DNA from: an uncultured archaeon | GTDB taxonomy: Archaea; Altiarchaeota; Altiarchaeia; IMC4; SCGC-AAA252-I15 | DNA length: 64,000 nt | Assembly: GCA_902384455.1 (NCBI GenBank) | Contig: CABMCB010000071.1 | Coordinates: forward strand, 139,315-203,314 | Direction: 5' to 3' | In this document: positions 1-64,000 of the stretch, piece by piece | Position numbering within the stretch: position 1 is the stretch's first letter | How the letters are laid out: each line of letters begins with the position of its first letter | Position numbers and translations under genes: made by a program | The notes under the pieces: model-generated | Databases searched by the model: none | Seen by the model: the letters and a program-made list of their open reading frames with translations, nothing else | Told to the model about the DNA's origin: nothing

Positions 1-2
1 CT

Positions 3-200
3 TCATTCGAAAAAATAGCGATGGAAAAATCCACATGCCCCAGCGGCAGAAGAGGAGGAGACTTAGGGTGGTTCGGGAGAGGCCGTATGGTTAAGGCGTT
101 TGAGAACGCGGCTTTTTTGTTGAAGAAGGGCGAGATGACTAAGGAGCCTGTGAAGTCTGATTTCGGCTGGCACGTAATCAAGGTCACGGACGCCAAGTAG
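3..200 (+). CDS. Parvulin-type peptidyl-prolyl cis-trans isomerase, C-terminal fragment (5' end outside window)
   Basis: Frame-3 translation ...[51 protein letters not shown] matches the PpiC/parvulin rotamase signature (GGDLGWF ... FGWHVIKV). Stop at 198-200. Confidence 0.75.
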
Positions 201-318
201 AGTCCTCTTTCTGTTGGAAGGTGTAGCGAGGACTGTATGTCCGTATTGAAAGGCGCAGACTCGTAGTGTCAGTATTCCTTCTTCTTTATTTCCTGGTTGT
301 GCTGTCTCTGATGCTACC

Positions 319-3171
319 TTAGGATAGTGGGCCGGGGTTGTTTTGAGCGCATATTTGGGTGAGGTCGGCTTGTGTGGGGCCTGTGCATCCTGTTTGTGTG
401 CTTGGGCATGTGCCTGTGTATATTTTGGTGCAGCAGCAGTCTTGGTTGCTCCAGCTCCAGCTTTGGGCGGCTGCATAGCGGCATATGTATTGGCATTGTC
501 CGGGGTTTTGGGCTGGTGCTTGGCATGTGCCGTGTGTCACGTATGCTCCTGCGCCGTATCCGTTGCTTGAGCAGTATTGCGGGCAGTTTATCGGGGTTTG
601 GTCGCAGACGTCGCCTGTGCCGTCGCGGTCTGAGTCTTCTTGATTTGGGTTGGGTACTGTGGGGCAGTTGTCTGCTGAGTCAGCTATTCCGTCTCCGTCC
701 TGGTCTGGTATGGCGCAGCGGTAGCATGTTCCTACGTCGGTTTGGAATGGCGTGCATACTGCGCCTTGCGTGCAGCTTAGTTCAGTGCAGCTGCTGGCGA
801 GCGGCACATTGTTGTATTTGTAGTTAGAGCAGGTAGGTTTCGCTTTGCAGTAGTAGCAGGTTTTGCCTTGGTAAGTCGTGGATTCGCAGGTTTCGCTTTG
901 GCTGCAGGAGAGGTCGTTGCAGCTGTCTTGTGTGGCGACTCCGTTGACTTTAAGCACGTCGCTGCAGCTTAATGTGTTGCATTTGTAGCAGGGTCCGTCT
1001 CCGACGATGCCGCAGCGTTGCCAGGGGCTTGCGCATTTTGCGCCGCAGTAGGGGTCACTTAGGTATTGGCCTTGCGGACAGGTTGTGGTGGTTGTTGTGG
1101 GTGCGCAGTAATAGCAGTTTTTGTTGCCTTCCTGGAACCATATGCTTATGCAGCCGTTGGGGCAGTTTTGCGGGCAGGTGTCGTATGTGGGCTGCTGCCT
1201 GTAGAGGAGGTTGCTGCAGTTCATGTAGGTGATGCATTTGCAGTTGACGCACACTTTGCCTGCGGGGCATTCATAGCGTTTTCCTCCCGACCAGCTGTAT
1301 ACTGGGCTGTCGTTGAGGTCGCATTCTTCATCTCCTCCGCCGGCACTTGTGGGCGTGCTAAGCCATCCGTCTCCGCAGCGCGGAGTAACTGTGTGCAGAG
1401 TGGTTGTTGTGGAAGATGTTGTCGTGGTAGTCGAGGTTGTTGTTGACTGCGTCGTGGAGGGAGTGCGTATTGTCGTGGAAGTTGTCGTCGTGGTTATTAC
1501 CGTTTTTGTGGTTGTGGTACGGATTATAGTCGTCGTAGTTGTTTTGGGCGGCGTTTGAGGTTCGTTTTCTTCCGGCACCATATCGTCGTCGCGGTGCAAC
1601 GTGGTGGCGCCCTCAGCCGCGGCCGCTAAGTCCACGCCGGGGTATGCGTCTCCAGTCAAACTTAGGGTTCCAAGTAACGTGGGCGGACTCAAAAGTATCC
1701 CAGTAAGGTAAGAGGCCGATGGCGATTTTGTTGCTATCGCAACTACTTGGCCTGGAAGAATCCCGGACACAAACGTGACGGTCGCTGTGCCGTCGCCTTG
1801 AGACGCGACAGCGATTGGAGTCTGTTTGATTTCTAGCGGATTGAGGTCGACGACGAGGTCTCCGCTTAATGGAATAGATTTGACAATCTTTTGCGCCGGC
1901 ACGTCTATTACGTCCAAATACGATTGCGTTCCCACGTAGACTGGCGCAACCGCGTATCTCCCATCGTCGCTTGTGGCAACATCCACGCTATCTTGGAAAG
2001 TGCCTGAAAGCTTAATTGTCGAAGTATGCGAGCCGGAAACCAAGTCTACTGTGTAAAGATACCCCGTGTTGTTTTCGCGGTCAACAGTAGGCACAAGAGC
2101 CATCTCGTCCTCCGCTCCCTGCCTAACGTCAAGCCCAACCTCCAAGTCACCCGGAAGTTCTGTCGAAACTATGCGGCTTAAATCTGCGAGGTACATTGCG
2201 TTGAGGAGGGTTCGGCCGTCTGTGTGGGTGGGCAGCCACACTTGTTTTCCGTCGCGGCTAAACTCCAGGTCCACCATGCTCTGTAGGGTGCCCTGAACCT
2301 TGGTTTTGCCTGTCACTTCTGGCTTAGATAGGTCTATTGCGTAAAGGGTTGTGTCTGCGCCGTTTGTTAATGCCGCATAAATTTTGCCGTCAGGGCCAAG
2401 CAAAAGGTGGACGTCTTCTACGTAGTTTCCGTCAAGAGTAAGAGTCTTAACGAACGCGGGGCCTGAAACGTCAAAGACGTCTATGTATGCCTCGCTTTTG
2501 TCCGGATTCTGGGACGGAACCGCAACGTAAGCGCCTTTTGCGTCAAAAACCAAGTCAACGTCAGGAACAAAAGCGCCTTTCAAATCAAACCGCTTAACGC
2601 TTGATCCTGAAGCAGAATCAATGAAATCCACGGCTCCCAAGCCGCCGGAAGTAGAAGAAGCAATCACCCGTTTTCCGTCAGGCGTCCACCAGCTGTCCAC
2701 GTCAGTAGTAAGGCCGCTTCCTATTGCGATGTTTTTTATTAGGCTGGCTGATGAGACATCGATTAGGTTGAGATAAGATTGGCCTGTTTCTGTGTTGGTT
2801 GTGGGTAGTGAGGCGGTTTTTCCGTCTGGGCTTAGTTCGGCGTCGACTCCGTTTCTGAGTTTGCCTGGCATGTAGACTGTGGAGATGAGGGTTTTGGTTT
2901 CTGCTGAGAGAATCATGAGGCAGCTTCCTTCTTTGTTTTCTCCGGGAAGCAGGACGGTTTTTCTATCGGGAGTAAACACCAAGTCGACGTCCGCCTTGAG
3001 GCTGCAGGGAACCCAGACTTCCGCCACATTGAAGTCTGAAGGCAACCCTTTTACGGCGGGAACGTTTGCGGCGGGGTTGTTTGACGGCGCATTAGGTTGC
3101 GTCGTGCATCCCGAAACGAAAACAAGCGCAATAGCGAGCAAAAGTCCTAAAACCGTAGTTTGTGTCCTCAT
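319..3171 (-). CDS. Large lipoprotein: N-terminal YVTN-type beta-propeller repeats, poly-Thr linker, C-terminal Cys-rich module with two TSP type-3-like Ca-binding repeats
   Basis: 950-aa ORF with signal peptide and lipobox-like Cys (LVFVSGC). It has repeated SPDGK/TPDGK beta-propeller blades and a long T-rich linker encoded by a GTN-repeat tract. The C-terminal module contains many Cys, [35 protein letters not shown] (a TSP3-like DxDxDGxxDxxDNCP repeat) and a terminal CCCTK motif. Confidence 0.8.
1390..1550 (-). repeat. Imperfect GTN/ACN triplet repeat encoding the poly-Thr linker of the 950-aa lipoprotein
   Basis: The plus strand reads gtggttgttgtggaagatgttgtcgtggtagtcgaggttgttgttgac...; on the coding (minus) strand these are ACN Thr codons. 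Confidence 0.6.
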
Positions 3172-3245
3172 TCAACCCACCCCCACGTAAAACGTGGCCT
3201 GTGAGTAACTTACTTTCGTTAAGAATAAAAGCGCGCAGTCGCCAG

Positions 3246-4238
3246 TTAAGCTCCTGCCTTAGGCTCGTTCTGCTTGCATACGGCGTCCAAGTCTTCACCC
3301 GAAGGACAGCTGCACTTGCCGGTCTCATCCTTGCAGTCTATGTTGTACGTCTTAGTGCAACAGCATTCTTTACCGCTCCACTGCCACCCTTTAGCCAGAT
3401 AATACCTGCACGGCTTAGTGCAGTCAGGAGACGCATCAGAAGGCAACTCGCAACTACCCCGCGAAAGATAACTGCCGCCGTCATAACCTAAGCCTGCACA
3501 GTAATCCTGGCAATTAACCGGGGTGTCGTCGCACAAGTCCCCTTTCCCGTCGCCGTCTGCGTCAGTCTGAAGGGGGTTGGGCGTGTTTGGGCAGTTGTCT
3601 ACGCTGTCAGCCACTCCGTCCCCGTCCTTGTCCTCAATGAGGCAGTAAACGCACATGCCGGTGGGCGTTTTGATTGGAGTGCAATTCCCCGCCAAACAAT
3701 CTAACTCATCGCAGGAAGCGGCCGCCTGAAGATTGTTTATTATGTAGTCCGAGCAGGAGTTGGGGTTTGGTTTGCAGTAGTGGCATGTGAGGTTGGCGTA
3801 GCTGGATGAAGTGCACGTTTCGTTTACGCTGCAGTTAAGGTCGCTGCAGGAGTCGGCCATGGGCAGGTTGTCTGTAGTGCGCACGTCTTTGCACGTTACC
3901 TGCCTACACGCGTAGCAGGGGAGTCCGCTTTCGACTTTGCGGCATCTTTCTTCGGGCGTTTTGCATGTTCCGCCGCATCCGTTGTCGTCGAAGTATCCGT
4001 TTGAGGGGCAGTCGTTTTTAGGCGCCTCCAATGTGGAAGACGTCGATGTTGAGGGCTCCGTGGTCGTGTCCGAAAGGATTATGCTGGTGGAAGACTGAAC
4101 TGTAGAGGTTGTAGTCTGAACAGGTGCAGGAGGGTTGTATGCCGTTGTAGTAGTAACAGTGGGCGTAGTCGTGATCGTAAGACACCCTGAGGATGCCAAA
4201 ACAAAGAAGGCGACCAAAAAAAGAACAGGTTTTGTCAT
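3246..4238 (-). CDS. Lipoprotein paralog carrying the same Cys-rich/TSP3-like C-terminal module without the propeller
   Basis: 330 aa with signal plus lipobox (LASSGC) and a Thr/Ser-rich linker. The C-terminal ~230 aa align residue-by-residue with the C-terminus of the 950-aa neighbour (CSDLNCS..ETC..YCK..., DKDGDGVADSVDNCPNTPNPLQTDADGDGKGDLCDD, W.WSG.ECCCTK). Confidence 0.8.
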   Translation of the reverse strand: MTKPVLFLVAFFVLASSGCLTITTTPTVTTTTAYNPPAPVQTTTSTVQSSTSIILSDTTTEPSTSTSSTLEAPKNDCPSNGYFDDNGCGGTCKTPEERCRKVESGLPCYACRQVTCKDVRTTDNLPMADSCSDLNCSVNETCTSSSYANLTCHYCKPNPNSCSDYIINNLQAAASCDELDCLAGNCTPIKTPTGMCVYCLIEDKDGDGVADSVDNCPNTPNPLQTDADGDGKGDLCDDTPVNCQDYCAGLGYDGGSYLSRGSCELPSDASPDCTKPCRYYLAKGWQWSGKECCCTKTYNIDCKDETGKCSCPSGEDLDAVCKQNEPKAGA

Positions 4239-4244
4239 ACGCCC

Positions 4245-4685
4245 CTAAGACAACTTGATGAACTCCATACCCAAAGCCTTACCCATATCAAGAATCTTGT
4301 CATCAATCCTATACGCGTTCTTATAGTAAATCCTCTTTATCCCCACATTAGCCAACGCCTTAAAGCAGCTATAGCAAGGAAAATGCGTAATGAACATGTC
4401 TGCGCCATCAATGGAGATGCCATGCTTAGCCGCCATCACCATAGCATTCATCTCCGCATGGATGGTGCGCACGCAATGCCCATCAACCATCTCATGCCCC
4501 AACTCAGAGCAATGAGGCAGGCCTGAAACGCTTCCGTTGTATCCTGTCGCCAGAATGCGTTTGCCTTTAACCACAACTGCGCCGACGTAAGCGCGGTCGC
4601 ATGTTGAGCGCCGGGAGACTGCTTCAGCGATTCCAATAAAATACTCCTCCCATGACGGCCTGCTGCCCGCTTTTTCTTCTGCCAT
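4245..4685 (-). CDS. dCMP / cytidine deaminase family protein (ComEB-like)
   Basis: 146 aa. Zinc-binding motifs HAEMNA and PCxxC (PCYSCFKAL) are typical of cytidine/deoxycytidylate deaminases. Confidence 0.8.
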   Translation of the reverse strand: MAEEKAGSRPSWEEYFIGIAEAVSRRSTCDRAYVGAVVVKGKRILATGYNGSVSGLPHCSELGHEMVDGHCVRTIHAEMNAMVMAAKHGISIDGADMFITHFPCYSCFKALANVGIKRIYYKNAYRIDDKILDMGKALGMEFIKLS

Positions 4686-4766
4686 ATAAATCCAATAGGA
4701 TTAGGCATAACCCCTTAAAATGCTGTTGTAAGCCGTTTTTAAATCAAATCACCTTAAGTACATAAT

Positions 4767-5366
4767 GTGAAAAAAGAATCAGCTCACACTACTCATATCG
4801 AATCCAGCGGCAGCCGCAACGCGGCCGAAAAAGCTATACTGTCCGGCTTCATGGGTGTTGCGGTCGTATTGCTCGTTTTCCTTGTTGGCGGGGCCCTAGG
4901 CTACGTCCTAGGCGGGTCAACTGAAAAAGCGGTCACCAAATACCAGTGCGGCGACGGCTCAGTTGTTTCGGCCATTTCTCAGTGTCCTGCAGGTGCTGTT
5001 GTGCAGCAAAGTACGTGCACCACAGTAGTCCAGCAGGCAAATACTCCCACCACTCTTAAGTGCCCCTCATGTGTATGCCCTGGCGGAGCAGCTCCGGTGA
5101 CTACCACAACTACGACCGTATGGGTGCCAAGCGGACCTCCGTGCAAGACTGACAGCGAATGCGGTGTTCCAATCAAAAATGAGACTAGGTGCTGGAACGG
5201 CGATGTGAACTATGTCGTAACAACTCCTGTCTGCGCTATACAAGGCAACGCTACAAACGGAAACTGCCTGAACCGCATAACATACGAAGTCAAACAGACC
5301 TGCGATGATGGGACTATATGCAAGAACGGGGAGTGCGTGCAACCTGCGCCAGAAGAACAACAGTAA
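4767..5366 (+). CDS. Membrane-anchored extracellular Cys- and Thr-rich protein (hypothetical)
   Basis: 199 aa with an N-terminal TM helix (FMGVAVVLLVFLVGGALGYVLG), a TTTTTT tract and multiple Cys pairs. No recognisable enzymatic motif. Confidence 0.5.
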   Translation: MKKESAHTTHIESSGSRNAAEKAILSGFMGVAVVLLVFLVGGALGYVLGGSTEKAVTKYQCGDGSVVSAISQCPAGAVVQQSTCTTVVQQANTPTTLKCPSCVCPGGAAPVTTTTTTVWVPSGPPCKTDSECGVPIKNETRCWNGDVNYVVTTPVCAIQGNATNGNCLNRITYEVKQTCDDGTICKNGECVQPAPEEQQ

Positions 5367-5371
5367 ACCCG

Positions 5372-5749
5372 TTATCTTCTAATTATTGCCGCAGCCAACG
5401 ACACAACCAGTACTCCGAACCCCGAACCCGCCGCGTCCACAGTGACGTCAAAAAAGTCCGCAACACGGCCAGGCACCAAAAACTGGTGCAATTCATCGGA
5501 CACTCCATACAGGATGCACGCAGCCCACACCGCAAAATAAACGTTTCTTCTGCCGCCCTTAAGACCCACGCCGAAGCAGGACGCCAAAACACCAAGTAAA
5601 GCATACTCTGAGAAATGCAGCGCCACAGCCACCCACTCCGGAATAGGAGCACCCAAAGGACTAGCCTGACCTGACTTATAAAAAATAAAACCAGCCCACA
5701 AAGCCGTCAAGACGCCGAAAAAAGCAGTCCTAAAATTCATGAAAACCAA
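5372..5749 (-). CDS. VanZ-like family membrane protein
   Basis: 125 aa, 3-4 TM segments, with conserved SDELHQFLVPGR-type motif characteristic of VanZ-like proteins. Confidence 0.6.
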   Translation of the reverse strand: MVFMNFRTAFFGVLTALWAGFIFYKSGQASPLGAPIPEWVAVALHFSEYALLGVLASCFGVGLKGGRRNVYFAVWAACILYGVSDELHQFLVPGRVADFFDVTVDAAGSGFGVLVVSLAAAIIRR

Positions 5750-5755
5750 AACACG

Positions 5756-6811
5756 TCACTCCGGACTCTTGGGAAGCAGACCCATCCTCTTCACAGCAAA
5801 CCATGACACCAAAGTCGCAGCAAAAGTGGAAACGACAATCAAACCAATATACCAACTCACATCACCTTTAGTGAACTCAAACATGCTATTTCCAGCGACG
5901 GTAGCTATCGTATTTGGCACCAAAAGCGCCGTACCAATAATAGTAAGATAAGCCACAAGAAGCGCCATCTTATTGTTCAAAACCTGCAACTGATTATTAT
6001 AAATCGACTGAAGCACCTCAAGGCCGCTAGCCAAAACGTCGCTCAAGTGCTCCGCAAGCCCAATCTGAGAATGCACCTCCCCAACAAGGCCGTTTATGCG
6101 ATCCAAAATCTTAGGGTCGTCGCTTAAGAGGTCTGCATCCCCGTACCGCAAAGAATTAAGCGCATCCACCGTAGCCCAAAGGCCGCCCAGATACTGTATG
6201 AGGGCATGCTTCATGTGGTATATGCTGTGCCCCAGTTTGTCCCTAGGAGTCTTAGGGTCTGCAAGCACCCTGTTTAGGGCGTCTCCCGCCTCCTCTATCT
6301 CATGGAGGTGGTCAAAGTTTCTGGCGTTGTTCTCATCTATGATGCGCAACAACAGAATCGTCATACGGTCTTCCGGAGGCTTGTTCTCCGGAAGCTTCTT
6401 AAGCAACGTCTCAGCGTACCTTCTGATGCGGAAAAACCTCTTGGTTTCGCCAGTATGAATAGTCGCAAGCACGTTCCTACTTACCAAAATCAGGATAGGC
6501 TCAAGCCGCACATCAAGGCCTTCCACGCGGATGGCGGGAACGCGTATCCCCAGTTCAGTCCCAAAGTCCTCATATCCGCTTCTAGATTTCTTAAGAAGAT
6601 TCTCCACAATGCTTTTGCTGAAACCCAACTCGGTCGCGGCCTTCAACGCCTCTTTCTCGAAGTCGTCCACGAAATAGTCGACCCAAGCTTCAGAAGCCTG
6701 CTCTATGAGCGGCTTAAAGTCTGCGATGTCCTTTGACTGCTTCTGCTGAGTCTTGCCTTTATGGACTACGGCGCAAAAACCCTTCTCCCCCAAATCATCA
6801 ATCTTCGCCAC
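5756..6811 (-). CDS. corA: CorA-like Mg2+/Co2+ transporter
   Basis: 351 aa. Large soluble N-terminal domain and two C-terminal TM helices. The first helix ends in GNSMFEF, a variant of the CorA GMN motif. Confidence 0.6.
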   Translation of the reverse strand: MAKIDDLGEKGFCAVVHKGKTQQKQSKDIADFKPLIEQASEAWVDYFVDDFEKEALKAATELGFSKSIVENLLKKSRSGYEDFGTELGIRVPAIRVEGLDVRLEPILILVSRNVLATIHTGETKRFFRIRRYAETLLKKLPENKPPEDRMTILLLRIIDENNARNFDHLHEIEEAGDALNRVLADPKTPRDKLGHSIYHMKHALIQYLGGLWATVDALNSLRYGDADLLSDDPKILDRINGLVGEVHSQIGLAEHLSDVLASGLEVLQSIYNNQLQVLNNKMALLVAYLTIIGTALLVPNTIATVAGNSMFEFTKGDVSWYIGLIVVSTFAATLVSWFAVKRMGLLPKSPE

Positions 6812-6900
6812 ACGCGCACCTACTAATTAGAATCGGCCTGCCAGCTAAAAACATGTTGGCCTCTGAATTAGTATTATCCTCTGCCGCCTAATACTCTTCC

Positions 6901-7290
6901 ATGGGTTTTCTCGCCAAAACCAAGGCTTACGCCGACAAACGCCTGCATAAGCCTCTGCTTTTTCTTTCCCGCATAGGCCTACGTCCGCACCATTTCACAA
7001 TTTTGGCGTTGATATGCGGCGTGGCTTCGGCTTATTTCCTTTTCGACAACCCCCTGTCTGCGGCCTTACTCGTATTGTTTTTGGTTTTTGACGGCCTTGA
7101 CGGGGCTCTTGCGCGCGCTTCAAGCAGGGAGAGCGAGAGGGGTACGCGGCTTGATTTCTTCGTGGACCGTCTTGTGGCAACGCTTCTTCTATTAAAATTC
7201 TACGTTAGAGGCGTGAGCGTGGTTTTCCCTCTTGTGGGGCTGTTGGCTGTCGCAGCCACAGTAGTCGATGACCTAAGGCAGCGCAAGTAG
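6901..7290 (+). CDS. CDP-alcohol phosphatidyltransferase family protein (unusually short, possibly truncated)
   Basis: Perfect family signature DG-x2-AR-x8-G-x3-D-x3-D (DGLDGALARASSRESERGTRLDFFVDRL). Only 129 aa, with ~47 aa after the motif, whereas typical members are ~180-230 aa. Confidence 0.65.
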   Translation: MGFLAKTKAYADKRLHKPLLFLSRIGLRPHHFTILALICGVASAYFLFDNPLSAALLVLFLVFDGLDGALARASSRESERGTRLDFFVDRLVATLLLLKFYVRGVSVVFPLVGLLAVAATVVDDLRQRK

Positions 7291-7291
7291 T

Positions 7292-8518
7292 TTATGCGCC
7301 CACCAGATGCTGTTTGCCAAGAAGGTTCAGGATTTCCTGGAGGACTTTAGAGCCCTTAATGTGGCCTAATCCTCCCGTCATGCAGGGTCTTTCCCCGAAT
7401 TCCTGCACTCCGTCGGGTCGGACTCCTGGGCCCCACATGAAAATGGGCACTGGGTCGCCTGTGTGCGCCTTGAGCGTGCAGGATGTGGAGTGGTCTCCTG
7501 TAAGCGCAATGACAGTGTCATCCATCGACAGCAGCACGTCTGACGCAGCGTCAATCTTCTCTATGAACGCCTTCTTGCCCTCGAAGTTTCCGTCTTCAGC
7601 AAGATTGTCAGCAGCCTTAACGTGGACGAAAACATACTCGTAGCCTTCCTCAAACGCCTTCTTCGCCCTCAAAAACTTGTTCCTCACGTTGGTGTCAGGC
7701 TTACCTGTAGCGCCTTCACAATCCAAAATGTCGAATCCAACCGCCTTCGCCACACCCTTATACAATCCCGCTCCTGCGACGCAGGCGGCCTTCATGTGGT
7801 AGCGTTCCTGAAACGGCGGAATCTTGGTTACGACTCCTGCGCCACGAACCAAAACGAAATTCACAGGAGGCTTCCCCTCAGCAACACGCTTCTTATTCTC
7901 AGGAATATCCTTCAAAACCTGATGGCACTTAAGCAAAAACGCATTCAAAATCCGCGCAGTCTTCTTCGCCTCAGGACTACCGTCAGTAGCAGAAGACTCC
8001 ACGACCCTCAAACCCACCTCATGCGGATCAGGGTCAGTGATAGCCGCCGAAAGACCCGGCCCATGCATCACAACACCAATACGATGACCAGTACCCGGCT
8101 TAAGGAAAAACTCAACATCCTCCACCTTAACACGCTCACCCAACGCCTCAACATAAGGCACAGTATCAGCCGGCCTACCCGCACGCCGATCCTTGATAAT
8201 AAGATTATCATCCACAGTCGCAACATTACCCCTAAAAGCAACATCCCCATGCCTCAAATCCATACCAATACCGGCGGCCTCAAACGGTCCCCGTCCGCTG
8301 TAGTACTTGTCTACTTCGTACCCCAGTAGTGTGAGGGTTGCTGTGTCGCTTCCGGGACGTATTCCGACACCCAAAGTGTGCATCAGTCCAGTTATGCCTT
8401 CGCGGGCAAGCCGGTCTAAGTTAGGGGTCTTTGCCGCTTCAAGGGGAGTTTTACCGTTGAATTCCTTTATTGGGCGGTCGCCTAGTCCGTCGCAGATTAT
8501 AAACAATGCTTTAGCCAC
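7292..8518 (-). CDS. apgM: 2,3-bisphosphoglycerate-independent phosphoglycerate mutase, archaeal type
   Basis: 408 aa beginning [16 protein letters not shown] with ...TGDHSTSC... Length and motifs match archaeal ApgM. Confidence 0.85.
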
Positions 8519-8597
8519 AGTCCTTCACCTCATAGTAAATGGCAGACGCCGCTAATAACGCTTTGGTTTTAGGCGAAGGCGCACAAATACTTCCTCA

Positions 8598-10100
8598 ATG
8601 CGTCTCACACACGTATTAGCGATTGCGGCATTAGCAACCGCACTTTTCGCCGCAGGATGCCTCAACGAAAACCCGGAAGCATCCCCCCCAATAAACAACC
8701 TGCAAACGACTACTACGCCGGCCGCAGCAATCAACCTGCATGAGGCTCAATTCGAGGGCGTCATCAGAGCCGGAGTCGGACCGCAGTTTGACGCAACAGG
8801 CAAATCCGTCGCATTACTCCTTTTCACGCCATCTATCCAAAGAACCCGCCTGACTTCCACAGACGTTTCCACAGGAATGGCGAAGGTAGACCTAATAATA
8901 GACGGCGCCCCAGTGAATGGCGTAGGACCAACAGTATACCCAGACGGTTCACTGGTGTATGCGCTTACCCAGAAAGAAGACGGCGCAATACTCTCAGCCG
9001 TGGACGTGTCATCCGGACTCGTCTCAGCGACAGTACGACCACCCGGAGTAGTAGTGCCATACCAGCCCCCAATCCTTGTAGGCGCATTAATCATCATACC
9101 AACCTACTTAGACAACAAAACCCGCATATCAACATACCTCGCCAAAGGCCTCACTCCAGTATGGGACGCGGAATTAGACGGCTTTCCTGCGCCAAGTGTG
9201 GCCCCCCTAATAACAAACGATTACGTGGCGATGGCAGTAAGGAAAGACGACGGCACATCAGTTGTAAACGTCATAGACCCCAAAACCGGGAAAACAACCG
9301 CTCAAACGGCACTCCCACGCGACCTAGTGCCTGGAGCAGGACCCATCGAAATCAGCGCCGGCAAAATAGGGGTAGCGACAGAACACAGCGAAACAGGAGA
9401 CTCCGCATTCACAGCAATAGACGCCTCAACAGGAAACACAATATACGAAGCCCCCCTCGAAGGCGAACTAGTCGGCAGAGTCGCACCAATACAAACCCCA
9501 AACGCCATCATAGTAGCCACAAACACCCAAAAAGGCATAATAACATTCATAAACCCGCAAACAGGCGACCAACAAAAAACATACCTCAACGCACCCATAC
9601 CCCCCGGAATAACACCCCTGCTAACGCCCGACGGAAAAATAGCCGCAGCAACCCAAGCACAAACCGCCGCAATAGAAACAGCAACCCCAGACGGCACAAC
9701 AACAGAAACACCCATATCCGGCAACTACGCCATCCACACAAACATACTCCAAAACGAAGGCCTAATATACGCGTTCACCAACAGAGAAAACGAATCATAC
9801 ATGACCGCAATAAACGAAACCACCGGCAAAATAAAATACCGAAAAGAACTAAACGGCTCAATAGACCCCGCAGTAAAAACAGCACTAACCCACGACGCAA
9901 CAGCATTCGCATACTCACTAGCCCCCGCAATAGCCGCACTAAAAACCGCAAACTTCAACCAAAAAGCAATCGCAATAGCCACAGAAGACGAAACCACAGT
10001 CTACTTCCACCTACTATCCCCCCAAACAGGAGAAACACTCGCACTACAAGAAACACAAGGCCGAATCTGGCCTGCAGTAAGCCCAATAACGCCCTACTAA
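8598..10100 (+). CDS. Secreted lipoprotein, probable beta-propeller (PQQ/BamB-like repeats)
   Basis: 500 aa with signal plus lipobox (LFAAGC), a Thr-rich stretch, and repeated ~40-aa segments rich in G/T/A/V consistent with propeller blades. The overlapping R/N-rich 329-aa ORF in another frame is treated as spurious. Confidence 0.5.
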   Translation: MRLTHVLAIAALATALFAAGCLNENPEASPPINNLQTTTTPAAAINLHEAQFEGVIRAGVGPQFDATGKSVALLLFTPSIQRTRLTSTDVSTGMAKVDLIIDGAPVNGVGPTVYPDGSLVYALTQKEDGAILSAVDVSSGLVSATVRPPGVVVPYQPPILVGALIIIPTYLDNKTRISTYLAKGLTPVWDAELDGFPAPSVAPLITNDYVAMAVRKDDGTSVVNVIDPKTGKTTAQTALPRDLVPGAGPIEISAGKIGVATEHSETGDSAFTAIDASTGNTIYEAPLEGELVGRVAPIQTPNAIIVATNTQKGIITFINPQTGDQQKTYLNAPIPPGITPLLTPDGKIAAATQAQTAAIETATPDGTTTETPISGNYAIHTNILQNEGLIYAFTNRENESYMTAINETTGKIKYRKELNGSIDPAVKTALTHDATAFAYSLAPAIAALKTANFNQKAIAIATEDETTVYFHLLSPQTGETLALQETQGRIWPAVSPITPY

Positions 10101-10127
10101 ACGGCTTCTCCAGCGGCGGAGCTAACT

Positions 10128-11669
10128 CTACTTCCTCAATATCCTATTGACTCCGTTAATGAACGCAAGCACACTCGCCATCACAATATCCTCATGAACA
10201 GCCCGAGCCATAGTACTCCTACCATTCTTACTAACCCTAATGGTGACGTCGGCTAAAGCGTTGCTTCCTCCGCTTATTGCGTCCAAGTGATACTCGTCAA
10301 GCTGGATGTCAGGGTCGCCTAAAGCCTTCCTAATCGCCTTCAAAGTGGCGTCCACAGGACCTACTCCGTCCTCAGTAGCCTTCTTCTCCTGCCCGTGAAC
10401 CATAAGCACGACCGAAGAAAGAGGCGCTTTGCCTAAACGCGCTGAAAGAGACAAGTCCCTAAGCTCAACCAATCGTCCTTCCCCGCTTCCGCTGCCTACA
10501 AGGTCTTCGGCTATGGCAATCAAGTCCTCTTCAGTCACCTTCTTGCCTTTATCTCCTAAGTCCTTCACCTTGCGGGTTATGGCATGAGCCTGCTCGTCGC
10601 TGACCGCAACGCCCAACTCCTTAAGCTTAGCGGCTACGCCAGCGGCGCCAACTAGTTTCCCCACAAGTATGCGGCGTTTAGCGCCAACCATCTCAGGGTC
10701 AATAGCTTCGTAAGTGGACGCCTTAGCCAGCACCCCGTGCACGTGGACTCCTGATTCGTGGGCGAAAGCGTTGCTTCCGACGACAGGGAAATTAGGCATA
10801 ACCCTAATCCCAGTCAGGCGCTGCACAATCTGGCTTACCTCAAAGATGCGCTTAGTGTTGACGTTGCTTTCCACTTTATGAATCAACTTCAACCCTAAAA
10901 CCACCTGCTCAAGGTCGGCGTTCCCCGCCCTCTCACCCAAGCCGTTGACGGTAACGTGCGGTATTTCAGCTCCAGCCATCACGCCTGAAATAGTGTTGGC
11001 TACCGCCATCCCGAAGTCGTTGTGGCAGTGCACCGCAAGAGGAATCTTAACCTCCTTCTTCAGCTCGCTAATCAGCCAGTACATCGCCTGCGGCGTCATC
11101 ACTCCCACAGTATCAGGTATGTTGATGTGGTCGGCTCCTGCCTCTTCCGCTGCCTTAACCACCTTCTTTAGGAAAGGAAGCTCAGTCCGGCACGCATCCT
11201 CAGGGCTAAAGTGAACGGAAACACCCCTCTCCTTAACGTAACGGATGCTCCTTACGGCATTAGCAAGAACATCATCCTCGCTCATCTTCAGCTTATACTT
11301 CCTGTGAATTGGGCTTGTGCCTATGAAAATGTGGACTAAATCGACGTCCGCGGCAAGCGCCGCATCCAAATCCTTCTCCACGCACCGGGCCAACCCACAC
11401 ACCTTAGCGGAAAAGCCAGCGCCAGCCATCCTCATAATGACCTCACGCTCACCGTCACTCGACACGGGAAACCCGCCCTCAATTATGTCGACTCCAAGCT
11501 CATTCAAGGCCTCCGCTATGCTAAACTTCTCGTCCAAAGTCAAGGCTACACCCGGCGTCTGCTCGCCGTCCCTCAAAGTAGTGTCAAACACCTTAACCCT
11601 CTTGGGCTTCCTCTCAAACTTCACCTGACTATCGTACCAAAACTGGTCGACTCCATCATTATCCATCAT
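10128..11669 (-). CDS. leuA: 2-isopropylmalate synthase / (R)-citramalate synthase family (LeuA/CimA)
   Basis: 513 aa with FDTTLRDGEQ TIM-barrel N-terminus, HxH motifs (VHCHNDFGMAVANT) and a C-terminal regulatory domain. Confidence 0.85.
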   Translation of the reverse strand: MMDNDGVDQFWYDSQVKFERKPKRVKVFDTTLRDGEQTPGVALTLDEKFSIAEALNELGVDIIEGGFPVSSDGEREVIMRMAGAGFSAKVCGLARCVEKDLDAALAADVDLVHIFIGTSPIHRKYKLKMSEDDVLANAVRSIRYVKERGVSVHFSPEDACRTELPFLKKVVKAAEEAGADHINIPDTVGVMTPQAMYWLISELKKEVKIPLAVHCHNDFGMAVANTISGVMAGAEIPHVTVNGLGERAGNADLEQVVLGLKLIHKVESNVNTKRIFEVSQIVQRLTGIRVMPNFPVVGSNAFAHESGVHVHGVLAKASTYEAIDPEMVGAKRRILVGKLVGAAGVAAKLKELGVAVSDEQAHAITRKVKDLGDKGKKVTEEDLIAIAEDLVGSGSGEGRLVELRDLSLSARLGKAPLSSVVLMVHGQEKKATEDGVGPVDATLKAIRKALGDPDIQLDEYHLDAISGGSNALADVTIRVSKNGRSTMARAVHEDIVMASVLAFINGVNRILRK

Positions 11670-11885
11670 CTCACACTCAAATGTTTTTCACGGCAAAAAA
11701 ACAAAAAAAGGGACAATTATCATCGTCCGACGGCGGAATACAGCGCCACACGGCTGCTGCTCCCGCTACATAAGCAACAGAAATAAGCTGCGGAAGACCG
11801 GCTGAAAACAACCCGCCGAACAAAAACCGCACGATTCCATACTAAAACCTACACCAAACAAACATAAAAACGCAGCAAAAACCCT

Positions 11886-12239
11886 TTACTCAACCGCAAC
11901 CGCGTTCACAAAACCATCCTGACCCGGACGACTAGTAACCCGCGCCTTAAACTCCTTACCACCATCCTTAACGACGATAACAGCGCCCTTAGTAATAATG
12001 TTCCTTCTGCTGAAGTCCTTGTTAGCAGGATTATCACTCACGGTCACAATACCACAAACAACATTCTTACCGCCAATAAGCACATTAGCAGAACCGGCAA
12101 CATCCAACTTAACCTTAAAGCCGCCGCCCTTAACCCTAACATGCTTCCTCTTAACCTCGCCCACCCCAGTCTCAGCAGGCTGCCGACCAACATTATACTT
12201 CCGCTTCTTCTCGGTCTTAGATACCTTACCGTGATACAT
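11886..12239 (-). CDS. rps8e: 30S ribosomal protein S8e
   Basis: 117 aa, MYHGKVSKTEKKRKYNVGRQPAETGVGE...; characteristic S8e sequence and length. Confidence 0.85.
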   Translation of the reverse strand: MYHGKVSKTEKKRKYNVGRQPAETGVGEVKRKHVRVKGGGFKVKLDVAGSANVLIGGKNVVCGIVTVSDNPANKDFSRRNIITKGAVIVVKDGGKEFKARVTSRPGQDGFVNAVAVE

Positions 12240-12328
12240 GATGCAAAAGATAGGAAGAACCCCTTAAAAAACAACAAACCAACCATATTTAACCCCCAAT
12301 CCCATACCTAAACACCAATTCAATCACG

Positions 12329-13102
12329 GTGGAAACCATGACAGAAAAAACACAATCACGCTGCCCAACCGGCATAACCGGCCTAGACAACATGCTAGGC
12401 GGCGGACTGCCAAGAGGAAGAACAATACTCGTCTCCGGAAGCTGCGGAACAGGAAAAACAACCTTAGCCCTCCAGTTCCTCATGGACGGTATATCAAAAT
12501 ACAACGAGCCCGGCATATACGTCACACTAGAACAAAGCGGAGACGAAATAAGAAAAGACGCACTCCAATTCGGCTGGGACCTACCCAAACTAGAAGCAGA
12601 ACGCAAACTACTCATAATAGACACATCACTTAGCAAAATAGGAATCAAAGACTTCATCACAACACTACCCATATCCCCAACCACAAGCTTCAGCTTACTA
12701 CCAGACGAATTCGACCTAAACAAAATAGTCGGACTAACCGTGGAAGCAGCCCGAAAATTAGGCGCAAGACGAATAGTAGTCGACAGCCTGCCGGCACTCG
12801 ACGTCCTGTTTAAGGAAACGCACGACATACGCAGGGCGCTGGTCAACCTCAACTACGAATTCAAGGCAAGCAACCTGACGACAATACTCATCGGTGAAAC
12901 AGAAGACGAAGACGGCGTGACCAAAATCCCCGTAGCCGACTACATCTCAGACGGTGTAATACTTTTGAAAAACAATGAAGCCCTCGACATGCGCACAATC
13001 CGGATACGCAAGATGCGCACTGCAAAACACACGCTAAAGCCGCAGACATACGAGATAACCCCCAAGGGCATAGAAATCAAGGAAGCTAAAAGCATACTAT
13101 AA
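12329..13102 (+). CDS. KaiC/RadA-like RecA-superfamily ATPase (single KaiC domain)
   Basis: 257 aa. Walker A GSCGTGKTT, Walker B hhhhD (RIVVDSL) and KaiC-like topology. Confidence 0.7.
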   Translation: METMTEKTQSRCPTGITGLDNMLGGGLPRGRTILVSGSCGTGKTTLALQFLMDGISKYNEPGIYVTLEQSGDEIRKDALQFGWDLPKLEAERKLLIIDTSLSKIGIKDFITTLPISPTTSFSLLPDEFDLNKIVGLTVEAARKLGARRIVVDSLPALDVLFKETHDIRRALVNLNYEFKASNLTTILIGETEDEDGVTKIPVADYISDGVILLKNNEALDMRTIRIRKMRTAKHTLKPQTYEITPKGIEIKEAKSIL

Positions 13103-13121
13103 GCCACCAGACGCGCAACCT

Positions 13122-13607
13122 ATGATTCTCCCCAAAAGATTCTTCGTGACCGTAGGACGCGGAACAAGCACCACTAGCGCACTTAACGCATTCGACAACG
13201 CCTTAGCCGCAGCCGGAATAGACCGCTGCAACCTCGTCCCAGTATCAAGCATCCTGCCGACAGACGCAATCCAGATTCCCCCAGTAAAAATCCCAGCAGG
13301 CACAATAACATTCTGCGTCCTATCACGCTACGACGGATTCGGAAAAGAAGGCGCAGCAGGAGTCGGATGGACACGCGGCGAAATCAAGAAAACAAGAGAC
13401 AGATTCGGGATGGTCGCCGAAGGCAGCGGAAAAACAACAAAAGACGTAGAATCAGAACTAAAAAATAAACTCCAGGAAATGGCGAAAAGCCGCAGCATGA
13501 CCCTACAAAAAGACATACAAACGGCAGTAACCCCAACCGGCAAAGTCCCTGAAAAAACATTCTGCAGCGCAATAGCTGCCGTAATATTCGTTCCAGAAGC
13601 AGACTAA
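13122..13607 (+). CDS. pdaD: Pyruvoyl-dependent arginine decarboxylase
   Basis: 161 aa. N-terminus resembles PdaD (..FFVTVGRG..CNLVPVSSILP..) with the Ser-Ser self-cleavage site context. Confidence 0.7.
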   Translation: MILPKRFFVTVGRGTSTTSALNAFDNALAAAGIDRCNLVPVSSILPTDAIQIPPVKIPAGTITFCVLSRYDGFGKEGAAGVGWTRGEIKKTRDRFGMVAEGSGKTTKDVESELKNKLQEMAKSRSMTLQKDIQTAVTPTGKVPEKTFCSAIAAVIFVPEAD

Positions 13608-13689
13608 ACCCCTTTTTAATTAACTCCTACCAACATATAACGTGGTGGGACTCGTGCGCCTTTCCAAAGAGGCCTAACCTTAACCCACG

Positions 13690-14304
13690 ATGCCCACAGA
13701 AAACGCAATTCTACCGATAATAAAAGCGGTTGCATTAATCGGAAGCTACGCCTTCCTAGGATTCGGCATAAAATACATAGACCAAGCATACGACGTCAAA
13801 ATATTCAACCGCACAATAGCCCGCGCACTAGCCGTAATATGCGGAATACTAATGGGCCTGCTCATAGCCCTAGACGAAACATCCGCAATGATACTTCTGG
13901 CCATAATCGTAGGCGTCGCAATAACCCGCAAAATAGACAACTACGCATTCTACGCCGGAGCAATACTAGCATTCATAACTCCAATATTCTTCGACGGAAT
14001 CAGAATACACTGGATGGGCCTGGCAGGCCTAATAATAGCAGGAACACTCGACGAAGAACTAAACAACTACGCAGACAAAAGAAAACTCCCCAAAATAATA
14101 TCCACCCTACTATACCTACGCCTCATAATGAAACTAACAATACTCGCCTACGCATTAGCCGGCCAGATAAACATAATATACTTCTTCGCATTCATAGCAT
14201 TCGACATAAGCTACATACTCGTCGACCAATACACCGCAATGATCCTAAAACGTAAACCGCCGTTTAGGAAAAAACTCGCAACAATAAACACCAACAACCT
14301 TTAA
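13690..14304 (+). CDS. Integral membrane protein, function unknown
   Basis: 204 aa, ~6 predicted TM helices, no diagnostic motif. Confidence 0.5.
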   Translation: MPTENAILPIIKAVALIGSYAFLGFGIKYIDQAYDVKIFNRTIARALAVICGILMGLLIALDETSAMILLAIIVGVAITRKIDNYAFYAGAILAFITPIFFDGIRIHWMGLAGLIIAGTLDEELNNYADKRKLPKIISTLLYLRLIMKLTILAYALAGQINIIYFFAFIAFDISYILVDQYTAMILKRKPPFRKKLATINTNNL

Positions 14305-14329
14305 TTAACCCCAACCCCATACGATAACC

Positions 14330-14728
14330 ATGGGGGAACCCACCGTAAACCGCAAAGACCAAATCACAAAAGTCCTCATCGAAGACCTGCAGCCACTCGA
14401 AGACATCTACTTCTGCTTCGTAGCAAGCAAAAACCTCGAAGGCATACTAGCCCCCATAAAAGAAGAACACAAAAACGAAATCCTACCCATATGGGAAGAC
14501 CTCAAAAACACAATGAACGAACTATTCGACGTAATCACACACTACAGTGAACACGGCCTAGATAAAATATACTTTGAACTAGGAAACTACGACGTACTCT
14601 TCTTCATACTGCCCGGAAGCAACACCGCATTAGGCGCAGTCATACCCGCACTCGCAAACAGAGGACTACTTGAAGTAGAACTGGAAAACGCCCGACGCGC
14701 CATAATCAAAATTCTAGAAGAAACATGA
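14330..14728 (+). CDS. Roadblock/LC7 (MglB-like) domain protein
   Basis: 132 aa with a pattern compatible with the Roadblock fold (...YFCFVASKNLEGILA... YDVLFFILPGSNTALGAVIPALANRGLL). Its stop overlaps the start of the next gene (ATGA). Confidence 0.55.
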   Translation: MGEPTVNRKDQITKVLIEDLQPLEDIYFCFVASKNLEGILAPIKEEHKNEILPIWEDLKNTMNELFDVITHYSEHGLDKIYFELGNYDVLFFILPGSNTALGAVIPALANRGLLEVELENARRAIIKILEET

Positions 14729-16050
14729 ACCCTGCTGAAATAGCACTAAAAAAAGAAATCATGGGCGCCACACCCACCCCCAAACCAGAATTCAAAGCCG
14801 CAGTAGGCTTAAGCCGCAAATGGGACGCCAGAGAAGCAGGACGAGAAGTAGCCAGAAACACCCTAGAACAACTAGGAAAAGACCCCCACTTCCTCCTACT
14901 CTTCTCAACAATACACTACGAAAAACACGGCGGATTCCAAGAACTACTCAACGGCGTATACGACATACTACCCAAAGAAACACCACTAATAGGCGGAACA
15001 GTCGCAGGATTCATAAACCAACAAGGATGCTACACACGAGGCGTCACAGCACTAGCAGCCAACTACCCAAACATGAACGTAGCAATAGGAATAGGACACA
15101 ACACACGTAAAAATCCGGCAAAAGCCGCCGAAGAATTATCCTCAAAAGTAAAAATATCAAATTCAAAAAATAATCTCCTTTTTTGTCTCATCCCCGGAGG
15201 GACCGTTCCAAGTTTTCCGGGTTTAGGACGAAAAAAAGTACTAAAATCTGGTTCAGTCGGAAATGCGGCAATAGGTTTGCTTGAACTTTCAATAGAACTT
15301 TCTCAATTAGGTCCTGGACGAGAAGATGAAGTAATCGAAGAATTAAGCAAAGATTTGGAGAATTATTATATTCTGGGAGGTAGTACAATGGACGATCTTA
15401 ATCAAAATCGTTCATACCAATTTTTTAATAAAGCAGTTAGCACAACAGACGTTGTGGGATTAAACCTATCCTCAGATTTACTAAATTATGAAATAATTAC
15501 CACAGATGGTTTGAAAAAAACCGGCAAAACCCTGCATATCACAAAAAAATCGTTAAGAAATTGTGTTATAGAGGAAATTGATAATAAACCTGCTACGACA
15601 GAATTTTTACGGAAAATTAACTGGCCCGAAGATTTTCTGAATGAAAGGCTATACACAAAAACTTTTTATTACCCTCTTGGAGAAACAGTTGAAGGAGTGC
15701 TAAGGCCTCAAATAATAGGGGCTTTTTTAGGGAATAATATTGCATGCGGATACAGCATAAAAACAAATGATTTAGATATCCTTTCCGCGTCTGGTCTGTC
15801 TTTAGTTGAATCAGCCAAAAACGCAATTCTACAAGCTAGCAAATACAAAATAAAAACATTAATTGGTGTTGTGTGTGCGACACAACTTGAAACATTAGGA
15901 CATAATATCTACCGGGTCTATAACGCAATATCTCCATTACTAGTAGACACCCCCTTTATTATCCTCTATTGCGCGGGTGAAGAAAGTTATTCGCCAAAAA
16001 GTCCTCCAAAACAACTTTATGACACGTTTAATATTGCCTCGATTAGCTAA
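14725..16050 (+). CDS. FIST-domain (FIST_N+FIST_C) putative sensor protein with an internal base-composition switch
   Basis: 441 aa. The N-terminal half (HFLLLFSTIHYE...PLIGGTVAGFI...) and C-terminal half (FYYPLGETVEGVLRPQIIGAFLG) fit FIST N/C. Composition changes abruptly near nt ~15110, from ~55% GC to ~35% GC. Confidence 0.55.
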   Translation: MNPAEIALKKEIMGATPTPKPEFKAAVGLSRKWDAREAGREVARNTLEQLGKDPHFLLLFSTIHYEKHGGFQELLNGVYDILPKETPLIGGTVAGFINQQGCYTRGVTALAANYPNMNVAIGIGHNTRKNPAKAAEELSSKVKISNSKNNLLFCLIPGGTVPSFPGLGRKKVLKSGSVGNAAIGLLELSIELSQLGPGREDEVIEELSKDLENYYILGGSTMDDLNQNRSYQFFNKAVSTTDVVGLNLSSDLLNYEIITTDGLKKTGKTLHITKKSLRNCVIEEIDNKPATTEFLRKINWPEDFLNERLYTKTFYYPLGETVEGVLRPQIIGAFLGNNIACGYSIKTNDLDILSASGLSLVESAKNAILQASKYKIKTLIGVVCATQLETLGHNIYRVYNAISPLLVDTPFIILYCAGEESYSPKSPPKQLYDTFNIASIS

Positions 16051-17177
16051 AGTGAACGGATTTTTTCAGCCCACTCACTTCTTACCGCCTTATCAACTTT
16101 TCTATCTGAAAATGCACGATAAAAATCATCCTTGATTTTTGTAGTACTCTCCAAATCTTCACCCAATTTCGCTCCTATATACCTCTTTTCTTCCCAACAT
16201 TTTCTGTACATTAGCAAATTTTTTTTCTTCCATTTTCCTTGTCTAATTGCGTTTATAGACGTCTCACCTGCAGCAATTCCTGATAGCATAGATGGGACAA
16301 TACCCTCACCTGTGATTGGCTCAACGATACCTGCAGAATCCCCAACTAAAATAATGCCGTTCCCAATCGTATTCCGTGCTGGCAGGGGTCCACACGTTGG
16401 GATACCACCCCCTCTAATCTCCTCTATGGTATACTCTCTTCCAATAATCTTATGTAACGGTAAATATTTTTGTATCAAAAATACTAATGCTTTTTTTAAA
16501 TTATTTCCCGGAGCTACTGCAACACCTATATTAGCAGTATTTTTCCCTTTTGGAAATACCCACCCATAACCTGATGGAAATTCCTCGCCAAAAAATACAT
16601 GCCAGTAGTTATTTTCTTTAATTTTTACTCCACTTACAAGTAACTCGTAAGCAACAGCGTATTCTCCCTGTTTCCACGGTTTTCTAATATTAGCCCATCT
16701 ACCAACGTTTGCTTCAAAACCATCTGCGCCAATAACTATTTTTGTAGAAATATCAAAATTTTTATTATCTCTCCCAACTTTTACTTTTATTCGATCTCCT
16801 CTAAATTCAAGTCCCTTCGCAGTAGCACCAGTATAAATGTTGGCGCCTTTTTCAGAAGCTATATCAGATAAATACTTATCAAAAATTTTTCTATCTAGAG
16901 TAAAACCTCGCCATTTCTCTCCGGAAAAAAAATATTCTTCGTTATAAAAATAAATTTTTGTACCATCTATCTCCTGATTAATAAAAGATTTTTCTGATGG
17001 TATTCCAGTATCTTGGAAGGCGTCCTTATTTATAGCTTCTGCGCATCTAACCGGACTTCCAATTTTCTCGTCTTTCTCAATATTAATTACGTCTAATCCC
17101 CCTTCAGCGGCAATTTTTGCAGACATTGACCCCGCCGGTCCTGCTCCTACTACTAGTACGTCGCATTCTTTTTTCAT
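16047..17177 (-). CDS. Geranylgeranyl reductase family FAD-dependent oxidoreductase
   Basis: 376 aa, VLVVGAGPAGSMSA dinucleotide-binding motif and GGR-family similarity throughout. Very AT-rich. Confidence 0.8.
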   Translation of the reverse strand: MKKECDVLVVGAGPAGSMSAKIAAEGGLDVINIEKDEKIGSPVRCAEAINKDAFQDTGIPSEKSFINQEIDGTKIYFYNEEYFFSGEKWRGFTLDRKIFDKYLSDIASEKGANIYTGATAKGLEFRGDRIKVKVGRDNKNFDISTKIVIGADGFEANVGRWANIRKPWKQGEYAVAYELLVSGVKIKENNYWHVFFGEEFPSGYGWVFPKGKNTANIGVAVAPGNNLKKALVFLIQKYLPLHKIIGREYTIEEIRGGGIPTCGPLPARNTIGNGIILVGDSAGIVEPITGEGIVPSMLSGIAAGETSINAIRQGKWKKKNLLMYRKCWEEKRYIGAKLGEDLESTTKIKDDFYRAFSDRKVDKAVRSEWAEKIRSL

Positions 17178-17180
17178 ATT

Positions 17181-18416
17181 TTATTTTTTTGTTATTTGTT
17201 TGTGTTTGTAGTCGAGGTATTCTAGTGTTTTTATTATTGTTTTGTTGATTGGGTTGTTCCATGTGAGTATTTCGTCTCTTAGTGTGTTGTAGTCTTGGTG
17301 TTGTAGTGTTCTGATTTTTTGTGGGGTTTGCAAGTCTGCGATTAGTAGTAGTAGCAGGAGGTATTTTTTTGGGTCGGTGTGGTCGAATAGTTGGTACATT
17401 AGTTTTCCGGTTTCTTCTGATTGTGTGAAGAATGATCCTATTGGAGATTTTTTTACGTTTTGTTCGTATGTTTCGAGTTCTTTTTTGTTTTTTATGTGTT
17501 CTACGGTTGTTTTTCCTGCTGTGTCGCCGCAGATTATTGCGGGTAGAATTCCTTCAACAAAGGGTTTGAGGTTTTGGTCTGCGGCGTCTCCTGTGAGGAT
17601 TACGTTGCCGTAAACCCACTTTTTGGCGATAGGCTGAGGGTTTACTTTGCCGCCTTTGTTTTCGATTTTGGTTGCGTTTTTGACTTGGTGTTTCATTTCC
17701 GGGATTTCAAGGAATTCTCGGAAGTAGTCTTCCATCGGTTTTTTGGGTTTAGCACACCCTACCCCTATGTTTGCTTTTGATTTACTTATAGGGAATACGT
17801 ATGCGTAGCCTGTGTCTGTGAAGTCGCCTACGTATACTTGCTCGAAGTTTGGTGACGCCAGGTTTACGTTGTGCATTTCCCAAGAGTAGACTTCAGCTAT
17901 GGTTCCCTCATGTTCGCGGTATTCCCCCAACAGGCGGAGTGTCGTCGAATCGTAGCCATCTGCACCAACGACGACTTTTGGTTCAATGTGGATTGTTTTT
18001 CCTTCGGAGTTTAAAGTGGCTTTTTTGACTGTGTTGTTATGCCCGACTTCGAAGTCAATCAGGTGCGTGTTCAGCATCAGTTTTGCCCCAGCGTTTGTTG
18101 CTTGTGCAGCCACCCACTTGTCAAAGTGTTTCCTGTTTACGGTGCATCCCTTCCAAAGTATTCCGGTACGCCGTACGATTATGTCTTCAGCCCAGAATTC
18201 TATTCCAGCAGTATCCCAAATGAGTTGTTCCTGCGGAATTTTGAAGGGAAGAAACGGGAAGAAGCATTGTCCTATCCCTTCTGCGCAGTGCACTGGCGTC
18301 CCCAGTTTCGTTCTTTTGTCTACAAAGATAGTTTTGAGTCCGGCCAGAGCGCATGCTCTAGCTGCGGAGGAGCCGGCTGGTCCTGCGCCAACGACAAGTA
18401 CGTCGCATTCCATCAA
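17181..18416 (-). CDS. Geranylgeranyl reductase family paralog with C-terminal extension
   Basis: 411 aa, VLVVGAGPAGSSAA motif, paralogous to the adjacent GGR. The coding strand is strongly A/C-biased. Confidence 0.8.
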   Translation of the reverse strand: MMECDVLVVGAGPAGSSAARACALAGLKTIFVDKRTKLGTPVHCAEGIGQCFFPFLPFKIPQEQLIWDTAGIEFWAEDIIVRRTGILWKGCTVNRKHFDKWVAAQATNAGAKLMLNTHLIDFEVGHNNTVKKATLNSEGKTIHIEPKVVVGADGYDSTTLRLLGEYREHEGTIAEVYSWEMHNVNLASPNFEQVYVGDFTDTGYAYVFPISKSKANIGVGCAKPKKPMEDYFREFLEIPEMKHQVKNATKIENKGGKVNPQPIAKKWVYGNVILTGDAADQNLKPFVEGILPAIICGDTAGKTTVEHIKNKKELETYEQNVKKSPIGSFFTQSEETGKLMYQLFDHTDPKKYLLLLLLIADLQTPQKIRTLQHQDYNTLRDEILTWNNPINKTIIKTLEYLDYKHKQITKK

Positions 18417-18456
18417 TACACATTAGGTATTTAACTAAAATAAAAAATCAATATAC

Positions 18457-19686
18457 GTGAGGCAATTCTTAAGCGGGGCATGGAGTACTCTCTTAGGCGA
18501 TCGTCAATTGCTTCTACTGTGCATCTCCCTCTTTATCTTCTACTTGGGTGGCGGAGCCGTTCTACTTTTGGTCCCAATTCTTGCGGAAAAAACCGTCGGC
18601 CGGGTTGAGTTTGTCGGTCTAATCATGGCGGTTCCGGCGTTCATTTCACTACTCCTGTCAATTCCTGTCGGGAGTTTATCGGATAGTTTAGGTAGAAAGA
18701 ACGTTCTTTTGGCCGGTTTTGCTTCTATGATACTGCCTGGTATATTCCTGTCTATCTCTAACGACGCCTTTCTTTTAGTGGTTGCTATGGCGTTTTTAGG
18801 TTTAGGTTATGCGTTAATCACTACTTCTTCGCGAGCTTTTGTCATGGACTTTGCTCCACGGGATGGCGCCTCAAAATACTTTAGTTTTATCAACACAGCA
18901 TCAAGTCTTGGTACAGCTATTGGACCCTTTCTAGGCGGAATCCTTTTGGTTGGCGGCTTACAGCAGGGTACCCTACTGATAGCATCTCTTTTTATATTTA
19001 CTTGCGCCTTTGCAGGGGTAGTATCTCTATCCCTAAGGGAGACCGTGAAAGAAACTACGTCTGTTTCTAAGGGCTTAAAGTTGCTTAGCAAGGACGGGTT
19101 TTACTTTAGAGGATTTGCAGAATACGGTAAACTAAAGTCTATAGGGGGCGTAGTTTTTGGTCTGACCTTTATGTTGACTTTCCTTGACCGAGCAGTCTGG
19201 ACTTTTGAGCCACTGTACTATAATGAAGGAATGAATTCGTACACGGTGGGTCTTATCCTATCCATGTTTATTATTCCCTATATCCTCTTTGAGATTCCGG
19301 GCGGCTTTCTCGCCGATAAATACGGGAAATTTAAGACATTATTTTTAGGTCTATTGGTGGCTGGATTCTCGTTGATATTGTTCGGCTCAACAAATAGTCC
19401 AACTGTTTTGGTTGCGGCGGCTTTTCTATCTACGACTGGTTTGGCCCTTGCGTGGCCGTCAATAAGCGGGTTGCTGTCGGATGAATCTGATTCGCATAAT
19501 AGGGGTCAAATTGTGGGTGTCTGGAATTCATCTGAAAATTTGGGTTTCACGTTGAGTCCTATACTCGGTGGTTTAATCGCGGGCTATTATCAAAGCATAA
19601 GTAAAGTGTTTACTTTAGTGGGCGTTCTGTTTCTTTTTGCGTGTATTGCGGTTGTTTTGTTCAAGAGGTCAAATAAAATTGTTTAA
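18457..19686 (+). CDS. MFS transporter
   Basis: 409 aa, 12 TM topology, MFS signature-like loop (SDSLGRKN). Confidence 0.75.
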   Translation: MRQFLSGAWSTLLGDRQLLLLCISLFIFYLGGGAVLLLVPILAEKTVGRVEFVGLIMAVPAFISLLLSIPVGSLSDSLGRKNVLLAGFASMILPGIFLSISNDAFLLVVAMAFLGLGYALITTSSRAFVMDFAPRDGASKYFSFINTASSLGTAIGPFLGGILLVGGLQQGTLLIASLFIFTCAFAGVVSLSLRETVKETTSVSKGLKLLSKDGFYFRGFAEYGKLKSIGGVVFGLTFMLTFLDRAVWTFEPLYYNEGMNSYTVGLILSMFIIPYILFEIPGGFLADKYGKFKTLFLGLLVAGFSLILFGSTNSPTVLVAAAFLSTTGLALAWPSISGLLSDESDSHNRGQIVGVWNSSENLGFTLSPILGGLIAGYYQSISKVFTLVGVLFLFACIAVVLFKRSNKIV

Positions 19687-19713
19687 TAACGTAGAGGCAA
19701 AACTCATTATATC

Positions 19714-20952
19714 GTGAGATTACTCGGTCTACAGGGTGTTCGGTCGGCAGTTCCTAAACCCCTTCTACTGGTTAGTCTTGCGGCTTTTTTCTATACTTTG
19801 GGTAACGGCGCTGTCTGGTTTGTTTTGCCGATTAAGGCAGAAGCTTTACTGAAAAACCTCATGTTAGTCGGCCTTATTGTTGCAGTCCCTAATGCAGTCT
19901 CTCTTATCTTCGATGCGTCTATCGGGGGGTATTCTGATAGGGTGGGGCGCAAGAAACTGTTTTTTGTAGGTCTTCTTGTTATGGTTTTTTTGGGTCTTCT
20001 TCTTCCGTCCATCTATTCGTTGCCGGCATTCATACTTTTCATGGTCGTGTTTGGCCTTGCTAACCAGTTAATTTTCATTTCTGGCAGGGCTTATTTGATG
20101 GATATTGCTCCTGCTGGCAAGACGTCTAGTTATTTTGGTGTTCAAGAAGCTGCCGCTCAAATTGGGTTTGCCATAGGGCCCGTAGTCGCCGGAGTCATAG
20201 TTGCAGATTCGTTGTCCATCGGAATCCAAAACACCGGTTTACTCTATGCCGCATTGTGTCTGGTGGCTCTGTTTTGCGTATTCCTACTGAAAGAAACAGT
20301 GAAAACCAACGAATCCCCATTAATCGCAGTAAAGAACCTTATCGAAAAAGACAAAATTCTCCTACGCAGCATACTAGACTTCAAACAACTTAAGTCAGCG
20401 GGCTTGTTAATTCTGGTGACGACTTTCGTAATAACCTCCGCAGACGGCCTAATTTGGGCTCTTGAGCCGCTCTACGCTAACCGAGGCGTTGATTCCGCGG
20501 CAGTGGGTGTGATTCTTTTCATGTTCGTCCTACCCTACATATTATTTAACGTGCCGTTAGGGCATTTTGCAGACAAGCACGGGAAAAAGAAACTAATAGT
20601 TCTCGGGCTCTTCCTCTCCGGCGTCTTCCTAATCCTCTTCGGCTACTCTGGAAGCGAGTTGACTATGATAGCAACCGCATTCATAGCCACAACAGGACTC
20701 GCCTGCATACGCCCTTCACTCGGCGGATTGCTCACTGATCTAGCCCAAAACAAACAAAAAGGCGGAGTAGTAGGCATATGGGACGCTGCAGAAGACCTAG
20801 GGTACATAATAGGTCCTCTTACTGGTGGAATAATAGCTGAATTCTATAAGGACATATCCATCCCATTCGTCTTTCTCGGCATCATAATGCTCGCTCTAGG
20901 GGTCGTGACGTTAATTCTGCCGGCAATAAAAAGCAACACGTCAGTAGCCTAG
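19714..20952 (+). CDS. MFS transporter (tandem paralog)
   Basis: 412 aa, 12 TM, motif YSDRVGRKK between TM2/3; paralogous to 18457-19686. Confidence 0.75.
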   Translation: MRLLGLQGVRSAVPKPLLLVSLAAFFYTLGNGAVWFVLPIKAEALLKNLMLVGLIVAVPNAVSLIFDASIGGYSDRVGRKKLFFVGLLVMVFLGLLLPSIYSLPAFILFMVVFGLANQLIFISGRAYLMDIAPAGKTSSYFGVQEAAAQIGFAIGPVVAGVIVADSLSIGIQNTGLLYAALCLVALFCVFLLKETVKTNESPLIAVKNLIEKDKILLRSILDFKQLKSAGLLILVTTFVITSADGLIWALEPLYANRGVDSAAVGVILFMFVLPYILFNVPLGHFADKHGKKKLIVLGLFLSGVFLILFGYSGSELTMIATAFIATTGLACIRPSLGGLLTDLAQNKQKGGVVGIWDAAEDLGYIIGPLTGGIIAEFYKDISIPFVFLGIIMLALGVVTLILPAIKSNTSVA

Positions 20953-22212
20953 TGTCCGCTGTTTGGCTAGAAAAACGCAGTCGTCGTTTCCTGAGGCTAA
21001 GCAGTCTTTTTCAGTGACTTCCCAACGGGTTTTACTGCCCTCGTTGATTACGCCCTCTATTATGCCGGCCAGAAAGACGCAGAGTTTCAGGTCGATGTTG
21101 TTGACGCCTGAGGCATAGACGCTTTCGTCCATATGGATTAAAATGCGTTCAGGACTTCTCTCTTCAACTTTTGAAATGATTCCTGCCTTAAGATAAGTGA
21201 ACAAGTTGCGCAAGTAATCCAGGCGTTCTTTTATGCTAAGTTCAATCAAGTCCGCTTCTTTAGCGATTCGTTTACCCGTAATAACCCCTGCGTGTTTGGA
21301 TAGTACGTAGTGGCCGGGTGATGGAGAGCTCAGCATATAATTCAAGCACTGGTCTGCCGAAATATGGAAATACTCCTTATGGTTTAGGCGGTTCTCTTCA
21401 TTGGTGATTATCCTCTCCAGTACATTATCCAAAATTGGGGAATACTCATCGGATTCCATAGTGGGGAGTTCACTGTCGACGTTTTTCTCTGACAGATGCA
21501 AGTTAAACTTACATGTCTTGTTTCCGCTATGCTGGCATTCTGTTTCGTTTCCACACCAGAAGCCGCTGAACATTACTTCGGCAGAACCACATAATGTGCC
21601 TAATTCTACGTCACATAGTGGTCTGTTTGAGTGGACTATAGGCGTTATATACTTCACGGAATATTGAACGGTCCTGTTTTTTCTGTCGACTTTTGTTAAG
21701 TGGATGTCGCCGTATCCTTGACTCCTCCATATACCACAGTACGTGTCTTGTATCCTCTTGTTCTCGAATACAGTCCAAAAAATGCCAGAGTTACGTAGTG
21801 ATTGAATAGCAGGTTCCAAATTCGTGGTTTTAAATGCTATTTCACTTGAGAAGTAACCCATCAATTTACCTATCTTATACAACTCCGTCGTCATATGCGG
21901 GCAAATGAACAACGTAGAGAACCTCCGTATTTCCATCAAATAAGGGTGCGCGGTGTTACCTAGTGTTCGCCTTATATGTATCTCTTCATTGGCGGGCAAA
22001 CCAAAATCGCGTACAGCTTTAAAATTTTCGTATATGATTTTTCCTCCGTGTTCTTTTTCCCATAGGTAGTTTAGTTTGATTGGTGGGTATATTCCGTCTG
22101 AGCTGAGTTTGTTTCCGCATTGTGGGCAGTAGATGTAGTTTGGGTCTGGAATTTTGAATTCGCAGAGTTTGCAGTTGGCGTTTGCTTTAAGTTTGGTTTT
22201 AACGGCAGCCAT
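20941..22212 (-). CDS. Zinc-ribbon plus V4R-domain protein (hypothetical)
   Basis: 423 aa. N-terminal CKLCEF...CPQCGNKL zinc ribbon. The C-terminal ~70 aa resemble the V4R (4-vinyl reductase-like) small-molecule-binding domain (LKLCVFLAGIIEGVINE...). Confidence 0.5.
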   Translation of the reverse strand: MAAVKTKLKANANCKLCEFKIPDPNYIYCPQCGNKLSSDGIYPPIKLNYLWEKEHGGKIIYENFKAVRDFGLPANEEIHIRRTLGNTAHPYLMEIRRFSTLFICPHMTTELYKIGKLMGYFSSEIAFKTTNLEPAIQSLRNSGIFWTVFENKRIQDTYCGIWRSQGYGDIHLTKVDRKNRTVQYSVKYITPIVHSNRPLCDVELGTLCGSAEVMFSGFWCGNETECQHSGNKTCKFNLHLSEKNVDSELPTMESDEYSPILDNVLERIITNEENRLNHKEYFHISADQCLNYMLSSPSPGHYVLSKHAGVITGKRIAKEADLIELSIKERLDYLRNLFTYLKAGIISKVEERSPERILIHMDESVYASGVNNIDLKLCVFLAGIIEGVINEGSKTRWEVTEKDCLASGNDDCVFLAKQRTLGY

Positions 22213-22402
22213 AAGTCAAAAATGTCCAATTATGTGCTCAACCATTCAATTTTGGAATTTATATGCGTATTCCCGCCTGCATGTTTATAGTACCTTCGAT
22301 TTATCCAGATGGACTAGTATTACTTGGCTGCAGTTGTTTCGTTCATGCTTTAATTTAAGTCTCGTTCAATTAGTCAATTGGGGTTTTTGGCCTGTCTTTA
22401 AA

Positions 22403-23932
22403 ATGAGTAAGTTTGTTTTTGTTGTTTTGGTTTTCCTGCTTTTTGTGGCAGGTTGTTTGAGTAATACGGAAACTTCGACGTCGAGTACTGTGTTTGGTGA
22501 GGTATCTTCAACGGTGCCTTCTGTTTCGTCGACTGTAGTGATTGAGCAGTCGTCTACGTCTATTTTTGTTCAGACTACTACGACGGTTACGGTGCCGGTT
22601 GAGGCGGTGTTTCAGCTTAGGACTTATGGGGGGTTTATTAATCCGGCGCGCGCTAACAGGGAGTTGATTGTTAATTCGTCGACAGTTGTTTATCGCGTAT
22701 TAAGTGCGGACGGCGTCCTGCAGGAAGAATACTTGAAAGCAGTCGACTTGGCCGTATATAATCGTCTGCTTACGTTGTTTTCGACTTCTGGTTTTGAATC
22801 AATGAAGGACGCTTACAGGCGGCAGGGCTCCAACGTCCCTGATGTGGGTACAACTGAAATAAGTTATATCCAAGACGGAAGGACAAAGACTGTCAAGTCC
22901 GGTCCTTTCCTCTCAAATGACACTGAACCGCAAGGGTTCATGGATTTGGCTGAAGCCCTAACCAGTTTGATGCCGGCTGAAACAGTAGTAGTCCCATCTG
23001 TAACCCTCAGTTACCAGCCTATGCAGTGTGTGGATACGCCGTGGGATGCGTGGTATGCTGAAGGGAAAATCCAGTTCATAAAGGAGCCGACGGACAAGCA
23101 GCTTGCAACCGCCTACTACGCCAACCAATACAACTTAACTCTCCTGGATTTCACCAGAAACGAAACAGGCCAAATAACGTGTATGGCGTGCGGAGTTTGC
23201 CCTACATCTTATTATTTTGAGGCTACGGTAAGCGGAGGCGACGAAGCCGTATTGCTTGCGTTAAACTGGACGAAGCATTTAGGTGCGGGAGAGTCAGCTG
23301 AAACGCCGTCAGTAGAGAAGCCGGAGGACTATAATCCTGCGGTAAATCCCAAAAATTTCTTGCCTAAAGTCACCGCGCAATTGTATCCGATGCCTCCCGG
23401 AAGAACCCTAGTATACACTGGGACTTCTTTCGGACTTCAAATCCGCAAGGAAATTTCGGCAACAAACAACACAAAAACCATTTTAGGAGTAACTACGACG
23501 GAAGTTGTAACCCGCACATTCGTCTACAACACGACCGTAGCCGACGAAGTATTCCGGTACATCGCTCAGGATACGCAAAACAATGTGTGGTTGTTTGGCG
23601 AAGAGGTTAAGCAAGGAGGAAAATCGTCTTGGACTGCGGGGGTGGATGGCGCCAAACCTGGGTTAATAATACGCGGAAACCCGCGAGTAGGGCACTTCTG
23701 GCGGCAAGCCTACCTGAAAAACGTGATTGAAGACGTAACCGAAGTATTAAGCATAAACGAATACGTGAGCGTCCCGGGCGGAAGCTACCACAAATGCGTT
23801 AAAACGCAGGAGTGGACGCCGCTGCAGCAGGACGTAAATCACTTCAACTACTACTGCCCAGGCGCAGGACCGGCATTACTGCAGACAAACCAAGGCCAAG
23901 AATACCTTAAACTAAAAGAAATCATAAGGTGA
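22403..23932 (+). CDS. Secreted lipoprotein, hypothetical
   Basis: Start is chosen at the internal ATG (MSKFVFVVLVFLLFVAGCLSN) because the longer ORF overlaps the upstream convergent gene. Ser/Thr-rich linker, then a ~450-aa domain with no known motif. Confidence 0.55.
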   Translation: MSKFVFVVLVFLLFVAGCLSNTETSTSSTVFGEVSSTVPSVSSTVVIEQSSTSIFVQTTTTVTVPVEAVFQLRTYGGFINPARANRELIVNSSTVVYRVLSADGVLQEEYLKAVDLAVYNRLLTLFSTSGFESMKDAYRRQGSNVPDVGTTEISYIQDGRTKTVKSGPFLSNDTEPQGFMDLAEALTSLMPAETVVVPSVTLSYQPMQCVDTPWDAWYAEGKIQFIKEPTDKQLATAYYANQYNLTLLDFTRNETGQITCMACGVCPTSYYFEATVSGGDEAVLLALNWTKHLGAGESAETPSVEKPEDYNPAVNPKNFLPKVTAQLYPMPPGRTLVYTGTSFGLQIRKEISATNNTKTILGVTTTEVVTRTFVYNTTVADEVFRYIAQDTQNNVWLFGEEVKQGGKSSWTAGVDGAKPGLIIRGNPRVGHFWRQAYLKNVIEDVTEVLSINEYVSVPGGSYHKCVKTQEWTPLQQDVNHFNYYCPGAGPALLQTNQGQEYLKLKEIIR

Positions 23933-23951
23933 GTGTCCAGGTAAGTTGTTC

Positions 23952-25685
23952 TTAGGCTATCAGTCTGAGCGAAAGCAGGTTCCAGCCTCCATAAAGTAGG
24001 TGGACAAGACTTTCTTGGCAACTGTAAGTGCAGCCTGATGTCCCTGAGTCATTCCATCCGTCAGGCAAACTGCACCTGTTACCGTCTCCTGAAGAAGCGC
24101 CCCAGTCGCTGGAATAAAAGTCTGAGTTAATATTTCCACAAGCTGTGTTTCCATTAAAAACAACATCCGAACCGCTAGCACTAATTCCCCTAAAGCCGTT
24201 CGAGTTCACAGTGTTGTTAACAACCGACACGCCATCAGAATTCAACACATAAATGCCCTGATCCCCGTCGTTCACGGTATTCCCAACAACCAGGCCATCA
24301 GGAGACGACGTTAAATAAACTCCCATGTTCGAAGTAGCACTGACGTTGTTTTGCTCAACAGTATTGTTGCTGGAAAGATACTCATATACCCCCCACCAGC
24401 CAAAATGGACTAAATTGTAGCTCAAATTGTTGTAGTTAGACTGCGTCAAAGAAATCCCCGCACGAGTGTTTGACACCAAAGTACCATTAAGAACCCGATT
24501 ACGCACAGAACTTCCAAAATAAAAACCATCATTATCATTCCCGTTAGCCGTCGGCCTCAAAAAGACGTTGTCTGCGCAGTAATCAAGGTTAAACCCGTGA
24601 TAGTGGCTTGAAGACGTTACGTCCGTGATGTTAGCGCGGTTTGTGTTCAGCATCAAAACGCCGTTATTTTTTATTCCGCTCACGTTAGCGAGAGTAACGT
24701 TTCTGACTACGGCGTCGTCCGCCTGACAAAGAATAAGCTCCGAAACAACCTCATCGCTAACGGTCTCGGCTGAATTCACGAAACGAATCGGGAGGCCCCC
24801 TGTTCCAGTGTTTCCTGTGACTACGCTGTTGCATGTAGTTCCTATAGTGCCGCCTAAATCGTACCTCCCGTTGTATAACATGGTGTTGTCGCTTATGATG
24901 GTGGGCGCATCCCAAAGGTAGACTCCATCCCACAAGTTAGAATTAAAAATGCTGCCTTCAACCCGGTTGTTGTTGGAACGTAAAAAGTAAATTCCGTAGT
25001 AATTGTCGGACGAGTTCACGTCGGTGAAATTTGAGTCATCAGTAACAAACACATCAATTCCATTATTATCTAAACTACTGGACCCTACGACAGTCACATT
25101 CACCACGCTGGAATTATCTGCAGCACACAAAACAAGCTGCGACGCCACTGCATTAGCCAAACTAAACGAAGAATTATAGACTAATATAGGCCTCCCTTCC
25201 GGCCCCATATTATTCTCCATTACGAACATGCACTGTTCCTTGCCGTCTGCCCATACCCTCAAGTCATACCGATTATTCTCTACTAGAGTGTTGTTTCTTA
25301 CAATAAAACCTCTGGGGAAATACAAATTAAGTCCGTTCCAGAAATTGGTCACTTCGCAGTTCTGTATGGTAACATTCTCTTTCGCGTATGCGTATACTCC
25401 ATGGTATTGGCCGCTGCCGTTTATCCAATGGTTCATGCAATCGAAAACTTTGTTGTTGAAATTATCCGGGTTATTAATGCACGAACTGGTGGGGCTTGAA
25501 ACGTCAGAACTCAACCTGACCGTTGTGCAGTTCTCATTATCATTTAAGGCGCTGTTGCAGTCCGAGCAGTTTCCGCAGTCGCACACGCCTCCTCCGATGA
25601 CGTCGTACGCGGAAACTCCCGCAGAAAAGCACGCAAACACAATCAATCCAAGAATTATCGCAAAACGCATGTCCACGAAAAACAT
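23952..25685 (-). CDS. Secreted right-handed parallel beta-helix repeat protein (NosD/PbH1-like)
   Basis: 577 aa with signal peptide. Numerous ~22-aa repeats with N/G/V-rich beta-helix rungs (..NNTLVENNRYDL.., ..GNTVNDGDQGIYV..). Confidence 0.7.
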   Translation of the reverse strand: MFFVDMRFAIILGLIVFACFSAGVSAYDVIGGGVCDCGNCSDCNSALNDNENCTTVRLSSDVSSPTSSCINNPDNFNNKVFDCMNHWINGSGQYHGVYAYAKENVTIQNCEVTNFWNGLNLYFPRGFIVRNNTLVENNRYDLRVWADGKEQCMFVMENNMGPEGRPILVYNSSFSLANAVASQLVLCAADNSSVVNVTVVGSSSLDNNGIDVFVTDDSNFTDVNSSDNYYGIYFLRSNNNRVEGSIFNSNLWDGVYLWDAPTIISDNTMLYNGRYDLGGTIGTTCNSVVTGNTGTGGLPIRFVNSAETVSDEVVSELILCQADDAVVRNVTLANVSGIKNNGVLMLNTNRANITDVTSSSHYHGFNLDYCADNVFLRPTANGNDNDGFYFGSSVRNRVLNGTLVSNTRAGISLTQSNYNNLSYNLVHFGWWGVYEYLSSNNTVEQNNVSATSNMGVYLTSSPDGLVVGNTVNDGDQGIYVLNSDGVSVVNNTVNSNGFRGISASGSDVVFNGNTACGNINSDFYSSDWGASSGDGNRCSLPDGWNDSGTSGCTYSCQESLVHLLYGGWNLLSLRLIA

Positions 25686-25719
25686 TGAACACTAAGCATA
25701 AAAACTGCCGAAATACTTT

Positions 25720-26112
25720 TTACTTCTTGAAGTCCAAAGCCGAACTTAAAACGCAGTACCTGCGTCCGCCTTCAGGATGGGAATCTCCGCACTCTCTTCC
25801 GTCGTCAAAGGCGTGCCCTAAATGCAGTCCGCATTTGGCGCAAACAATCTCGGAGCGAATCATTCCGTATGAAAAATCCTGCTTCTCCTTTATGGCCCCT
25901 TCAATCGGCTTCCTGAAGCTGGGCCACTTAGTTCCGCTCTTGAATTTAGCGCCGCTATCAAACAACCGTGCGCCGCAGAGCGGGCAAGCGTAAACGCCCT
26001 TCTCCCATAAATTAGTGTACTCCTCCTTCATTGAACGGCCGCGCCTTTCCATTATTTCCTTTCTTATGGGCTCTTCGGCCTCCTCTGGAGGAGTTTCCTC
26101 CCACGAGACCAT
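25720..26112 (-). CDS. msrB: Peptide-methionine (R)-S-oxide reductase
   Basis: 130 aa with two CxxC pairs (CPLCGARL / CAKCGLHLGHAF) and the RYCVLSSAL active-site region. Confidence 0.85.
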   Translation of the reverse strand: MVSWEETPPEEAEEPIRKEIMERRGRSMKEEYTNLWEKGVYACPLCGARLFDSGAKFKSGTKWPSFRKPIEGAIKEKQDFSYGMIRSEIVCAKCGLHLGHAFDDGRECGDSHPEGGRRYCVLSSALDFKK

Positions 26113-26220
26113 TTGTTTCCCTTCTTCCCTCTCAGTAATTGTATTGTGCAGACGAGTATAAAAAGTTAACTATTGTGAAGAAAGGGTCGGGAAAGCAAAA
26201 AAGAGTAATTAAAAATCAAA

Positions 26221-27621
26221 TCAGTACGTCTTCGCTATCCGTATGTGTGTTCCTGGGTTTCCGCAGTTTACGCAGTCTGTTTTTTTGTCTTCCTCGATGG
26301 TGAGTATTGTGCCGATTGGTTCTATTTGTTTGGCGCATTCTTGTTTTCCGCACCAGCCGGCCTCTATTATTCCGCCTGTGGTAAGGCGTTCCTCAAGTTC
26401 CTGCATGTTCGCGGCCTTTTTGATTCTGTGGTTGAATGATTCCTGCGCTTTCTTCTTCAAGTTCGCTTCTATGTCTGAGAATATTTTGTGTACGTCAAGG
26501 TCGGCTTCTGGGACGAAAAGTTTCTCGCCCGTGTCGCGGCGCACAACGACGACCTGTTTTTTCTCCAGGTCGCGGGGGCCTATCTCTATCCTTAATGGCA
26601 CGCCGCGCTGCTCCCAGTAGTAATACTTTTCGCCGGGCCGTATTTCTCGGTCGTCTATTTCAACGCGGATGCCGTGCTTCTCCAGCTTATGCTTTAAGGC
26701 CTCGGCTTCCTTTCGGACTTTCCCTTCAGTGTCTTTGAATATGATGGGGACGATGACGGCTTGCACTGGCGCCACTTGAGGTGGAAGTATCATTCCTTTT
26801 TCGTCGCCGTGGACTGAGATTACTGCGGCAAGAAGCCTTCCGAATCCGGGGCCGTAGCTTGTCTGCCAGGCGTGGTGTCTTCCGCCTTGTTCGTCTGCGT
26901 ATGTGATGTCGAATACTTTGGAAAAGTGTTGGCCTAGGTTGTGGACTGTCGCTATCTGCAGTGTTTTTCCGTCGGGCATTAGTGTTTCAAATGCTATTGT
27001 GTATTCTGCGCCAGGGAACTTGTCCCAGTCGGGGCGCTTGTTCACCTGATACGGTAGGCACAATAAGTCGCCGATTAGCTTGCCGTAGATGCCTATTATC
27101 GTCTCAATGTTCTCAAGCGCTTCCTTGCGTGTCGCAAAGGCGGTGTGGCCTTCGTTCCACAGGAATTCTCGTCCGCGTATTAGCGGGCGCGTGTGTTTGG
27201 TGTCGTAGCGGTATACTGCGCAGCTTTGGTGGATTTTGATTGGGAGGTCGCCGTGTGTGCGAACCCACAGTGAAAAAAGGTTGTACATTGAGGTTTCGCT
27301 TGTTGGGCGCAGCGCCAGTTTTCTTTCAAGCGGCGTTGCTCCTGCGTGCGTCACCCAAAATACTTCGTTTTCGAATCCTGCGATGTGTTCGCTTTCTTTC
27401 CCCAAGACGTCTTCGGGAATAAGCACCGGGAAGAGCACGGGCTCGTGACCGTCTTCTTCAAGCCGGCGCTCAAGGTACTGTTGGGCTTGGCGTATGATAT
27501 AGAGGCCCCATTTTCTGTAGACGAGCATCCCCTTTATGGGGTAACGCTGGTCTATCACCTGCGCCTCATCCAATACCTTATGGTACCATTCAGAGAAGTC
27601 CTCTTCCTTGGGAAATTCCAT
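26221..27621 (-). CDS. proS: Prolyl-tRNA synthetase, archaeal/eukaryal type
   Basis: 466 aa with class II aaRS motifs and a C-terminal Zn-binding ProRS domain (CVNCGNPG...Y end). Confidence 0.85.
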   Translation of the reverse strand: MEFPKEEDFSEWYHKVLDEAQVIDQRYPIKGMLVYRKWGLYIIRQAQQYLERRLEEDGHEPVLFPVLIPEDVLGKESEHIAGFENEVFWVTHAGATPLERKLALRPTSETSMYNLFSLWVRTHGDLPIKIHQSCAVYRYDTKHTRPLIRGREFLWNEGHTAFATRKEALENIETIIGIYGKLIGDLLCLPYQVNKRPDWDKFPGAEYTIAFETLMPDGKTLQIATVHNLGQHFSKVFDITYADEQGGRHHAWQTSYGPGFGRLLAAVISVHGDEKGMILPPQVAPVQAVIVPIIFKDTEGKVRKEAEALKHKLEKHGIRVEIDDREIRPGEKYYYWEQRGVPLRIEIGPRDLEKKQVVVVRRDTGEKLFVPEADLDVHKIFSDIEANLKKKAQESFNHRIKKAANMQELEERLTTGGIIEAGWCGKQECAKQIEPIGTILTIEEDKKTDCVNCGNPGTHIRIAKTY

Positions 27622-27650
27622 AGTCCAAATACTTTATGTAGCAATATATC

Positions 27651-28364
27651 TTAACTTGTTTCTTCTTTTAGTTTTTTTCTTTTATCTATCCTTTCCTTAA
27701 AGTCGTTTAACTTACTTGGAGCGACATATACATATTCAACTATTGCTCTGAAAAACTCGTCAATAGCTATAGTATCATATGGTTTTACCTCTCCTGCTAA
27801 GTCATGCGCTCCAGCATTTCCGAGGTTTCTCAATACTTCAGTCATCTCAGATAGTACCGGCGGTATTTCTCCATTAGACGCTAATTTTTTTAATCGTTGT
27901 TGTAAAGTGCCTTTTCTTATTCCTCTGTCCGTACATATCGCTTCAAGAGTACGTCTAATCTGAACAGCAAATGCGTTTGGAGCTAACTCTCGTATTCTTG
28001 CTGCTTCTTCATAGAGGTTTGAAACTCTTTTCGGAACAGAATTATGAAGTTGCCCCAACCTTGTTGGGTATACTAAATCATATCCCGAAAAATCTATATA
28101 CCCTGAGGGATCTACTTCATTGCTAGGTCCATATTCAGTTTCATCCTTCCCATATAATAAGACTTCATGGCAAATTTCACAAACTGCGACATAAAATGTA
28201 TATAGCGATTCCACCTCTGCTTTTTCTCCGCTAGTCCAATATCCACCTTCAAGAATGCTATGATGCGTATACACTAACTTTTGTTGCGTTAGATTCCCGC
28301 AATGATGACATAATGCAACATTACGAACCTCTACGTCCTTTTTCTGTACTTTTTGCCTCTTCAT
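27651..28364 (-). CDS. Zinc-ribbon protein with C-terminal DUF4145 domain
   Basis: 237 aa. N-terminal CHHCG...CEICH zinc ribbon. C-terminus matches the DUF4145 pattern (IRRTLEAICTDRGI...LQQRLKKLASNGEIPPVLSEMTEVLRNLGNAGAH). The gene is markedly AT-rich relative to its flanks. Confidence 0.6.
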   Translation of the reverse strand: MKRQKVQKKDVEVRNVALCHHCGNLTQQKLVYTHHSILEGGYWTSGEKAEVESLYTFYVAVCEICHEVLLYGKDETEYGPSNEVDPSGYIDFSGYDLVYPTRLGQLHNSVPKRVSNLYEEAARIRELAPNAFAVQIRRTLEAICTDRGIRKGTLQQRLKKLASNGEIPPVLSEMTEVLRNLGNAGAHDLAGEVKPYDTIAIDEFFRAIVEYVYVAPSKLNDFKERIDKRKKLKEETS

Positions 28365-29426
28365 TTAAATTTTCTCCCCTCTAATTTCCGGCCGCACTAC
28401 CGTCAAAAAGTTCATCAGAAGCACAAGTATCATCGGGCCAAGCAAGAGTCCCATGAACCCGAAGGCGAGCGGCCCGAAAATGTAGGCGTACATCATCAAA
28501 CTGGGGTTTATTCGGCGGCCCACAAGTAGCGGCCTGAACAGTAGTCCTAGTCCTGCGTCTATTATTGCTTCCATTGTGATGAGGACTGTGGCGATGAACG
28601 TCCAGTCTGATGTGAGGGTGCCTTGGAGTATTGCTTGCGCTGTAAGGTATATTACTATTGGGAGGGTGATTATTGCGACTCCTGCTATTGGGATTAAAGT
28701 GGAAAATCCTGTGAGTATCCCAAGGAGGAAGGGGTAGGGTATTGCGAGTGTTGGCGGGGCAAAGGCGTTTAGTATGAAAAGTAGAAGCGACGCCGAAAGG
28801 GCGGTTAACGCCGCCATGAGGATGTTTCCGGTGAATACGCTGTTGAGGTCTTTGTCTGCTTCGTTGAAGTAGCGCCTTATGAGCGTCCTTTGTTCTTCCG
28901 GGACAAGCGATTCGACGTAAGCTCGCGCTTTGTCGCCGTACATCAAAAGGTGGTATGCTACGACCAGCACGAGGAACAATCTAAAGAGGACGCCCAAAAA
29001 AGCGAATATGAGGCTGAAGCCTATCTGCACCGCCTTCTTTACGTCGGGGTTGGTGCTTACGGACTTTAGTATGTCGTTGGGGTCTATTTGGTCAGCGACT
29101 TTAGCGTACTCGGACGCAGTCAGCTTAATCTGGCTGACGTAAGGCAAGTCCGTGTTCGCAAGGAAATCGGATGCGTCAGTGAACGCCACAATCAAAGTGT
29201 AAGTAAGAAGCAACGTGACAGGCAACACCACCACAAGAAGAGAGCCCACAGCGGAAACCCTCTTCATCTTGACTATCCTGCCCCCCTCCTTATGTAGCGA
29301 ACGGGTAATGTAATAAAAGAATACGCCGTAGACCACCGCGTCAAGAAACTGAAAAACCATATACGCCGCAGCCAAAGCAACCACACCGCCATACAAAAGC
29401 CATGCGCGCCCAAAACCCTTCATCAC
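28365..29426 (-). CDS. AI-2E family transporter (PerM/UPF0118)
   Basis: 353 aa, 7-8 TM helices, typical AI-2E topology and C-terminal motif region. Confidence 0.6.
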   Translation of the reverse strand: MMKGFGRAWLLYGGVVALAAAYMVFQFLDAVVYGVFFYYITRSLHKEGGRIVKMKRVSAVGSLLVVVLPVTLLLTYTLIVAFTDASDFLANTDLPYVSQIKLTASEYAKVADQIDPNDILKSVSTNPDVKKAVQIGFSLIFAFLGVLFRLFLVLVVAYHLLMYGDKARAYVESLVPEEQRTLIRRYFNEADKDLNSVFTGNILMAALTALSASLLLFILNAFAPPTLAIPYPFLLGILTGFSTLIPIAGVAIITLPIVIYLTAQAILQGTLTSDWTFIATVLITMEAIIDAGLGLLFRPLLVGRRINPSLMMYAYIFGPLAFGFMGLLLGPMILVLLMNFLTVVRPEIRGEKI

Positions 29427-29466
29427 ATAAATCCTTGCCTAAACGGGCATAAAAGACGGCTCAAAC

Positions 29467-38367: not shown

Positions 38368-41300
38368 GTGGTTATACTCATGAAGGTAGTTGCTTCTCCT
38401 GCGTCTTCGGGCGAGGATTTGGACGTGCCTTCAACGTTGCCCGCCCTCGATGAACGCGCCGCCGCCATAGCTCAAAATCTGGCATTGAAATCCGGCAGCC
38501 AGAGGGCGCAGGCTTACCTTCGTAGTTCTGAGGGTCAGCGTGGTCAGGATGGGTCTGGCGTGGGTGACGGATCGGATGATTCTTTTTCTCGCAGGCGCAA
38601 AAGGAGGAAGCAGCCTTTTGAGGGGGTGCCTGAGGAGTTTGCTAGGCGGGCGGCGAAGGATTCTTTCCGAGAGGAAATCTCTTCCTTATCTCAGGCTGAG
38701 TTGGGGCGTCTTGCAGTAACGCTTTCTAAGTACGCTGAAACAGGCATGCCTATCGAGCAGGAACGCGTTGTGGCGGCCTCTGTGGTTGAGCAGTGTCTTT
38801 CACCCGAGGTTTTGGGTCGTTTTGACCGTGAGGCTCTTGTTTCAGAGTGTGTTTCTTTCGGAGGCGTTAGAGGGCATGTTGATGGGGAGGTTGCTGCGCG
38901 TTTAGGTTTGGCTTCTGACGGGAGTGAGGGGGCGTTGGTTAGGGAGGTTGAGGCGGGACTTAGGCGTGCGTCCGAGGTTGTTGGCATTAGGTCTGATTCT
39001 GTGGTTTTTGATGCGGCTAGGGCTTTTGAGTTGGTTGTTCCTTTGATTGGTGATTCTAATGTTTTGCGGGGTGTTTATTCGGAGATTGTCGGTTGGGGCG
39101 TTGGGGGGCGTAGGTTGGAGGGGATTTCGGATGAGAGGGCTCATTTGGCGGGTTTGGTTGTGCGGCGGTTGGATGATTGGGTTAAGCGGGAGTTTGCTTG
39201 CGGGCTTGTAGCTGAAGGGTTTAATCCTCGCTATTCTTCGCGGCGTAGTCTTATTCGGGAGGCGGTGTCTGTCGCTGATTCTTGTAGTGACGGCTCTAGG
39301 ATAGCTGTTGCGGAGGTGCTTTTTGACAGGTTGGGTTCTTTGGAGTCTGATGATTCGTCTTTGAATGCTGCGACAGAGGCGATTGGAGGTGTTCTTTCTG
39401 GCGTAAGGCACGGGAGGGCTGTTGAGGATTTTCTTTCGACTCATGACTTGAGGCTTCATCCTTCGGGTAGGGTCAGGAATGCGTATGCGGTGATGTTGGG
39501 CAACTTAGGTGCGGCTTCGCAAGAGTCGGGAGTTAAGGTTTTGTGCGCAAGCAAGCTTTCGGATCTCTTCGATTTCCCGCCGCATGAAAGAAGGAATACC
39601 GAGCATCATCTTGACGTCTCGGAAGTTCCTTTCACCGCAGGAACCCAGCTTCTGAAGGTAGCCCGTTCCATGGACGACCCGGCAGACTTGATGCCGGTGG
39701 TTGACGGCGTCAGCCGGCACGTAGACCACCCCATAGAATTTGTCAGGGAAAACGCTGCTGCAGTACTTATGGGAATAAGAAGTCACGTCGGAGGACTGGA
39801 TGCTTCGCGGGTTGTGCTATCGGAAGTGGAAGAATCAATGTCTGCCACAATAGGAAGCCACAGAAACGCGTTTCCCGGAAGCGAGCCGCAAGTGGACGCA
39901 ATAAAGAAAGGAGTAGCTCGGGTCATAAGAAAGCACGGGGCCGCAGCGGCAAAATCAGACGACCCGGCCGAAACTCTCGGAAGATTGTCTGAAAGAGTCT
40001 TTGACGGCGTGGAATTCCCAGACACCTATTCGGAAGGATTAACCCGGCTTAAGGCCGCAATCGCGGGAGAACTTGCCGACCAAACGCCTGTATTAAATAA
40101 TCTCGGTTCTACGGCAGACGATTTGAAGGCTCCTGTTCTTGCGCGCATAGACGATGCGTTAGCTCACTATCCTTACCATTTGGCCGGGGATTTGGTGCGG
40201 GAGGATTTAGTCGGCCGTCTTATTGGGCGGGTGAATGCGTCAAAGGGTATGCAGCATTCTGAGTTTGATGGTTCTTTGGTTTATCATAGGCAGTTGGCTG
40301 GTTCTATGGTTTTGGGTATTGCTGATGGGGTTGTGGAGGAGGCGTCTGCGCTTAGGGTTTTGTCGACTTTGCTTTCGAATGTTGCAGGCTATCATGAGTA
40401 TGGGTTGCCTGTGAACGCAAATGAGTTTTCTGAGACTCTGTCGCGGCTTTGTTCGCGCATAAGTTCCTCTGAGGGTGCTGAGGCAGCGGCTGTAATGTTG
40501 TTGGACAGGTGTGACCGCCAGAATTATTACTGGCGTGATGTGCCTTTTGTGGGGCTTGCTTGCGGGATGGCGGGTAAGATTTCGGATTCTGAATCTGCGG
40601 GTAGGGTTCTTCCTGCGTTTGAGCGGGCGGCGAAGGCGTGGCAGCCAAATAATGTCGGAGAGGGGAATTCTGCTTTGGATGAGGTCGTAAGGTTGTGTGC
40701 TTTGTGTCCGCCTCAGAGGCGGGCTCAGGTAATATCCGGCTTAGTCGGTGACGTTCTGGGGAAAAGCGACGAAGACAGATTCCTCGGATTAATATACAAT
40801 GCCCCGTTGACTGCCAGAGCTATCGTGAAAATAGCTTCATTAGGGTCGGCCGAGGAGAGGGTTGAAACTGTGAGGGCTGCTGTGGTGGATGTGGGTAAGG
40901 TTCCTCGCGATGAAAGGGAGTTGTTGATGTACGGTGCGGTGAGGGCGTGTGTTTCAGACGACGAGGTTAAGCAGGTGGCTGCCGCCGCGTCGGAAATACT
41001 TTTTCCAGGCGATAAGAGTAGTCCCATGTACTGTGCAACAACAAGCGCCCGCTCTCTTATGGCCGACAGGAGCGGTTTAAGCAGCAGGGAACCTCCTGTT
41101 GTCGTCGAGTTCGATGAGGCTACGGAGACGGCGAAAAGGTGTGCGTTGCTTATTGAGGATCCTACGGAAAGGTTTACCGCGGCAAAAAACTTTGTTCCAT
41201 CGTACTCCTTCCATGAGGACAGGTATAATGTAGCCGCATTGTCTGCCGCCAACTCTGTGGTGGCGACATTAAATGGGCATGGAGTGCAGGCGGAGTACGC

Positions 41301-43716
41301 GAAAGAACTTCTTAACTCCCTGCGGCACAGGAGCGACAAATACGAGACCTGCCGTTTGATAACCCAGACTGTCTCAGGATTAATTCCGCAGTTCTCGCGG
41401 CAGGAAACACTGGAGTTCCTTGCCGCCCTTCCAGTTGAAATAAGCGCAGTAGAACAAAGAAGAGACCACGCAGGAGTAAGAGGTCAAGTAGCCAAACTTG
41501 CGGCAACAGCATTTGAGGCGTTGGGGCCAGAAGGCCTTCAGGAAGGATTAAACGCGGTATTACAGACGATAGACCACCCGCCTAAAGATTCTCACATAGA
41601 CGCCGAAAGGACTCTCATAGACATAGGGCGGGCTGTGTCGGACGATTCATTGCTTTTGTCGTTCGCCCGCAGAATAGCCCCGAACTTATCCGACCCTTAC
41701 TCTCAACGGAGGGGAGACGCGGCAGAGGCGCTTGCCGAATTCGGAAGCAAAATTCAAAATCCCCAAATTCTTGCGGAACTTGTGGCTTTAATAGAACCCT
41801 CCCGGCAAAGCCCAATATCTGAAATAAGCAGGACCGCCTCCAACACCCTCACCCGCATGAGAGACCTAACTCCTACAGAAGCCGCAGAAAGACGGGCGAT
41901 AATAACCGGCGCACCACCTCCCGCCGAAGTCACAGACGAAAAACGCCTAGCAACACTAAGCGAACTATGCGCCCACCCAACAGCACTCTACCACGACGAG
42001 TCCATACGATGGGTCGAAGAACTAGCAAACGGCCTCAACGACCCCCAGATGAAGGTTACGGCTGCTGAAATGCTTTTGGGCACTGGCCGGCGGAAAACCG
42101 AAAGGAGAATGACAGCTTTGGTTGCCACACTTGTTGAGCCTGAAAAGCTAGACGGGATACTTCAGGAAGCAATAACGGGTCTTTCTGCAGGAGACGGAAG
42201 CAGGGAAACAACGCTTGCAGGCCTAAGCGAACTCGGGGCGCTTGTGCCCTACTGCAGAAACCCGCATATTCTTGCTCAAGTCTCACAGATGAGGGACGGC
42301 CTGATCATGAGTTTGTGCGAGGCGAGAAAATTGAGTTCCGTGGAAGTGGGCGCTATAAGCCGCATTTTAGAGGAGACTTCGGCTGCCGGAGTCAGCGGCG
42401 AGTTGATGAATGCTTTCAGCGCGGTGGAGATGCCTTATGACGCAGGGTCCCTTCGTCTGATATCCGAACTCGCCTTCTGGACAGGCTCAAAAATAGTTCC
42501 CGGAACCCTGCCGGCATACTGCACCCTAGACAGAAGCTCATTCATATTCAGCCCTCAATCACAGGAAGCAGGATACACGGAAACCGTCTTAGCCTCCCTT
42601 AAGGAAACAGTCGAACTGGGGCTCATAACGGAGAAAGGCCTAGGATACGACCTGCCGATAAAGGATCCGCGGTATAAAATAGGAAACGCCTTCCACGGAA
42701 GAAGCTCCTTCTCCATAAGCGAACCCACCCAAGGAGACACCTCATCTTACGCCCGCGTATTCAAGGCAAACGGCACATACTACGGAACAGACGGAATAAG
42801 CTTCCAATGGCGAGGAGGCCAAAACGAAATCCACCTCGAAGTCCACATGTTCTGGGGAGGAGACATACTCAAACTAAGCGACATACAAGCAAGAAACGCA
42901 TTGCGCATAAGAAAAGGACTAAACGACCTATACAACCAAGGCGACCCCCACATACGCCGTGCGGTAGAAGAATTCGGCGCATTCCCGATAACAGAAGACG
43001 GAATAAACCCCGACGCAATATACCAACCATTCGGCCAATTCAAACCCCAATTCATACCTCAATGGCTAAACCCTGAAGAAAGCAAAACAGGCGAAAGCAT
43101 AGGGAGAATAAGAAACATACGACACAGAGACGGCCTAAGCATAGCAGGAGTGCCGGACGAATACATAAGAGGCCACAGGATAATCGGATACATAGTGCCG
43201 GTGCCGGAGCGCGTAGGCGAACTGACCCCTATAGGGCAGGCAGATGCCGCCTGGGTTAAAACGTTTTCCTACTGCGGATACCAGCTGATACGCCAGCCAG
43301 GCCAAATTCCTCGCGTAATGAAAGACGGGCAGGAAGTCGAATACAGGGAAGCAGCCCGTGAAGTGCTTTATGGATTCGCCTCCCGGTGGGCCTCAGTAAA
43401 CTATTACGTGCACCACATACTCAACGGGGCTCTATCTAACGACTTCGGATCCGTATACGACGATGAACAAAAGCACAACTCTGGGTTCTGCCTGCATGAC
43501 TTGGACGTAGCATGGGCCGGCGACCAGTACGATGCCATGCACAACCGCACTCCCACAAGCAAGCCCACACTAAGCAACTCACGAGAATACTACCAGCGGG
43601 AAGACGACAGAAACGCCCTCCAACTTCTGGACTACATCGCCGGGCTGCTTAGGGTGCCGGAAATGCACCAAGAAGCGCAAAACATATTCCTGGAAATAAA
43701 CCCCCCATCAAGGTAA
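38368..43716 (+). CDS. Giant cytoplasmic HEAT/ARM-repeat protein (1782 aa) with unassigned ~400-aa C-terminal globular domain
   Basis: Single uninterrupted ORF. It may start with GTG at 38368 or ATG at 38380, and has no signal peptide or TM. Residues ~1-1350 are Ala/Leu/Arg/Glu-rich with many PBS-lyase-type HEAT units (e.g. GDAAEALAEFGSKIQNPQILAELVALIEP). The C-terminal domain is compositionally different and contains FSYCGYQL ... YVHHILNGALSNDFG ... CLHDLDVAWAGDQYD. Confidence 0.75.
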   Translation: MVILMKVVASPASSGEDLDVPSTLPALDERAAAIAQNLALKSGSQRAQAYLRSSEGQRGQDGSGVGDGSDDSFSRRRKRRKQPFEGVPEEFARRAAKDSFREEISSLSQAELGRLAVTLSKYAETGMPIEQERVVAASVVEQCLSPEVLGRFDREALVSECVSFGGVRGHVDGEVAARLGLASDGSEGALVREVEAGLRRASEVVGIRSDSVVFDAARAFELVVPLIGDSNVLRGVYSEIVGWGVGGRRLEGISDERAHLAGLVVRRLDDWVKREFACGLVAEGFNPRYSSRRSLIREAVSVADSCSDGSRIAVAEVLFDRLGSLESDDSSLNAATEAIGGVLSGVRHGRAVEDFLSTHDLRLHPSGRVRNAYAVMLGNLGAASQESGVKVLCASKLSDLFDFPPHERRNTEHHLDVSEVPFTAGTQLLKVARSMDDPADLMPVVDGVSRHVDHPIEFVRENAAAVLMGIRSHVGGLDASRVVLSEVEESMSATIGSHRNAFPGSEPQVDAIKKGVARVIRKHGAAAAKSDDPAETLGRLSERVFDGVEFPDTYSEGLTRLKAAIAGELADQTPVLNNLGSTADDLKAPVLARIDDALAHYPYHLAGDLVREDLVGRLIGRVNASKGMQHSEFDGSLVYHRQLAGSMVLGIADGVVEEASALRVLSTLLSNVAGYHEYGLPVNANEFSETLSRLCSRISSSEGAEAAAVMLLDRCDRQNYYWRDVPFVGLACGMAGKISDSESAGRVLPAFERAAKAWQPNNVGEGNSALDEVVRLCALCPPQRRAQVISGLVGDVLGKSDEDRFLGLIYNAPLTARAIVKIASLGSAEERVETVRAAVVDVGKVPRDERELLMYGAVRACVSDDEVKQVAAAASEILFPGDKSSPMYCATTSARSLMADRSGLSSREPPVVVEFDEATETAKRCALLIEDPTERFTAAKNFVPSYSFHEDRYNVAALSAANSVVATLNGHGVQAEYAKELLNSLRHRSDKYETCRLITQTVSGLIPQFSRQETLEFLAALPVEISAVEQRRDHAGVRGQVAKLAATAFEALGPEGLQEGLNAVLQTIDHPPKDSHIDAERTLIDIGRAVSDDSLLLSFARRIAPNLSDPYSQRRGDAAEALAEFGSKIQNPQILAELVALIEPSRQSPISEISRTASNTLTRMRDLTPTEAAERRAIITGAPPPAEVTDEKRLATLSELCAHPTALYHDESIRWVEELANGLNDPQMKVTAAEMLLGTGRRKTERRMTALVATLVEPEKLDGILQEAITGLSAGDGSRETTLAGLSELGALVPYCRNPHILAQVSQMRDGLIMSLCEARKLSSVEVGAISRILEETSAAGVSGELMNAFSAVEMPYDAGSLRLISELAFWTGSKIVPGTLPAYCTLDRSSFIFSPQSQEAGYTETVLASLKETVELGLITEKGLGYDLPIKDPRYKIGNAFHGRSSFSISEPTQGDTSSYARVFKANGTYYGTDGISFQWRGGQNEIHLEVHMFWGGDILKLSDIQARNALRIRKGLNDLYNQGDPHIRRAVEEFGAFPITEDGINPDAIYQPFGQFKPQFIPQWLNPEESKTGESIGRIRNIRHRDGLSIAGVPDEYIRGHRIIGYIVPVPERVGELTPIGQADAAWVKTFSYCGYQLIRQPGQIPRVMKDGQEVEYREAAREVLYGFASRWASVNYYVHHILNGALSNDFGSVYDDEQKHNSGFCLHDLDVAWAGDQYDAMHNRTPTSKPTLSNSREYYQREDDRNALQLLDYIAGLLRVPEMHQEAQNIFLEINPPSR

Positions 43717-43731
43717 GGCGCAATAAATCAT

Positions 43732-44904
43732 CTACGCCAAAGATTTCGCTATCTCCTTCTCCGCCTTCTCCTGCAGAGGATTGGTTACTGCGTCTTCCGC
43801 AGCAAACATCACCTTCTGGACGGCGGTAGGGTGGGTTCGAGCGTACCTATCCCTGCACTCGTCCCTGAATTCCCCGATTGATAAACTGTCGCAGACGCTT
43901 ACGTTCATCGTGTTGACTGCAACGTCGCCAACGCAATCAATATGATTATCAAAATCCTTAACTTTGTCGCACAATTCAGGACGCTTCCACTTAGACGCCA
44001 CTGCGACAACGCACTCTTTGTACTCCTCAGGGTAACTCCCCATCTTACCACAGTACAATTCATTCCCTCTATCCGCCGCAACCGCCGTAAAACAAGCGCC
44101 GCTACCCCCCTCAAAATTAGATATAGGAAGCAGGGAGTTGTTGACCTTATTGCAAGACTCCGGGTCTGCGGCGTTAATGCCGACATGCAGATAACACCGG
44201 TTGGCGTCAAACTCATTCGTAAGATTACTGCAGGCCTCAGGATTCCTCCCAATAGAAGCAAGACAAAGCGATTTGTCACTCCCCCCAAGCTTGTTGCAGA
44301 CGCCTGCCTCCCTAGTTGAAAGGCCTACCTGCAGGTTGCATTTGTCGCGGGTGTATGCGCCTTCGATTTTGTCGCATAGGTCTGTGCTGTTGGCGTTGGT
44401 GCCTGAGTACCCGTAGCAGTCGTCTTTGAGGTCTTTAGAGTTTATCTTGTTGCAGAGTTCTGGTTTGTTGTGGAATTTTCCTATGCGCCCCAGGCAGGCA
44501 TCGCGGCTTGATTCGTCAGTCAGCTGTTCGCACATGGAGGAGTCACCTTTGGAGAAGGCGACGTCACCCAGACAGGACTCTGCGTCGCTCTTTTTAGGGA
44601 ACTTCTCGCATATCGCAGGATCCTTGTTCCTCGTCGCCGCATTAGTAAGGCACTGTGTCTGACGGGTATCATCAGGAAACAGGCTACATTTGTCGGGGTC
44701 GTCTATTATGCTGCCTAATGAATTAAGGCACTCCTCCCGGTCACTAGTATAATTGTGTTGGAGGCATATTCGCGGGTCCTCGGAATCCAAGGCTTTCTGG
44801 GTTATTGGGTCGTGCTCCTCAAAGCAGCCCGAAGCAAAAACAACGATTAAAACGGCGGCAAACGCCGTCCACACCCCCCTAGCGGGATGACGAGCGGTTG
44901 CCAT
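43732..44904 (-). CDS. Lipoprotein composed of ~12 tandem Cys-pair repeats (same family as 34606-34920)
   Basis: 390 aa, signal plus lipobox (VVFASGC). Repeating ~24-aa unit D-P-x-x-C-x-x-(I/L/F)-x(6-8)-(R/K/S)-D-x-C-(Y/L)-x-x-(V/I/A), e.g. DPRICLQHNYTSDREECL, DPAICEKFPKKSDAESCL, STDLCDKIEGAYTRDKCN. Confidence 0.65.
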   Translation of the reverse strand: MATARHPARGVWTAFAAVLIVVFASGCFEEHDPITQKALDSEDPRICLQHNYTSDREECLNSLGSIIDDPDKCSLFPDDTRQTQCLTNAATRNKDPAICEKFPKKSDAESCLGDVAFSKGDSSMCEQLTDESSRDACLGRIGKFHNKPELCNKINSKDLKDDCYGYSGTNANSTDLCDKIEGAYTRDKCNLQVGLSTREAGVCNKLGGSDKSLCLASIGRNPEACSNLTNEFDANRCYLHVGINAADPESCNKVNNSLLPISNFEGGSGACFTAVAADRGNELYCGKMGSYPEEYKECVVAVASKWKRPELCDKVKDFDNHIDCVGDVAVNTMNVSVCDSLSIGEFRDECRDRYARTHPTAVQKVMFAAEDAVTNPLQEKAEKEIAKSLA

Positions 44905-44910
44905 ACGGGC

Positions 44911-45450
44911 TCAGTCGATTACGGCGCCGTACTCCTTAACCATGTCGCGGGTGCGCTTAGCGGCCTTAGTCGCATCCTCAGGGGTCTTGGCGCCCGTGAT
45001 AATAATGCGTCCTGACCGGAATATTAGCATCACCGTCTTGGGTTTGTCGAGTCGGAAAACAAGGCCTGGAAACTGCTCCGGCTCATACTCGGTATTCTCT
45101 GCTTCCATCGCCAAGACGTCCAGGTTCACTTTGACGTTCATTGACGCGGAAGCCACAATGTTTTGAATCTCAACAAGAGGCGTCTCAGAAACGCGCATTC
45201 CAGCGCCCCTAAGCTTGGAAAGAAGCTGCTTTAGGGCGGCGTTTATGTCGTCGATGTTTCTGGCTCCGCTGCAGATGACTTTGCCCGTGCGGAACACAAG
45301 CATAGCCACCTTAGGCTTCTGAAGCCTGTAAATAACCCCCGGAAACTTATTCGGGTTCTCAATCTCAGGCACGGCCTTAGTCAGCTTCTCCAAGTCTATG
45401 TTGCGGTAAAGCGTGATAGACGAGACGATGTTTTCGATGTTGGGCTTCAT
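44911..45450 (-). CDS. tbp: TATA-box binding protein
   Basis: 179 aa with two direct TBP repeats (..LVFRTGKVICSGA.. and ..MLIFRSGRIIITGA..). Confidence 0.9.
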   Translation of the reverse strand: MKPNIENIVSSITLYRNIDLEKLTKAVPEIENPNKFPGVIYRLQKPKVAMLVFRTGKVICSGARNIDDINAALKQLLSKLRGAGMRVSETPLVEIQNIVASASMNVKVNLDVLAMEAENTEYEPEQFPGLVFRLDKPKTVMLIFRSGRIIITGAKTPEDATKAAKRTRDMVKEYGAVID

Positions 45451-45454
45451 TGTC

Positions 45455-45502
45455 CTTTATAAATACGGTATGTTATAAACGGGGGTCATTTAAATATATA
45501 AT
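45455..45502. promoter_or_regulatory. Bidirectional promoter region with TATA-like boxes between tbp and the divergent PD-(D/E)xK-like gene
   Basis: tttataaata (45457-66), ttataaa (45473-79, ~-26 from the tbp ATG on the minus strand, consistent with a leaderless transcript) and tttaaatatataa (45489-501, ~-20 from the plus-strand ATG). Confidence 0.4.
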
Positions 45503-45512
45503 CCCCACCACG

Positions 45513-46259
45513 ATGGACCAAGCTGCTTACTCTGCGCTCTATAGCCGGCTTACGAAACCGGATGACTACGCCGAGTTGGCGCGGGAATACCGCATCACCA
45601 AGGAGACGGTCCACGTCCTGCATTGCCAGAAAATAGTCCGCGAAGTAAAAAGCCGCCACTCCTACGTCATGCAAAAGGCCCCGGAAATGCTCGAAAGGTG
45701 GAAGCGCGGGGAAACGTTCCTTAAATTGGCCCGCCACTTCGATTTTCCCCCCGCCTTAACCGCAAGCATAATACTTAGAACCGACGGATACAGCCGCGGC
45801 CATATACAGCAGATGATGAAGGAGCCCTCATCCATAGACAAGCCCCGCATTAGGAGGGAGCTGGAGGAGGCGCTGGAAAACGAACTGGTTTACAGTCCCC
45901 AACGCCTGACGGAGCAGGTGGAGAGGGGAAAACGCACGGAAAACTACATAGCCCGCTGGCTAGACAAAAGAAACGCCCAATACACCACTGAAGCCCAAGC
46001 CAAAGAAGCCGGCCACCAAGGCAAAACACCCGACTTCCTACTTGCGCACCCCATAGACTTTCAGGGGAAAAAAATAAACTGGATTGAATGCAAAGGAAGC
46101 TTCGGCGACCCCAAAGAAATCCGCATCAACTACCGCAAGCAGCTAATGCACTACCTGGAGCTGTTCGGATACGGCGTCGTACTATACTGGTACGGCGTAG
46201 TAGACGGACACCAAGTAAAAGACGTCGGCATATACGAGCCGTCAGCCTTCAGGGATTAA
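45513..46259 (+). CDS. Hypothetical protein with C-terminal PD-(D/E)xK nuclease-like motif, divergent from tbp
   Basis: Start chosen at MDQAAYSALY. The C-terminus carries TPDFLLAHPIDFQGKKINWIECKG (D ...17 aa... E-C-K), compatible with the PD-(D/E)xK fold. The N-terminal part is helical, possibly HTH. Confidence 0.4.
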   Translation: MDQAAYSALYSRLTKPDDYAELAREYRITKETVHVLHCQKIVREVKSRHSYVMQKAPEMLERWKRGETFLKLARHFDFPPALTASIILRTDGYSRGHIQQMMKEPSSIDKPRIRRELEEALENELVYSPQRLTEQVERGKRTENYIARWLDKRNAQYTTEAQAKEAGHQGKTPDFLLAHPIDFQGKKINWIECKGSFGDPKEIRINYRKQLMHYLELFGYGVVLYWYGVVDGHQVKDVGIYEPSAFRD

Positions 46260-46271
46260 GGAGGCGAAAAA

Positions 46272-48023
46272 ATGGCAGAACCAACCGTCCTAGTCGGGCT
46301 TGCAGTCGTCATCGGCTCAGCCACACTACTCGCATACATAGCCCACCTTATGAAGCAGCCTCTCGTCCTCGCATACGTCTTCGCAGGGCTACTAATCGGT
46401 CCCGGAGGATTCGGAATCATATCAAACAGCGACACAGTATTCTCTTTCTCGGAACTAGGAATAGCATTCTTCCTATTCGTAATCGGAATCCAAATCGACC
46501 TAAACAAAATCCGCGACATAGGATTCACAGTCGCAGCAGCAGGACTAACACAAATAATACTCACATTCCTGGCGGGATACGGCCTCTCCCTTTTTCTGGG
46601 TTTTTCTCACATCGTAAGCGTCTATTTGGGGCTTGTGATGACTTTCTCCAGCACTCTTGTCGTAGTTAAGATGCTGGCTGAAAAGGAGGAGTTGGATTCA
46701 ATTCACGGCCGCATCGCTATTGGAATACTTCTTCTGCAGGACGTGGTCGCCATTATGGCGCTAGCAATCCTCAAGGACTACTCTTCTGAGGGATTAAGCA
46801 GCGTGATACTGCAGCCGCTTGCGATGTCTGCCGGACTGCTTGTTCTTTCGGTGGCTGCAAGCAGGATGTTGCTTCCGCCTTTGATGCGGTTTTTCGCCCA
46901 TAATCAGGAGCTTCTGTTTCTCTCGGCTCTCTCATGGTGCTTCCTTTTTTCATTGCTCGCCCATCAGATGGGGCTTTCCATAGCAATCGGAAGCTACCTT
47001 GCGGGAGTGGGAATAGGCGGCCTACCCTACAACCTTGAGATTGCGGGGTTAATTCGGGGTTTGAGGGATTTTTTTGCGACTTTGTTTTTCGTGTCTTTGG
47101 GTATGCAGCTTTCTTTGGGCCACTTAAGCGGCGCTTTGCCTGCGATAATCCTCTTCTCCATTCTGGTGCTCATTATCAAGCCGCTTAGCACTGTCTGGGT
47201 TGTTACTTTGCTTGGGTACAAGAGCCGGACGTCGTTCTTCTCAAGCATATCCCTTGGTCAGGTCAGCGAGTTCAGCCTGATACTTGTTTCCACCGGCGTA
47301 GGATTGGGTGTATTAAGCCCCAGCATAAGCTCTCTTGTTGCGGCCGTGACGGTGTTCACAATAATTACTACGTCTTATGCTCTAAGGTACAAGGAGAAAC
47401 TTTTTATTGGCGTTGCCCGTCCGCTCAAGACGCTGGAGGAGAAAGGCTTCCGCAACAGGGTGCCTGTTGGCATTCCAGTCCGCCATAAGGACCACATTGT
47501 TCTTGCGGGATGCAACCGCATGGGTTACTCCATACTTGAGACCCTCAAATCGCTGAGGCACGACTTCATAGTGGTAGACTTGGATCCCGACATAATCCAG
47601 GACCTGATGAACGAGGGCGTGCCATGCATCTACGGGGACATAAAGGATTCGGAGATAACAGAGCGCCTATACCTGAAGGACGCAAGCATAATAATCTCTA
47701 CCGTAACCCAAAAGGACGACAACATCCGCTTAATAGAGGAAGTAAGGAAGGCCAACCCTAAGGCGCTTGTAATAGTCACCGCGCTCAACGTGGACACTGC
47801 GTTGGGCTTCTATCGGTTCGGCGCCGACTACGTGATTCTGCCTAAGATGCTTGCGGGAGAGAAAGTCGCCGACATCATAGTGGAAAACGTCAGGAACCCC
47901 AAGCATCTTGGCGCATTAAGGGAGACTCACATTGTGGAACTGAAGTACATCAAGCGGCAGGAACTGCTGCGCAGATTCGAGCCCACTTCATTGCGGATAG
48001 CAGAACGCCGGCTGCCCCCATGA
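46272..48023 (+). CDS. Monovalent cation:proton antiporter-2 (Kef-type) with C-terminal TrkA-N/RCK domain
   Basis: 583 aa. N-terminal 12-13 TM Na+/H+ exchanger domain. C-terminal Rossmann VLAGCNRMGYSILETL...VVDLDPD typical of RCK. Confidence 0.8.
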   Translation: MAEPTVLVGLAVVIGSATLLAYIAHLMKQPLVLAYVFAGLLIGPGGFGIISNSDTVFSFSELGIAFFLFVIGIQIDLNKIRDIGFTVAAAGLTQIILTFLAGYGLSLFLGFSHIVSVYLGLVMTFSSTLVVVKMLAEKEELDSIHGRIAIGILLLQDVVAIMALAILKDYSSEGLSSVILQPLAMSAGLLVLSVAASRMLLPPLMRFFAHNQELLFLSALSWCFLFSLLAHQMGLSIAIGSYLAGVGIGGLPYNLEIAGLIRGLRDFFATLFFVSLGMQLSLGHLSGALPAIILFSILVLIIKPLSTVWVVTLLGYKSRTSFFSSISLGQVSEFSLILVSTGVGLGVLSPSISSLVAAVTVFTIITTSYALRYKEKLFIGVARPLKTLEEKGFRNRVPVGIPVRHKDHIVLAGCNRMGYSILETLKSLRHDFIVVDLDPDIIQDLMNEGVPCIYGDIKDSEITERLYLKDASIIISTVTQKDDNIRLIEEVRKANPKALVIVTALNVDTALGFYRFGADYVILPKMLAGEKVADIIVENVRNPKHLGALRETHIVELKYIKRQELLRRFEPTSLRIAERRLPP

Positions 48024-48754
48024 GAAAACGCCCAAGCAACCCTGTTGAGGGCGCATACGCAGCGCTTCTTTCATATTACGGGCCTCAGGGCTGGTGGCCG
48101 CTTTATGACTCGCATAAGGGGTTTTTAGCGTATCACCCCGGAAACTATTTGATCCCTGGTTCGGAGTGCGGGCGCGTTGAGGTGGCGTTTGGGGCTGTGC
48201 TTGCTCAGAACACAAGCTGGATTAACGCGGAAAAAGCTCTCATCAACCTGATAACAAACGATTCCCTTTCCGTCGAATCAATACTGCATCTGCCTGAAAC
48301 TCGGCTCGCCATTTTTTTGCGTCCCGCAGGATACTACAACCAGAAAGCCAAGAAACTTAAGGCGCTATCCAAATTCATCAAAGAAGAAGGCAAAGGAAAA
48401 TTAAGCCCTCTGAAAAAAATCCCCACTCAAAAACTCCGCGATAAAATGCTTAACGTATGGGGGTGCGGTCCTGAAACAGTCGATAGCATACTTCTTTACG
48501 CGCTAAACAAACCCTCATTTGTGGTGGACGCGTACACCCGCCGCATAAGCGCACGCATGGGTTGGACATCAGAAGACGCAAGCTACAACGACCTAAAGGA
48601 AAAATTCGAGACGAACCTCCCGCCCAAGGACGCCGAAATCTACAAGGAATACCACGCGCTCATAGTAGAACACGCAAAACGCCACTGCACAAAGACGCGG
48701 CCTAAATGCCAAAACTGCCCGCTGAAAGAAAAATGCGAGTACAATAACGCCTAA
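48020..48754 (+). CDS. HhH-GPD superfamily DNA glycosylase, Endo III-like with [4Fe-4S] cluster loop
   Basis: 244 aa. HhH region (..LNVWGCGPETVDSILLYAL..) and C-terminal C-x6-C-x2-C-x5-C (CTKTRPKCQNCPLKEKC). Confidence 0.7.
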   Translation: MRKRPSNPVEGAYAALLSYYGPQGWWPLYDSHKGFLAYHPGNYLIPGSECGRVEVAFGAVLAQNTSWINAEKALINLITNDSLSVESILHLPETRLAIFLRPAGYYNQKAKKLKALSKFIKEEGKGKLSPLKKIPTQKLRDKMLNVWGCGPETVDSILLYALNKPSFVVDAYTRRISARMGWTSEDASYNDLKEKFETNLPPKDAEIYKEYHALIVEHAKRHCTKTRPKCQNCPLKEKCEYNNA

Positions 48755-48756
48755 CT

Positions 48757-49065
48757 TCAGTCAGTCTCCTCTTCCTCAACGCCCTTAAGGCGGGAAACAA
48801 ACTTCCTGTAGAAACCCCTAACGCCAGTCTTCGCAGGAGCAGGTCGCTCCTCGCCGTAAAACATCGGGCGGCTGACTTGGCTCTTCAAGTCCTCATCGAT
48901 TAAGACCGACTTAGTCTGCACTCCAAGCTCCTGCTCCAAACTAGCAATCTCGGCGTCCACGGCCTTAAGCCTGCTGTGGATTATTTCAAGGCGCGCCCTG
49001 CGCGAATTCTCCCTAAGCAACGAGGATTCTATGTAAGACTCACTCTGCCTGTTTGCTGCAGGCAT
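48757..49065 (-). CDS. Small coiled-coil hypothetical protein
   Basis: The second Met is used as start to avoid a 50-nt overlap with the upstream gene. Lys-rich N-terminus and a heptad-like helix. Confidence 0.35.
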   Translation of the reverse strand: MPAANRQSESYIESSLLRENSRRARLEIIHSRLKAVDAEIASLEQELGVQTKSVLIDEDLKSQVSRPMFYGEERPAPAKTGVRGFYRKFVSRLKGVEEEETD

Positions 49066-49066
49066 T

Positions 49067-51304
49067 TTAGCCTCTTTCGTCTTCTTTTTGCTGGGGATTC
49101 CTTTCTTCGTCGGCATCTTCGCCCTCCGTCAACGACTGACCTATCGATAACGATATGTGTTTCGGCCTTATATTAGCGTTTGCATGCGGCTTGCGCTCCT
49201 TGACGTGTTCCACGGCCTGCTCCACCTGCTCCTTCATGTGCATTACGTAAGGCTCCTCCCCTGCGTGTTCAAGATGCGATTCGCCTTCAGAGCCCTTGAA
49301 AGCCTTGTAAGAAAGTGACGTGACAGTAAGCATCGCAAGCCCCAGAATCCCAAGGACTACTGCGACTACTCCGACGCGGATGCCCCAGTAAGTGATTAAT
49401 GCGCGCCTATACGCCCAACGTATGCCGTCAACGGTAGCGCGGCCTTCCTCAACGCTTGCGATTCCTTTTTCGTCTCCCAGCGCTCTGTACGAAGTTTCCG
49501 CTCCGTCAAGAAGCGCGTACGCTTCGTCGTAGCTTTCGTTTCCTGCCGCGGAAACAGCGCGGGAAATGGATGTCTGAGCGTCTTTGCCCATGAGGGCGAG
49601 ATTCTGGACTGCAAGAGCATCCTGACTTGTGTTCTCCATCTCAATGAACTGGTACGCGGAAACGGCCATCGCCGCCCACTCGCTCGCATTCAAGTAGTCT
49701 CCTGCGGCATAAGCCTCTCTTGCGTTGGCCAGATATATTCCTGCCCTCGGATAACTGCGGGCGTAATTGACAAGGTGTGTGGCCTGCGTTATTAACTGCA
49801 TGTCGCCCAGCTTCTGATAAAGGTCCAATGCGGCCTGACCTGTTTTTTCGGCGTTGGCGTAGTCGTTTTGGTTGAGGTACGAGGCCGCCTCGTTGTACTT
49901 TGCGTCGGCGGTCATCCTGTCTGATATGCGGGTGAGCATCCGCCCGCTCTCAAGCAAACCCACGTTGTCTCCTGAATTCTTGAAGAAGTCGTTCGCTTGA
50001 GAAGCCAAATCCTTCGCCTTGGCGAAGCTCATGTTCCTGTAGGCGTCCTCAGACGCTCTCAGTAGCACAGTCGCCCTCTTCTGCTGCATGTAAGGCTTGG
50101 TGTCGAATCCGCGTACTCTCTGGTCCGTGCCGCTTGTGACGACATCCAAGTAACTGTCGCCGTTGAAGTCACCCGCCTTAAGTGCGGTTATGGGACTCAT
50201 CTTGTCCGAACTCCATATTAAGCCGCCTGTTTTGTTTAGGATGCGAAGTCTGTCTGAGCCGACTATTACTTCCGGCGATCCGTCGCCTTCAACGTCAGCA
50301 AGAGCAATTCCTCCCACAGGCCCTGAACCAGCATAACCCCAAAGTCTGTTGCCGCTGCCGTCGAAAGCGTAAACCACGCTGCCTGCGGCGACAATATCCT
50401 TATTTCCGTCGCCGTTAAGGTCGACCAAAATAACCCCTTTGACTGAACCTGAAACATTAGCCTCAAACCTAAGGGAGCCGTCGTGGTTCAAAACGTCGAT
50501 TTCATCCTGGAGGCCGGCCACAATCTCAGGTTGGCCGTCGCCGTCCAAGTCGCCTGCCTGCACAGTATACGAGCCCATGGAGGCCTGATACCTCCAAAGT
50601 ATTCCTTTTACTGTGTCTATTGCGACTATGGGTGCGGGTCCGTTGTAAGTCAGGCTGCGGCTTCCTCCTGTGGGGTCGAGTCTTGTTGCCGAGTTCACTC
50701 CGTTCTTGACGAACCCCGCTATCACCTCGTCTTTTCCGTCGCCGTTGACGTCGGCGCTTGTGAAAGTCAGAGGTGCTTCGTACATGGAAAACCCTATGGA
50801 GTTTATCCGCCCTCCGTTGTTGTCAACAATGAATACGCTGTTTCCGCTCAACCCCCCGGAAGTCCCAATCACCGATTCGGTCTTACCGTCCTTGTTAAAG
50901 TCCGCTGCATACAAACCGCGGCCGTCCGCGTATGTGGCGAAGCTCCATTTTTTGTCGCCTACTGAGTTGAATGCGTGGACGTATACTGGGGACCCCATGA
51001 GTATTGTCGCTTGGCCGTCGGGGTCGTTTGCGGCGAAGCTGTTGTACATTAGGCTGCCTATGAGTCTGCTCCACGCTAAGGAGCCGTTGGCTTCAAGTGC
51101 GTAGAATGTTCCTCCGCGGGTGGAGTCGACAAGAATCAGGGATCTGCCGTCGTACTGGTATGTGTTGATGTTTTTGTTGGCTTCTGAGAGGGCATAAACC
51201 CAAGTGGGCGTCAGAATCACGTCAGTCGATTTCGTAGCCGCAGCTGCGGCGTACGGAGTGAGCATTAAGGCGCACAAGACCGCCAGAAGAAGCAACTTAT
51301 GCAT
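49067..51304 (-). CDS. Type I membrane protein with FG-GAP/VCBS beta-propeller ectodomain and helical (TPR-like) juxtamembrane region
   Basis: 745 aa with signal peptide. Repeats include DVNGDGKDEVIAG, DLDGDGQPEIVAG, DLNGDGNKDIVAAG, DVEGDGSPEVIVG and GDFNGDSYLDVVTSG (integrin-alpha-like Ca-binding FG-GAP blades). Single TM and an acidic cytoplasmic tail. Confidence 0.7.
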   Translation of the reverse strand: MHKLLLLAVLCALMLTPYAAAAATKSTDVILTPTWVYALSEANKNINTYQYDGRSLILVDSTRGGTFYALEANGSLAWSRLIGSLMYNSFAANDPDGQATILMGSPVYVHAFNSVGDKKWSFATYADGRGLYAADFNKDGKTESVIGTSGGLSGNSVFIVDNNGGRINSIGFSMYEAPLTFTSADVNGDGKDEVIAGFVKNGVNSATRLDPTGGSRSLTYNGPAPIVAIDTVKGILWRYQASMGSYTVQAGDLDGDGQPEIVAGLQDEIDVLNHDGSLRFEANVSGSVKGVILVDLNGDGNKDIVAAGSVVYAFDGSGNRLWGYAGSGPVGGIALADVEGDGSPEVIVGSDRLRILNKTGGLIWSSDKMSPITALKAGDFNGDSYLDVVTSGTDQRVRGFDTKPYMQQKRATVLLRASEDAYRNMSFAKAKDLASQANDFFKNSGDNVGLLESGRMLTRISDRMTADAKYNEAASYLNQNDYANAEKTGQAALDLYQKLGDMQLITQATHLVNYARSYPRAGIYLANAREAYAAGDYLNASEWAAMAVSAYQFIEMENTSQDALAVQNLALMGKDAQTSISRAVSAAGNESYDEAYALLDGAETSYRALGDEKGIASVEEGRATVDGIRWAYRRALITYWGIRVGVVAVVLGILGLAMLTVTSLSYKAFKGSEGESHLEHAGEEPYVMHMKEQVEQAVEHVKERKPHANANIRPKHISLSIGQSLTEGEDADEERNPQQKEDERG

Positions 51305-51342
51305 CCTTACACCTTATAGGCCGACGACTTAAAATGTTCCAT

Positions 51343-52299
51343 CTATCCTGATATGGCTCGCGTGAATACGTAAGCAATCGCTGCGGTCGCAAGAGGCGTG
51401 GCGATCCAGCCGGCCGCTATCGCAAGCAGCATGCGCGCATTCACCGTCCTAATCCCCTTAGTAAGTCCCACGCCGATTATCCCCCCGACAAGAGTCTGGG
51501 TGGTGGAAACTGGGATGCCGCTTATTATGCACCCGTAAACGACTGCGGCGGCGGAAACCTGAGCTGAGAAAGCCGATGCAGGACTTAAAGGAGTAATCCT
51601 CTTGCCTACTGTGTCAGCCACACCACCCCCAATCAAGAACACTCCAACCCCCAAAGCAAAGGCCGCCGCAGCAACAGCAAGAACCTCATAACCCCCCACA
51701 GCAGAAACAAGCGGACCCACGGCGTTGCCCATGCTGTTTGCTCCCAAATTGTACGCGATAGCCATCGCACCCGCAAGAGTCAGGTACCTGAAGGCAACAC
51801 TCTGGGCGGTAAAAGAGAGGGAATTAATTGCTGGCGTCAAAACCGCGCGGTAAACCACATAAGCCAAGAAACCCGATATGAACGGAGTAACCACCCACGC
51901 AAAAGCAATAGTCCCCACAACACCCCAACTAACAGGCGCACCCAAAGCAAGTCCCGCCCCAACAGCCGCCCCAACAATCGCCTGACTGCTTGAAACAGGC
52001 AAAGAAAGCAAAGTAATCACAAACATGAAGACGGCGGCCGTCAAAACCGCCGCAAACGCCGCTTTCGCATGGCTGGAAAAACCGCCCTCAAATATCCTAC
52101 TTCCTATCGTCTGACTAGTATAATGACTTTGAAGCACGGCGCCAGCGAAAGCAAGCAAAACAACAACCACCGCAGCGCCGGTGAATCTGATGCCCTGACT
52201 CCCTATCAAAGTGCCGATAACATCGCCCGCATCATTCCCCCCAATAGTGAAAGCAAACAAAAAGGAGGCCAAAATAAGCAAAAGCAGTATTACTTCCAT
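51343..52299 (-). CDS. Inorganic phosphate transporter, PiT family
   Basis: 318 aa, GGNDAGD (GANDVAN-type) signature near the N-terminus, ~10 TM. Confidence 0.8.
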   Translation of the reverse strand: MEVILLLLILASFLFAFTIGGNDAGDVIGTLIGSQGIRFTGAAVVVVLLAFAGAVLQSHYTSQTIGSRIFEGGFSSHAKAAFAAVLTAAVFMFVITLLSLPVSSSQAIVGAAVGAGLALGAPVSWGVVGTIAFAWVVTPFISGFLAYVVYRAVLTPAINSLSFTAQSVAFRYLTLAGAMAIAYNLGANSMGNAVGPLVSAVGGYEVLAVAAAAFALGVGVFLIGGGVADTVGKRITPLSPASAFSAQVSAAAVVYGCIISGIPVSTTQTLVGGIIGVGLTKGIRTVNARMLLAIAAGWIATPLATAAIAYVFTRAISG

Positions 52300-52307
52300 C
52301 GGCCAAA

Positions 52308-52976
52308 TTACGGCTTGTGCATCAGTATAATCAGGTTCAATGCGTCGCTTGCGTCCTCTGCGTCGTTGCTTATCGTACCAAGAAAGTCCGCGGTCTTAGT
52401 CAAAACTAAAATGTCTGTTGGCCCGTAAGCCCCCCTCCTGTATATAGTATGATAGAGCTTCACTTGTATGATGTCTATCTTATGCTCCTCGTCGCGGACT
52501 TTCTGGATGAGCGCCTTAAGCTTTTCTGCGTCGTCCATCGAATGCACAGCCTCAGTCAGAGCGCGGGTGCACGAAAGAGTCGTATCCACAATCTCAGTCA
52601 TCATGCCCCTTATCTCCTCGTTGATTCGAATGCCCACAAGATAATCCGTCATATTAGCAAAATCCTGAGCCGAATTAGCCACAGTATCAAGCCTCTCGCA
52701 GAAATCAAAAATCCTGCCTCTGCTTATCGGCATGAAAGCGCCAGAATACATCGTCTCCTCAACCTGCCTGCGGATTACGTCGGCCTCGTGCTCTAAGACT
52801 CTGACTTTCTCGATTTCCTCATTGAGTCTTTTAGCGTCCTTCTTGTCAAGAGCGTCAAAAACCTGAGGCAGACGTTCGACGGTCTCAAGCACCTTGTCTG
52901 CGTGCTTCTTGATTAATTCGATAGTGTTCTTCTCCTGCTCCCTGCCGAAAAAAGGGATTATGTTAAAGAGGCCCAT
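52308..52976 (-). CDS. PhoU-like phosphate transport regulator (DUF47 family)
   Basis: 222 aa, all-helical, adjacent to the PiT gene as is typical for DUF47/PiT pairs. Confidence 0.7.
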   Translation of the reverse strand: MGLFNIIPFFGREQEKNTIELIKKHADKVLETVERLPQVFDALDKKDAKRLNEEIEKVRVLEHEADVIRRQVEETMYSGAFMPISRGRIFDFCERLDTVANSAQDFANMTDYLVGIRINEEIRGMMTEIVDTTLSCTRALTEAVHSMDDAEKLKALIQKVRDEEHKIDIIQVKLYHTIYRRGAYGPTDILVLTKTADFLGTISNDAEDASDALNLIILMHKP

Positions 52977-53035
52977 AAAGTCACCGTAAACTATCTTACA
53001 TTGATGCGCTATTAAGTCGGCGGTTTAATCTGAAG

Positions 53036-54966
53036 CTACTGCGCAGGCGGATGCTCCCTCTTCCACTCCTCATACGCCAGCGCCAAAGACCGGAAGTATA
53101 TGCTGTCGCCTGCATCCCTCAAAGTCTCTTCCATGAACATCCTACCAAGCCTCTCACCCAACCCCCTCATAACCCCACGGACCATGGCAGGCCTGCTTAA
53201 TGATTCCAGCGAAACTTCGCTTTCAGCAGACGACCCGAAGGGGTCTCCGTCTCCAACGTCAATGTTCGTGGAAGTCTCAAGGTAAGCGAATACTGCTGCA
53301 AAGACTCCTCTTGGCGTCTTAGGAGAAACGCTGCCGCTATCTACTATCCTCGCCTCAAAAGTTCCGAAATCGTAAGACTCGTATTGTGGGTCGTCACTTT
53401 CAACAAGCTGTGAGATTCTCAGGTTCCTCGGATGGGGGTCGTCAATCAATACTCCGTTGTTTCTCCTCCAAAACCGCACTAAACCTTCCATCACCACCTC
53501 CTGCACCCGCTCCCAAGCGGCAGGATCATGCTTACGCCTAAAAAGATCATCCTCCACTTCGTCAAAATGAGGGCCGAAAATCTTCTCCTGAGTACGCAAA
53601 AAACTGCCGTCGTCAAGAACCCAAATGCCGCCGATTTTACCGACCAACGTCGAAGTGGGATTAAGGCTGTGTCCTGTGGTCTGGTGAATGTTAGAGTCAA
53701 GAAGAGTCGGATTCCTAGCCCATACAGAACGATGCTGCTGCGGACTTGAAAGCTTTACGGTAAAAACCGCAGGCTCCTCCACCCCCTCCGGCCGCCTGCC
53801 CTCGCGGAAAGTAACTATCGCGTCAAACGCCTCCCTATAACCCCCCCTCACAGGAAGAGACTTAAACCTTATAGTAAGCACATCACTAGGATTCACGTCT
53901 GCGCCAAAAACCGAGTCAAAAGTCTGCTTCAAACAGGACGTCGTCTCAAAAACCCTTCTTACCCCCAAATCATGCCGACGCAAACCGCTGTCTTCGGCCA
54001 CTGAGCCATACTCATAATAGATGTTTACGTCGGCGTTATCCACTCCAACAAAAACGTCCGGAACATCGGACGAAGGGAAAGAAAGACGGTAAACGCCCGC
54101 ATCAGGTTTTCTTGAATCCCTGCCGGGAAGAGACAACACCATCTTATCCGACATTGAAAGAGGCATAATCTGAACCGCCTTGGACGCCTCCTCAGAACCA
54201 GAAGGCACAGCGTCAACCCTCACGGAACCCACAGAAGCATCCACTCCGTGAATAAACTTAACTGTCTTAGGGACAACATCCGTCCCAGAAAGCGCTCGCG
54301 CAAGAAAATCGCGGTCCTCCCCCCAAATTCCCTCGTCAAAAACAACATCAACATTCTGCGGAACACGCGAAACATACCTCATAGAAGCAGCACGCAAAGC
54401 CATGTTCATCAACATGTGAACAGTCCTAGACTGCTGGATGTAATCCCCCGCATGAAGAAGAAACTCATTAGACGGCTCCAACTCCCCAAAAGGGCGAACG
54501 ACAAGATCCATGTCGCTCACATCCCCCGCTCTCCGCCTAAGCTCACCAAGCGAATCCAAAGCCCTATCACCCAAAAAAGGTCTGGCCTCATCAATATACC
54601 TGTCGTAAAAAACAGCCATAGTCCCTATAAGCCGCTGGTAATCCCCCGAATACCTAACCTCAACAGACCCGTCGGTCACTTCCCTGCGAACCTCCTCTTC
54701 CGGGACCTTTCGATGATTCGCCTGCCACCCAACGAAAACATTAACCTCATGGACCCTCCTGCGAGCCTCCTGATGTAAAAACTCCTTGAAAACGTCGGCA
54801 GCATTCTCCCCACTCAAAAGTCCGCGGGACGCCTCCACAGACTCCAAGCCGTCAGGAACCTTCAACTTAACTTCAACCGCATTTGAAGGACTAACCGGAG
54901 TCCCACCTGCGGTAACTTCGAAATAAGTCTTATCCCTAGTCCTGCCCGTGACTGGAATCATCATAT
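53036..54966 (-). CDS. Large cytoplasmic hypothetical protein
   Basis: ~643 aa from MMIPVTGRTRDK. No TM or signal, no motif recognised. High-GC codon usage like the core genes. Confidence 0.5.
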
Positions 54967-54994
54967 AACATTTGGAAACCAAAGTAAAATCCAG

Positions 54995-55240
54995 ATGGAA
55001 CCCCAAACAATAACCCTGCTCGGCATCACCCTAATACTTCTGGGATTCCTGCTCGCCTTCGCAGGAACCCTAATGTCCTCCCTCCACCAAACAAATCCAG
55101 GACCAAACGTACGCTCAGGCGGCGTAATATTTCTCGGCCCAATACCAATAATCTTCGGAACAGACAAAGGCGCAGCAACATGGGCGGCTGCAATAGCCAT
55201 GTTGATGCTTGCCGCATACTTTATCCTCCACAGCAGGTGA
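54995..55240 (+). CDS. Small two-TM membrane protein (hypothetical)
   Basis: 81 aa with two hydrophobic helices separated by a Pro/Gly loop. Confidence 0.4.
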   Translation: MEPQTITLLGITLILLGFLLAFAGTLMSSLHQTNPGPNVRSGGVIFLGPIPIIFGTDKGAATWAAAIAMLMLAAYFILHSR

Positions 55241-55281
55241 ACGCAGCGTTTTAACGCCTACATCCCTCATCAGTAACCGCA

Positions 55282-56001
55282 ATGCTTCTTTTGATGGACG
55301 AACGGGAAGACACCTACCTAATCAAAGGAGACTCCGAATTCCACTGCAGATTCGGCTTCATAAAAAAAGAAGTTCTTGCGGCGGCAAAACCCGGCGACAT
55401 CCTAGAAAGCAACACCAAACACAAATTCCGCGTCATACAACCCGGGATGCCAGACTACATAGGGAAAGCGAAGCGCGGCCCGCAGGCGGTGCTGCCAAAG
55501 GACCTCGGAATCATCGCCTCATACACCGGCATAAGAAGCGGAAGCAGAGTAGTAGACGCGGGAGTGGGAAGCGGAATACTCTCAATGTACCTCGCGCACA
55601 TAGTCGCCCCGCAGAAACTTGTCGCATACGAAGTGCGCGAAGACTTCGCCGAAATAGCCAAAAGCAACTTCAAAAAATTCGGGGTAGACAACATCGAAGT
55701 CAAAATCAAAAGCATATACGAAGGAATAGACGAGGAAGAACTCGACCTCGTCTCACTCGACCTGCCCGAACCCTGGCTCGCAGTAGAACCCGCATACAAA
55801 GCCCTCAAAACATCCGGATACCTAACAAGCTACAGCCCAAGCATAAACCAAAACGCACGCTTCATGGACGCATTACAAAGCAGATTCCAAAGCTACACAA
55901 TAGAAACACTAGAACGACGCTGGAACATGGACGCAGTACGCCCCAGCACCCAAATGATAGGCCACAGCGGATTCATAACAATAGCAAGAAAACTATACTG
56001 A
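55282..56001 (+). CDS. trmI: tRNA (adenine-N1)-methyltransferase, TrmI/Gcd14 family
   Basis: 239 aa. SAM-binding VVDAGVGSGILS motif and TrmI-like N-terminal beta-domain. Confidence 0.75.
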   Translation: MLLLMDEREDTYLIKGDSEFHCRFGFIKKEVLAAAKPGDILESNTKHKFRVIQPGMPDYIGKAKRGPQAVLPKDLGIIASYTGIRSGSRVVDAGVGSGILSMYLAHIVAPQKLVAYEVREDFAEIAKSNFKKFGVDNIEVKIKSIYEGIDEEELDLVSLDLPEPWLAVEPAYKALKTSGYLTSYSPSINQNARFMDALQSRFQSYTIETLERRWNMDAVRPSTQMIGHSGFITIARKLY

Positions 56002-56050
56002 GAAAAAACCTCTTTTATCCTCCAACTCCAAACATCATAACGGTGGCATT

Positions 56051-56512
56051 ATGGCTTTGACGGTTCACGTGTTTGCGACATCCCGTAAGGACTCCCTCGC
56101 AGACCTGAAAAAACACACCAGCATAGAAGACGTCAAAGCGTGGTCCAGCAAAGTAGGCAACACAGCACAAGGAAAAGCAACCCGCACGGAAATAAACGCC
56201 GAATTATTCAAAGCAGCAGGCGACCTCCAAGTCATAGACTCATACGCAGTAGTCCTCTACCCCCCAGGCGACATAACCGGAGGACAAAACACCGGCAAAC
56301 AAATAAAATCCGCCATAAACACCCGAAAAATACCCTTCACATGGGGCCTAACCCCAAACCCCGCACTACCCGCAGGAACATACGAAATATACCTGGAACT
56401 CATCACCTCATCTTCCGGGCAGAAAACAAACTCAGACGAAGGCCTTGAGCCTCTGACTGAAGACGACTTCAACCTTAACGTCGACGAAGGATTCGCTGTA
56501 AAAAGGCTCTGA
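56051..56512 (+). CDS. Hypothetical protein
   Basis: 153-aa ORF with core-genome codon usage, no motif. Confidence 0.4.
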   Translation: MALTVHVFATSRKDSLADLKKHTSIEDVKAWSSKVGNTAQGKATRTEINAELFKAAGDLQVIDSYAVVLYPPGDITGGQNTGKQIKSAINTRKIPFTWGLTPNPALPAGTYEIYLELITSSSGQKTNSDEGLEPLTEDDFNLNVDEGFAVKRL

Positions 56513-56517
56513 CTTCT

Positions 56518-58179
56518 TCAGAACAATCCCTTGATGTTTCCGTTTTCCTCAATGTCTATGTCCAACGCCGCAGGATGCTCAGGCAAACCTGGCATAGTAA
56601 CTATGTCCCCGCACGTCACCACGATGAATCCCGCACCAGCACTGATGCGCACGTCCGTGACGCGGATTTTGAAATCAACGGGGCGGCCTGTTTTTGTGGG
56701 GTCGTCCGACAGACTCTTTTGGGTTTTAGCCATGCAGACTGGAAGCCGGTCGAGTTTTTCCTTTATGATGCCGTCCAGGTCCTTAAGCGCCTTGTCCGTG
56801 TACTTCACGGCCTTCGCTCCGTACATTTCTTTGGCTATGCGCTCAATCTTCGCTTTAAGTGGGTCTGAAGTTTTGTAGAGGAAACGGAAACTGTTTTTCT
56901 TTTCAAACAGCTCCAAAATCTCTTTCGCAATCTTAAGTCCGCCCAATCCTCCTTTACCCCACACGTCCACTTCCACGGCGGCGACACCCAAACTGCGGCA
57001 GCCCTCGACCACAGCGTTGATTTCCTCCTTGCTGTCTCCCCTGAATTTGTTTACCGCCACAACCAAAGGCACGCCGAATTTCTGAATGTTTTCGATGTGC
57101 TTTTCTAGGTTGGCGAACCCGCGCTGCACAGCATCAACGTCCTTCTTAGAGTAATCCTCCGCGCTCCCGTGCATCCTAAGCGCCCTTATTGTGGCGACAA
57201 TCACGACCGCGTTAGGCCTAAGTCCCCCAATCCTGCATTTGATGTCAAAGAACTTTTCGGCACCCAACTCAGTCCCGAAGCCCGCCTCAGTCACGACAAC
57301 ATCACCCAGCTTCAAAGCAATCTTGGTCGCAATCAAACTGTTGCAACCGTGAGCAATGTTGGCGAAAGGGCCCCCGTGAATCAAAGCGGGCGTACCCTCA
57401 AGAGTCTGCACCAAATTAGGGTGAATCGCATGCTTCAAAAGAGCAGCCATGGCGCCCTCAACGCCCAAATCGCGGACATGAACCGGCTTCCCGAAGTAAG
57501 TATATCCGATGATTATGTCGCCAAGGCGACGCTTCAAATCAGTAATAGACTCAGCAAGACACAATACGGCCATGACTTCGCTTGCCGCAGTAATCTGGAA
57601 TCCGTCCTCCCGCGGAATGCCTTCTTTGATTCCGCCCATCCCCACGAAAATGTGTCGTAGGCTTCTGTCGTTCATGTCGATTGCCCGCCGCCACATAATC
57701 CTGCGGGGGTCAATTTGAAGAGAATTCCCGTGCTGAAGATGGTTGTCGATGATTGCCGAAAGCAAATTGTTGGCCGCGGTGACTGCGTGAATGTCGCCCG
57801 TGAAATGGAGGTTGATGTCTTCCATAGGGAGCACCTGACTGAACCCTCCGCCGGCAGCGCCACCCTTTATGCCGAAGCATGGCCCTAAGCTCGGTTCGCG
57901 GATGCATATGACCGCTGGAATGCCCATCCTGTTGAACGCCTGGCCTAATCCCACTGTTACGGTGGTTTTTCCTTCGCCTGCGGGGGTGGGTGTCATGCAG
58001 GTTACGAGAACAAGCTTGCCGGTGGGGTTGCTTTTGAGGCGGGAAAGAGAGTGGATGTTAACTTTCGCCATGTAGTCGCCGAAGTAGGCGACTTCGCCCT
58101 CCTTCAAACCCAATTCGCTAGCGACGTCGCTTATATGCCTAAGAGCGGCAGTCTGAGCAATCTCAATATCAGATGGCAT
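56518..58179 (-). CDS. fhs: Formate--tetrahydrofolate ligase
   Basis: 553 aa. [16 protein letters not shown]-loop and full-length FTHFS similarity. Confidence 0.9.
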
Positions 58180-58237
58180 TGAGGAAAAAATATGCGTCAG
58201 CGTATATAAGGCGGTCTAAACCTAACCTTTAAGGCAA

Positions 58238-58381
58238 ATGAAGAAACAGGAACCATCCTCGTCGACTCCAAAGCAGGCGCGGGAGAAATGCCCCATCTGC
58301 CAGAGCGAGTCAATAACCCGTATGGGGAGCCACAGGGAATGCGACAGCTGCGGCAGGCAATGGACGCACATCGCGAAATAA
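58238..58381 (+). CDS. 47-aa zinc-ribbon microprotein (not in the supplied ORF track)
   Basis: MKKQEPSSSTPKQAREKCPICQSESITRMGSHRECDSCGRQWTHIAK*; a CPxC ... CxxC ribbon with a Lys-rich N-terminus. Preferred over the antisense 62-aa ORF 58222-58410. Confidence 0.4.
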   Translation: MKKQEPSSSTPKQAREKCPICQSESITRMGSHRECDSCGRQWTHIAK

Positions 58382-58556
58382 GCGTTTAGTTTATTAACTG
58401 GTATTAACAATAGTTTAGTGCAATTTCACAGGTTACTCAAATATCTGACTATGTTAACGCCCGCAACAACCCGGCAGGCGGCCATGAAGGCCACTATTGT
58501 TCGGACAGTGAGCGGGGCAGCTACTTGTCGTACCGTCCCCACCTTCCGCGTGTAAG

Positions 58557-58636
58557 CGCGGTGTCTGGGGAACAGAACCTTTTCACCTAAGCGGTGTTGG
58601 GTCTGGAGTTTCTTGAGATGCCGTTGTGGTTCCGAC
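58557..58636 (+). promoter_or_regulatory. Copy 1 of an ~80-nt conserved non-coding element (putative structured leader/regulatory RNA)
   Basis: gcggtgtctggggaacagaacc...cacctaagcggtg...gtctggagtttcttgagatgccg aligns with copy 2 at 59069-59148, with indels that break every reading frame. Contains a CACC/GGUG hairpin. Confidence 0.4.
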
Positions 58637-58683
58637 GTTTGAATTACTTGTTTAAGGAACCGATATAGTGAAAAAAGAGGTGA

Positions 58684-58797
58684 GATGAAATGGAACACAA
58701 CTATGGGTACAAAGACCCATATGGCGTGAATAAGGAGAAGGACTATGCTTACGACCCGTACGACCTGCTTCCAAAAGACTGGAAGCAAGCGGCGTAG
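58684..58797 (+). pseudogene. Small ORF paralog interrupted by in-frame TGA (MKWNTTMGTKTHMA*IRRRDYAYDPYDLLPKDWKQAA*)
   Basis: Collinear with the intact 43-aa ORF at 59185-59316 (M.N.T...M ... YDPYxLLPxxWK) but carries a TGA at codon 15. TGA is a normal stop elsewhere in this window. Confidence 0.35.
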
Positions 58798-58887
58798 AGG
58801 GCGTAAATTGTCCACTCCCATTGACATAGGGCTCGAAGGAGGACGCTTGCGTTTTCCTGCTTTAAGCGGCAATACGGCCTCCTTCGA

Positions 58888-64000: not shown

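Follow-up and report, generated by a model that had tools for sequence, protein, structure and literature searches.

The Roadblock-like gene and the FIST gene at positions 14330-16050 of the window (the whole 64-kb stretch of DNA analysed here) are the core of a gene cluster that is conserved in archaea, and both are near-obligate members of it. Besides them it includes from one to three geranylgeranyl reductase (GGR) flavoproteins and the orphan membrane protein TM204, in one or two copies; a B12 radical-SAM enzyme is often encoded as well, and in Altiarchaeota and DPANN lineages a KaiC-like ATPase is added. Since the pair belongs to a cluster that contains lipid-saturating reductases, a role in the modification of membrane lipids, or in the control of that process, is probable. 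Our preferred reading, to which we give a probability of about one half, is that the two proteins are a sensor/adaptor pair tied to isoprenoid-lipid saturation, with the KaiC-like ATPase as the NTPase where it is encoded.

The cluster spans positions 12329-18416 of the window, where every recurrent member except the radical-SAM gene is encoded (Table 1). The two core ORFs had already been called in a sequence-only reading of this DNA and were recovered at the same positions; with 192 homologues (E ≤ 0.01) for the 132-aa product and 625 (E ≤ 0.001) for the 441-aa product, both are real genes. The exact proteins are deposited as VVB53676.1 (132 aa) and VVB53677.1 (441 aa) from an uncultured archaeon. 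The FIST and GGR paralogue 1 genes are convergent, and their stop codons share 4 nt.

Table 1. Positions of cluster genes and associated features in the window, with the evidence used for each assignment.
Feature	Positions	Strand	Size and type	Evidence
KaiC-like ATPase	12329..13102	+	257 aa; single-domain, RecA superfamily	Pfam PF06745 KaiC, 4.1e-61
TM204, orphan polytopic membrane protein	13690..14304	+	204 aa	AF2 model; invariant acidic motifs
Predicted Roadblock-fold protein	14330..14728	+	132 aa	AF2 model and Foldseek
ATGA stop/start overlap of Roadblock-like and FIST ORFs	14725..14728	+		Direct sequence reading
FIST_N + divergent FIST_C protein	14725..16050	+	441 aa (429 aa from 14761); stand-alone	PF08495
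GGR paralogue 1	16047..17177	-	376 aa; flavoprotein reductase	TIGR02032, GGR_cat, FAD_binding_3
GGR paralogue 2	17181..18416	-	411 aa; reductase	GGR_cat; TIGR02032 just sub-cutoff
V4R protein	20941-22212	-		PF02830, 4.7e-17

A Roadblock-like gene was found directly upstream of FIST in 50/59 FIST-anchored loci, and FIST was paired in 18-19 of 22 Roadblock-anchored loci; metagenomic loci are not phylogenetically independent, so that fewer independent observations stand behind these raw fractions than the counts suggest. The pair ranges over Altiarchaeota, DPANN lineages and Thermoplasmatota, and the 133-aa neighbour of FIST in Thermoplasmatales is a true Roadblock-like homologue (hhalign, 3.2e-39). 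The pairing proposed from the sequence thus holds across several archaeal phyla, and uniqueness to this genome is excluded. When all ORFs around 83 loci were clustered without bias, the neighbours ranked as GGR (55 loci), Roadblock-like (55), TM204 (42), radical SAM (28) and KaiC (15). Looking at the wider context, beyond what the sequence-only reading had covered, the GGR reductases and the orphan TM204 gave the strongest signal.

Its sequence identifies the 441-aa protein as a genuine member of the FIST family: the FIST_N profile (PF08495) scores 86.6 bits (gathering cutoff 23.2; E = 2.5e-24), over profile positions 2-189 of 189. FIST_C (PF10442), which had been assigned to the same protein, gave no Pfam match in the window sequence even at E ≤ 1, but it was matched in 19/21 homologues that align over their full length with 44-63% identity to the window protein (best 2.5e-9), so that a divergent FIST_C domain appears to be present. 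The subfamily has a single invariant His (H64) and a single invariant Cys (C384), with no evident cofactor motif. A P-loop-like string in the window protein (GLKKTGKT) is absent from the subfamily consensus and was treated as chance. At only 56.5 bits against a cutoff of 450 for the NosP model (NCBIfam NF041558), the window FIST is not a NosP equivalog, and no histidine kinase or GGDEF/HD-GYP protein was found among the neighbours of FIST loci.

For the 132-aa protein, the earlier assignment to Roadblock/LC7 failed in every sequence-profile test and survives as a statement about its fold. Pfam Robl_LC7 (PF03259) gave no match at E ≤ 1 in the window protein and 28 close homologues, and matched 2/41 distant Roadblock-like representatives at an E value of only 0.11. 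An NCBIfam search with the 132-aa protein returned no significant Roadblock match, PDB sequence searches (single sequence and profile) returned no match, and hhalign against human DYNLRB1 gave E = 0.18. No canonical Roadblock family was reached when 1.84 billion representatives were searched exhaustively with a HMMER profile; the Roadblock-like family itself is small, with 77 clusters at 50% identity among these 1.84 billion proteins. By contrast, the AF2 model (pLDDT 91.3, pTM 0.85) has the DSSP order H-E-E-H-E-E-E-H (a-b-b-a-b-b-b-a), a five-stranded sheet flanked by helices, and its best 50 Foldseek matches in the PDB were all of Roadblock/MglB/LAMTOR type, headed by 9jue_F (E = 3.8e-6, TM 0.70). 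Failure of the profiles together with the match of the model to Roadblock structures points to a small, separate family with a predicted Roadblock fold, missed by Pfam Robl_LC7. The most conserved part of the family is P106-R123 (PALANRGLLEVELENARR), at the b5/a3 junction. Two fusions of an N-terminal extension to a Roadblock-like domain (P0330 and P0331) were set aside as Rosetta-stone evidence, being too few and too odd.

The TGA of the Roadblock-like ORF (...gaa aca TGA) overlaps the FIST ATG at 14725-14727, giving the ATGA from which translational coupling had been proposed. The sequence does contain this overlap, which may or may not serve coupling and is not conserved: a 4-nt overlap is rare among related loci (6/50 and 3/10, counted with an ORF caller that favours the most upstream start). 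A second in-frame ATG at 14761 (Met13) would yield a 429-aa product and suits the homologues better, as these are typically 423-430 aa long with alignments that start at about query residue 17-23; this makes coupling uncertain. A start at 14761 would leave a 32-nt gap after the Roadblock-like gene, the median in 50 related loci being ~28 nt. Unlike the overlap, the same-strand adjacency of the two genes is conserved.

A GGR gene lies ≤3 kb downstream of FIST in 42/56 loci, and paired GGRs occur in 19/80 FIST-anchored loci (L036-L115). The two window paralogues share 33% identity; against TIGR02032 (cutoff 158.8 bits), paralogue 1 scores 206.1 bits, a family-level match, and paralogue 2 scores 153.5 bits, just under the cutoff, while matching GGR_cat (PF22578) at 32.2 bits (cutoff 27). 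The GGR of the Thermoplasmatales cluster is closer to paralogue 2 than to paralogue 1 (191 vs 142 bits), and the paralogue-2 type is the more widespread partner. By score, the cluster GGRs classify as paralogues, not as the canonical digeranylgeranylglycerophospholipid (DGGGPL) reductase: paralogue 1, paralogue 2 and the GGR of locus L033 reached 185, 128 and 134 bits against equivalog NF041160 (cutoff 780), and 155, 88 and 73 bits against equivalog NF041080 (cutoff 580). What the many GGR paralogues do is a recognised open problem (PMC10821996). For the most part, GGR and TM204 are encoded convergently, on the other strand, and so form a separate transcription unit. In four loci (L033, L031, L087 and L075), GGR is co-directional with FIST at a distance of 4-71 nt, which suggests co-transcription there; in L033 and L031 all three of Roadblock-like, FIST and GGR are co-directional, with FIST-GGR gaps of 4-9 nt. 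Gene order is rearranged between loci: TM204 precedes the pair in the window but follows it elsewhere, and GGR is either convergent or co-directional; that proximity is kept despite rearrangement argues for selection on proximity.

TM204 lies ≤6 kb from FIST in 28/32 assessable loci, often as two tandem paralogues, and has a Thermoplasmatales homologue (hhalign, 2.7e-48). Its AF2 model is all-helical (pLDDT 87.9) and found no match in a Foldseek search of the PDB (best E 0.8, TM < 0.27); Pfam (22 members searched), NCBIfam and a PDB profile search likewise gave none. The invariant motifs are GIKYID..D, K.D, DE..N...D and FD..Y, and the DxxxD and DExxNxxxD motifs suggest a candidate Mg2+/diphosphate-handling enzyme. 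A relationship to UbiA, CarS or terpene synthases was considered from the acidic motifs alone and dropped, the fold search giving no support.

A gene for a B12-binding radical-SAM enzyme (TIGR03975-like, 329 bits) is a frequent neighbour of the pair, and the GGRs of the Thermoplasmatota version share their cluster with genes for a radical-SAM enzyme and for a small protein rich in Cys. Modification of archaeal lipid tails is an established role of B12 radical-SAM enzymes (bioRxiv 10.1101/2025.10.20.683597). A polyprenyl synthase gene was also seen near the cluster in 9 of the 83 loci. Upstream neighbours include glycine-cleavage (GCV) H and T genes in Thermoplasmatota loci and PvlArgDC in the window. 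An amino-acid-sensing role was nevertheless rejected: GCV genes occur in 11-15 of 83 loci, apparently of one clade, and PvlArgDC in the window only, which looks like lineage synteny and not core linkage.

In Altiarchaeota and DPANN lineages (GTDB), a KaiC-like gene is immediately upstream of the Roadblock-like gene in 27/30 assessable loci, with a gap of 0-80 nt in most of them; in the window the distance is 1.2 kb. Walker A (GxxGxGK), the Walker B residue D152, E190, R222, K228 and R230 are invariant in 18 KaiC-like orthologues. The window protein gave only sub-threshold matches to NCBIfam KaiC models and, falling below all cutoffs for archaeal KaiC subfamilies, is placed in a separate subfamily. 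This ATPase is likely the NTPase partner of the Roadblock-like protein in Altiarchaeota and DPANN lineages. It was found in only 11/30 FIST-anchored loci and is absent within 6 kb of the Thermoplasmatales loci, so that an NTPase step cannot be universal.

In the sensor/adaptor reading, FIST would bind a small-molecule, redox or lipid-derived cue, and the Roadblock-fold protein, presumably dimeric, would serve through its conserved b5/a3 surface as an adaptor that couples FIST to an NTPase, namely the KaiC-like ATPase where one is encoded. As output, the saturation and modification of isoprenoid chains at the membrane, by GGR, TM204 and the radical-SAM enzyme, would be controlled or assembled. 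This mechanism leans on two precedents, one from each protein class. Roadblock proteins regulate NTPases. NosP, a stand-alone FIST protein, modulates the autophosphorylation of the kinase from the adjacent gene, to which it binds (PMC12570481).

Both proteins could instead be non-regulatory accessory subunits, that is, partners that serve a membrane-associated GGR/TM204 enzyme complex in structure, substrate delivery or electron transfer, with a Ragulator-like scaffold or a cofactor-binding FIST and no signalling module. We regard this as possible, though on balance doubtful. It would fit the linkage to GGR and TM204, which is tighter and taxonomically broader than that to KaiC, and the closely spaced, co-directional Roadblock-like, FIST and GGR genes of L033 and L031. 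Many archaeal GGRs, moreover, have no known physiological reductant. NosP, itself a FIST protein, binds haem as a cofactor (PMC12570481). However, a subfamily with one invariant His, one invariant Cys and no evident cofactor motif speaks against it, characterised FIST and Roadblock proteins are sensors and NTPase regulators, and the adjacency of KaiC in Altiarchaeota and DPANN lineages would be left unexplained. That adjacency, with its mostly short gaps, is what a KaiC-centred signalling module would predict, with the Roadblock-fold protein as an adaptor in place of KaiB, FIST as input, and GGR and TM204 as inherited synteny without function. Three loci (L002, L008 and L017) retain KaiC and the Roadblock-like gene without FIST or GGR, and it has been proposed that archaeal KaiC-like ATPases act as hubs together with small KaiB-like or DEATH-like partners (PMC4858521, PMC5847659). 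We nevertheless consider it unlikely that the module is organised around KaiC, given that Roadblock-like, FIST, GGR and TM204 persist without it in Thermoplasmatota and that their proximity outlasts changes of gene order.

Very improbable, in our view, is the sequence-only reading itself, according to which the two proteins are an autonomous ligand-sensing module of the Roadblock/longin/V4R network, either NTPase-free or acting as an MglB-like GAP on a distant GTPase. The predicted Roadblock fold agrees with it, MglB being one of the best structural matches, and the V4R protein that it pointed to is indeed present, 4.9 kb from FIST. As a conserved feature, however, the V4R link did not hold, a V4R gene being near FIST in only 2 of ~110 loci (L007 and L073). 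No Ras-like P-loop ORF was found within the 64-kb window and no GTPase family among the recurrent neighbours in the 83 loci, in keeping with the remark that the usual GTPase is lacking; yet a different NTPase, the KaiC-like one, does adjoin the pair.

The predicted fold of the 132-aa protein is the a-b-b-a-b-b-b(-a) fold of MglB/MglA, Asgard Roadblock and LAMTOR/Ragulator proteins (9jue, 7f8m, 6izw, 6hjm; TM 0.65-0.70), and like MglB and Roadblock proteins it is small, stand-alone and encoded beside an NTPase. Unlike in those systems, the NTPase neighbour is a RecA-superfamily KaiC-like ATPase instead of a Ras-like GTPase, FIST is the obligate partner, and the family is tiny and has no detectable profile similarity to them. 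The FIST protein recalls NosP/NosK in being a stand-alone FIST_N+FIST_C protein of ~400 aa beside a signalling NTP-using enzyme; it differs in that no histidine kinase or c-di-GMP enzyme is nearby and nothing points to haem binding, and in being archaeal and GGR-linked. With archaeal KaiC 'signal transduction hubs', the cluster has in common a single-domain KaiC-like ATPase with intact motifs and a small partner gene directly after it, but here the partner has a predicted Roadblock fold, not a KaiB/thioredoxin-like or DEATH-like one, and KaiC is dispensable in Thermoplasmatota. A further parallel is the GGR-centred lipid cluster of Methanosarcina acetivorans, with GGR, ferredoxin and tetraether synthase (Tes). 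The Thermoplasmatota version resembles it in joining GGRs to a small Cys-rich protein and to a radical-SAM enzyme, whereas its radical-SAM enzyme is of the B12-binding type and not Tes, and Roadblock-like, FIST and TM204 genes are added.

The Roadblock-like/FIST/GGR/TM204 cluster is apparently undescribed. We found no literature pairing either KaiC or Roadblock with 'FIST domain' (Makarova et al. 2017, mBio, lay outside the search), none linking FIST with geranylgeranyl reductase in a relevant sense, and no mention of FIST by term search of a review on GGR multiplicity (PMC10821996). The cluster provides a defined, testable gene set, in which a predicted Roadblock fold and FIST enter a new partnership alongside two GGRs and the orphan TM204. 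Little is known of the ways in which archaea control how their isoprenoid membrane lipids are saturated and tailored. We tentatively raise the idea, as one that may well not hold, that the cluster is a dedicated, hitherto unrecognised archaeal system that controls or carries out isoprenoid membrane-lipid saturation and modification, built from a FIST sensor, a Roadblock-fold adaptor of a new family, paired GGRs, TM204 and, in some lineages, a KaiC-like ATPase. If true, it would be the first proposed sensor-to-enzyme pathway for homeoviscous regulation of archaeal lipid saturation, and the first case of a Roadblock-fold protein paired with a RecA-type ATPase instead of a GTPase. The reach of the Roadblock fold, as predicted here, is extended to a family that current sequence profiles do not see and whose adjacent NTPase is KaiC-like, and this is relevant to models for the evolution of Roadblock-based NTPase regulation in archaea before the rise of eukaryotes.

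The two genes that the sequence-only reading had joined into a Roadblock/LC7–FIST pair were both located, and identical proteins are deposited from an uncultured archaeon (VVB53676.1 and VVB53677.1). With 192 homologues of the 132-aa protein at E ≤ 0.01 and 625 of the 441-aa protein at E ≤ 0.001, both are, judged by homology, real and conserved genes; named homologues come mostly from Altiarchaeota.

Genes of the cluster and its downstream flank in the window
Feature	Position	Strand	Length (aa)	Assignment
KaiC-like	12329-13102	+		single-domain RecA-superfamily ATPase (PF06745, 4.1e-61)
PvlArgDC	13122-13607	+		pyruvoyl-dependent arginine decarboxylase (PF01862, 3.5e-31)
TM204	13690-14304	+	204	orphan membrane protein
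Roadblock-like	14330-14728	+	132	predicted Roadblock fold
FIST	14725-16050	+	441	FIST_N (2.5e-24, whole model)
GGR1	16047-17177	-		geranylgeranyl-reductase (GGR) superfamily
GGR2	17181-18416	-		GGR superfamily
MFS paralogue	18457-19686	+		MFS transporter
MFS paralogue	19714-20952	+		MFS transporter
V4R protein	20941-22212	-	423	N-terminal zinc-ribbon-like CxxC pair, C-terminal V4R domain

The Roadblock/LC7 assignment holds for the fold but not for the sequence profile. Neither the 132-aa protein nor 28 close homologues matched any Pfam model at E ≤ 1, Robl_LC7 touched only 2 of 41 distant representatives (E 0.11), and PDB searches by sequence and by profile were empty. An AlphaFold2 model was confident (pLDDT 91.3, pTM 0.85; helix-strand-strand-helix-strand-strand-strand-helix), and its 50 best Foldseek matches in the PDB were all Roadblock-type (best E 3.8e-6, TM 0.60–0.70), including Asgard Roadblock proteins (9jue, 7f8m), MglB (6izw, 6hjm, 3t1s) and LAMTOR. 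Since profile searches failed while the model matched only Roadblock-type structures, its predicted structure places the protein in a separate Roadblock-fold family. It is like Roadblock/MglB proteins by fold, but was not filed under PF03259 because it fails the sequence-profile test and has no GTPase partner. The family is small: searching 1.84 billion representatives exhaustively with an HMMER profile returned only 77 clusters. It may already be covered by a very recent Pfam family, PF27410, which was not among the models used for our searches; four homologues (P0037, P0040, P0043 and P0094) carry the precomputed accession PF27410.1. The most conserved stretch, P106-R123 (PALANRGLLEVELENARR), lies where the last strand meets the C-terminal helix and is a candidate interaction surface. 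Two rare proteins (P0330 and P0331) have a Roadblock-like domain fused to an N-terminal extension, one of which appears helical or coiled-coil while the other opens with a stub resembling MinD/ParA ('GKGGVGKST'); these could be true fusions or arise from faulty assembly.

For the second protein, previously read as FIST_N plus FIST_C, the N-terminal domain was confirmed, but FIST_C went undetected by Pfam in the protein itself. Of 21 homologues with end-to-end alignments (44–63% identity), 19 do show FIST_C, suggesting that the C-terminal domain is present but divergent. By profile the protein is a FIST family member outside NosP; the NosP equivalog was ruled out (56.5 bits, cutoff 450). The claimed ATGA overlap exists, the TGA stop of the Roadblock-like gene sharing positions 14725-14728 with the FIST ATG, but the translational coupling drawn from it is not established. 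Only 6/50 and 3/10 related loci have a 4-nt overlap, even though their approximate ORF starts come from a caller that favours upstream starts, and initiation at an in-frame ATG at 14761 would yield 429 aa and a 32-nt spacer, which suits the homologues (typically 423–430 aa, alignments beginning at about residue 17–23) and the related-locus median spacer (~28 nt). At its other end, the FIST stop overlaps that of the convergent GGR1 by 4 nt (16047-16050), leaving zero intergenic terminator space between the two units.

Pairing of the two genes is near-obligate and not unique to this genome. Across 80 metagenomic loci and three from NCBI/ENA/Logan, annotated with BLAST and HMMs built here, the Roadblock-like gene lies directly upstream of FIST on the same strand in 50/59 cases, a frequency counted, like those below, over assessable loci, of which the metagenomic ones are phylogenetically non-independent. 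A GGR-family gene occurs ≤3 kb downstream of FIST in 42/56, TM204 within 6 kb in 28/32, a B12 radical-SAM gene within 8 kb in 10/22, and a KaiC-like gene ≤3 kb upstream in 11/30. Unbiased all-against-all clustering of neighbouring ORFs over the 83 loci gave the same ranking (GGR 55 loci, Roadblock-like 55, TM204 42, radical SAM 28), followed by an AsnC-type regulator and KaiC with 15 each. A scan of GTDB species representatives for the Roadblock-like gene, examined by tblastn and ORF-level BLAST, yielded 31 loci from Altiarchaeota and from MAGs labelled Aenigmatarchaeota, Nanohalarchaeota, Micrarchaeota and Iainarchaeum. A FIST homologue follows in 18–19 of the 22 with sufficient downstream sequence, and a KaiC-like gene directly precedes on the same strand in 27 of the 30 with sufficient upstream sequence, sometimes with TM204 in between. 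Three loci (L002, L008 and L017) have KaiC and the Roadblock-like gene but lack FIST; in another (L032), the gap before FIST contains a gene whose sequence resembles the aminotransferase/desulfurase type. Two-gene inserts separate Roadblock-like/TM204 from FIST at L009:3206-3966 and L016:4030-4853, splitting the tight pair; judged by sequence alone they look like toxin–antitoxin pairs (PIN-like plus antitoxin; nucleotidyltransferase-like plus HEPN-like). An uncultured-archaeon MAG (L024:10390-14411) has KaiC and the Roadblock-like gene followed by three tandem FIST paralogues, and a second FIST copy is also present in L038, L081 and L082.

Gene order varies. The typical layout (L037) is KaiC > Roadblock-like > FIST, with < GGR < GGR < TM204 < TM204 on the opposite strand, of which the window carries a rearranged version, KaiC-like > PvlArgDC > TM204 > Roadblock-like > FIST < GGR1 < GGR2. 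In a complete Thermoplasmatales genome (L033, CP070798), a 133-aa protein, FIST and, after a 9-nt gap, GGR share one strand; next come a membrane protein of 199 aa, a Cys-rich protein of 68 aa and a radical-SAM enzyme of 649 aa, with no KaiC within 6 kb. By hhalign, the 133-aa protein is a true homologue of the Roadblock-like protein (3.2e-39) and the 199-aa protein one of TM204 (2.7e-48). The genes stay linked while their order and strand change, which points to selection for keeping them close; a KaiC signalling module that lies near GGR only through inherited synteny therefore seems unlikely to us. In clusters of the Thermoplasmatota type, the gene for the 68-aa protein (CxxxCxxC-x5-C; L033:9335-9541(-) and seven other loci) is flanked by those for TM204 and the B12 radical-SAM enzyme; the protein matched no family and may serve as a small Fe-S or redox partner, or else as a peptide substrate. 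PvlArgDC had no tblastn counterpart at any of the 31 GTDB loci and looks like a lineage-specific insertion. GC is 0.39–0.41 over 14001-18000 (Roadblock-like to GGR2), against 0.50–0.54 in much of the window, and stays at 0.45–0.48 out to ~30 kb; the low-GC segment may be compositionally distinct and perhaps acquired. The tandem MFS paralogues are ~40% identical and divergent from GGR2; such transporters are reported to occur often beside archaeal genes for GDGT methylases (bioRxiv 10.1101/2025.10.20.683597).

GGR1 and GGR2 score far under the membrane-lipid reductase equivalog models and may act on precursors of archaeol or GDGTs, on quinones or on polyprenols. TM204 had no Pfam, NCBIfam or PDB sequence match, and its confident all-helical model (pLDDT 87.9) no PDB fold match; its invariant acidic motifs (DxxxD, KxD, DExxNxxxD) may be akin to those with which prenyl-handling enzymes bind Mg2+/diphosphate. 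The B12-binding type, to which the radical-SAM enzyme belongs (TIGR03975, 329 bits), includes known cyclases, methylases and a desaturase that act on archaeal lipid tails (bioRxiv 10.1101/2025.10.20.683597). The KaiC-like ATPase, with Walker A, Walker B and several Arg/Lys/Glu positions invariant across 18 orthologues, scores under every NCBIfam archaeal KaiC subfamily cutoff.

The sequence-only reading had proposed a ligand-sensing module lacking its usual GTPase, with a V4R protein nearby. It was right about the GTPase, as the 64-kb window holds no Ras-like P-loop ORF and the 83 loci no recurrent GTPase family among the neighbours. The V4R gene is present but its position is not conserved, homologues lying 4–5 kb from FIST in only two other loci (L007 and L073). 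Against these counts, a module that is NTPase-free or has its GTPase elsewhere, acting with V4R, is highly improbable. Similarity of the V4R protein to MsvR is sub-threshold (54.8 bits against a cutoff of 220).

It is possible, if rather unlikely, that the Roadblock-like and FIST proteins serve a GGR complex as accessory subunits without a regulatory role. We found no paper linking FIST with Roadblock, KaiC or GGR, although the supplementary tables of the KaiC-hub paper may already list such a link, and FIST did not come up in a term search of a 2024 review on GGR multiplicity. Our preferred reading, to which we give a probability of about 0.5, is a regulatory relay, on the precedents of Roadblock proteins as NTPase regulators (linked here through the structural matches), of NosP, a stand-alone FIST protein which binds to an adjacent kinase and modulates it (PMC12570481), and of archaeal KaiC-like ATPases that operate alongside small partner proteins (PMC4858521). 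In such a relay, a small-molecule, redox or lipid-derived cue would bind to the FIST protein as input; the Roadblock-fold protein would serve as the adaptor between FIST and an NTPase, namely the KaiC-like ATPase wherever one is encoded; and the target would be the isoprenoid-modifying machinery of GGR, TM204 and, in some clusters, the radical-SAM enzyme.

Follow-up and report, generated by a model that had tools for sequence, protein, structure and literature searches.

Evidence for a mosaic FIST sensor gene and a putatively exchangeable AT-rich cassette in a deep-branching altiarchaeon

Introduction

In polymorphic systems of the Rhs and CdiA-CT type, the C-terminal part of a protein is displaced by recombination at the conserved part of its gene. 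The O-antigen and capsule loci of enterobacteria are AT-richer than the genomes that carry them, and the cause is still debated. In the pneumococcal pbp mosaics, the donors are identifiable close relatives at 5-20% divergence. Sensors with a FIST domain (Pfam PF08495/PF10442) include NosP and the eukaryotic FBXO22. Here, we analysed a 64-kb stretch of DNA (the window) from an uncultured archaeon, a deep branch of the Altiarchaeota with an unusual regime of A/C-ending codons, in which a FIST gene combines features of these systems.

Like Rhs and CdiA-CT genes, the FIST locus has a constant 5' part, a motif at the switch (YPNM.VAIG.G.NT.KNP) and a variable 3' part, with a mid-gene GC drop and an adjacent gene, GGR1 or a radical-SAM gene (rSAM), that co-varies with the type of the 3' part; here, too, new variants would be brought in through recombination in the conserved 5' part. 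However, the resemblance is in architecture only and the locus is not a member of the group. It has no toxin or immunity domains, its variable part has the FIST fold, and the neighbour encodes an FAD-dependent reductase of the geranylgeranyl-reductase (GGR) family. All of the variable parts are FIST homologues, 23-60% identical, and not unrelated domains; the partner is a lipid or isoprenoid enzyme gene, convergent in type-B loci; the hosts are archaea, and no orphan-cassette arrays were seen at FIST loci. Many deeply diverged types at one site, replacement via recombination in conserved flanking genes, lasting AT-richness relative to the genome and products that act on the cell envelope recall the O-antigen and capsule loci. 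In contrast to these, the FIST cassette has an intragenic left flank and one to three genes instead of 10-20, its product probably serves membrane-lipid tailoring under a cytoplasmic sensor, and we know of no surface-antigen role for it. With the pbp mosaics the FIST gene shares an unbroken, collinear ORF whose blocks differ sharply in similarity, and crossovers within the best-conserved stretches, but the protein sequences of the alternative FIST blocks diverge by 40-65% and our search gave no donor. The domain and the fold match those of FIST sensors. However, the window protein lacks an output domain and scores 56 bits against the NosP equivalog cut-off of 450. Our literature search found no description of a FIST organisation with a constant head and a variable body.

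Results

The GC content of the window is 0.508 for nt 1-15159, 0.366 for nt 15160-17177, 0.451 for nt 17178-25700 and 0.509 for nt 25701-64000. The step lies inside ORF 14725-16050, which encodes the FIST protein, where the initial annotation had placed it. That annotation had it falling from 55%; the step is real, but 200-nt windows across it start at 0.46-0.485 and drop to 0.32-0.39. GC at third codon positions (GC3) has a change-point after codon 118, from 0.44 to 0.25 (permutation p ~0.014). The clearest signal is codon choice: the fraction of G/T-ending codons rises from 0.06 to 0.45 after codon 145 (LR 80.5, p < 0.0005), with a support interval of nt 15105-15168. A tract of 2.0 kb deviates strongly; it comprises FIST codons ~146-441 and the whole of GGR1, each with a GC3 of 0.26 (z = -5.5 relative to 39 other genes, mean 0.566, SD 0.057). 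The contig has 24 forty-codon windows with GC3 below 0.35, and 16 of them are contiguous at 15145-17117. Windowed GC and codon usage thus confirm a step that is sharpest over 2.0 kb; the low-GC tract, which had been drawn from 15.1 to 25.7 kb, is sharp at 15160-17177 and continues only as a mild shoulder outside the cassette. In GGR2 and the shoulder genes GC3 ranges over 0.43-0.52 and averages 0.483, lower than in the remaining genes (Mann-Whitney p = 0.00045). Upstream of the island, too, the GC content is slightly reduced, to 0.466 at 12.0-15.16 kb.

Table 1 Features of the FIST locus and its surroundings in the window.
Feature	Position (nt)	Strand	Basis or remark
KaiC-like ATPase gene, heads the conserved rightward gene row	12329..13102	+	NCBIfam KaiC-type matches; native A/C-ending codon regime
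Pyruvoyl-dependent arginine decarboxylase-like gene	13122..13607	+	TIGR00286 match, 1e-23, under the curated cut-off; native regime
Membrane protein gene	13690..14304	+	Also adjoins FIST in L016; T3 0.03
132-aa protein gene	14330..14728	+	Just upstream of FIST in nearly every related locus
Left anchor, FIST codons 1-145	14725..15159	+	Conserved family-wide; native A/C-ending codon usage
Left junction, candidate recombination hotspot	15105..15168		Directly after the segment coding for YPNM(N/D)VAIGIG.NTRKNP
Cassette part 1, FIST codons ~146-441, type-B 3' part	15160..16050	+	AT-rich; synonymous sites without strand bias
Cassette part 2, GGR1, geranylgeranyl-reductase-family paralogue	16047..17177	-	Convergent with FIST; 4-nt stop-codon overlap
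Right junction, approximate	17124..17181		GGR1 5' end (FAD-motif coding) and GGR2 stop codon
Right anchor, GGR2, GGR-family paralogue	17181..18416	-	Native-type composition
Mild low-GC shoulder: MFS1, MFS2, zinc-ribbon/V4R, DUF6438-like lipoprotein and NosD/beta-helix genes	18457..25685		Pfam assignments; GC3

Throughout the contig, synonymous sites fall into a patchwork of blocks that are either A/C-only or G/T-only. Regime switches within genes are the rule in this contig, and a mid-gene boundary alone is therefore no proof of exchange. The cassette lacks this block pattern (keto3 SD ~0.09 vs 0.216 contig-wide). AT-richness is not the default state of the contig, because windows without strand bias elsewhere mostly have a GC3 of ~0.55. 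The third-position spectrum of the cassette is that of its low-GC orthologues from 30-35%-GC archaea: the A/C/G/T fractions are 0.41/0.15/0.10/0.34 in the FIST 3' part (C-part; GC3 0.257) and 0.40/0.10/0.13/0.37 in locus L001. The GC content of the cassette at codon positions 1 and 2, 0.41-0.43, is above that of the low-GC orthologues (z ~2.5-2.9). The step cannot be put down to protein conservation, since FIST residues 281-360, which are highly conserved within the cassette, still have a GC3 of 0.17-0.30. Overall, the cassette has the host-atypical composition and codon usage of a horizontally acquired genomic island.

To the left of the junction, FIST codons 1-145 have A3, C3, G3 and T3 values of 0.56, 0.38, 0.04 and 0.03. 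Further upstream, the KaiC-like ATPase gene (T3 0.03) is 58-59% identical to the syntenic gene of L016, the decarboxylase-like gene has an A3+C3 of 0.87, and the membrane protein gene is 39-42% identical to L016 6637-7290. The 132-aa protein has no Pfam or NCBIfam match; in most of ~90 loci it has a tblastn match (38-68%) immediately 5' of FIST. The left anchor is 73-91% identical in amino acids and ~80% in nucleotides among the class-I-lineage contigs, and at 14908-14945 stretches of 20-36 nt match relatives exactly. Compared with L016, L094 and L095, the nucleotide sequence is ~85% identical until ~nt 15140, where the similarity collapses. This abrupt change falls in an intact frame. The 441-aa FIST ORF aligns with its homologues over the full length and its AlphaFold2 model has a mean pLDDT of 91.6, which bears out the earlier statement that the protein is collinear across the junction. 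The protein matches the Pfam FIST N domain (2.5e-24), and the top structural matches of the model are the FIST domains of FBXO22, followed by Toblerone-fold cyclic amide hydrolases.

GGR1, with a GC3 of 0.255, scores 206.1 bits against TIGR02032, over the curated cut-off of 158.8, and GGR2 is slightly under it with 153.5 bits; neither attains any DGGGPL-reductase equivalog cut-off. GGR1 orthologues (47-53%) were found only adjoining type-B FIST genes, and the next-best GGRs are below 40%. At the right junction, T3 is 0/18 in GGR1 codons 1-18 and 0.38 thereafter (p = 0.002), which is weak evidence because G3 is 5/18 in the same codons. A 41-nt stretch of the GGR1 5' end (17128-17168) is 83% identical to the 5' end of GGR2. 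The tail of GGR2 (codons 269-411) is nearly purely A/C-ending (G/T3 0.06). GGR2 is 60-65% identical to the FIST-adjoining GGR of L094, L097, L103 and L130, with which it forms a clade at 100% bootstrap despite differing cassettes. In L094, the GGR2 orthologue likewise has V4R and MFS homologues (36-40%) beside it.

The anchors and the cassette point to different relatives. The 5' FIST part (N-part; 82-86% amino acid identity) and GGR2 place the window with L094, L095, L097 and L103, which carry another partner gene. The best matches of the FIST 3' part (55-61%), all of them in type-B loci, and those of GGR1 place the cassette with type-B loci instead; the 3' part is just 35-41% identical to those of the contigs that share the anchor. 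The two halves of FIST, compared separately, have different nearest neighbours (L095/L094 for the N-part), but the N-part tree is weakly resolved, with 57% support for the neighbour-joining clade; strong discordance is limited to the cassette versus GGR2 (100%). Within the A/C-ending lineage, identity is 73-91% for the N-part (56-72% in the exceptions L140 and L031) and 23-55%, mainly 33-46%, for the C-part. In ordinary type-B pairs, N- and C-parts diverge in step (79/75, 77/75 and 76/67). In the interval from the FIST 5' part to GGR2, other loci hold a type-B part with GGR1, a type-A part with rSAM (with or without V4R), or a type-A part alone, so that the content varies between conserved flanks, as in a genomic island. 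L094 and L121 are 62% identical in the C-part and 64% in rSAM, yet 47-48% in GGR2; L094 and L097 are 45-48% and 41% identical, yet 68% in GGR2. In the low-GC clade, the GGR2s of type-A and type-B loci are intermixed. The independent low-GC pair L008 (type B) and L133 (type A) shows a clean crossover at the motif of the window junction. Their N-parts are 93% and their GGR2s 70% identical, and their C-parts 35%; directly before the junction 92/93 DNA positions are identical, 78 of them consecutive, and the similarity breaks off at a codon that corresponds to window residues ~131-133, within the change-point interval of the window. These comparisons support the view that FIST is a mosaic gene.

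The junction is shared by related loci. Across the boundary between N-part and C-part, T3 rises from 0.00-0.10 to 0.32-0.41 in nine of nine contigs of the A/C-ending lineage (the window, L016, L094, L095, L099, L107, L103, L140 and L031), of which the eight besides the window come from separate studies and assemblers (NCBI MAG, Logan, JGI). The GC3 change-point maps to query residues 118-130 in the window, L016 and L031, and GC3 drops at a comparable site (residues 87-121) in the more distant genomes L067, L069 and L058; FIST has no GC step in the mid-GC relatives L093, L046 and L075. Judged from these alignments, the layout recurs at the homologous codon in many archaea. C-part GC3 is below the genomic background in 31 of the 33 loci with a background GC3 of at least 0.38. 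This speaks against a one-off event and makes persistent AT-richness a live alternative to recency.

A search of 5.8 billion proteins gave no donor closer than 61% (FIST C-part) or 53% (GGR1). The best match of ProRS is 67%, and the best matches of the donor search are similarly distant as any sequenced relative of the organism. The sampled low-GC type-B loci form a clade at 100% bootstrap that excludes the window C-part, which lies with the mid-GC L016, L092 and L093 and is not nested in a foreign clade; a demonstrable recent import from a low-GC relative, the source initially suggested, is not borne out. The cassette also lacks the hallmarks of mobility: no tRNA gene occurs within 64 kb, no integrase or transposase is among the Pfam matches, and, as to flanking direct repeats, the borders show only the 41-nt similarity of the GGR1 and GGR2 5' ends. 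No relative was found on viral contigs. The window and L016 both carry a type-B part, AT-rich in each and just 55% identical between them; there were either two separate acquisitions, or AT-richness has outlasted synonymous saturation.

Discussion

The reading that we favour, with some reserve, is that the AT-rich island at ~15.16-17.18 kb is an exchangeable cassette that came by recombinational exchange at a conserved hotspot. The cassette would comprise the convergent GGR1 and, from the FIST sensor gene, the 3' two-thirds. A conserved anchor would bound it on either side, formed on the left by the first ~435 nt of FIST and on the right by GGR2. The archaeal locus plan would comprise a constant head (the 132-aa protein gene and the FIST 5' part), a variable FIST 3' part with its partner, and GGR2, the partner being GGR1, a B12/radical-SAM gene, or none. 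Cassettes would be swapped through homologous recombination, with the left crossover where the nucleotide sequence of the family is best conserved, in the stretch coding for YPNM(D/N)VAIG.G.NT(R/K)KNP; because of this position, the composition could shift mid-gene while the protein stays collinear. The window lineage would hold a type-B cassette with synonymous sites resembling those of ~34%-GC archaea, next to the A/C-ending codons of the host, so that the cassette would have a history different from that of its flanks. We infer that the cassette of the window arrived by exchange rather than by inheritance in place, as we do the direction and age of the exchange and the AT-rich source. Against exchange stand the distant best matches in the donor search, the grouping of the C-part with mid-GC loci, which is compatible with vertical type-B inheritance within the Altiarchaeota, the GC at codon positions 1 and 2, and the AT-rich C-parts of 31 of the 33 loci, for which repeated recent import into every lineage would be unparsimonious. 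Moreover, the pattern would look no different if the anchors had undergone gene conversion between paralogous loci.

Several of these points agree with a less probable, though serious, explanation, in which the Altiarchaeota passed on GGR1 and the type-B FIST 3' part by vertical descent, and both stayed AT-rich. Hypervariable segments of many types would escape whatever holds GC3 high in conserved segments, be it synonymous-site selection or GC-biased gene conversion, which need recombination between similar alleles; the family would shuffle cassettes, but the GC step of the window would have another cause. The depressed C-part GC3 in 31/33 loci, a contrast present in all nine lineage contigs, the shared state of the window and L016 at 55% identity, the branching of the C-part with L016, L092 and L093, codon positions 1 and 2 that resemble mid-GC orthologues, and the frequent regime boundaries inside genes of this contig are all in line with it. 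However, the boundary lies within ~20 codons of one mRNA, and no mechanism known to us gives one so sharp; the conserved residues 281-360 are as AT-rich as the remaining cassette, unbiased windows elsewhere are mostly not AT-rich, and the mid-GC L093, L046 and L075 lack the step. The discordance between anchors and cassette, together with the L008/L133 crossover, shows that exchange does happen at this exact site.

The initial annotation had offered homologous replacement of the FIST 3' part together with everything down to 25.7 kb, or a chimeric assembly. Its first half agrees with the mosaic gene and the recombination junction. The import of one 10.5-kb block (15.1-25.7 kb) from a low-GC relative is very improbable: it would account for the lower GC3 of the genes at 17.2-25.7 kb (0.483 vs 0.566), but the composition is two-tiered (0.366 vs 0.451), the upstream 12-15.16 kb is just as mildly low, and the replaced unit ends at ~17.18 kb, where GGR2, A/C-ending and grouped with the lineage's own GGR2 genes, follows with V4R and MFS genes that are its neighbours in L094 too. 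Slimmer still are the chances of a chimera, in which reads of a low-GC organism were joined within the conserved FIST segment. The window does belong to a metagenome-derived record (a 248-kb contig labelled 'uncultured archaeon', with protein VVB53677.1) and its junction adjoins a conserved segment, but two precise joins would be needed, as native sequence returns with GGR2 after 2 kb, with the frame and the conserved gene order kept. Furthermore, the longest exact match to low-GC loci is 21 nt, with none at the junction, and the full-length protein gives a confident model. We reject the chimera because the switch recurs at the homologous codon in eight related contigs, each from another assembly than that of the window. 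Under recombinational exchange, which we prefer, the locus may couple a constant signalling head to an interchangeable ligand-sensing part and to isoprenoid-lipid-tailoring enzymes.

Position and extent of the composition step

The initial annotation had placed a drop in GC content inside the FIST gene (protein VVB53677.1, encoded on a 248-kb contig), and windowed GC and per-gene GC3, the GC content of third codon positions, agree on this place. Windows of 200 nt have a GC of 0.46-0.485 between 14.6 and 15.1 kb, falling to 0.32-0.39 between 15.1 and ~17.5 kb. The maximum-likelihood change-point of GC3 lies after FIST codon 118, where it passes from 0.44 to 0.25 (permutation p ~0.014), and the GC of successive segments is 0.508 (1-15159), 0.366 (15160-17177), 0.451 (17178-25700) and 0.509 (25701-64000). 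Together, these measures show that the step is real and correctly placed. Its size had been overestimated: a fall from ~55% to ~32-47% GC was proposed, and ~47% to ~36% was measured. The proposed 10.5-kb low-GC tract likewise contracts to a sharp island of 2.0 kb, followed by a mild shoulder formed by the six genes from GGR2 to the beta-helix gene, with GC3 of 0.43-0.52 (Mann-Whitney p = 0.00045); import of all 10.5 kb en bloc is very improbable.

The island, hereafter the cassette, comprises the 3' part of FIST (C-part) and GGR1. It is framed by two anchors, the FIST 5' part (N-part) and GGR2, a paralogue of GGR1 in the geranylgeranyl-reductase (GGR) family. GC3 is 0.26 in both FIST codons 146-441 and GGR1, 5.5 SD under the 39 other genes of the window (mean 0.566, SD 0.057), and 16 of the contig's 24 forty-codon windows with GC3 < 0.35 lie contiguously at 15145-17117. 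Protein conservation as the driver of GC3 was ruled out by values of 0.17-0.30 in the conserved stretch aa 281-360 within the cassette. Pfam and NCBIfam matches identify, besides the FIST N protein and the two GGR paralogues, two MFS transporters, a V4R protein and a NosD/beta-helix protein. Every named best match of the prolyl-tRNA synthetase is Candidatus Altiarchaeota or Altiarchaeales, at identities of at most 67%, which places the organism in a deep, poorly sampled Altiarchaeota lineage.

The third-position spectrum tells more about the step than GC does. In the KaiC-like, PvlArgDC-like, membrane protein and 132-aa protein genes upstream, as in the FIST 5' part, nearly all codons end in A or C; the spectrum of the rest of FIST and of GGR1 is that of orthologues in archaea of 30-33% GC. 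G/T-ending codons rise from 0.06 to 0.45 after codon 145, with a support interval of nt 15105-15168 (LR 80.5, p < 0.0005). The far edge of the AT-rich regime lies near the start of GGR1, at 17.12-17.18 kb, and the GGR2 tail is back to nearly pure A/C-ending codons (G/T3 0.06).

Positions of features in the window and in related loci, with third-codon-position frequencies
Contig	Position (strand)	Feature	A3/C3/G3/T3
Window	14725-16050	FIST gene
Window		FIST codons 1-138	0.56/0.38/0.04/0.03
Window		FIST remaining codons	0.41/0.15/0.10/0.34
Window	~15.16-17.18 kb	Cassette (FIST codons ~146-441 and GGR1)
Window		GGR1	0.38/0.09/0.17/0.36
L001		FIST of a low-GC orthologue	0.40/0.10/0.13/0.37
Window	14820-15110	+2-frame ORF
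Window	15165-15171	Heptamer A_AAA_AAT (codons 147-149)
Window	12329-14728	KaiC-like ATPase and 132-aa protein genes
L016	5418-7290	KaiC-like ATPase and 132-aa protein genes
L093	360-1541	KaiC-like ATPase and 132-aa protein genes
Window	17180-17560	A/C or G/T block
Window	22400-22700	A/C or G/T block
Window	38368-43716	A/C or G/T block
Window	61200-61436	A/C or G/T block
Window	22154	Lipoprotein ORF, listed start (TTG)
Window	27651-28364 (-)	DUF4145-domain gene
Window	29467-30681 (-)	MacB/FtsX-type permease
Window	30683-31900 (-)	MacB/FtsX-type permease
Window	55209-56060 (+)	ORF with no Pfam match
L008	10001-10640	Segment aligned to L133
L133	3568-4207	Segment aligned to L008
L009	8452-11251	Type-A and type-B FIST genes in tandem
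L095	3046-3093	FIST-head fragment
L095	3099-3819	HEPN/nucleotidyltransferase pair
L095	3860-5386	Full FIST
L095	4097-4414	Head match in full FIST

Three other features close to the edges were considered and rejected. The low-GC GGR2 tail (17.2-17.6 kb) is no recombination junction, as it is nearest to the lineage locus L094 (47%) and only ~30% identical to type-B loci; it is A-rich, yet its codon regime is native and not foreign-like. An overlapping gene in the +2 frame, which ends where GC falls, is interrupted by 5-10 stops in low-GC relatives; this frame is open only in high-GC3 genomes, and the ORF is therefore a by-product of composition. A -1 slippery heptamer lies in frame inside the junction interval, with TAA directly after it in the -1 frame. 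A programmed frameshift that would make the head a separately abundant product was rejected because L016, L094 and L095 do not conserve the site, and the heptamer is thus probably a chance occurrence within an A-rich stretch.

Recurrence of the step in other contigs

Across the boundary between the N-part and the C-part, T3 rises from 0.00-0.10 to 0.32-0.41 in all nine contigs with the A/C-ending regime (the window, L016, L094, L095, L099, L107, L103, L140 and L031), which come from an NCBI MAG, Logan assemblies and JGI metagenomes. The GC3 change-point falls at query aa 118-130 in the window, L016 and L031, and more distant genomes, among them L067, L069 and L058, show a GC3 drop at a comparable position, query aa 87-121; L067 sits on a 785-kb contig of 55-64% GC. 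Among 33 loci with a background GC3 of at least 0.38, the C-part is AT-richer than its background in 31. Exact matches of the window's 14.7-17.7 kb to low-GC loci reach at most 21 nt, and the junction has none. This recurrence, the 21-nt limit and the resumption of native sequence at GGR2 exclude, as far as sequence alone allows, the chimeric assembly that the initial annotation had offered as an alternative, and we give it hardly any probability.

Mosaic ancestry of the locus

The ~170 related loci collected for comparison share a layout in which the 132-aa protein gene is followed by FIST, a variable partner gene and the GGR2 orthologue. The FIST N-part (~aa 20-139) is 56-93% identical family-wide, and the C-part splits into deeply diverged types. 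In the collected loci, a type-B C-part always adjoins GGR1, while the neighbour in type-A loci is a B12/radical-SAM gene (rSAM) or GGR2 directly. Genes for the KaiC-like ATPase and the 132-aa protein accompany FIST in Altiarchaeota-like contigs; searches of Pfam, NCBIfam and PDB sequences found no relative of the 132-aa protein.

Members of the A/C-ending lineage share 73-91% identity in the N-part (56-72% for L140 and L031) and 23-55%, mostly 33-46%, in the C-part. In ordinary type-B pairs the N- and C-parts diverge together (79/75, 77/75 and 76/67). Each C-part of the lineage is nearest, at ~60%, to a different low-GC group carrying the same partner gene: those of the window and L016 to type B with GGR1, that of L094 to L121 (C-part 62%, rSAM 64%) and that of L107 to L033 (61%). 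The anchors, unlike the C-parts, are nearest within the lineage. Replacement of the 3' half of FIST from a low-GC relative, as had been suggested, has partial support in the nearest neighbours of the halves, which are contigs of the lineage for the 5' part and type-B loci for the 3' part; an identifiable low-GC donor did not emerge, the best match being 61%. In the neighbor-joining (NJ) tree, GGR2 of the window forms a group with that of L094, L097, L103 and L130 with 100% bootstrap support, their cassettes differing, and GGR2s from type-A and type-B loci intermingle within the low-GC clade.

Two low-GC contigs of separate origin, L008 (type B) and L133 (type A), share 93% identity in the N-part, 70% in GGR2 and 35% in the C-part. 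Along their aligned DNA, a 250-nt stretch of ~85% identity gives way to one with 92 of 93 bases identical, and identity collapses directly after ...GAAAATACAAGAAAAAATCCAAAA, which codes for ...NTRKNPK. This breakpoint corresponds to aa ~131-133 of the window, nt ~15115-15125, within the window's change-point interval. The pattern marks a recent crossover, or a gene conversion, that stopped at the hotspot. Nucleotide identity of the window to L016, L094 and L095 collapses past ~nt 15140. The L008/L133 crossover and the discordance of cassettes and anchors show that crossovers at this conserved motif take place within the family, and the step of the window lies at the same hotspot.

Type-A and type-B FIST genes stand in tandem in L009, and both types are also present in L010, in L011 and in one MAG (contigs L012 and L083); intragenomic exchange between paralogues is thus possible. 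In L095, a 16-aa FIST-head fragment, 94% identical to aa 20-35, precedes the full FIST by ~1 kb and looks like an insertion scar in the FIST 5' end; a HEPN/nucleotidyltransferase pair lies between the two and AbiE genes further upstream. No tRNA, Orc1/Cdc6, integrase or transposase genes were detected in the 64-kb window, a scan of viral contigs found no carrier, and the FIST protein of the window had no exact-sequence match in a contig index.

Exchange or an AT-rich regime in place

We consider cassette exchange the probable explanation of the AT-rich island. Among 5.8 billion proteins no donor was found, the best matches being 61% for the FIST C-part and 53% for GGR1. NJ trees unite the low-GC type-B loci in a clade that excludes the window, L092 and L093 at 100% (88% with L016 added), so that the window cassette is not nested in any sampled low-GC clade. 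GC at codon positions 1 and 2 of the cassette is somewhat above that of low-GC orthologues (z 2.5-2.9); amino-acid composition (FYMINK/GARP) was weakly informative as a test of donor GC. These results, the AT-richness shared by the window and L016 cassettes, which are both type B and just 55% identical, and the AT-richer C-parts of 31 of 33 loci leave room for a hypervariable cassette that is persistently AT-rich rather than recently imported; diverged types, for example, may be unable to recombine and so escape GC-raising forces. We hold this to be possible but rather unlikely, as the highly conserved aa 281-360 are equally AT-rich and no known mechanism would draw such a sharp boundary inside a single mRNA. 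Nor is AT-richness the default of unbiased DNA: most unbiased windows have GC3 ~0.55, and bias strength and GC3 correlate at -0.08.

Synonymous blocks along the contig

Along the contig, synonymous sites form a patchwork of blocks, 0.3-3 kb in length, that are nearly pure A/C or pure G/T per strand and disregard gene borders. A significant intragenic change-point between A/C- and G/T-ending codons was found in ~30 of 40 genes tested, for example 0.69 to 0.31 at nt 41295 (LR 255) and 0.35 to 0.98 at nt 61301. Over forty-codon windows the G/T fraction has an SD of 0.216, where a binomial model would give 0.078; GC and AT skews locally attain +/-0.5, and the raw sequence has near-pure G/T or A/C tracts on one strand. 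The pattern is strong also in L099, L067, L016, L031 and L095, weak in most low-GC relatives, and missing from the cassette and the DUF4145 gene. A replication origin at the 15-17 kb switch of strand-bias polarity was rejected, since there is no Orc1/Cdc6 gene and no intergenic AT-rich region, and the strand-bias blocks are gene- or segment-specific.

The tandem MacB/FtsX-type permease paralogues differ in regime (G/T-ending 0.57 versus A/C-ending 0.79), and the GGR1/GGR2 and MFS1/MFS2 pairs are likewise opposed. The DUF4145 gene is a second AT-rich island (GC3 0.26, z = -5.4) with an unbiased A/T-ending spectrum like that of the cassette, flanked by native-type ProRS and AI-2E transporter genes. 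The ORF with no Pfam match has GC3 of 0.39 and two windows < 0.35, and may be a third stretch of foreign-like sequence. As listed, the lipoprotein ORF shares ~60 nt with the V4R gene and has ~80 extra residues ahead of a segment that resembles a signal peptide ('MSKFVFVVLVFLLFVAGC'); its actual start probably lies near 22400.

Structural setting and implications

The AlphaFold2 model of FIST is confident (mean pLDDT 91.6, pTM 0.90), and its best PDB matches are the FIST domains of FBXO22, then cyclic amide hydrolases of the Toblerone fold, which has three concatenated subdomains. The junction lies after strand 117-124 and helix 131-142 of the model, a position that would fit the border of the first and second Toblerone unit. 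According to reviews, GGR paralogues and B12-radical-SAM enzymes both tailor archaeal isoprenoid lipids. The partner genes thus suggest a signalling head that stays constant while the sensing and enzyme modules coupled to it are exchanged. The head would consist of the KaiC-like ATPase, the 132-aa protein and the first FIST subdomain, and cassette exchange across phyla would re-couple it to different sensing bodies and lipid-tailoring enzymes, either a GGR paralogue or a B12-radical-SAM enzyme. The regime of 0.3-3 kb blocks would make foreign or young DNA conspicuous. In this reading, which we hold to be unlikely, the conserved FIST 5' segment would serve the whole family as a recombination hotspot within such a modular archaeal signalling system, and the host lineage would have a previously undescribed A/C-or-G/T synonymous-block regime. 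No earlier description of a constant-head, variable-body FIST organisation was found in the literature.

What was an ambiguous GC step is now a defined cassette: its edges are mapped, its anchors are conserved, it has a crossover motif, and other genomes can be screened for it. For MAG curation, composition steps within genes can be biological and reproducible. The block pattern could affect binning and gene calling and, if general for the lineage, bears on synonymous-site evolution. A cytoplasmic sensor gene can be modular in its DNA, its 3' body being exchanged along with an enzyme gene, which hints at the protein parts that cooperate: the FIST body is suggested to pair with GGR1 or the radical-SAM enzyme, and the head with the 132-aa protein and the KaiC-like ATPase. 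The locus thereby offers a handle on how archaea vary the tailoring of their membrane lipids.

Follow-up and report, generated by a model that had tools for sequence, protein, structure and literature searches.

The giant protein encoded in the 64-kb stretch of archaeal DNA analysed here (the window) combines a long helical N-terminal region with a C-terminal domain whose confident structure model has a protein-kinase-like fold, the closest known structure being that of SelO. The protein is probably soluble, cytoplasmic and multidomain, with a HEAT/ARM-like protein-binding platform of ~1,200 residues joined to a catalytically competent kinase-like domain that is nearest to SelO and belongs to an undescribed family. 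Its most likely function is to modify proteins in a Mg-nucleotide-dependent manner while tethered to a solenoid that would recruit its substrates. An earlier note on this DNA, made from the letters alone, had pictured a HEAT-repeat scaffold with an uncharacterised enzymatic tail, possibly a thiol hydrolase. That picture is supported in part, in that a loose helical scaffold and an enzymatic tail are retained and the thiol hydrolase is not.

Results

The giant gene is intact and lies between a divergent and a convergent neighbour

The open reading frame (38368..43716 on the + strand, stop codon included) encodes 1782 aa from a GTG at 38368, or 1778 aa from an ATG at 38380, the start used for NCBI entry VVB53707.1 (uncultured archaeon), to which the giant protein is identical. 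It is the single 5.3-kb ORF that the earlier note described, 1782 codons without an internal stop, a length with a probability of ~2e-37 for this base composition, and a 248-kb contig carries it in annotated form. Codon use and strand composition are uneven along the ORF and deviate most from the window average in residues 1-300 and 601-900, as might be seen if the ORF were an artefact, whether a pseudogene fusion or a chimera made in assembly from a scaffold gene and an unrelated enzyme gene. However, the ortholog P0002, which comes from a different (JGI) metagenome, aligns with residues 686-1779 as one collinear block spanning the scaffold/enzyme junction (31% identity, E 1e-144). This collinearity excludes the fused pseudogene, which the earlier note had itself raised as a concern, and P0136 shares the architecture of a long helical N-terminus followed by the same C-domain. 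Taken with the stop-free length and the 248-kb contig, these alignments leave almost no room for an artefact of either kind.

No segment of the protein reaches transmembrane level (maximum KD-19 hydropathy 1.23), consistent with the cytoplasmic location that had been proposed. Both neighbours are as first described: a divergent Fe/Mn SOD gene (37649..38260, − strand) and a convergent gene (43732..44904, − strand) for a 390-aa Cys-repeat protein with a lipobox-like N-terminus. Between the SOD gene and the giant gene, the 107-nt intergenic region holds a TATA-box-like element, TTTAAAAG (38300..38307, + strand), which, reading the sequence with general knowledge of archaeal promoters, we take to be a candidate promoter element. 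The giant gene contains no tandem DNA repeat, and the C-terminal domain occurs only once within the 64-kb window. The giant protein has no PADLOC or PHROGs match, so nothing points to a role in defence or in phage.

The N-terminal region is a scaffold of HEAT/ARM type only in a loose sense

The first ~150 residues (38368..38814, + strand) are rich in Ser, Gly, Asp, Glu and Arg, include the basic patch RRRKRRK and are without a family match. They are followed by an all-alpha, alpha-solenoid-like region, residues 150-1349 (38815..42414, + strand), in which AF2 predicts ~66 helices of 10-20 residues each and zero strands; this is a low-confidence model (pLDDT 56.7, pTM 0.31) with an unreliable three-dimensional arrangement. 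Foldseek nevertheless returned 167 PDB matches to it at E<=1e-3, with E down to 9e-8, and the top matches are almost all HEAT/ARM/TPR solenoids, each local and with a TM of 0.1-0.2. Counting against our best explanation as a whole are the low confidence of the scaffold model (pLDDT 57) and the size of the family alignment, 13-14 sequences.

One stretch, residues 1039-1166 (41482..41865, + strand; it includes LSDPYSQRRGDAAEALAEFGS), matches the HEAT arrays of the NACHT-HEAT proteins P0014 and P0015 (E 6e-5 and 5e-4 in a search of 1.8 billion proteins), in several overlapping registers. It is the only part of the protein with significant similarity to canonical HEAT arrays and amounts to ~3 units, against the ~1350 aa of PBS-lyase-type HEAT/ARM repeats that had been claimed. 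No Pfam family, the HEAT families (HEAT_PBS, HEAT_2 and HEAT) included, matched the full giant protein at E<=1, self-BLAST found no internal sequence repeat, and an HMM made from 12 canonical HEAT units of P0014 detected no unit in it. Of the original claim, a predicted helical, solenoid-like character of the region remains, and the PBS-lyase assignment is without support from Pfam, HMM or self-BLAST. Residues 150-1349 are best described as a predicted HEAT/ARM scaffold in the loose sense of being all-helical and solenoid-like.

The C-terminal domain has a predicted kinase-like fold and is not a thiol hydrolase

At about residue 1400 the aromatic content rises from 3-8% to 9-13% and Ala declines, which confirms the compositionally distinct C-terminal domain noticed at first reading. 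Searches of Pfam, NCBIfam, PADLOC, PHROGs and PDB sequences gave no match for this domain, in agreement with the view that it could be assigned to no family. An NCBIfam match to TIGR-Tas (E 0.036-0.16), scoring 12-14 bits where the cutoff is 100, was discarded as chance. The domain is predicted to have a protein-kinase fold nearest to that of SelO, with the catalytic part at residues ~1441-1782 (42688..43713, + strand). Ahead of it lies an alpha/beta sub-domain, residues ~1376-1440 (42493..42687, + strand), delimited by alignment A1 and by AF2 secondary structure of high pLDDT. Most members of the family conserve it in front of their kinase-like core, with the consensus FPVN..LL..A...GVI....G.Y.IP..P.

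The earlier note had seen in this domain an ordered Cys...His...Asp arrangement reminiscent of transglutaminase/papain-like thiol hydrolases, and had offered an atypical kinase-like H..N/DFG core as a second reading. The motifs do occur in that order in the giant protein (FSYCGYQL at 1633-1640, YVHHILNG at 1680-1687, SNDFG at 1690-1694 and HDLD at 1710-1713), and His1682 is conserved in 11 of 12 sequences, as a Cys1636-His1682-Asp triad would require of its His. But the order is not kept in homologs. The candidate nucleophile, Cys1636 (43273..43275, + strand), is non-conserved and sits in a beta-hairpin insertion that four members lack; of the eight sequences that have the segment, the giant protein alone carries Cys and the others have W, F or Y. 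His1710 is found in 2/13 members, the usual residue being Phe, and N1686 and D1692 are variable across the family. Nor is the modelled fold, which is kinase-like, a papain-like alpha+beta fold. We regard the thiol hydrolase as refuted, its remaining probability being negligible.

Invariant residues suggest a nucleotide-binding site

The family alignment comprises only 13-14 sequences, 24-47% identical to the giant protein, and 11 positions are invariant across it. Among them are three Arg, one Asn and two Asp, a combination typical of a phosphate/metal site. Arg1445 in the HGRS motif (42700..42702, + strand; invariant, 11/11) is a proposed phosphate-binding residue, and Lys1466 in the vFKGxG motif (42763..42765, + strand; 9/11) a proposed nucleotide-phosphate-binding Lys. 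The two members with Leu at 1466 have Arg at 1496. A putative second phosphate-binding cluster is formed by Arg1604, Tyr1608 and Arg1615 (HRxxxY....PER; 43177..43212, + strand), all invariant (12/12). Asn1704 and Asp1711, in the consensus HN(V)NPLx(I)FDYD (43477..43500, + strand), are both invariant (13/13) and may be the Mg2+-binding catalytic-loop Asn and the DFG-type Asp. Asp1746 (43603..43605, + strand; 13/13) opens a long C-lobe helix and is proposed to be equivalent to the structural alphaF Asp of kinases.

These positions can be assembled into a mechanism. The C-terminal domain would bind a Mg2+-NTP, with the invariant Asn1704 and Asp1711 as metal ligands and the phosphates held by a basic ring of Arg1445, Lys1466 (Arg1496 in some members), Arg1604 and Arg1615. 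The solenoid would present a protein or another substrate, which would receive part of the nucleotide.

The position equivalent to the HRD Asp, after the vF strand, is occupied by Gln in 9/13 members, Asp in 2/13, Ser in 1/13 and Asn in 1/13, and the residue before Asn1704 varies between His and Pro; no catalytic base could therefore be identified in the domain. The alphaC-like helix has no conserved acidic residue (alphaC Glu) across the family alignment. The missing base and alphaC Glu, together with a Lys1466 that is not invariant, count against our best explanation.

The family is rare and the domain modular

About a dozen members of the C-domain family were found among 1.8 billion cluster representatives, and the family is rare, unannotated and archaeal where named. 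The earlier picture of a giant scaffold carrying an enzymatic tail that is uncharacterised in archaea still holds. A word-indexed homolog search returned only the giant protein itself when the full protein was the query and only P0009 when the family profile was. Scanning genomes with giant-like patterns gave no match, and patterns of the small family found only one Altiarchaeota MAG, with two paralogs; metagenome and viral scans had no match for the family. The C-domain represents a new family, described in no database, within a known superfamily.

Its contexts show the domain to be modular: P0006, P0010 and P0012 consist of little else, and in P0003-5 and P0013 it follows different N-termini. 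Across the family the N-terminal region is nearly absent, 250-400 residues long, or ~1,000 to 1,350 residues long, this last class being largely helical where modelled. No partner gene is shared among three homolog loci, whose neighbours encode a GCD14 methyltransferase and FKBP (L001), an M41 peptidase, GNAT and AdoHcy hydrolase (L002), and MCH and fumarase (L003). In the absence of a conserved gene neighbourhood, genomic context suggests no substrate, which also counts against our best explanation.

Discussion

An inert pseudokinase-like or nucleotide-sensing module, with the whole protein acting as a structural or regulatory scaffold, would account for the lack of an identifiable base, the variable Lys1466 and the absent alphaC Glu, and also for a giant protein that is mostly scaffold. 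Against such a module speak the 11 positions held invariant at 24-47% identity and the compensatory K1466/R1496 swap, and stand-alone versions of the domain argue for an activity of its own. We consider inertness improbable and favour a catalytically competent domain. The analysis establishes the ORF, where its domains lie, the family and its pattern of conservation, and the kinase-like/SelO-like fold of a confident model; binding of nucleotide, the parts played by single residues, the chemistry and substrate recruitment by the scaffold are inferred.

We judge transfer of AMP (NMP) by the C-domain somewhat more likely than canonical phosphotransfer, because the HRD-type Asp is not kept, with Gln in 9/13 members, and because the alpha-phosphate of ATP is what its three nearest structural neighbours all attack. 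One more specific proposal, which we put forward tentatively, is that the domain is a structural sister of SelO performing a non-canonical nucleotide-dependent modification (AMPylation, other NMPylation or adenylate-mediated ligation), with the giant solenoid as its built-in substrate adaptor. If that is true, archaea would gain their first scaffold-tethered kinase-fold AMPylase, and the K1466/R1496 swap would amount to a WNK-like shift in the position of the catalytic basic residue. Work on kinase-fold enzymes whose chemistry is not phosphorylation is moving fast: SelO is an AMPylase, with UMPylation and NAD hydrolysis added more recently, SidJ carries out glutamylation, and the NIS synthetases are a further case. 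A distinct archaeal family that shares the SelO fold, unseen by sequence profiles, would extend such chemistry to archaea, for example the Altiarchaeota. The family also offers natural dissections, with the domain nearly alone or behind short or long N-terminal regions, that could reveal how the scaffold directs the enzyme, and six or seven candidate residues now replace the non-conserved Cys, His and Asp as targets for mutation.

Comparison with known systems

The N-terminal region, as modelled at low confidence, resembles HEAT/ARM alpha-solenoids such as importin-beta, CRM1, CAND1, MMS19 and the HEAT region of mTOR in its ~1,200 all-helical residues, short helix pairs and local Foldseek matches. 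Unlike these scaffolds, the giant protein has no recognisable sequence periodicity and no Pfam HEAT/ARM match, and its global model is unreliable (pTM 0.31; TM 0.1-0.2). Its likeness to bacterial NACHT-HEAT proteins is confined to residues 1039-1166, which resemble HEAT_PBS-like arrays.

Eukaryotic-type protein kinases (haspin, PRP4, CLK, IRAK, RIO, Bud32 and others) have GxGxxG, HRD, APE and alphaC-Glu signatures that the family lacks. Only the Lys strand, the Asn and the DFG-like Asp are recognisable kinase motifs in the C-domain, and no Pkinase profile (PF00069 or PF07714) matches it. A conventional Ser/Thr/Tyr protein kinase or a small-molecule kinase, transferring the gamma-phosphate of canonically oriented ATP, is in our judgement unlikely, though a more serious contender than the inert module.

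An adenylating ligase like the NIS synthetases or SidJ would convert a carboxylate, of a small molecule or of a protein Glu, to an acyl-adenylate and then ligate it to an amine or alcohol. NIS siderophore synthetases (IucA/IucC; AcsD, 3ffe; SbnC, 7cbb) are much larger three-domain enzymes of 565-574 aa, with no sequence similarity to the C-domain. AcsD adenylates its substrate (PMC3323832), as NIS synthetases do (PMC9356276). With about 340 residues in all, the C-domain lacks the thumb and finger domains specific to NIS enzymes, SelO is clearly the better match, and no siderophore or other biosynthetic genes lie near the giant gene in the window or at the three homolog loci. A ligase of this kind is very unlikely.

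The likeness to SelO lies in the protein-kinase-like fold, with SelO the closest structure, although identity in the structural alignment is only 13%. SelO (YdiU; Pfam PF02696; PDB 6eac, 6iii and 6k20) is a protein adenylyltransferase known as an AMPylating pseudokinase, which passes AMP (or UMP) to Ser, Thr or Tyr of proteins. None of the 13 family members matches PF02696 at E<=1, and HHalign gave probabilities <1% both for E. coli SelO by itself and for an alignment of 9 SelO sequences. Both are weak negatives, since the SelO profile is shallow, most of its sequences being at least 79% identical. The lack of a sequence-level link between the C-domain and SelO or any kinase family counts against our best explanation.

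SelO lacks the HRD Asp, binds ATP in a flipped orientation with Lys113, Arg176 and Arg183 on its gamma-phosphate, and carries Asp262 in its DFG motif (PMC8097203). The HRD Asp is likewise missing from most of the family, where the position is mostly Gln (9/13). The invariant Asn1704 and Asp1711 correspond by pattern to N253 and D262, at a spacing of 7 residues against 9 in SelO, and a permissive HHalign pairs the family's FDYD with the DFG/DYG motif of SelO; these proposed equivalences follow motif order and that alignment. In place of the K113-E136 pair of SelO, the family has Lys1466 in 9/11 members, with Arg1496 in the two exceptions and no conserved alphaC acidic residue, and two alternative registers remain for Lys1466 in the alignment to SelO. 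The invariant Arg1604 and Arg1615 lie in the part of the chain that corresponds to R176 and R183 and are candidate counterparts of these, analogous in idea.

The two also differ in what surrounds the core. The giant protein has an extra N-terminal sub-domain of ~65 residues and a beta-hairpin insertion, a 1,350-residue N-terminal region precedes its C-domain in the same chain, and it lacks the SelO-specific C-terminal helical extension. Whereas SelO has a C-terminal Cys/Sec redox motif and a regulatory disulfide, the giant protein ends in ...FLEINPPSR and no C-terminal Cys is conserved in the family. Finally, SelO is rare in archaea, found in 3/107 genomes, and mainly bacterial and mitochondrial (PMC3281104), whereas the named members of the giant-protein C-domain family are all archaeal.

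An intact giant gene and its neighbours

The giant ORF (38368..43716, +) is uninterrupted, with 1782 codons from a GTG, and the window's base composition gives P ~2e-37 for a stop-free stretch of this length. NCBI places the start four codons downstream, at ATG 38380, giving the 1778-aa VVB53707.1, which sits on a 248-kb contig and is labelled 'Uncharacterised protein [uncultured archaeon]'. A hydrophobicity scan of the protein found no segment near transmembrane strength, and at about residue 1400 (numbered from the GTG) aromatics rise from 3-8% to 9-13% while Ala falls. Codon usage and strand composition are uneven along the gene, with a whole-gene value near the window average, and an earlier note on this DNA had named a fused pseudogene as a possible outcome. 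With residues 583-1782 as query, an exhaustive HMMER search of 1.84 billion cluster representatives retrieved P0002, a 1215-aa protein from a JGI metagenome, which BLASTP aligns collinearly with residues 686-1779 (31% identity, E 1e-144), across the junction between the helical scaffold and the C-terminal domain. The homolog P0136 (1390 aa) has an architecture of the same kind, and these two proteins rule out a pseudogene or chimera. The coding strand is strongly G+T-rich at 38500..39500 and 40500..41000 (GC skew +0.34 to +0.45, AT skew -0.13 to -0.44), probably through a Val/Gly/Ser/Arg-rich composition; codon usage is furthest from the window average in residues 1-300 and 601-900.

The gene arrangement is as the earlier note described it, with an Fe/Mn superoxide dismutase gene (37649..38260, -) upstream and divergent, and a gene for a 390-aa Cys-repeat protein (43732..44904, -) downstream and convergent. 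The element TTTAAAAG at 38300..38307, inside the 107-nt gap between the divergent genes, is a possible archaeal TATA box, shared by the two or bidirectional. Just past the Cys-repeat gene is a TATA-binding protein gene, which agrees with an archaeal origin of the window. The Cys-repeat protein has a lipobox-like N-terminus (...VVFASGC...) followed by a tandem array of at least nine ~25-30-aa units, every one carrying a Cys-x(12-13)-Cys pair (PRICLQHNYTSDREECL and DKCSLFPDDTRQTQCL are examples); it has no Pfam match at E<=1 and appears to represent an unannotated family of surface lipoproteins with Cys repeats. Another Cys-rich, secreted-looking protein (35755..37623, +; 622 aa), in which the motifs 'YCGNG(V/I)C' and 'CGDGxC' recur, likewise has no Pfam match at E<=1. 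Third-position GC is very low in three genes in 14725..17177 and 27651..28364 (0.26-0.30, against ~0.55 for the remaining window), which may be horizontally acquired islands.

A predicted helical scaffold

The N-terminal ~1350 residues had been described as PBS-lyase-type HEAT/ARM repeats. The sequence does not bear that label out: Pfam gave zero matches to the full-length protein at E<=1, self-BLAST found no internal repeat, and an HMM built from canonical 31-aa HEAT units found no unit. The sole significant HEAT signal is in residues 1039-1166, which resemble, in more than one register, the HEAT arrays of a pair of NACHT-HEAT proteins (library-wide E 6e-5 and 5e-4). The broader idea of a helical scaffold fared better. 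An AlphaFold2 model of residues 150-1349, made from a two-sequence alignment and of low confidence (pLDDT 56.7, pTM 0.31), is all helical, with ~66 helices of 10-20 residues and zero strands. Foldseek matched it to 167 PDB entries at E<=1e-3, with TM-scores of merely 0.1-0.2, and the best matches are nearly all large HEAT/ARM/TPR solenoids (UTP10/20, MMS19, SKI3, Integrator, SF3B1, CRM1, importin-beta, CAND1, mTOR and Scc2). It is therefore reasonable to describe this region of the model as an alpha-solenoid-like scaffold.

A rare family, archaeal where named

The HMMER search of the 1.84 billion representatives also matched the C-terminal ~400 residues to twelve further cluster representatives of 112-1312 aa, nearly all of them singletons; P0136, the full-length form of the fragment P0008, was added from a separate search. 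The domain is nearly stand-alone in P0006 (374 aa), P0010 (397 aa) and P0012 (389 aa), follows unrelated N-terminal regions of 250-400 residues in P0003, P0004 and P0005, and also occurs in P0013 (1312 aa). The giant protein's scaffold is among the longest in the family. Where a source is named, it is either a Candidatus Altiarchaeota MAG or a 'Methanobacteriota archaeon' MAG; the other members are metagenomic. The family is extremely rare, and its members with a named source are archaeal. The Altiarchaeota MAG, JBDREA01, encodes two paralogs, P0006 (L002 7893..9053) and the 724-aa P0004 (L003 6881..9055), which has a ~390-aa N-terminal extension; the genes around both have housekeeping roles, MCH, fumarase and AdoHcy hydrolase among them. 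The neighbourhoods of three homologs had nothing in common, and viral contigs held no relative of the domain. An FG-GAP beta-propeller protein of the window (49067..51304, -) is 25% identical to a homolog (L001 279..2387) encoded on the metagenomic contig of P0009, probably a sign of related lineage and not of a functional link.

Conserved residues

All four motifs quoted in the earlier note occur in the protein. Conservation in a 13-sequence alignment of the domain refutes its primary idea, a Cys-His-Asp thiol hydrolase, and its choice of catalytic residues. Cys1636 is found in the giant protein only (1/8; W/F/Y elsewhere, with four members lacking the segment), Asp1692 of the 'DFG' is variable (3/13) and His1710 is mostly Phe (2/13), ruling out the triad; Asn1686 is mostly Gly (2/12), and only His1682 is kept (11/12). 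The invariant residues are Arg1445 (HGRS), Gly1497 (HxFxGG), Gly1545, Pro1564, Arg1604, Tyr1608, Arg1615 (PER), Trp1629, Asn1704, Asp1711 and Asp1746; Lys1466 (vFKGxG, 9/11), Arg1515 and Asn1678 are near-invariant. The two members with Leu at 1466, P0010 and P0012, both have Arg at 1496, in the next motif (HxF-R-GG), a position that is non-basic in most members having Lys1466. This Lys-to-Arg relocation (codons 42763..42765 and 42853..42855 in the giant gene) suggests one required positive charge common to two adjacent strands. WNK kinases, with their relocated basic residue, offer a parallel.

A kinase-like fold and its relation to SelO

From the 13-sequence alignment, AlphaFold2 modelled residues 1350-1782 with high confidence (pLDDT 88.2, pTM 0.89). 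Foldseek found no significant match to the domain; the top matches below significance were SidJ, YdiU/SelO, p38/MK2, PKR, PI3K and actin-fragmin kinase. From these structural matches, the modelled fold is protein-kinase-like and closest to SelO, and the secondary guess of the earlier note, a kinase-like domain, was right as to fold.

In the review PMC8097203, SelO is described as missing the HRD catalytic Asp and binding ATP flipped, with the gamma-phosphate held by Lys113 (backed by Glu136), Arg176 and Arg183, and with Asp262 as part of the DFG motif; we placed these residues on the sequence via a printed alignment. The order of features is alike in the new family and SelO, from a G-R motif to a C-lobe helix. 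In the family the G-R motif lies ~21 residues ahead of an h-K-G-x-G strand (GDGR...hLKGAG in SelO) and is followed by a long helix, by a strand whose final residue, at the place expected for the HRD Asp, is Gln, and by an invariant Asn 7 residues before the invariant Asp of FDYD (NTDN...(I/L/F)D(Y/F)G in SelO, 9 apart); the last helix starts with an invariant Asp. By alignment, the conserved Asn of the SelO 'NTDN' catalytic loop is Asn253, presumably a metal ligand as in kinases generally. A conserved alphaC Glu is absent from the family alignment, and the family has no C-terminal Cys/Sec motif.

In HHalign the family profile reached probabilities <1%, both with E. coli SelO and with a SelO alignment that was small and shallow because the homolog search gave close enterobacterial sequences only. 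A permissive HHalign alignment is collinear across 282 columns, with FDYD opposite the DFG motif and SelO Lys113 opposite 1496 instead of 1466. Two N-lobe registers are therefore possible, and the K1466/R1496 swap would fit both.

Proposed function

On a kinase-like fold, a set of three invariant Arg residues together with a Lys/Arg, an Asn and an Asp has the look of a Mg2+-NTP site. A dead pseudokinase is less favoured: eleven positions are invariant in sequences merely 24-47% identical to the giant protein, and stand-alone versions of the domain exist, both of which argue for an active enzyme. Beside such an enzyme the solenoid would most plausibly recruit or position the substrate, as is usual for such scaffolds. 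The outcome justifies the interest the earlier note took in this protein.

The family is new in that its members, singly or as a profile, matched nothing in Pfam, NCBIfam, PADLOC, PHROGs or PDB sequences and show no sequence link to SelO; the fold and general logic are already known, and the numbers of new kinase-like families now coming from structure-based screens make this one less surprising (bioRxiv 10.64898/2026.09.18.752743). The three nearest structural neighbours of the domain are SelO, an AMPylator, and AcsD and SbnC, which make acyl-adenylates (PMC3323832, PMC9356276). Because all three attack the alpha-phosphate of ATP and the HRD Asp is not conserved, we modestly favour the prediction that the domain would transfer NMP rather than phosphate.

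Follow-up and report, generated by a model that had tools for sequence, protein, structure and literature searches.

A cysteine-pair repeat protein of an uncultured archaeon, a putative lipoprotein predicted to fold as an extracytoplasmic alpha-solenoid

Results

A 390-aa protein built from 12 Cys-pair repeat units

The window analysed here is the whole stretch of 64,000 nucleotides (64 kb) of archaeal DNA. An open reading frame called at positions 43732–44904 on the reverse strand, stop codon included, encodes a 390-aa protein (NCBI VVB53709.1, recorded as 'Uncharacterised protein [uncultured archaeon]') that is labelled P0001 in our collection of family members. The start of the gene lies 6 nt beyond the stop codon of the TBP gene, which is on the same strand; this arrangement is uninformative on function. 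The putative signal peptide and lipobox (aa 1–27; 44824–44904, reverse strand, as are the parts that follow) were assigned from the sequence, and AlphaFold2 (AF2) models a helix of low pLDDT at residues 10–25. They are followed by a Cys-free N-terminal cap (aa 28–41, FEEHDPITQKALDS; 44782–44823) that is modelled as a helix at residues 33–41 and kept in orthologues, with the motif (E)DP(I/V)xxEA aligned in P0005, P0013, P0036, P0146 and the P0043 cluster. The repeat array itself (aa 42–358; 43831–44781) was delimited by sequence, HMM and AF2, with pLDDT mostly above 90. A Cys-free C-terminal tail (aa 359–390; 43735–43830), modelled as a single helix at residues 359–389 with pLDDT of about 55, is weakly conserved among orthologues.

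Beyond the lipobox Cys, Cys27, the protein contains 24 Cys residues whose spacings alternate between 12 and 14, and this alternation defines 12 repeat units. When all gaps between adjacent Cys residues were counted, 19 of 24 were 12 or 14, as compared with a mean of 1.4 and a maximum of 9 in 100,000 shuffles of the same protein. Identity between units at non-Cys positions was 14.7%, against 6.0 ± 0.8% in shuffled controls. The shuffle tests rule out chance or amino acid composition as the source of the Cys pattern. Nine of the 12 units are exactly 26 aa long; unit 7 is shortened to 22 aa, and unit 9 carries an 8-aa loop insertion. An earlier reading, made from the sequence only, had described a lipoprotein consisting almost entirely of about 12 copies of a unit of about 24 aa; our count agrees with the extent and copy number, and the unit length is corrected to a modal period of 26 aa. 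The repeat boundaries, for which that reading had proposed a check of the dot-plot type, were reproducible in the protein itself and in the other family members. The 12-unit architecture with a shortened unit 7 is common to P0005, P0013, P0036 and P0146, and for nine of the 12 P0001 units the best match in the paralogue P0005 was the unit of the same index. TRF found no tandem repeat at the DNA level in the 390-aa gene, indicating that the array is old and diverged, and ruling out a recent repeat expansion or an assembly artefact.

A second family member and a partial gene duplicate in the window

A second family member, the 104-aa protein VVB53699.1, is encoded at 34606–34920 on the forward strand. 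Its lipobox, ASGC, ends in Cys20, and three 26-aa units occupy aa 28–104 (nt 34687–34917), with Cys pairs C33/C45, C59/C71 and C85/C97 in exact 26-aa register. All six of these Cys residues are invariant and in register with 50 three-unit segments. As the sequence-only reading had proposed, this protein is made of the same repeat: a search of the six-frame translation of the window with the unit HMM matched its ORF with an E-value of 1.1e-9, and the same search detected no other family members within the 64 kb. One base separates the stop codon of the 104-aa gene, which ends at 34920, from the start codon of a VIT1-family Fe/Mn transporter gene, which begins at 34922.

A remnant at 35670–35771 had been attributed to the same repeat unit, an attribution that our data contradict. 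The unit HMM gave a non-significant E-value of 7.1 for the 43-codon ORF at this site (35640–35771, forward strand), which is instead a copy of part of the 104-aa gene's 5' end. The ORF and the gene are identical over an 18-nt run, TGCAAGCCTAACGTAAAC, and their products at 12 of 19 aa (pairwise E-value of 3e-8). The duplicated part comprises a hydrophobic segment, a Cys and CKPNVNxxLCY; no complete repeat unit is present in the ORF.

The repeat defines a large family spanning archaea and bacteria

We derived a unit HMM and consensus from 1094 canonical units of 153 collected proteins, the units of P0001 included. The consensus, D-P-x-x-C-x-x-I-x5-[KR]-D-x-C-Y-x-x-[VI]-A with periodicity C-x11-C-x13, establishes family-wide the D-P-x-x-C ... 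[KR]-D-x-C motif first noticed in the window. Against the 390-aa protein, whose own units contributed to it, the HMM gave a full-sequence E-value of 8e-38 with 13 HMM domains; the 390-aa and 104-aa proteins both share the periodicity and the consensus and match the HMM. At 50% identity, 2554 homologous clusters passed a threshold of E ≤ 1e-3, and 638 passed E ≤ 1e-10. Hence, of an earlier proposal of a family with at least two members plus a remnant, the two window members stand and the remnant does not, and the total is far larger. Named members, on about seven proteins, belong to Altiarchaeales, Diapherotrites (DPANN) and Parcubacteria (CPR), and all are annotated as hypothetical; the best orthologues of the 390-aa protein are from Altiarchaeales. 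The family is thus neither small nor purely archaeal, since CPR bacteria are included. We found no conserved gene neighbourhood for family members in eight loci, and no partner pointing to a ligand. The lineage of the window is read from the Altiarchaeales orthologues, from the archaeal TBP gene and from the NCBI name 'uncultured archaeon'; the formate-tetrahydrofolate ligase gene drew almost exclusively bacterial homologues, at 54–60% identity, and is uninformative on this point. A single-protein query for related loci in species genomes yielded no relative, and word-indexed profile searches with two alignments retrieved only 11 and 4 proteins.

Searches against known families, structures and literature

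Searches of Pfam-A and NCBIfam with the 390-aa protein returned no family even at E ≤ 10, and no family was common to 87 homologues, in keeping with the initial impression that the repeat is not a recognised one. The Sel1 profile (PF08238) had no match at E ≤ 10 in the 390-aa protein, the period of which is 26 aa, and no recurrent match in the 87 homologues; similarly, profiles for TPR, HEAT, ANK and ARM repeats identified neither the 390-aa protein nor a recurrent region among the homologues. No NCBIfam or Pfam model, those for the Myxococcus cysteine-rich repeat and DUF4215-type repeats included, matched the 390-aa protein, the 104-aa protein or the 622-aa neighbour. Among PDB sequences, a full-length profile had no match at E ≤ 1 and a three-unit profile had none at E ≤ 10. 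Fold searches of PDB and BFVD likewise gave no significant match. In the Foldseek comparison of the 390-aa model with PDB, the best E-value was 1.6e-3 at a TM-score of 0.11 and the highest TM-score was 0.37, and the best E-value for a three-unit module was 1.8. The weak matches were all to TPR, Sel1, HEAT, ANK or designed helical repeats. HcpB and HcpC structures (1KLX and 1OUV) were absent among the best 50 Foldseek matches, and no PDB entry at all matched at E ≤ 1e-3; LRV had no Pfam match and was also absent among the best 50. The literature searched on the repeat and its host lineages contained only generic mentions of Cys-rich exported CPR proteins and no description of the repeat.

Predicted export and fold

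The N-terminus of the 390-aa protein, MATARHPARG-VWTAFAAVLIVVFA-SGC, consists of a positive n-region, a hydrophobic stretch and a lipobox-like FASGC ending in Cys27, as expected of a prokaryotic lipoprotein (positive n-region, hydrophobic h-region and lipobox ending in Cys). All five orthologues, and many distant members too, keep an x-S-G-C directly after the hydrophobic stretch. The N-terminus is hydrophobic in 138 of 153 family proteins, of which at least 75 also have a lipobox-like motif. Cys27 is the single odd Cys beyond the 24 paired ones, which suits a residue that carries a lipid. On the evidence of its N-terminal signal and lipobox, the 390-aa protein is placed outside the cytoplasm, consistent with the extracellular location suggested previously. 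Partner domains in other family members are of extracellular types, namely an ASST-like propeller, bacterial TSP3, SdrD_B, fn3 and CarboxypepD_reg; the Cys-pair module is reused alone or fused to extracellular domains such as the arylsulfotransferase-like beta-propeller.

AF2 modelled the 390-aa protein as an alpha-solenoid with a mean pLDDT of 85 and 247 residues at or above 90, from an MSA of only 13 sequences. DSSP assignment of the model showed helices of 4–7 residues alternating with helices of 10–15 residues, at the same period as the Cys pattern. In each modelled unit, a loop joins a short helix that bears the first Cys (Cys1) to a long helix that bears the second (Cys2). The model of the 104-aa protein contains three short-plus-long helix hairpins (pLDDT 77.7), and is partly circular because its MSA was assembled in register by hand. 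In the AF2 models, then, one short and one long helix per unit stack into a solenoid, a prediction that agrees with the helical hairpins proposed from the sequence.

Within a unit, an Asp-Pro helix N-cap is predicted to open a 6-residue helix bearing Cys1 at unit position 6, and a 3-residue loop would join it to a long helix of 14–15 residues, with Cys2 (position 18) at about the seventh residue. Conserved hydrophobic positions 5, 9, 19, 22 and 23 would form a core stripe that includes both Cys residues, and variable positions, mostly polar and acidic, would form the exposed surface. The predicted order along the 390-aa protein is a Sec-type signal peptide, the lipobox Cys27, the Cys-free capping helix, twelve 26-residue helix-loop-helix units and the tail helix.

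Cys spacing points to C-x11-C as the indivisible pair

We examined Cys spacing at array ends, i.e., where no further Cys occurs within 30 residues. The terminal spacing was 12 at 24 of 26 starts and 65 of 68 ends (89/94 overall), indicating that C-x11-C is the indivisible pair and that it lies within the short-helix/long-helix hairpin. The capping helix at the N-terminus is free of Cys, and the five orthologues each have exactly 24 Cys residues after the lipobox Cys, an even count. Gaps flanked by 12/14 spacing that fit the loss of a single Cys numbered only about three in 153 proteins, and the spacing-based test of Cys loss gave three cases versus one, with few losses. All 1517 HMM-detected units have both Cys residues, a circular count, since only two-Cys units went into the HMM.

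Discussion

We consider it likely that the 390-aa gene encodes an extracytoplasmic, probably lipid-anchored alpha-solenoid, stapled by disulfides, that serves the cell envelope as a rigid module for binding or scaffolding. Cys1 and Cys2 of one unit most likely form a disulfide, one per unit, judging from their spacing and predicted placement; this bond would staple the short helix to the long helix, and a staple in every unit would stabilise an unusually short helical repeat outside the cell. Stapled in this way, the protein would be stiff enough to bind or scaffold at the envelope. The anchor is probably a lipid on Cys27, as read from the N-terminal motif. The repeat family is new to the libraries searched, and its architectural class is already known.

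The Cys pairs could instead be metal or iron-sulfur ligands. The lipoprotein would then bind or buffer metal outside the cytoplasm, its thiolate pairs forming a ladder along the solenoid. Several neighbouring genes suit this reading: the 104-aa gene lies one base upstream of the VIT1-family transporter gene, a ZIP permease is encoded three genes downstream of a Diapherotrites member, the Altiarchaeales orthologue P0013 adjoins an island of rubredoxin, ferritin and desulfoferrodoxin genes, and an Fe/Mn superoxide dismutase gene is 5.5 kb from the 390-aa gene. However, no metal-related genes are present at five other neighbourhoods (P0159, P0003, P0014, P0006 and P0161), suggesting that the link to metal genes is anecdotal. 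The habitats of Altiarchaeales, DPANN and CPR are mostly anoxic and often sulfidic; disulfides outside the cell are less secure there, and the thiols of such anaerobes would stay reduced. Moreover, no disulfide-forming enzyme was identified within the 64-kb window, which counts against the staple. Against metal binding, each unit offers two Cys residues only and no conserved His, both Cys residues sit on the hydrophobic core stripe, and the conserved Asp residues lie at the helix N-cap (position 2) and in the long helix at position 16, two residues before Cys2. In addition, pairs in adjacent units would be about one repeat rise apart, too far for a shared tetrahedral site. We therefore judge metal coordination quite improbable, and retain the intra-unit disulfide as the preferred pairing.

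Export without lipid modification is a further alternative, in which the protein is either released or retained through an uncleaved signal anchor, and what looks like a lipobox is a signal-peptidase I-type region beside a Cys. Some family members (e.g., P0002, P0003 and P0008) have a plain N-terminal transmembrane helix and no lipobox, and archaeal lipoprotein biogenesis is poorly characterised and varies by lineage. Retention of x-S-G-C after the hydrophobic stretch in five orthologues and many distant members argues the other way, as does the status of the lipobox Cys as the lone odd one, and we regard a non-lipidated protein as unlikely. The repeat could also belong, in strongly diverged form, to a known alpha-solenoid family (Sel1-like/Hcp, TPR, HEAT-like or the 24-residue LRV). 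The helical-hairpin architecture of the AF2 model suits this reading, as do the weak Foldseek matches; Hcp proteins, moreover, are likewise secreted, Cys-rich and disulfide-stabilised (PMC3851747). Against this, no Sel1, TPR, HEAT or LRV profile in Pfam matched at E ≤ 10 or recurred in the homologues, the PDB profile searches were empty, and the fold comparisons were poor in both E-value and TM-score. The 26-aa unit is also shorter than those of classical alpha-solenoids, whose eight main subfolds span roughly 30–47 aa, and its Cys spacing differs from that of Hcp. A review of the eight subfolds gives 30–34 aa for ankyrin and mentions no disulfide (PMC11514114). Such an origin appears very unlikely, and we favour a separate family within the alpha-solenoid class.

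A large part of uncultured diversity belongs to CPR, DPANN and Altiarchaeales. Their surface proteins, which are thought to mediate attachment and symbiosis, are mostly annotated as hypothetical. At least 2,500 clusters (50% identity) of the family lie outside Pfam-A, NCBIfam and PDB, and with a profile for it, thousands of proteins would gain an annotation as exported scaffolds of helical repeats. If there is indeed one disulfide per unit, the 26-residue hairpin would be among the shortest natural alpha-solenoid units, and so compact and stable a scaffold may interest protein engineers. The repeat alone reveals no new mechanism and resolves no long-standing question. A bolder proposal, which we put forward as speculation that is probably wrong in its full form, is that the Cys-stapled hairpin represents a distinct, undescribed natural alpha-solenoid class, shorter than recognised helical-hairpin repeats; that the ultra-small or episymbiotic CPR and DPANN, together with Altiarchaeales, share it across domains as a principal module for the envelope or for attachment; and that it spread by inter-domain transfer and binds the surfaces of host or partner cells.

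Among known systems, LRV (PF01816) is a 24-residue alpha/3-10 helix repeat that is cytoplasmic and is not known to have a Cys pair; both it and the 26-aa unit described here are very short helical repeats in which a longer and a shorter helix alternate. TPR and HEAT-like solenoids have in common with the Cys-pair protein a superhelical stack of antiparallel helix pairs, a hydrophobic core stripe and variable surface positions, but are not known to have a conserved Cys pair, are mostly cytoplasmic, and gave no sequence match or significant fold match to it. Cys-rich extracellular proteins of Peregrinibacteria (CPR), with proposed roles in rigidity or attachment, have weak similarity to Myxococcus Cys-rich repeats and FG-GAP (PMC4736985). 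They resemble members of our family in being large, exported, function-unassigned CPR products, although no 26-aa C-x11-C-x13 repeat is defined in that study (PMC4736985).

HcpB and HcpC (Sel1-like, PF08238) and the Cys-pair protein are alike as secreted or periplasmic alpha/alpha-hairpin solenoids with a conserved Cys pair per repeat, in having a modular number of repeats and, probably, as generic protein-binding scaffolds. Sel1-like repeats are about 36 aa long with two helices of similar length, whereas the Cys-pair unit is 26 aa, with helices of 6 and about 15 residues. Hcp disulfides lock the repeat geometry by linking each repeat, at its end, with the beginning of the one that follows (PMC3851747); by contrast, the array-end statistics indicate that the pair of the present family lies within the hairpin. 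The host taxa also differ, being Altiarchaeales, DPANN and CPR for the Cys-pair family and Helicobacter for Hcp. The Cys-pair protein resembles the disulfide-bridged Sel1-like Hcp proteins and is not a member of their family.

Repeat anatomy of the 390-aa lipoprotein

The ORF at 43732-44904 (-) encodes a protein of 390 aa that is identical to NCBI VVB53709.1, an entry from a 248-kb contig named 'Uncharacterised protein [uncultured archaeon]'. Its N-terminus, MATARHPARG-VWTAFAAVLIVVFA-SGC, has a positively charged n-region followed by hydrophobic residues; the lipobox-like x-S-G-C comes next and has Cys27 as its last residue. There are 24 further cysteines (47, 59, 73, 85 ... 338, 350), with spacings that alternate between 12 and 14. 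Counting all gaps in the protein, 19 of the 24 between adjacent cysteines are 12 or 14, as compared with a mean of 1.4 and a maximum of 9 in 100,000 shuffles of the sequence. Cutting five residues ahead of each odd cysteine gave 12 units, of which nine measure exactly 26 aa, indicating a period of 26. The exceptions are the shortened unit 7 (22 aa), unit 9 with its loop insertion of 8 aa, and unit 10 (27 aa). The sequence-only reading had described about 12 copies of a ~24-aa unit with two cysteines at fixed spacing; the copy number and the spacing stand, but the unit length does not. Identity between units, leaving out the cysteines, was 14.7%, as against 6.0 +/- 0.8% in shuffled controls. 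Tandem Repeats Finder detected no tandem repeat at the nucleotide level, indicating that the array is ancient and diverged, and ruling out that it arose by recent expansion or through misassembly.

A large repeat family in archaea and bacteria

We compared the protein with 1.84 billion cluster representatives using phmmer, which returned 2554 proteins at E<=1e-3; of these, 638 reached E<=1e-10 and 6 reached E<=1e-30. Among the best 150 of these matches, the commonest cysteine spacings were 14 (1768 occurrences) and 12 (1494), with the next at 276. Members that bear names are all called 'hypothetical'. They include proteins from Candidatus Altiarchaeales (P0003, P0013 and P0173, the last in the P0043 cluster), Candidatus Diapherotrites (P0015, P0020) and Candidatus Parcubacteria (P0168), and two more loci look bacterial by their neighbouring genes, PG_binding_1 and PlsY at one and Lgt at the other. 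The array is joined to an arylsulfotransferase-like beta-propeller in the homologues P0002 and P0003, and to bacterial TSP3, SdrD_B or fn3 domains in some other members.

Within this family, proteins of the 390-aa type form a distinct orthologue group with P0005, P0013, P0036 and P0146, all of which have a lipobox, an (E)DP(I/V)xxEA cap, a C-terminal tail and an array of exactly 12 units in which unit 7 is likewise shortened. P0005 (VVB53572.1, 386 aa, 35% identical) is a full-length paralogue with the same 12-unit layout, encoded on the same 248-kb contig outside the window, ~137 genes away by accession numbering. For nine of the 12 units of the 390-aa protein, the best match is the unit of the same index in P0005; together with the 12 units found throughout the group, this indicates that repeat number is fixed rather than variable in the 390-aa group.

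Predicted fold and cysteine pairing

Across the family, the consensus reads x-D-P-x-[LI]-C-x-x-I-x5-[KR]-D-x-C-Y-x-x-[VI]-A-x3. An AlphaFold2 model of the 390-aa protein, based on an alignment of 13 sequences, had a mean pLDDT of 85, with 247 residues at or above 90. DSSP assigned to this model alternating helices of 4-7 and 10-15 residues, in phase with the cysteine pattern: the short helix carries Cys1 and is N-capped by the Asp-Pro of the unit, and a loop of 3 residues leads to the long helix, which has Cys2 at about its seventh residue. Conserved hydrophobic positions in the short helix (5, 9) and the long helix (19, 22, 23) form an i, i+3, i+4 stripe that both cysteines adjoin, and we infer that Cys1 and Cys2 would point towards one another in the core. 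A Cys-free helix (aa 33-41) caps the modelled array at its N terminus, and the array is followed by a helix of low confidence (aa 359-389). The helical-hairpin solenoid guessed in the sequence-only reading is thus supported by the prediction of one hairpin per unit, and the original observation is largely correct.

We judged cysteine pairing from family statistics on spacing, taking an array to end where no further cysteine lies within 30 residues. The terminal spacing was 12 at 24 of the 26 starts and at 65 of the 68 ends; that arrays almost always end on this spacing indicates that C-x11-C is an indivisible module. Exactly 24 cysteines follow the lipobox cysteine in 5/5 orthologues, and loss of a single cysteine fits only ~3 of the 12/14-flanked gaps in 153 proteins. 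The most economical reading of these patterns is that one disulfide within each unit would staple the short helix to the long helix.

A second repeat lipoprotein next to a VIT1-family gene

We built a unit HMM from 1094 canonical 26-aa units out of 153 collected proteins, the 390-aa protein among them, and searched it against the six-frame translation of the window. Only two ORFs matched, the 390-aa ORF (E 8e-38) and, at 34606-34920 (+), a 104-aa ORF (E 1.1e-9). The 104-aa protein carries an ASGC lipobox (Cys20) and three units that keep exactly to the 26-aa register (C33/C45, C59/C71, C85/C97), as expected from the earlier proposal that it is built from the same unit. When it was aligned with 50 segments of other proteins, each three units long, the six cysteines were the only invariant columns. 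Its model consists of three hairpins of a short and a long helix (pLDDT 77.7); the underlying alignment was assembled by hand in unit register, which makes this second model only partly independent.

The short ORF at 35640-35771 (+) had been taken for a remnant made of the repeat unit, but it had no significant match to the repeat HMM (E 7.1). It has an 18-nt exact run, TGCAAGCCTAACGTAAAC, in common with the 104-aa gene, and 12 of 19 residues are identical to the 104-aa protein (CxSxCKPNVNxxLCY); it is a gene-fragment duplicate that copies part of the 104-aa gene's 5' end, not a run of repeat units.

A gene for a VIT1-family Fe/Mn transporter occupies 34922-35650. One base separates the 104-aa stop codon, which ends at 34920, from the VIT1 start codon, whose first base is 34922, so that the two genes resemble a single operon, preceded by an AT-rich, TATA-like region at ~34530-34570. 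The VIT1 gene is flanked on its 5' side by the 104-aa gene and, just after it, by the fragment copy, an arrangement suggesting that DNA around the transporter gene was locally duplicated or rearranged (34606-35771).

Gene neighbourhoods and other window contents

The 390-aa gene starts 6 nt past the stop codon of a TATA-binding protein gene on the same strand (44904-45450 (-); PF00352, E 5e-55); it would be odd for a basal transcription factor and a surface lipoprotein to be transcribed together. On its other side, with 15 nt between the stop codons, lies a convergent ORF of 1782 aa (38368-43716 (+)). This ORF had no Pfam match at E<=0.01, and its exact sequence, with the GTG start as called, was absent from a collection of 15 billion proteins. 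The neighbourhoods of eight other family members had no common genes. A ZIP permease gene lies near P0015, and rubredoxin and ferritin genes near P0013. The latter belong to a dense oxidative-stress island that adjoins P0013 (orthologue locus L085, Altiarchaeales WJMO01000006.1, 9107-16623), with genes for rubredoxin, a flavodiiron-type protein, glutaredoxin, a thioredoxin-reductase-like protein, ferritin, desulfoferrodoxin and rubrerythrin.

Elsewhere in the window, a Cys-rich protein of 622 aa with a hydrophobic N-terminus (35755-37623 (+)) has recurring CG[ND]G[IVK]C motifs (YCGNGVCDAGENG, YCGDGICETWENE, CGDGICAKRPNG, CGDGKCVYADA) and no match in Pfam or NCBIfam. The protein may represent a further extracellular Cys-rich module without annotation; the family member P0042 opens with a similar CGNGICE motif. 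Divergent from the 104-aa gene is an apparent operon (29467-34496 (-)). It begins with a 154-aa ORF, helix-turn-helix-like by eye (only weak Pfam matches), which shares 14 nt with the gene for a MacB/LolD-type ABC ATPase; genes for a NEW3-domain protein of 434 aa and for two MacB_PCD+FtsX permeases come next. Large predicted surface proteins are abundant: a 950-aa protein with a TSP3 repeat (319-3171), a PQQ_2 beta-propeller (8598-10100), a NosD/beta-helix protein (23952-25685) and an FG-GAP protein (49067-51304). The formate-tetrahydrofolate ligase encoded at 56518-58179 (-) is 54-60% identical to bacterial enzymes, mostly of Bacillota and Clostridia (80 species genomes, L001-L080), and the best 80 loci include no archaeal genome, as would fit a bacterial-type gene in this archaeon.

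Interpretation and comparison with known families

The interpretation we favour, with reasonable confidence, is that the 390-aa protein is an extracytoplasmic, lipid-anchored alpha-solenoid in which twelve 26-residue hairpins are each stapled by a disulfide, and that it gives the envelope a rigid module for binding or scaffolding; a scaffold or binding role is probable. A hydrophobic N-terminus was found in 138 of 153 examined proteins, at least 75 of which also have a lipobox-like motif. Export without lipidation, an alternative that concerns the anchor only, is unlikely. It is likewise unlikely that the cysteine pairs instead form a metal-binding thiolate ladder. We retain this explanation because of the ZIP permease near P0015 and the rubredoxin/ferritin island near P0013; by contrast, five other loci have no metal-related link.

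It is very improbable that the protein belongs, in diverged form, to a known solenoid family. The 390-aa protein had no match in Pfam-A or NCBIfam at E<=10, and the only match of the 104-aa protein there was a meaningless one to a snake-toxin model (E 4.9). Searching 87 homologues against Pfam revealed no family common to more than one protein. Among all PDB chain sequences, nothing matched a full-length profile at E<=1 or a three-unit profile at E<=10. Foldseek found no match for the 390-aa model in PDB or BFVD at E<=1e-3, the weak matches being generic alpha-solenoids (TPR, Sel1, HEAT, ANK, designed repeats) with TM <=0.37, and the best PDB E-value for the three-unit model was 1.8. Full-text literature searches on the repeat and its host lineages yielded just generic remarks about exported Cys-rich CPR proteins. 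We conclude that this is a real, large repeat family without annotation in the libraries searched (Pfam-A, NCBIfam, PDB, BFVD).

A recent alpha-solenoid review names eight main subfolds, and the passages searched do not mention disulfides (PMC11514114). The closest known analogue is provided by the Hcp proteins, whose Sel1-like repeats have their geometry locked by disulfides (PMC3851747), as proposed here for the 390-aa protein. The latter nevertheless departs from Sel1-like/Hcp proteins in all the features compared, namely profile match, unit length and fold superposition. The sequence, the unit length and the cysteine pattern are new, whereas the architectural class, that of helical-hairpin solenoids, is well known.
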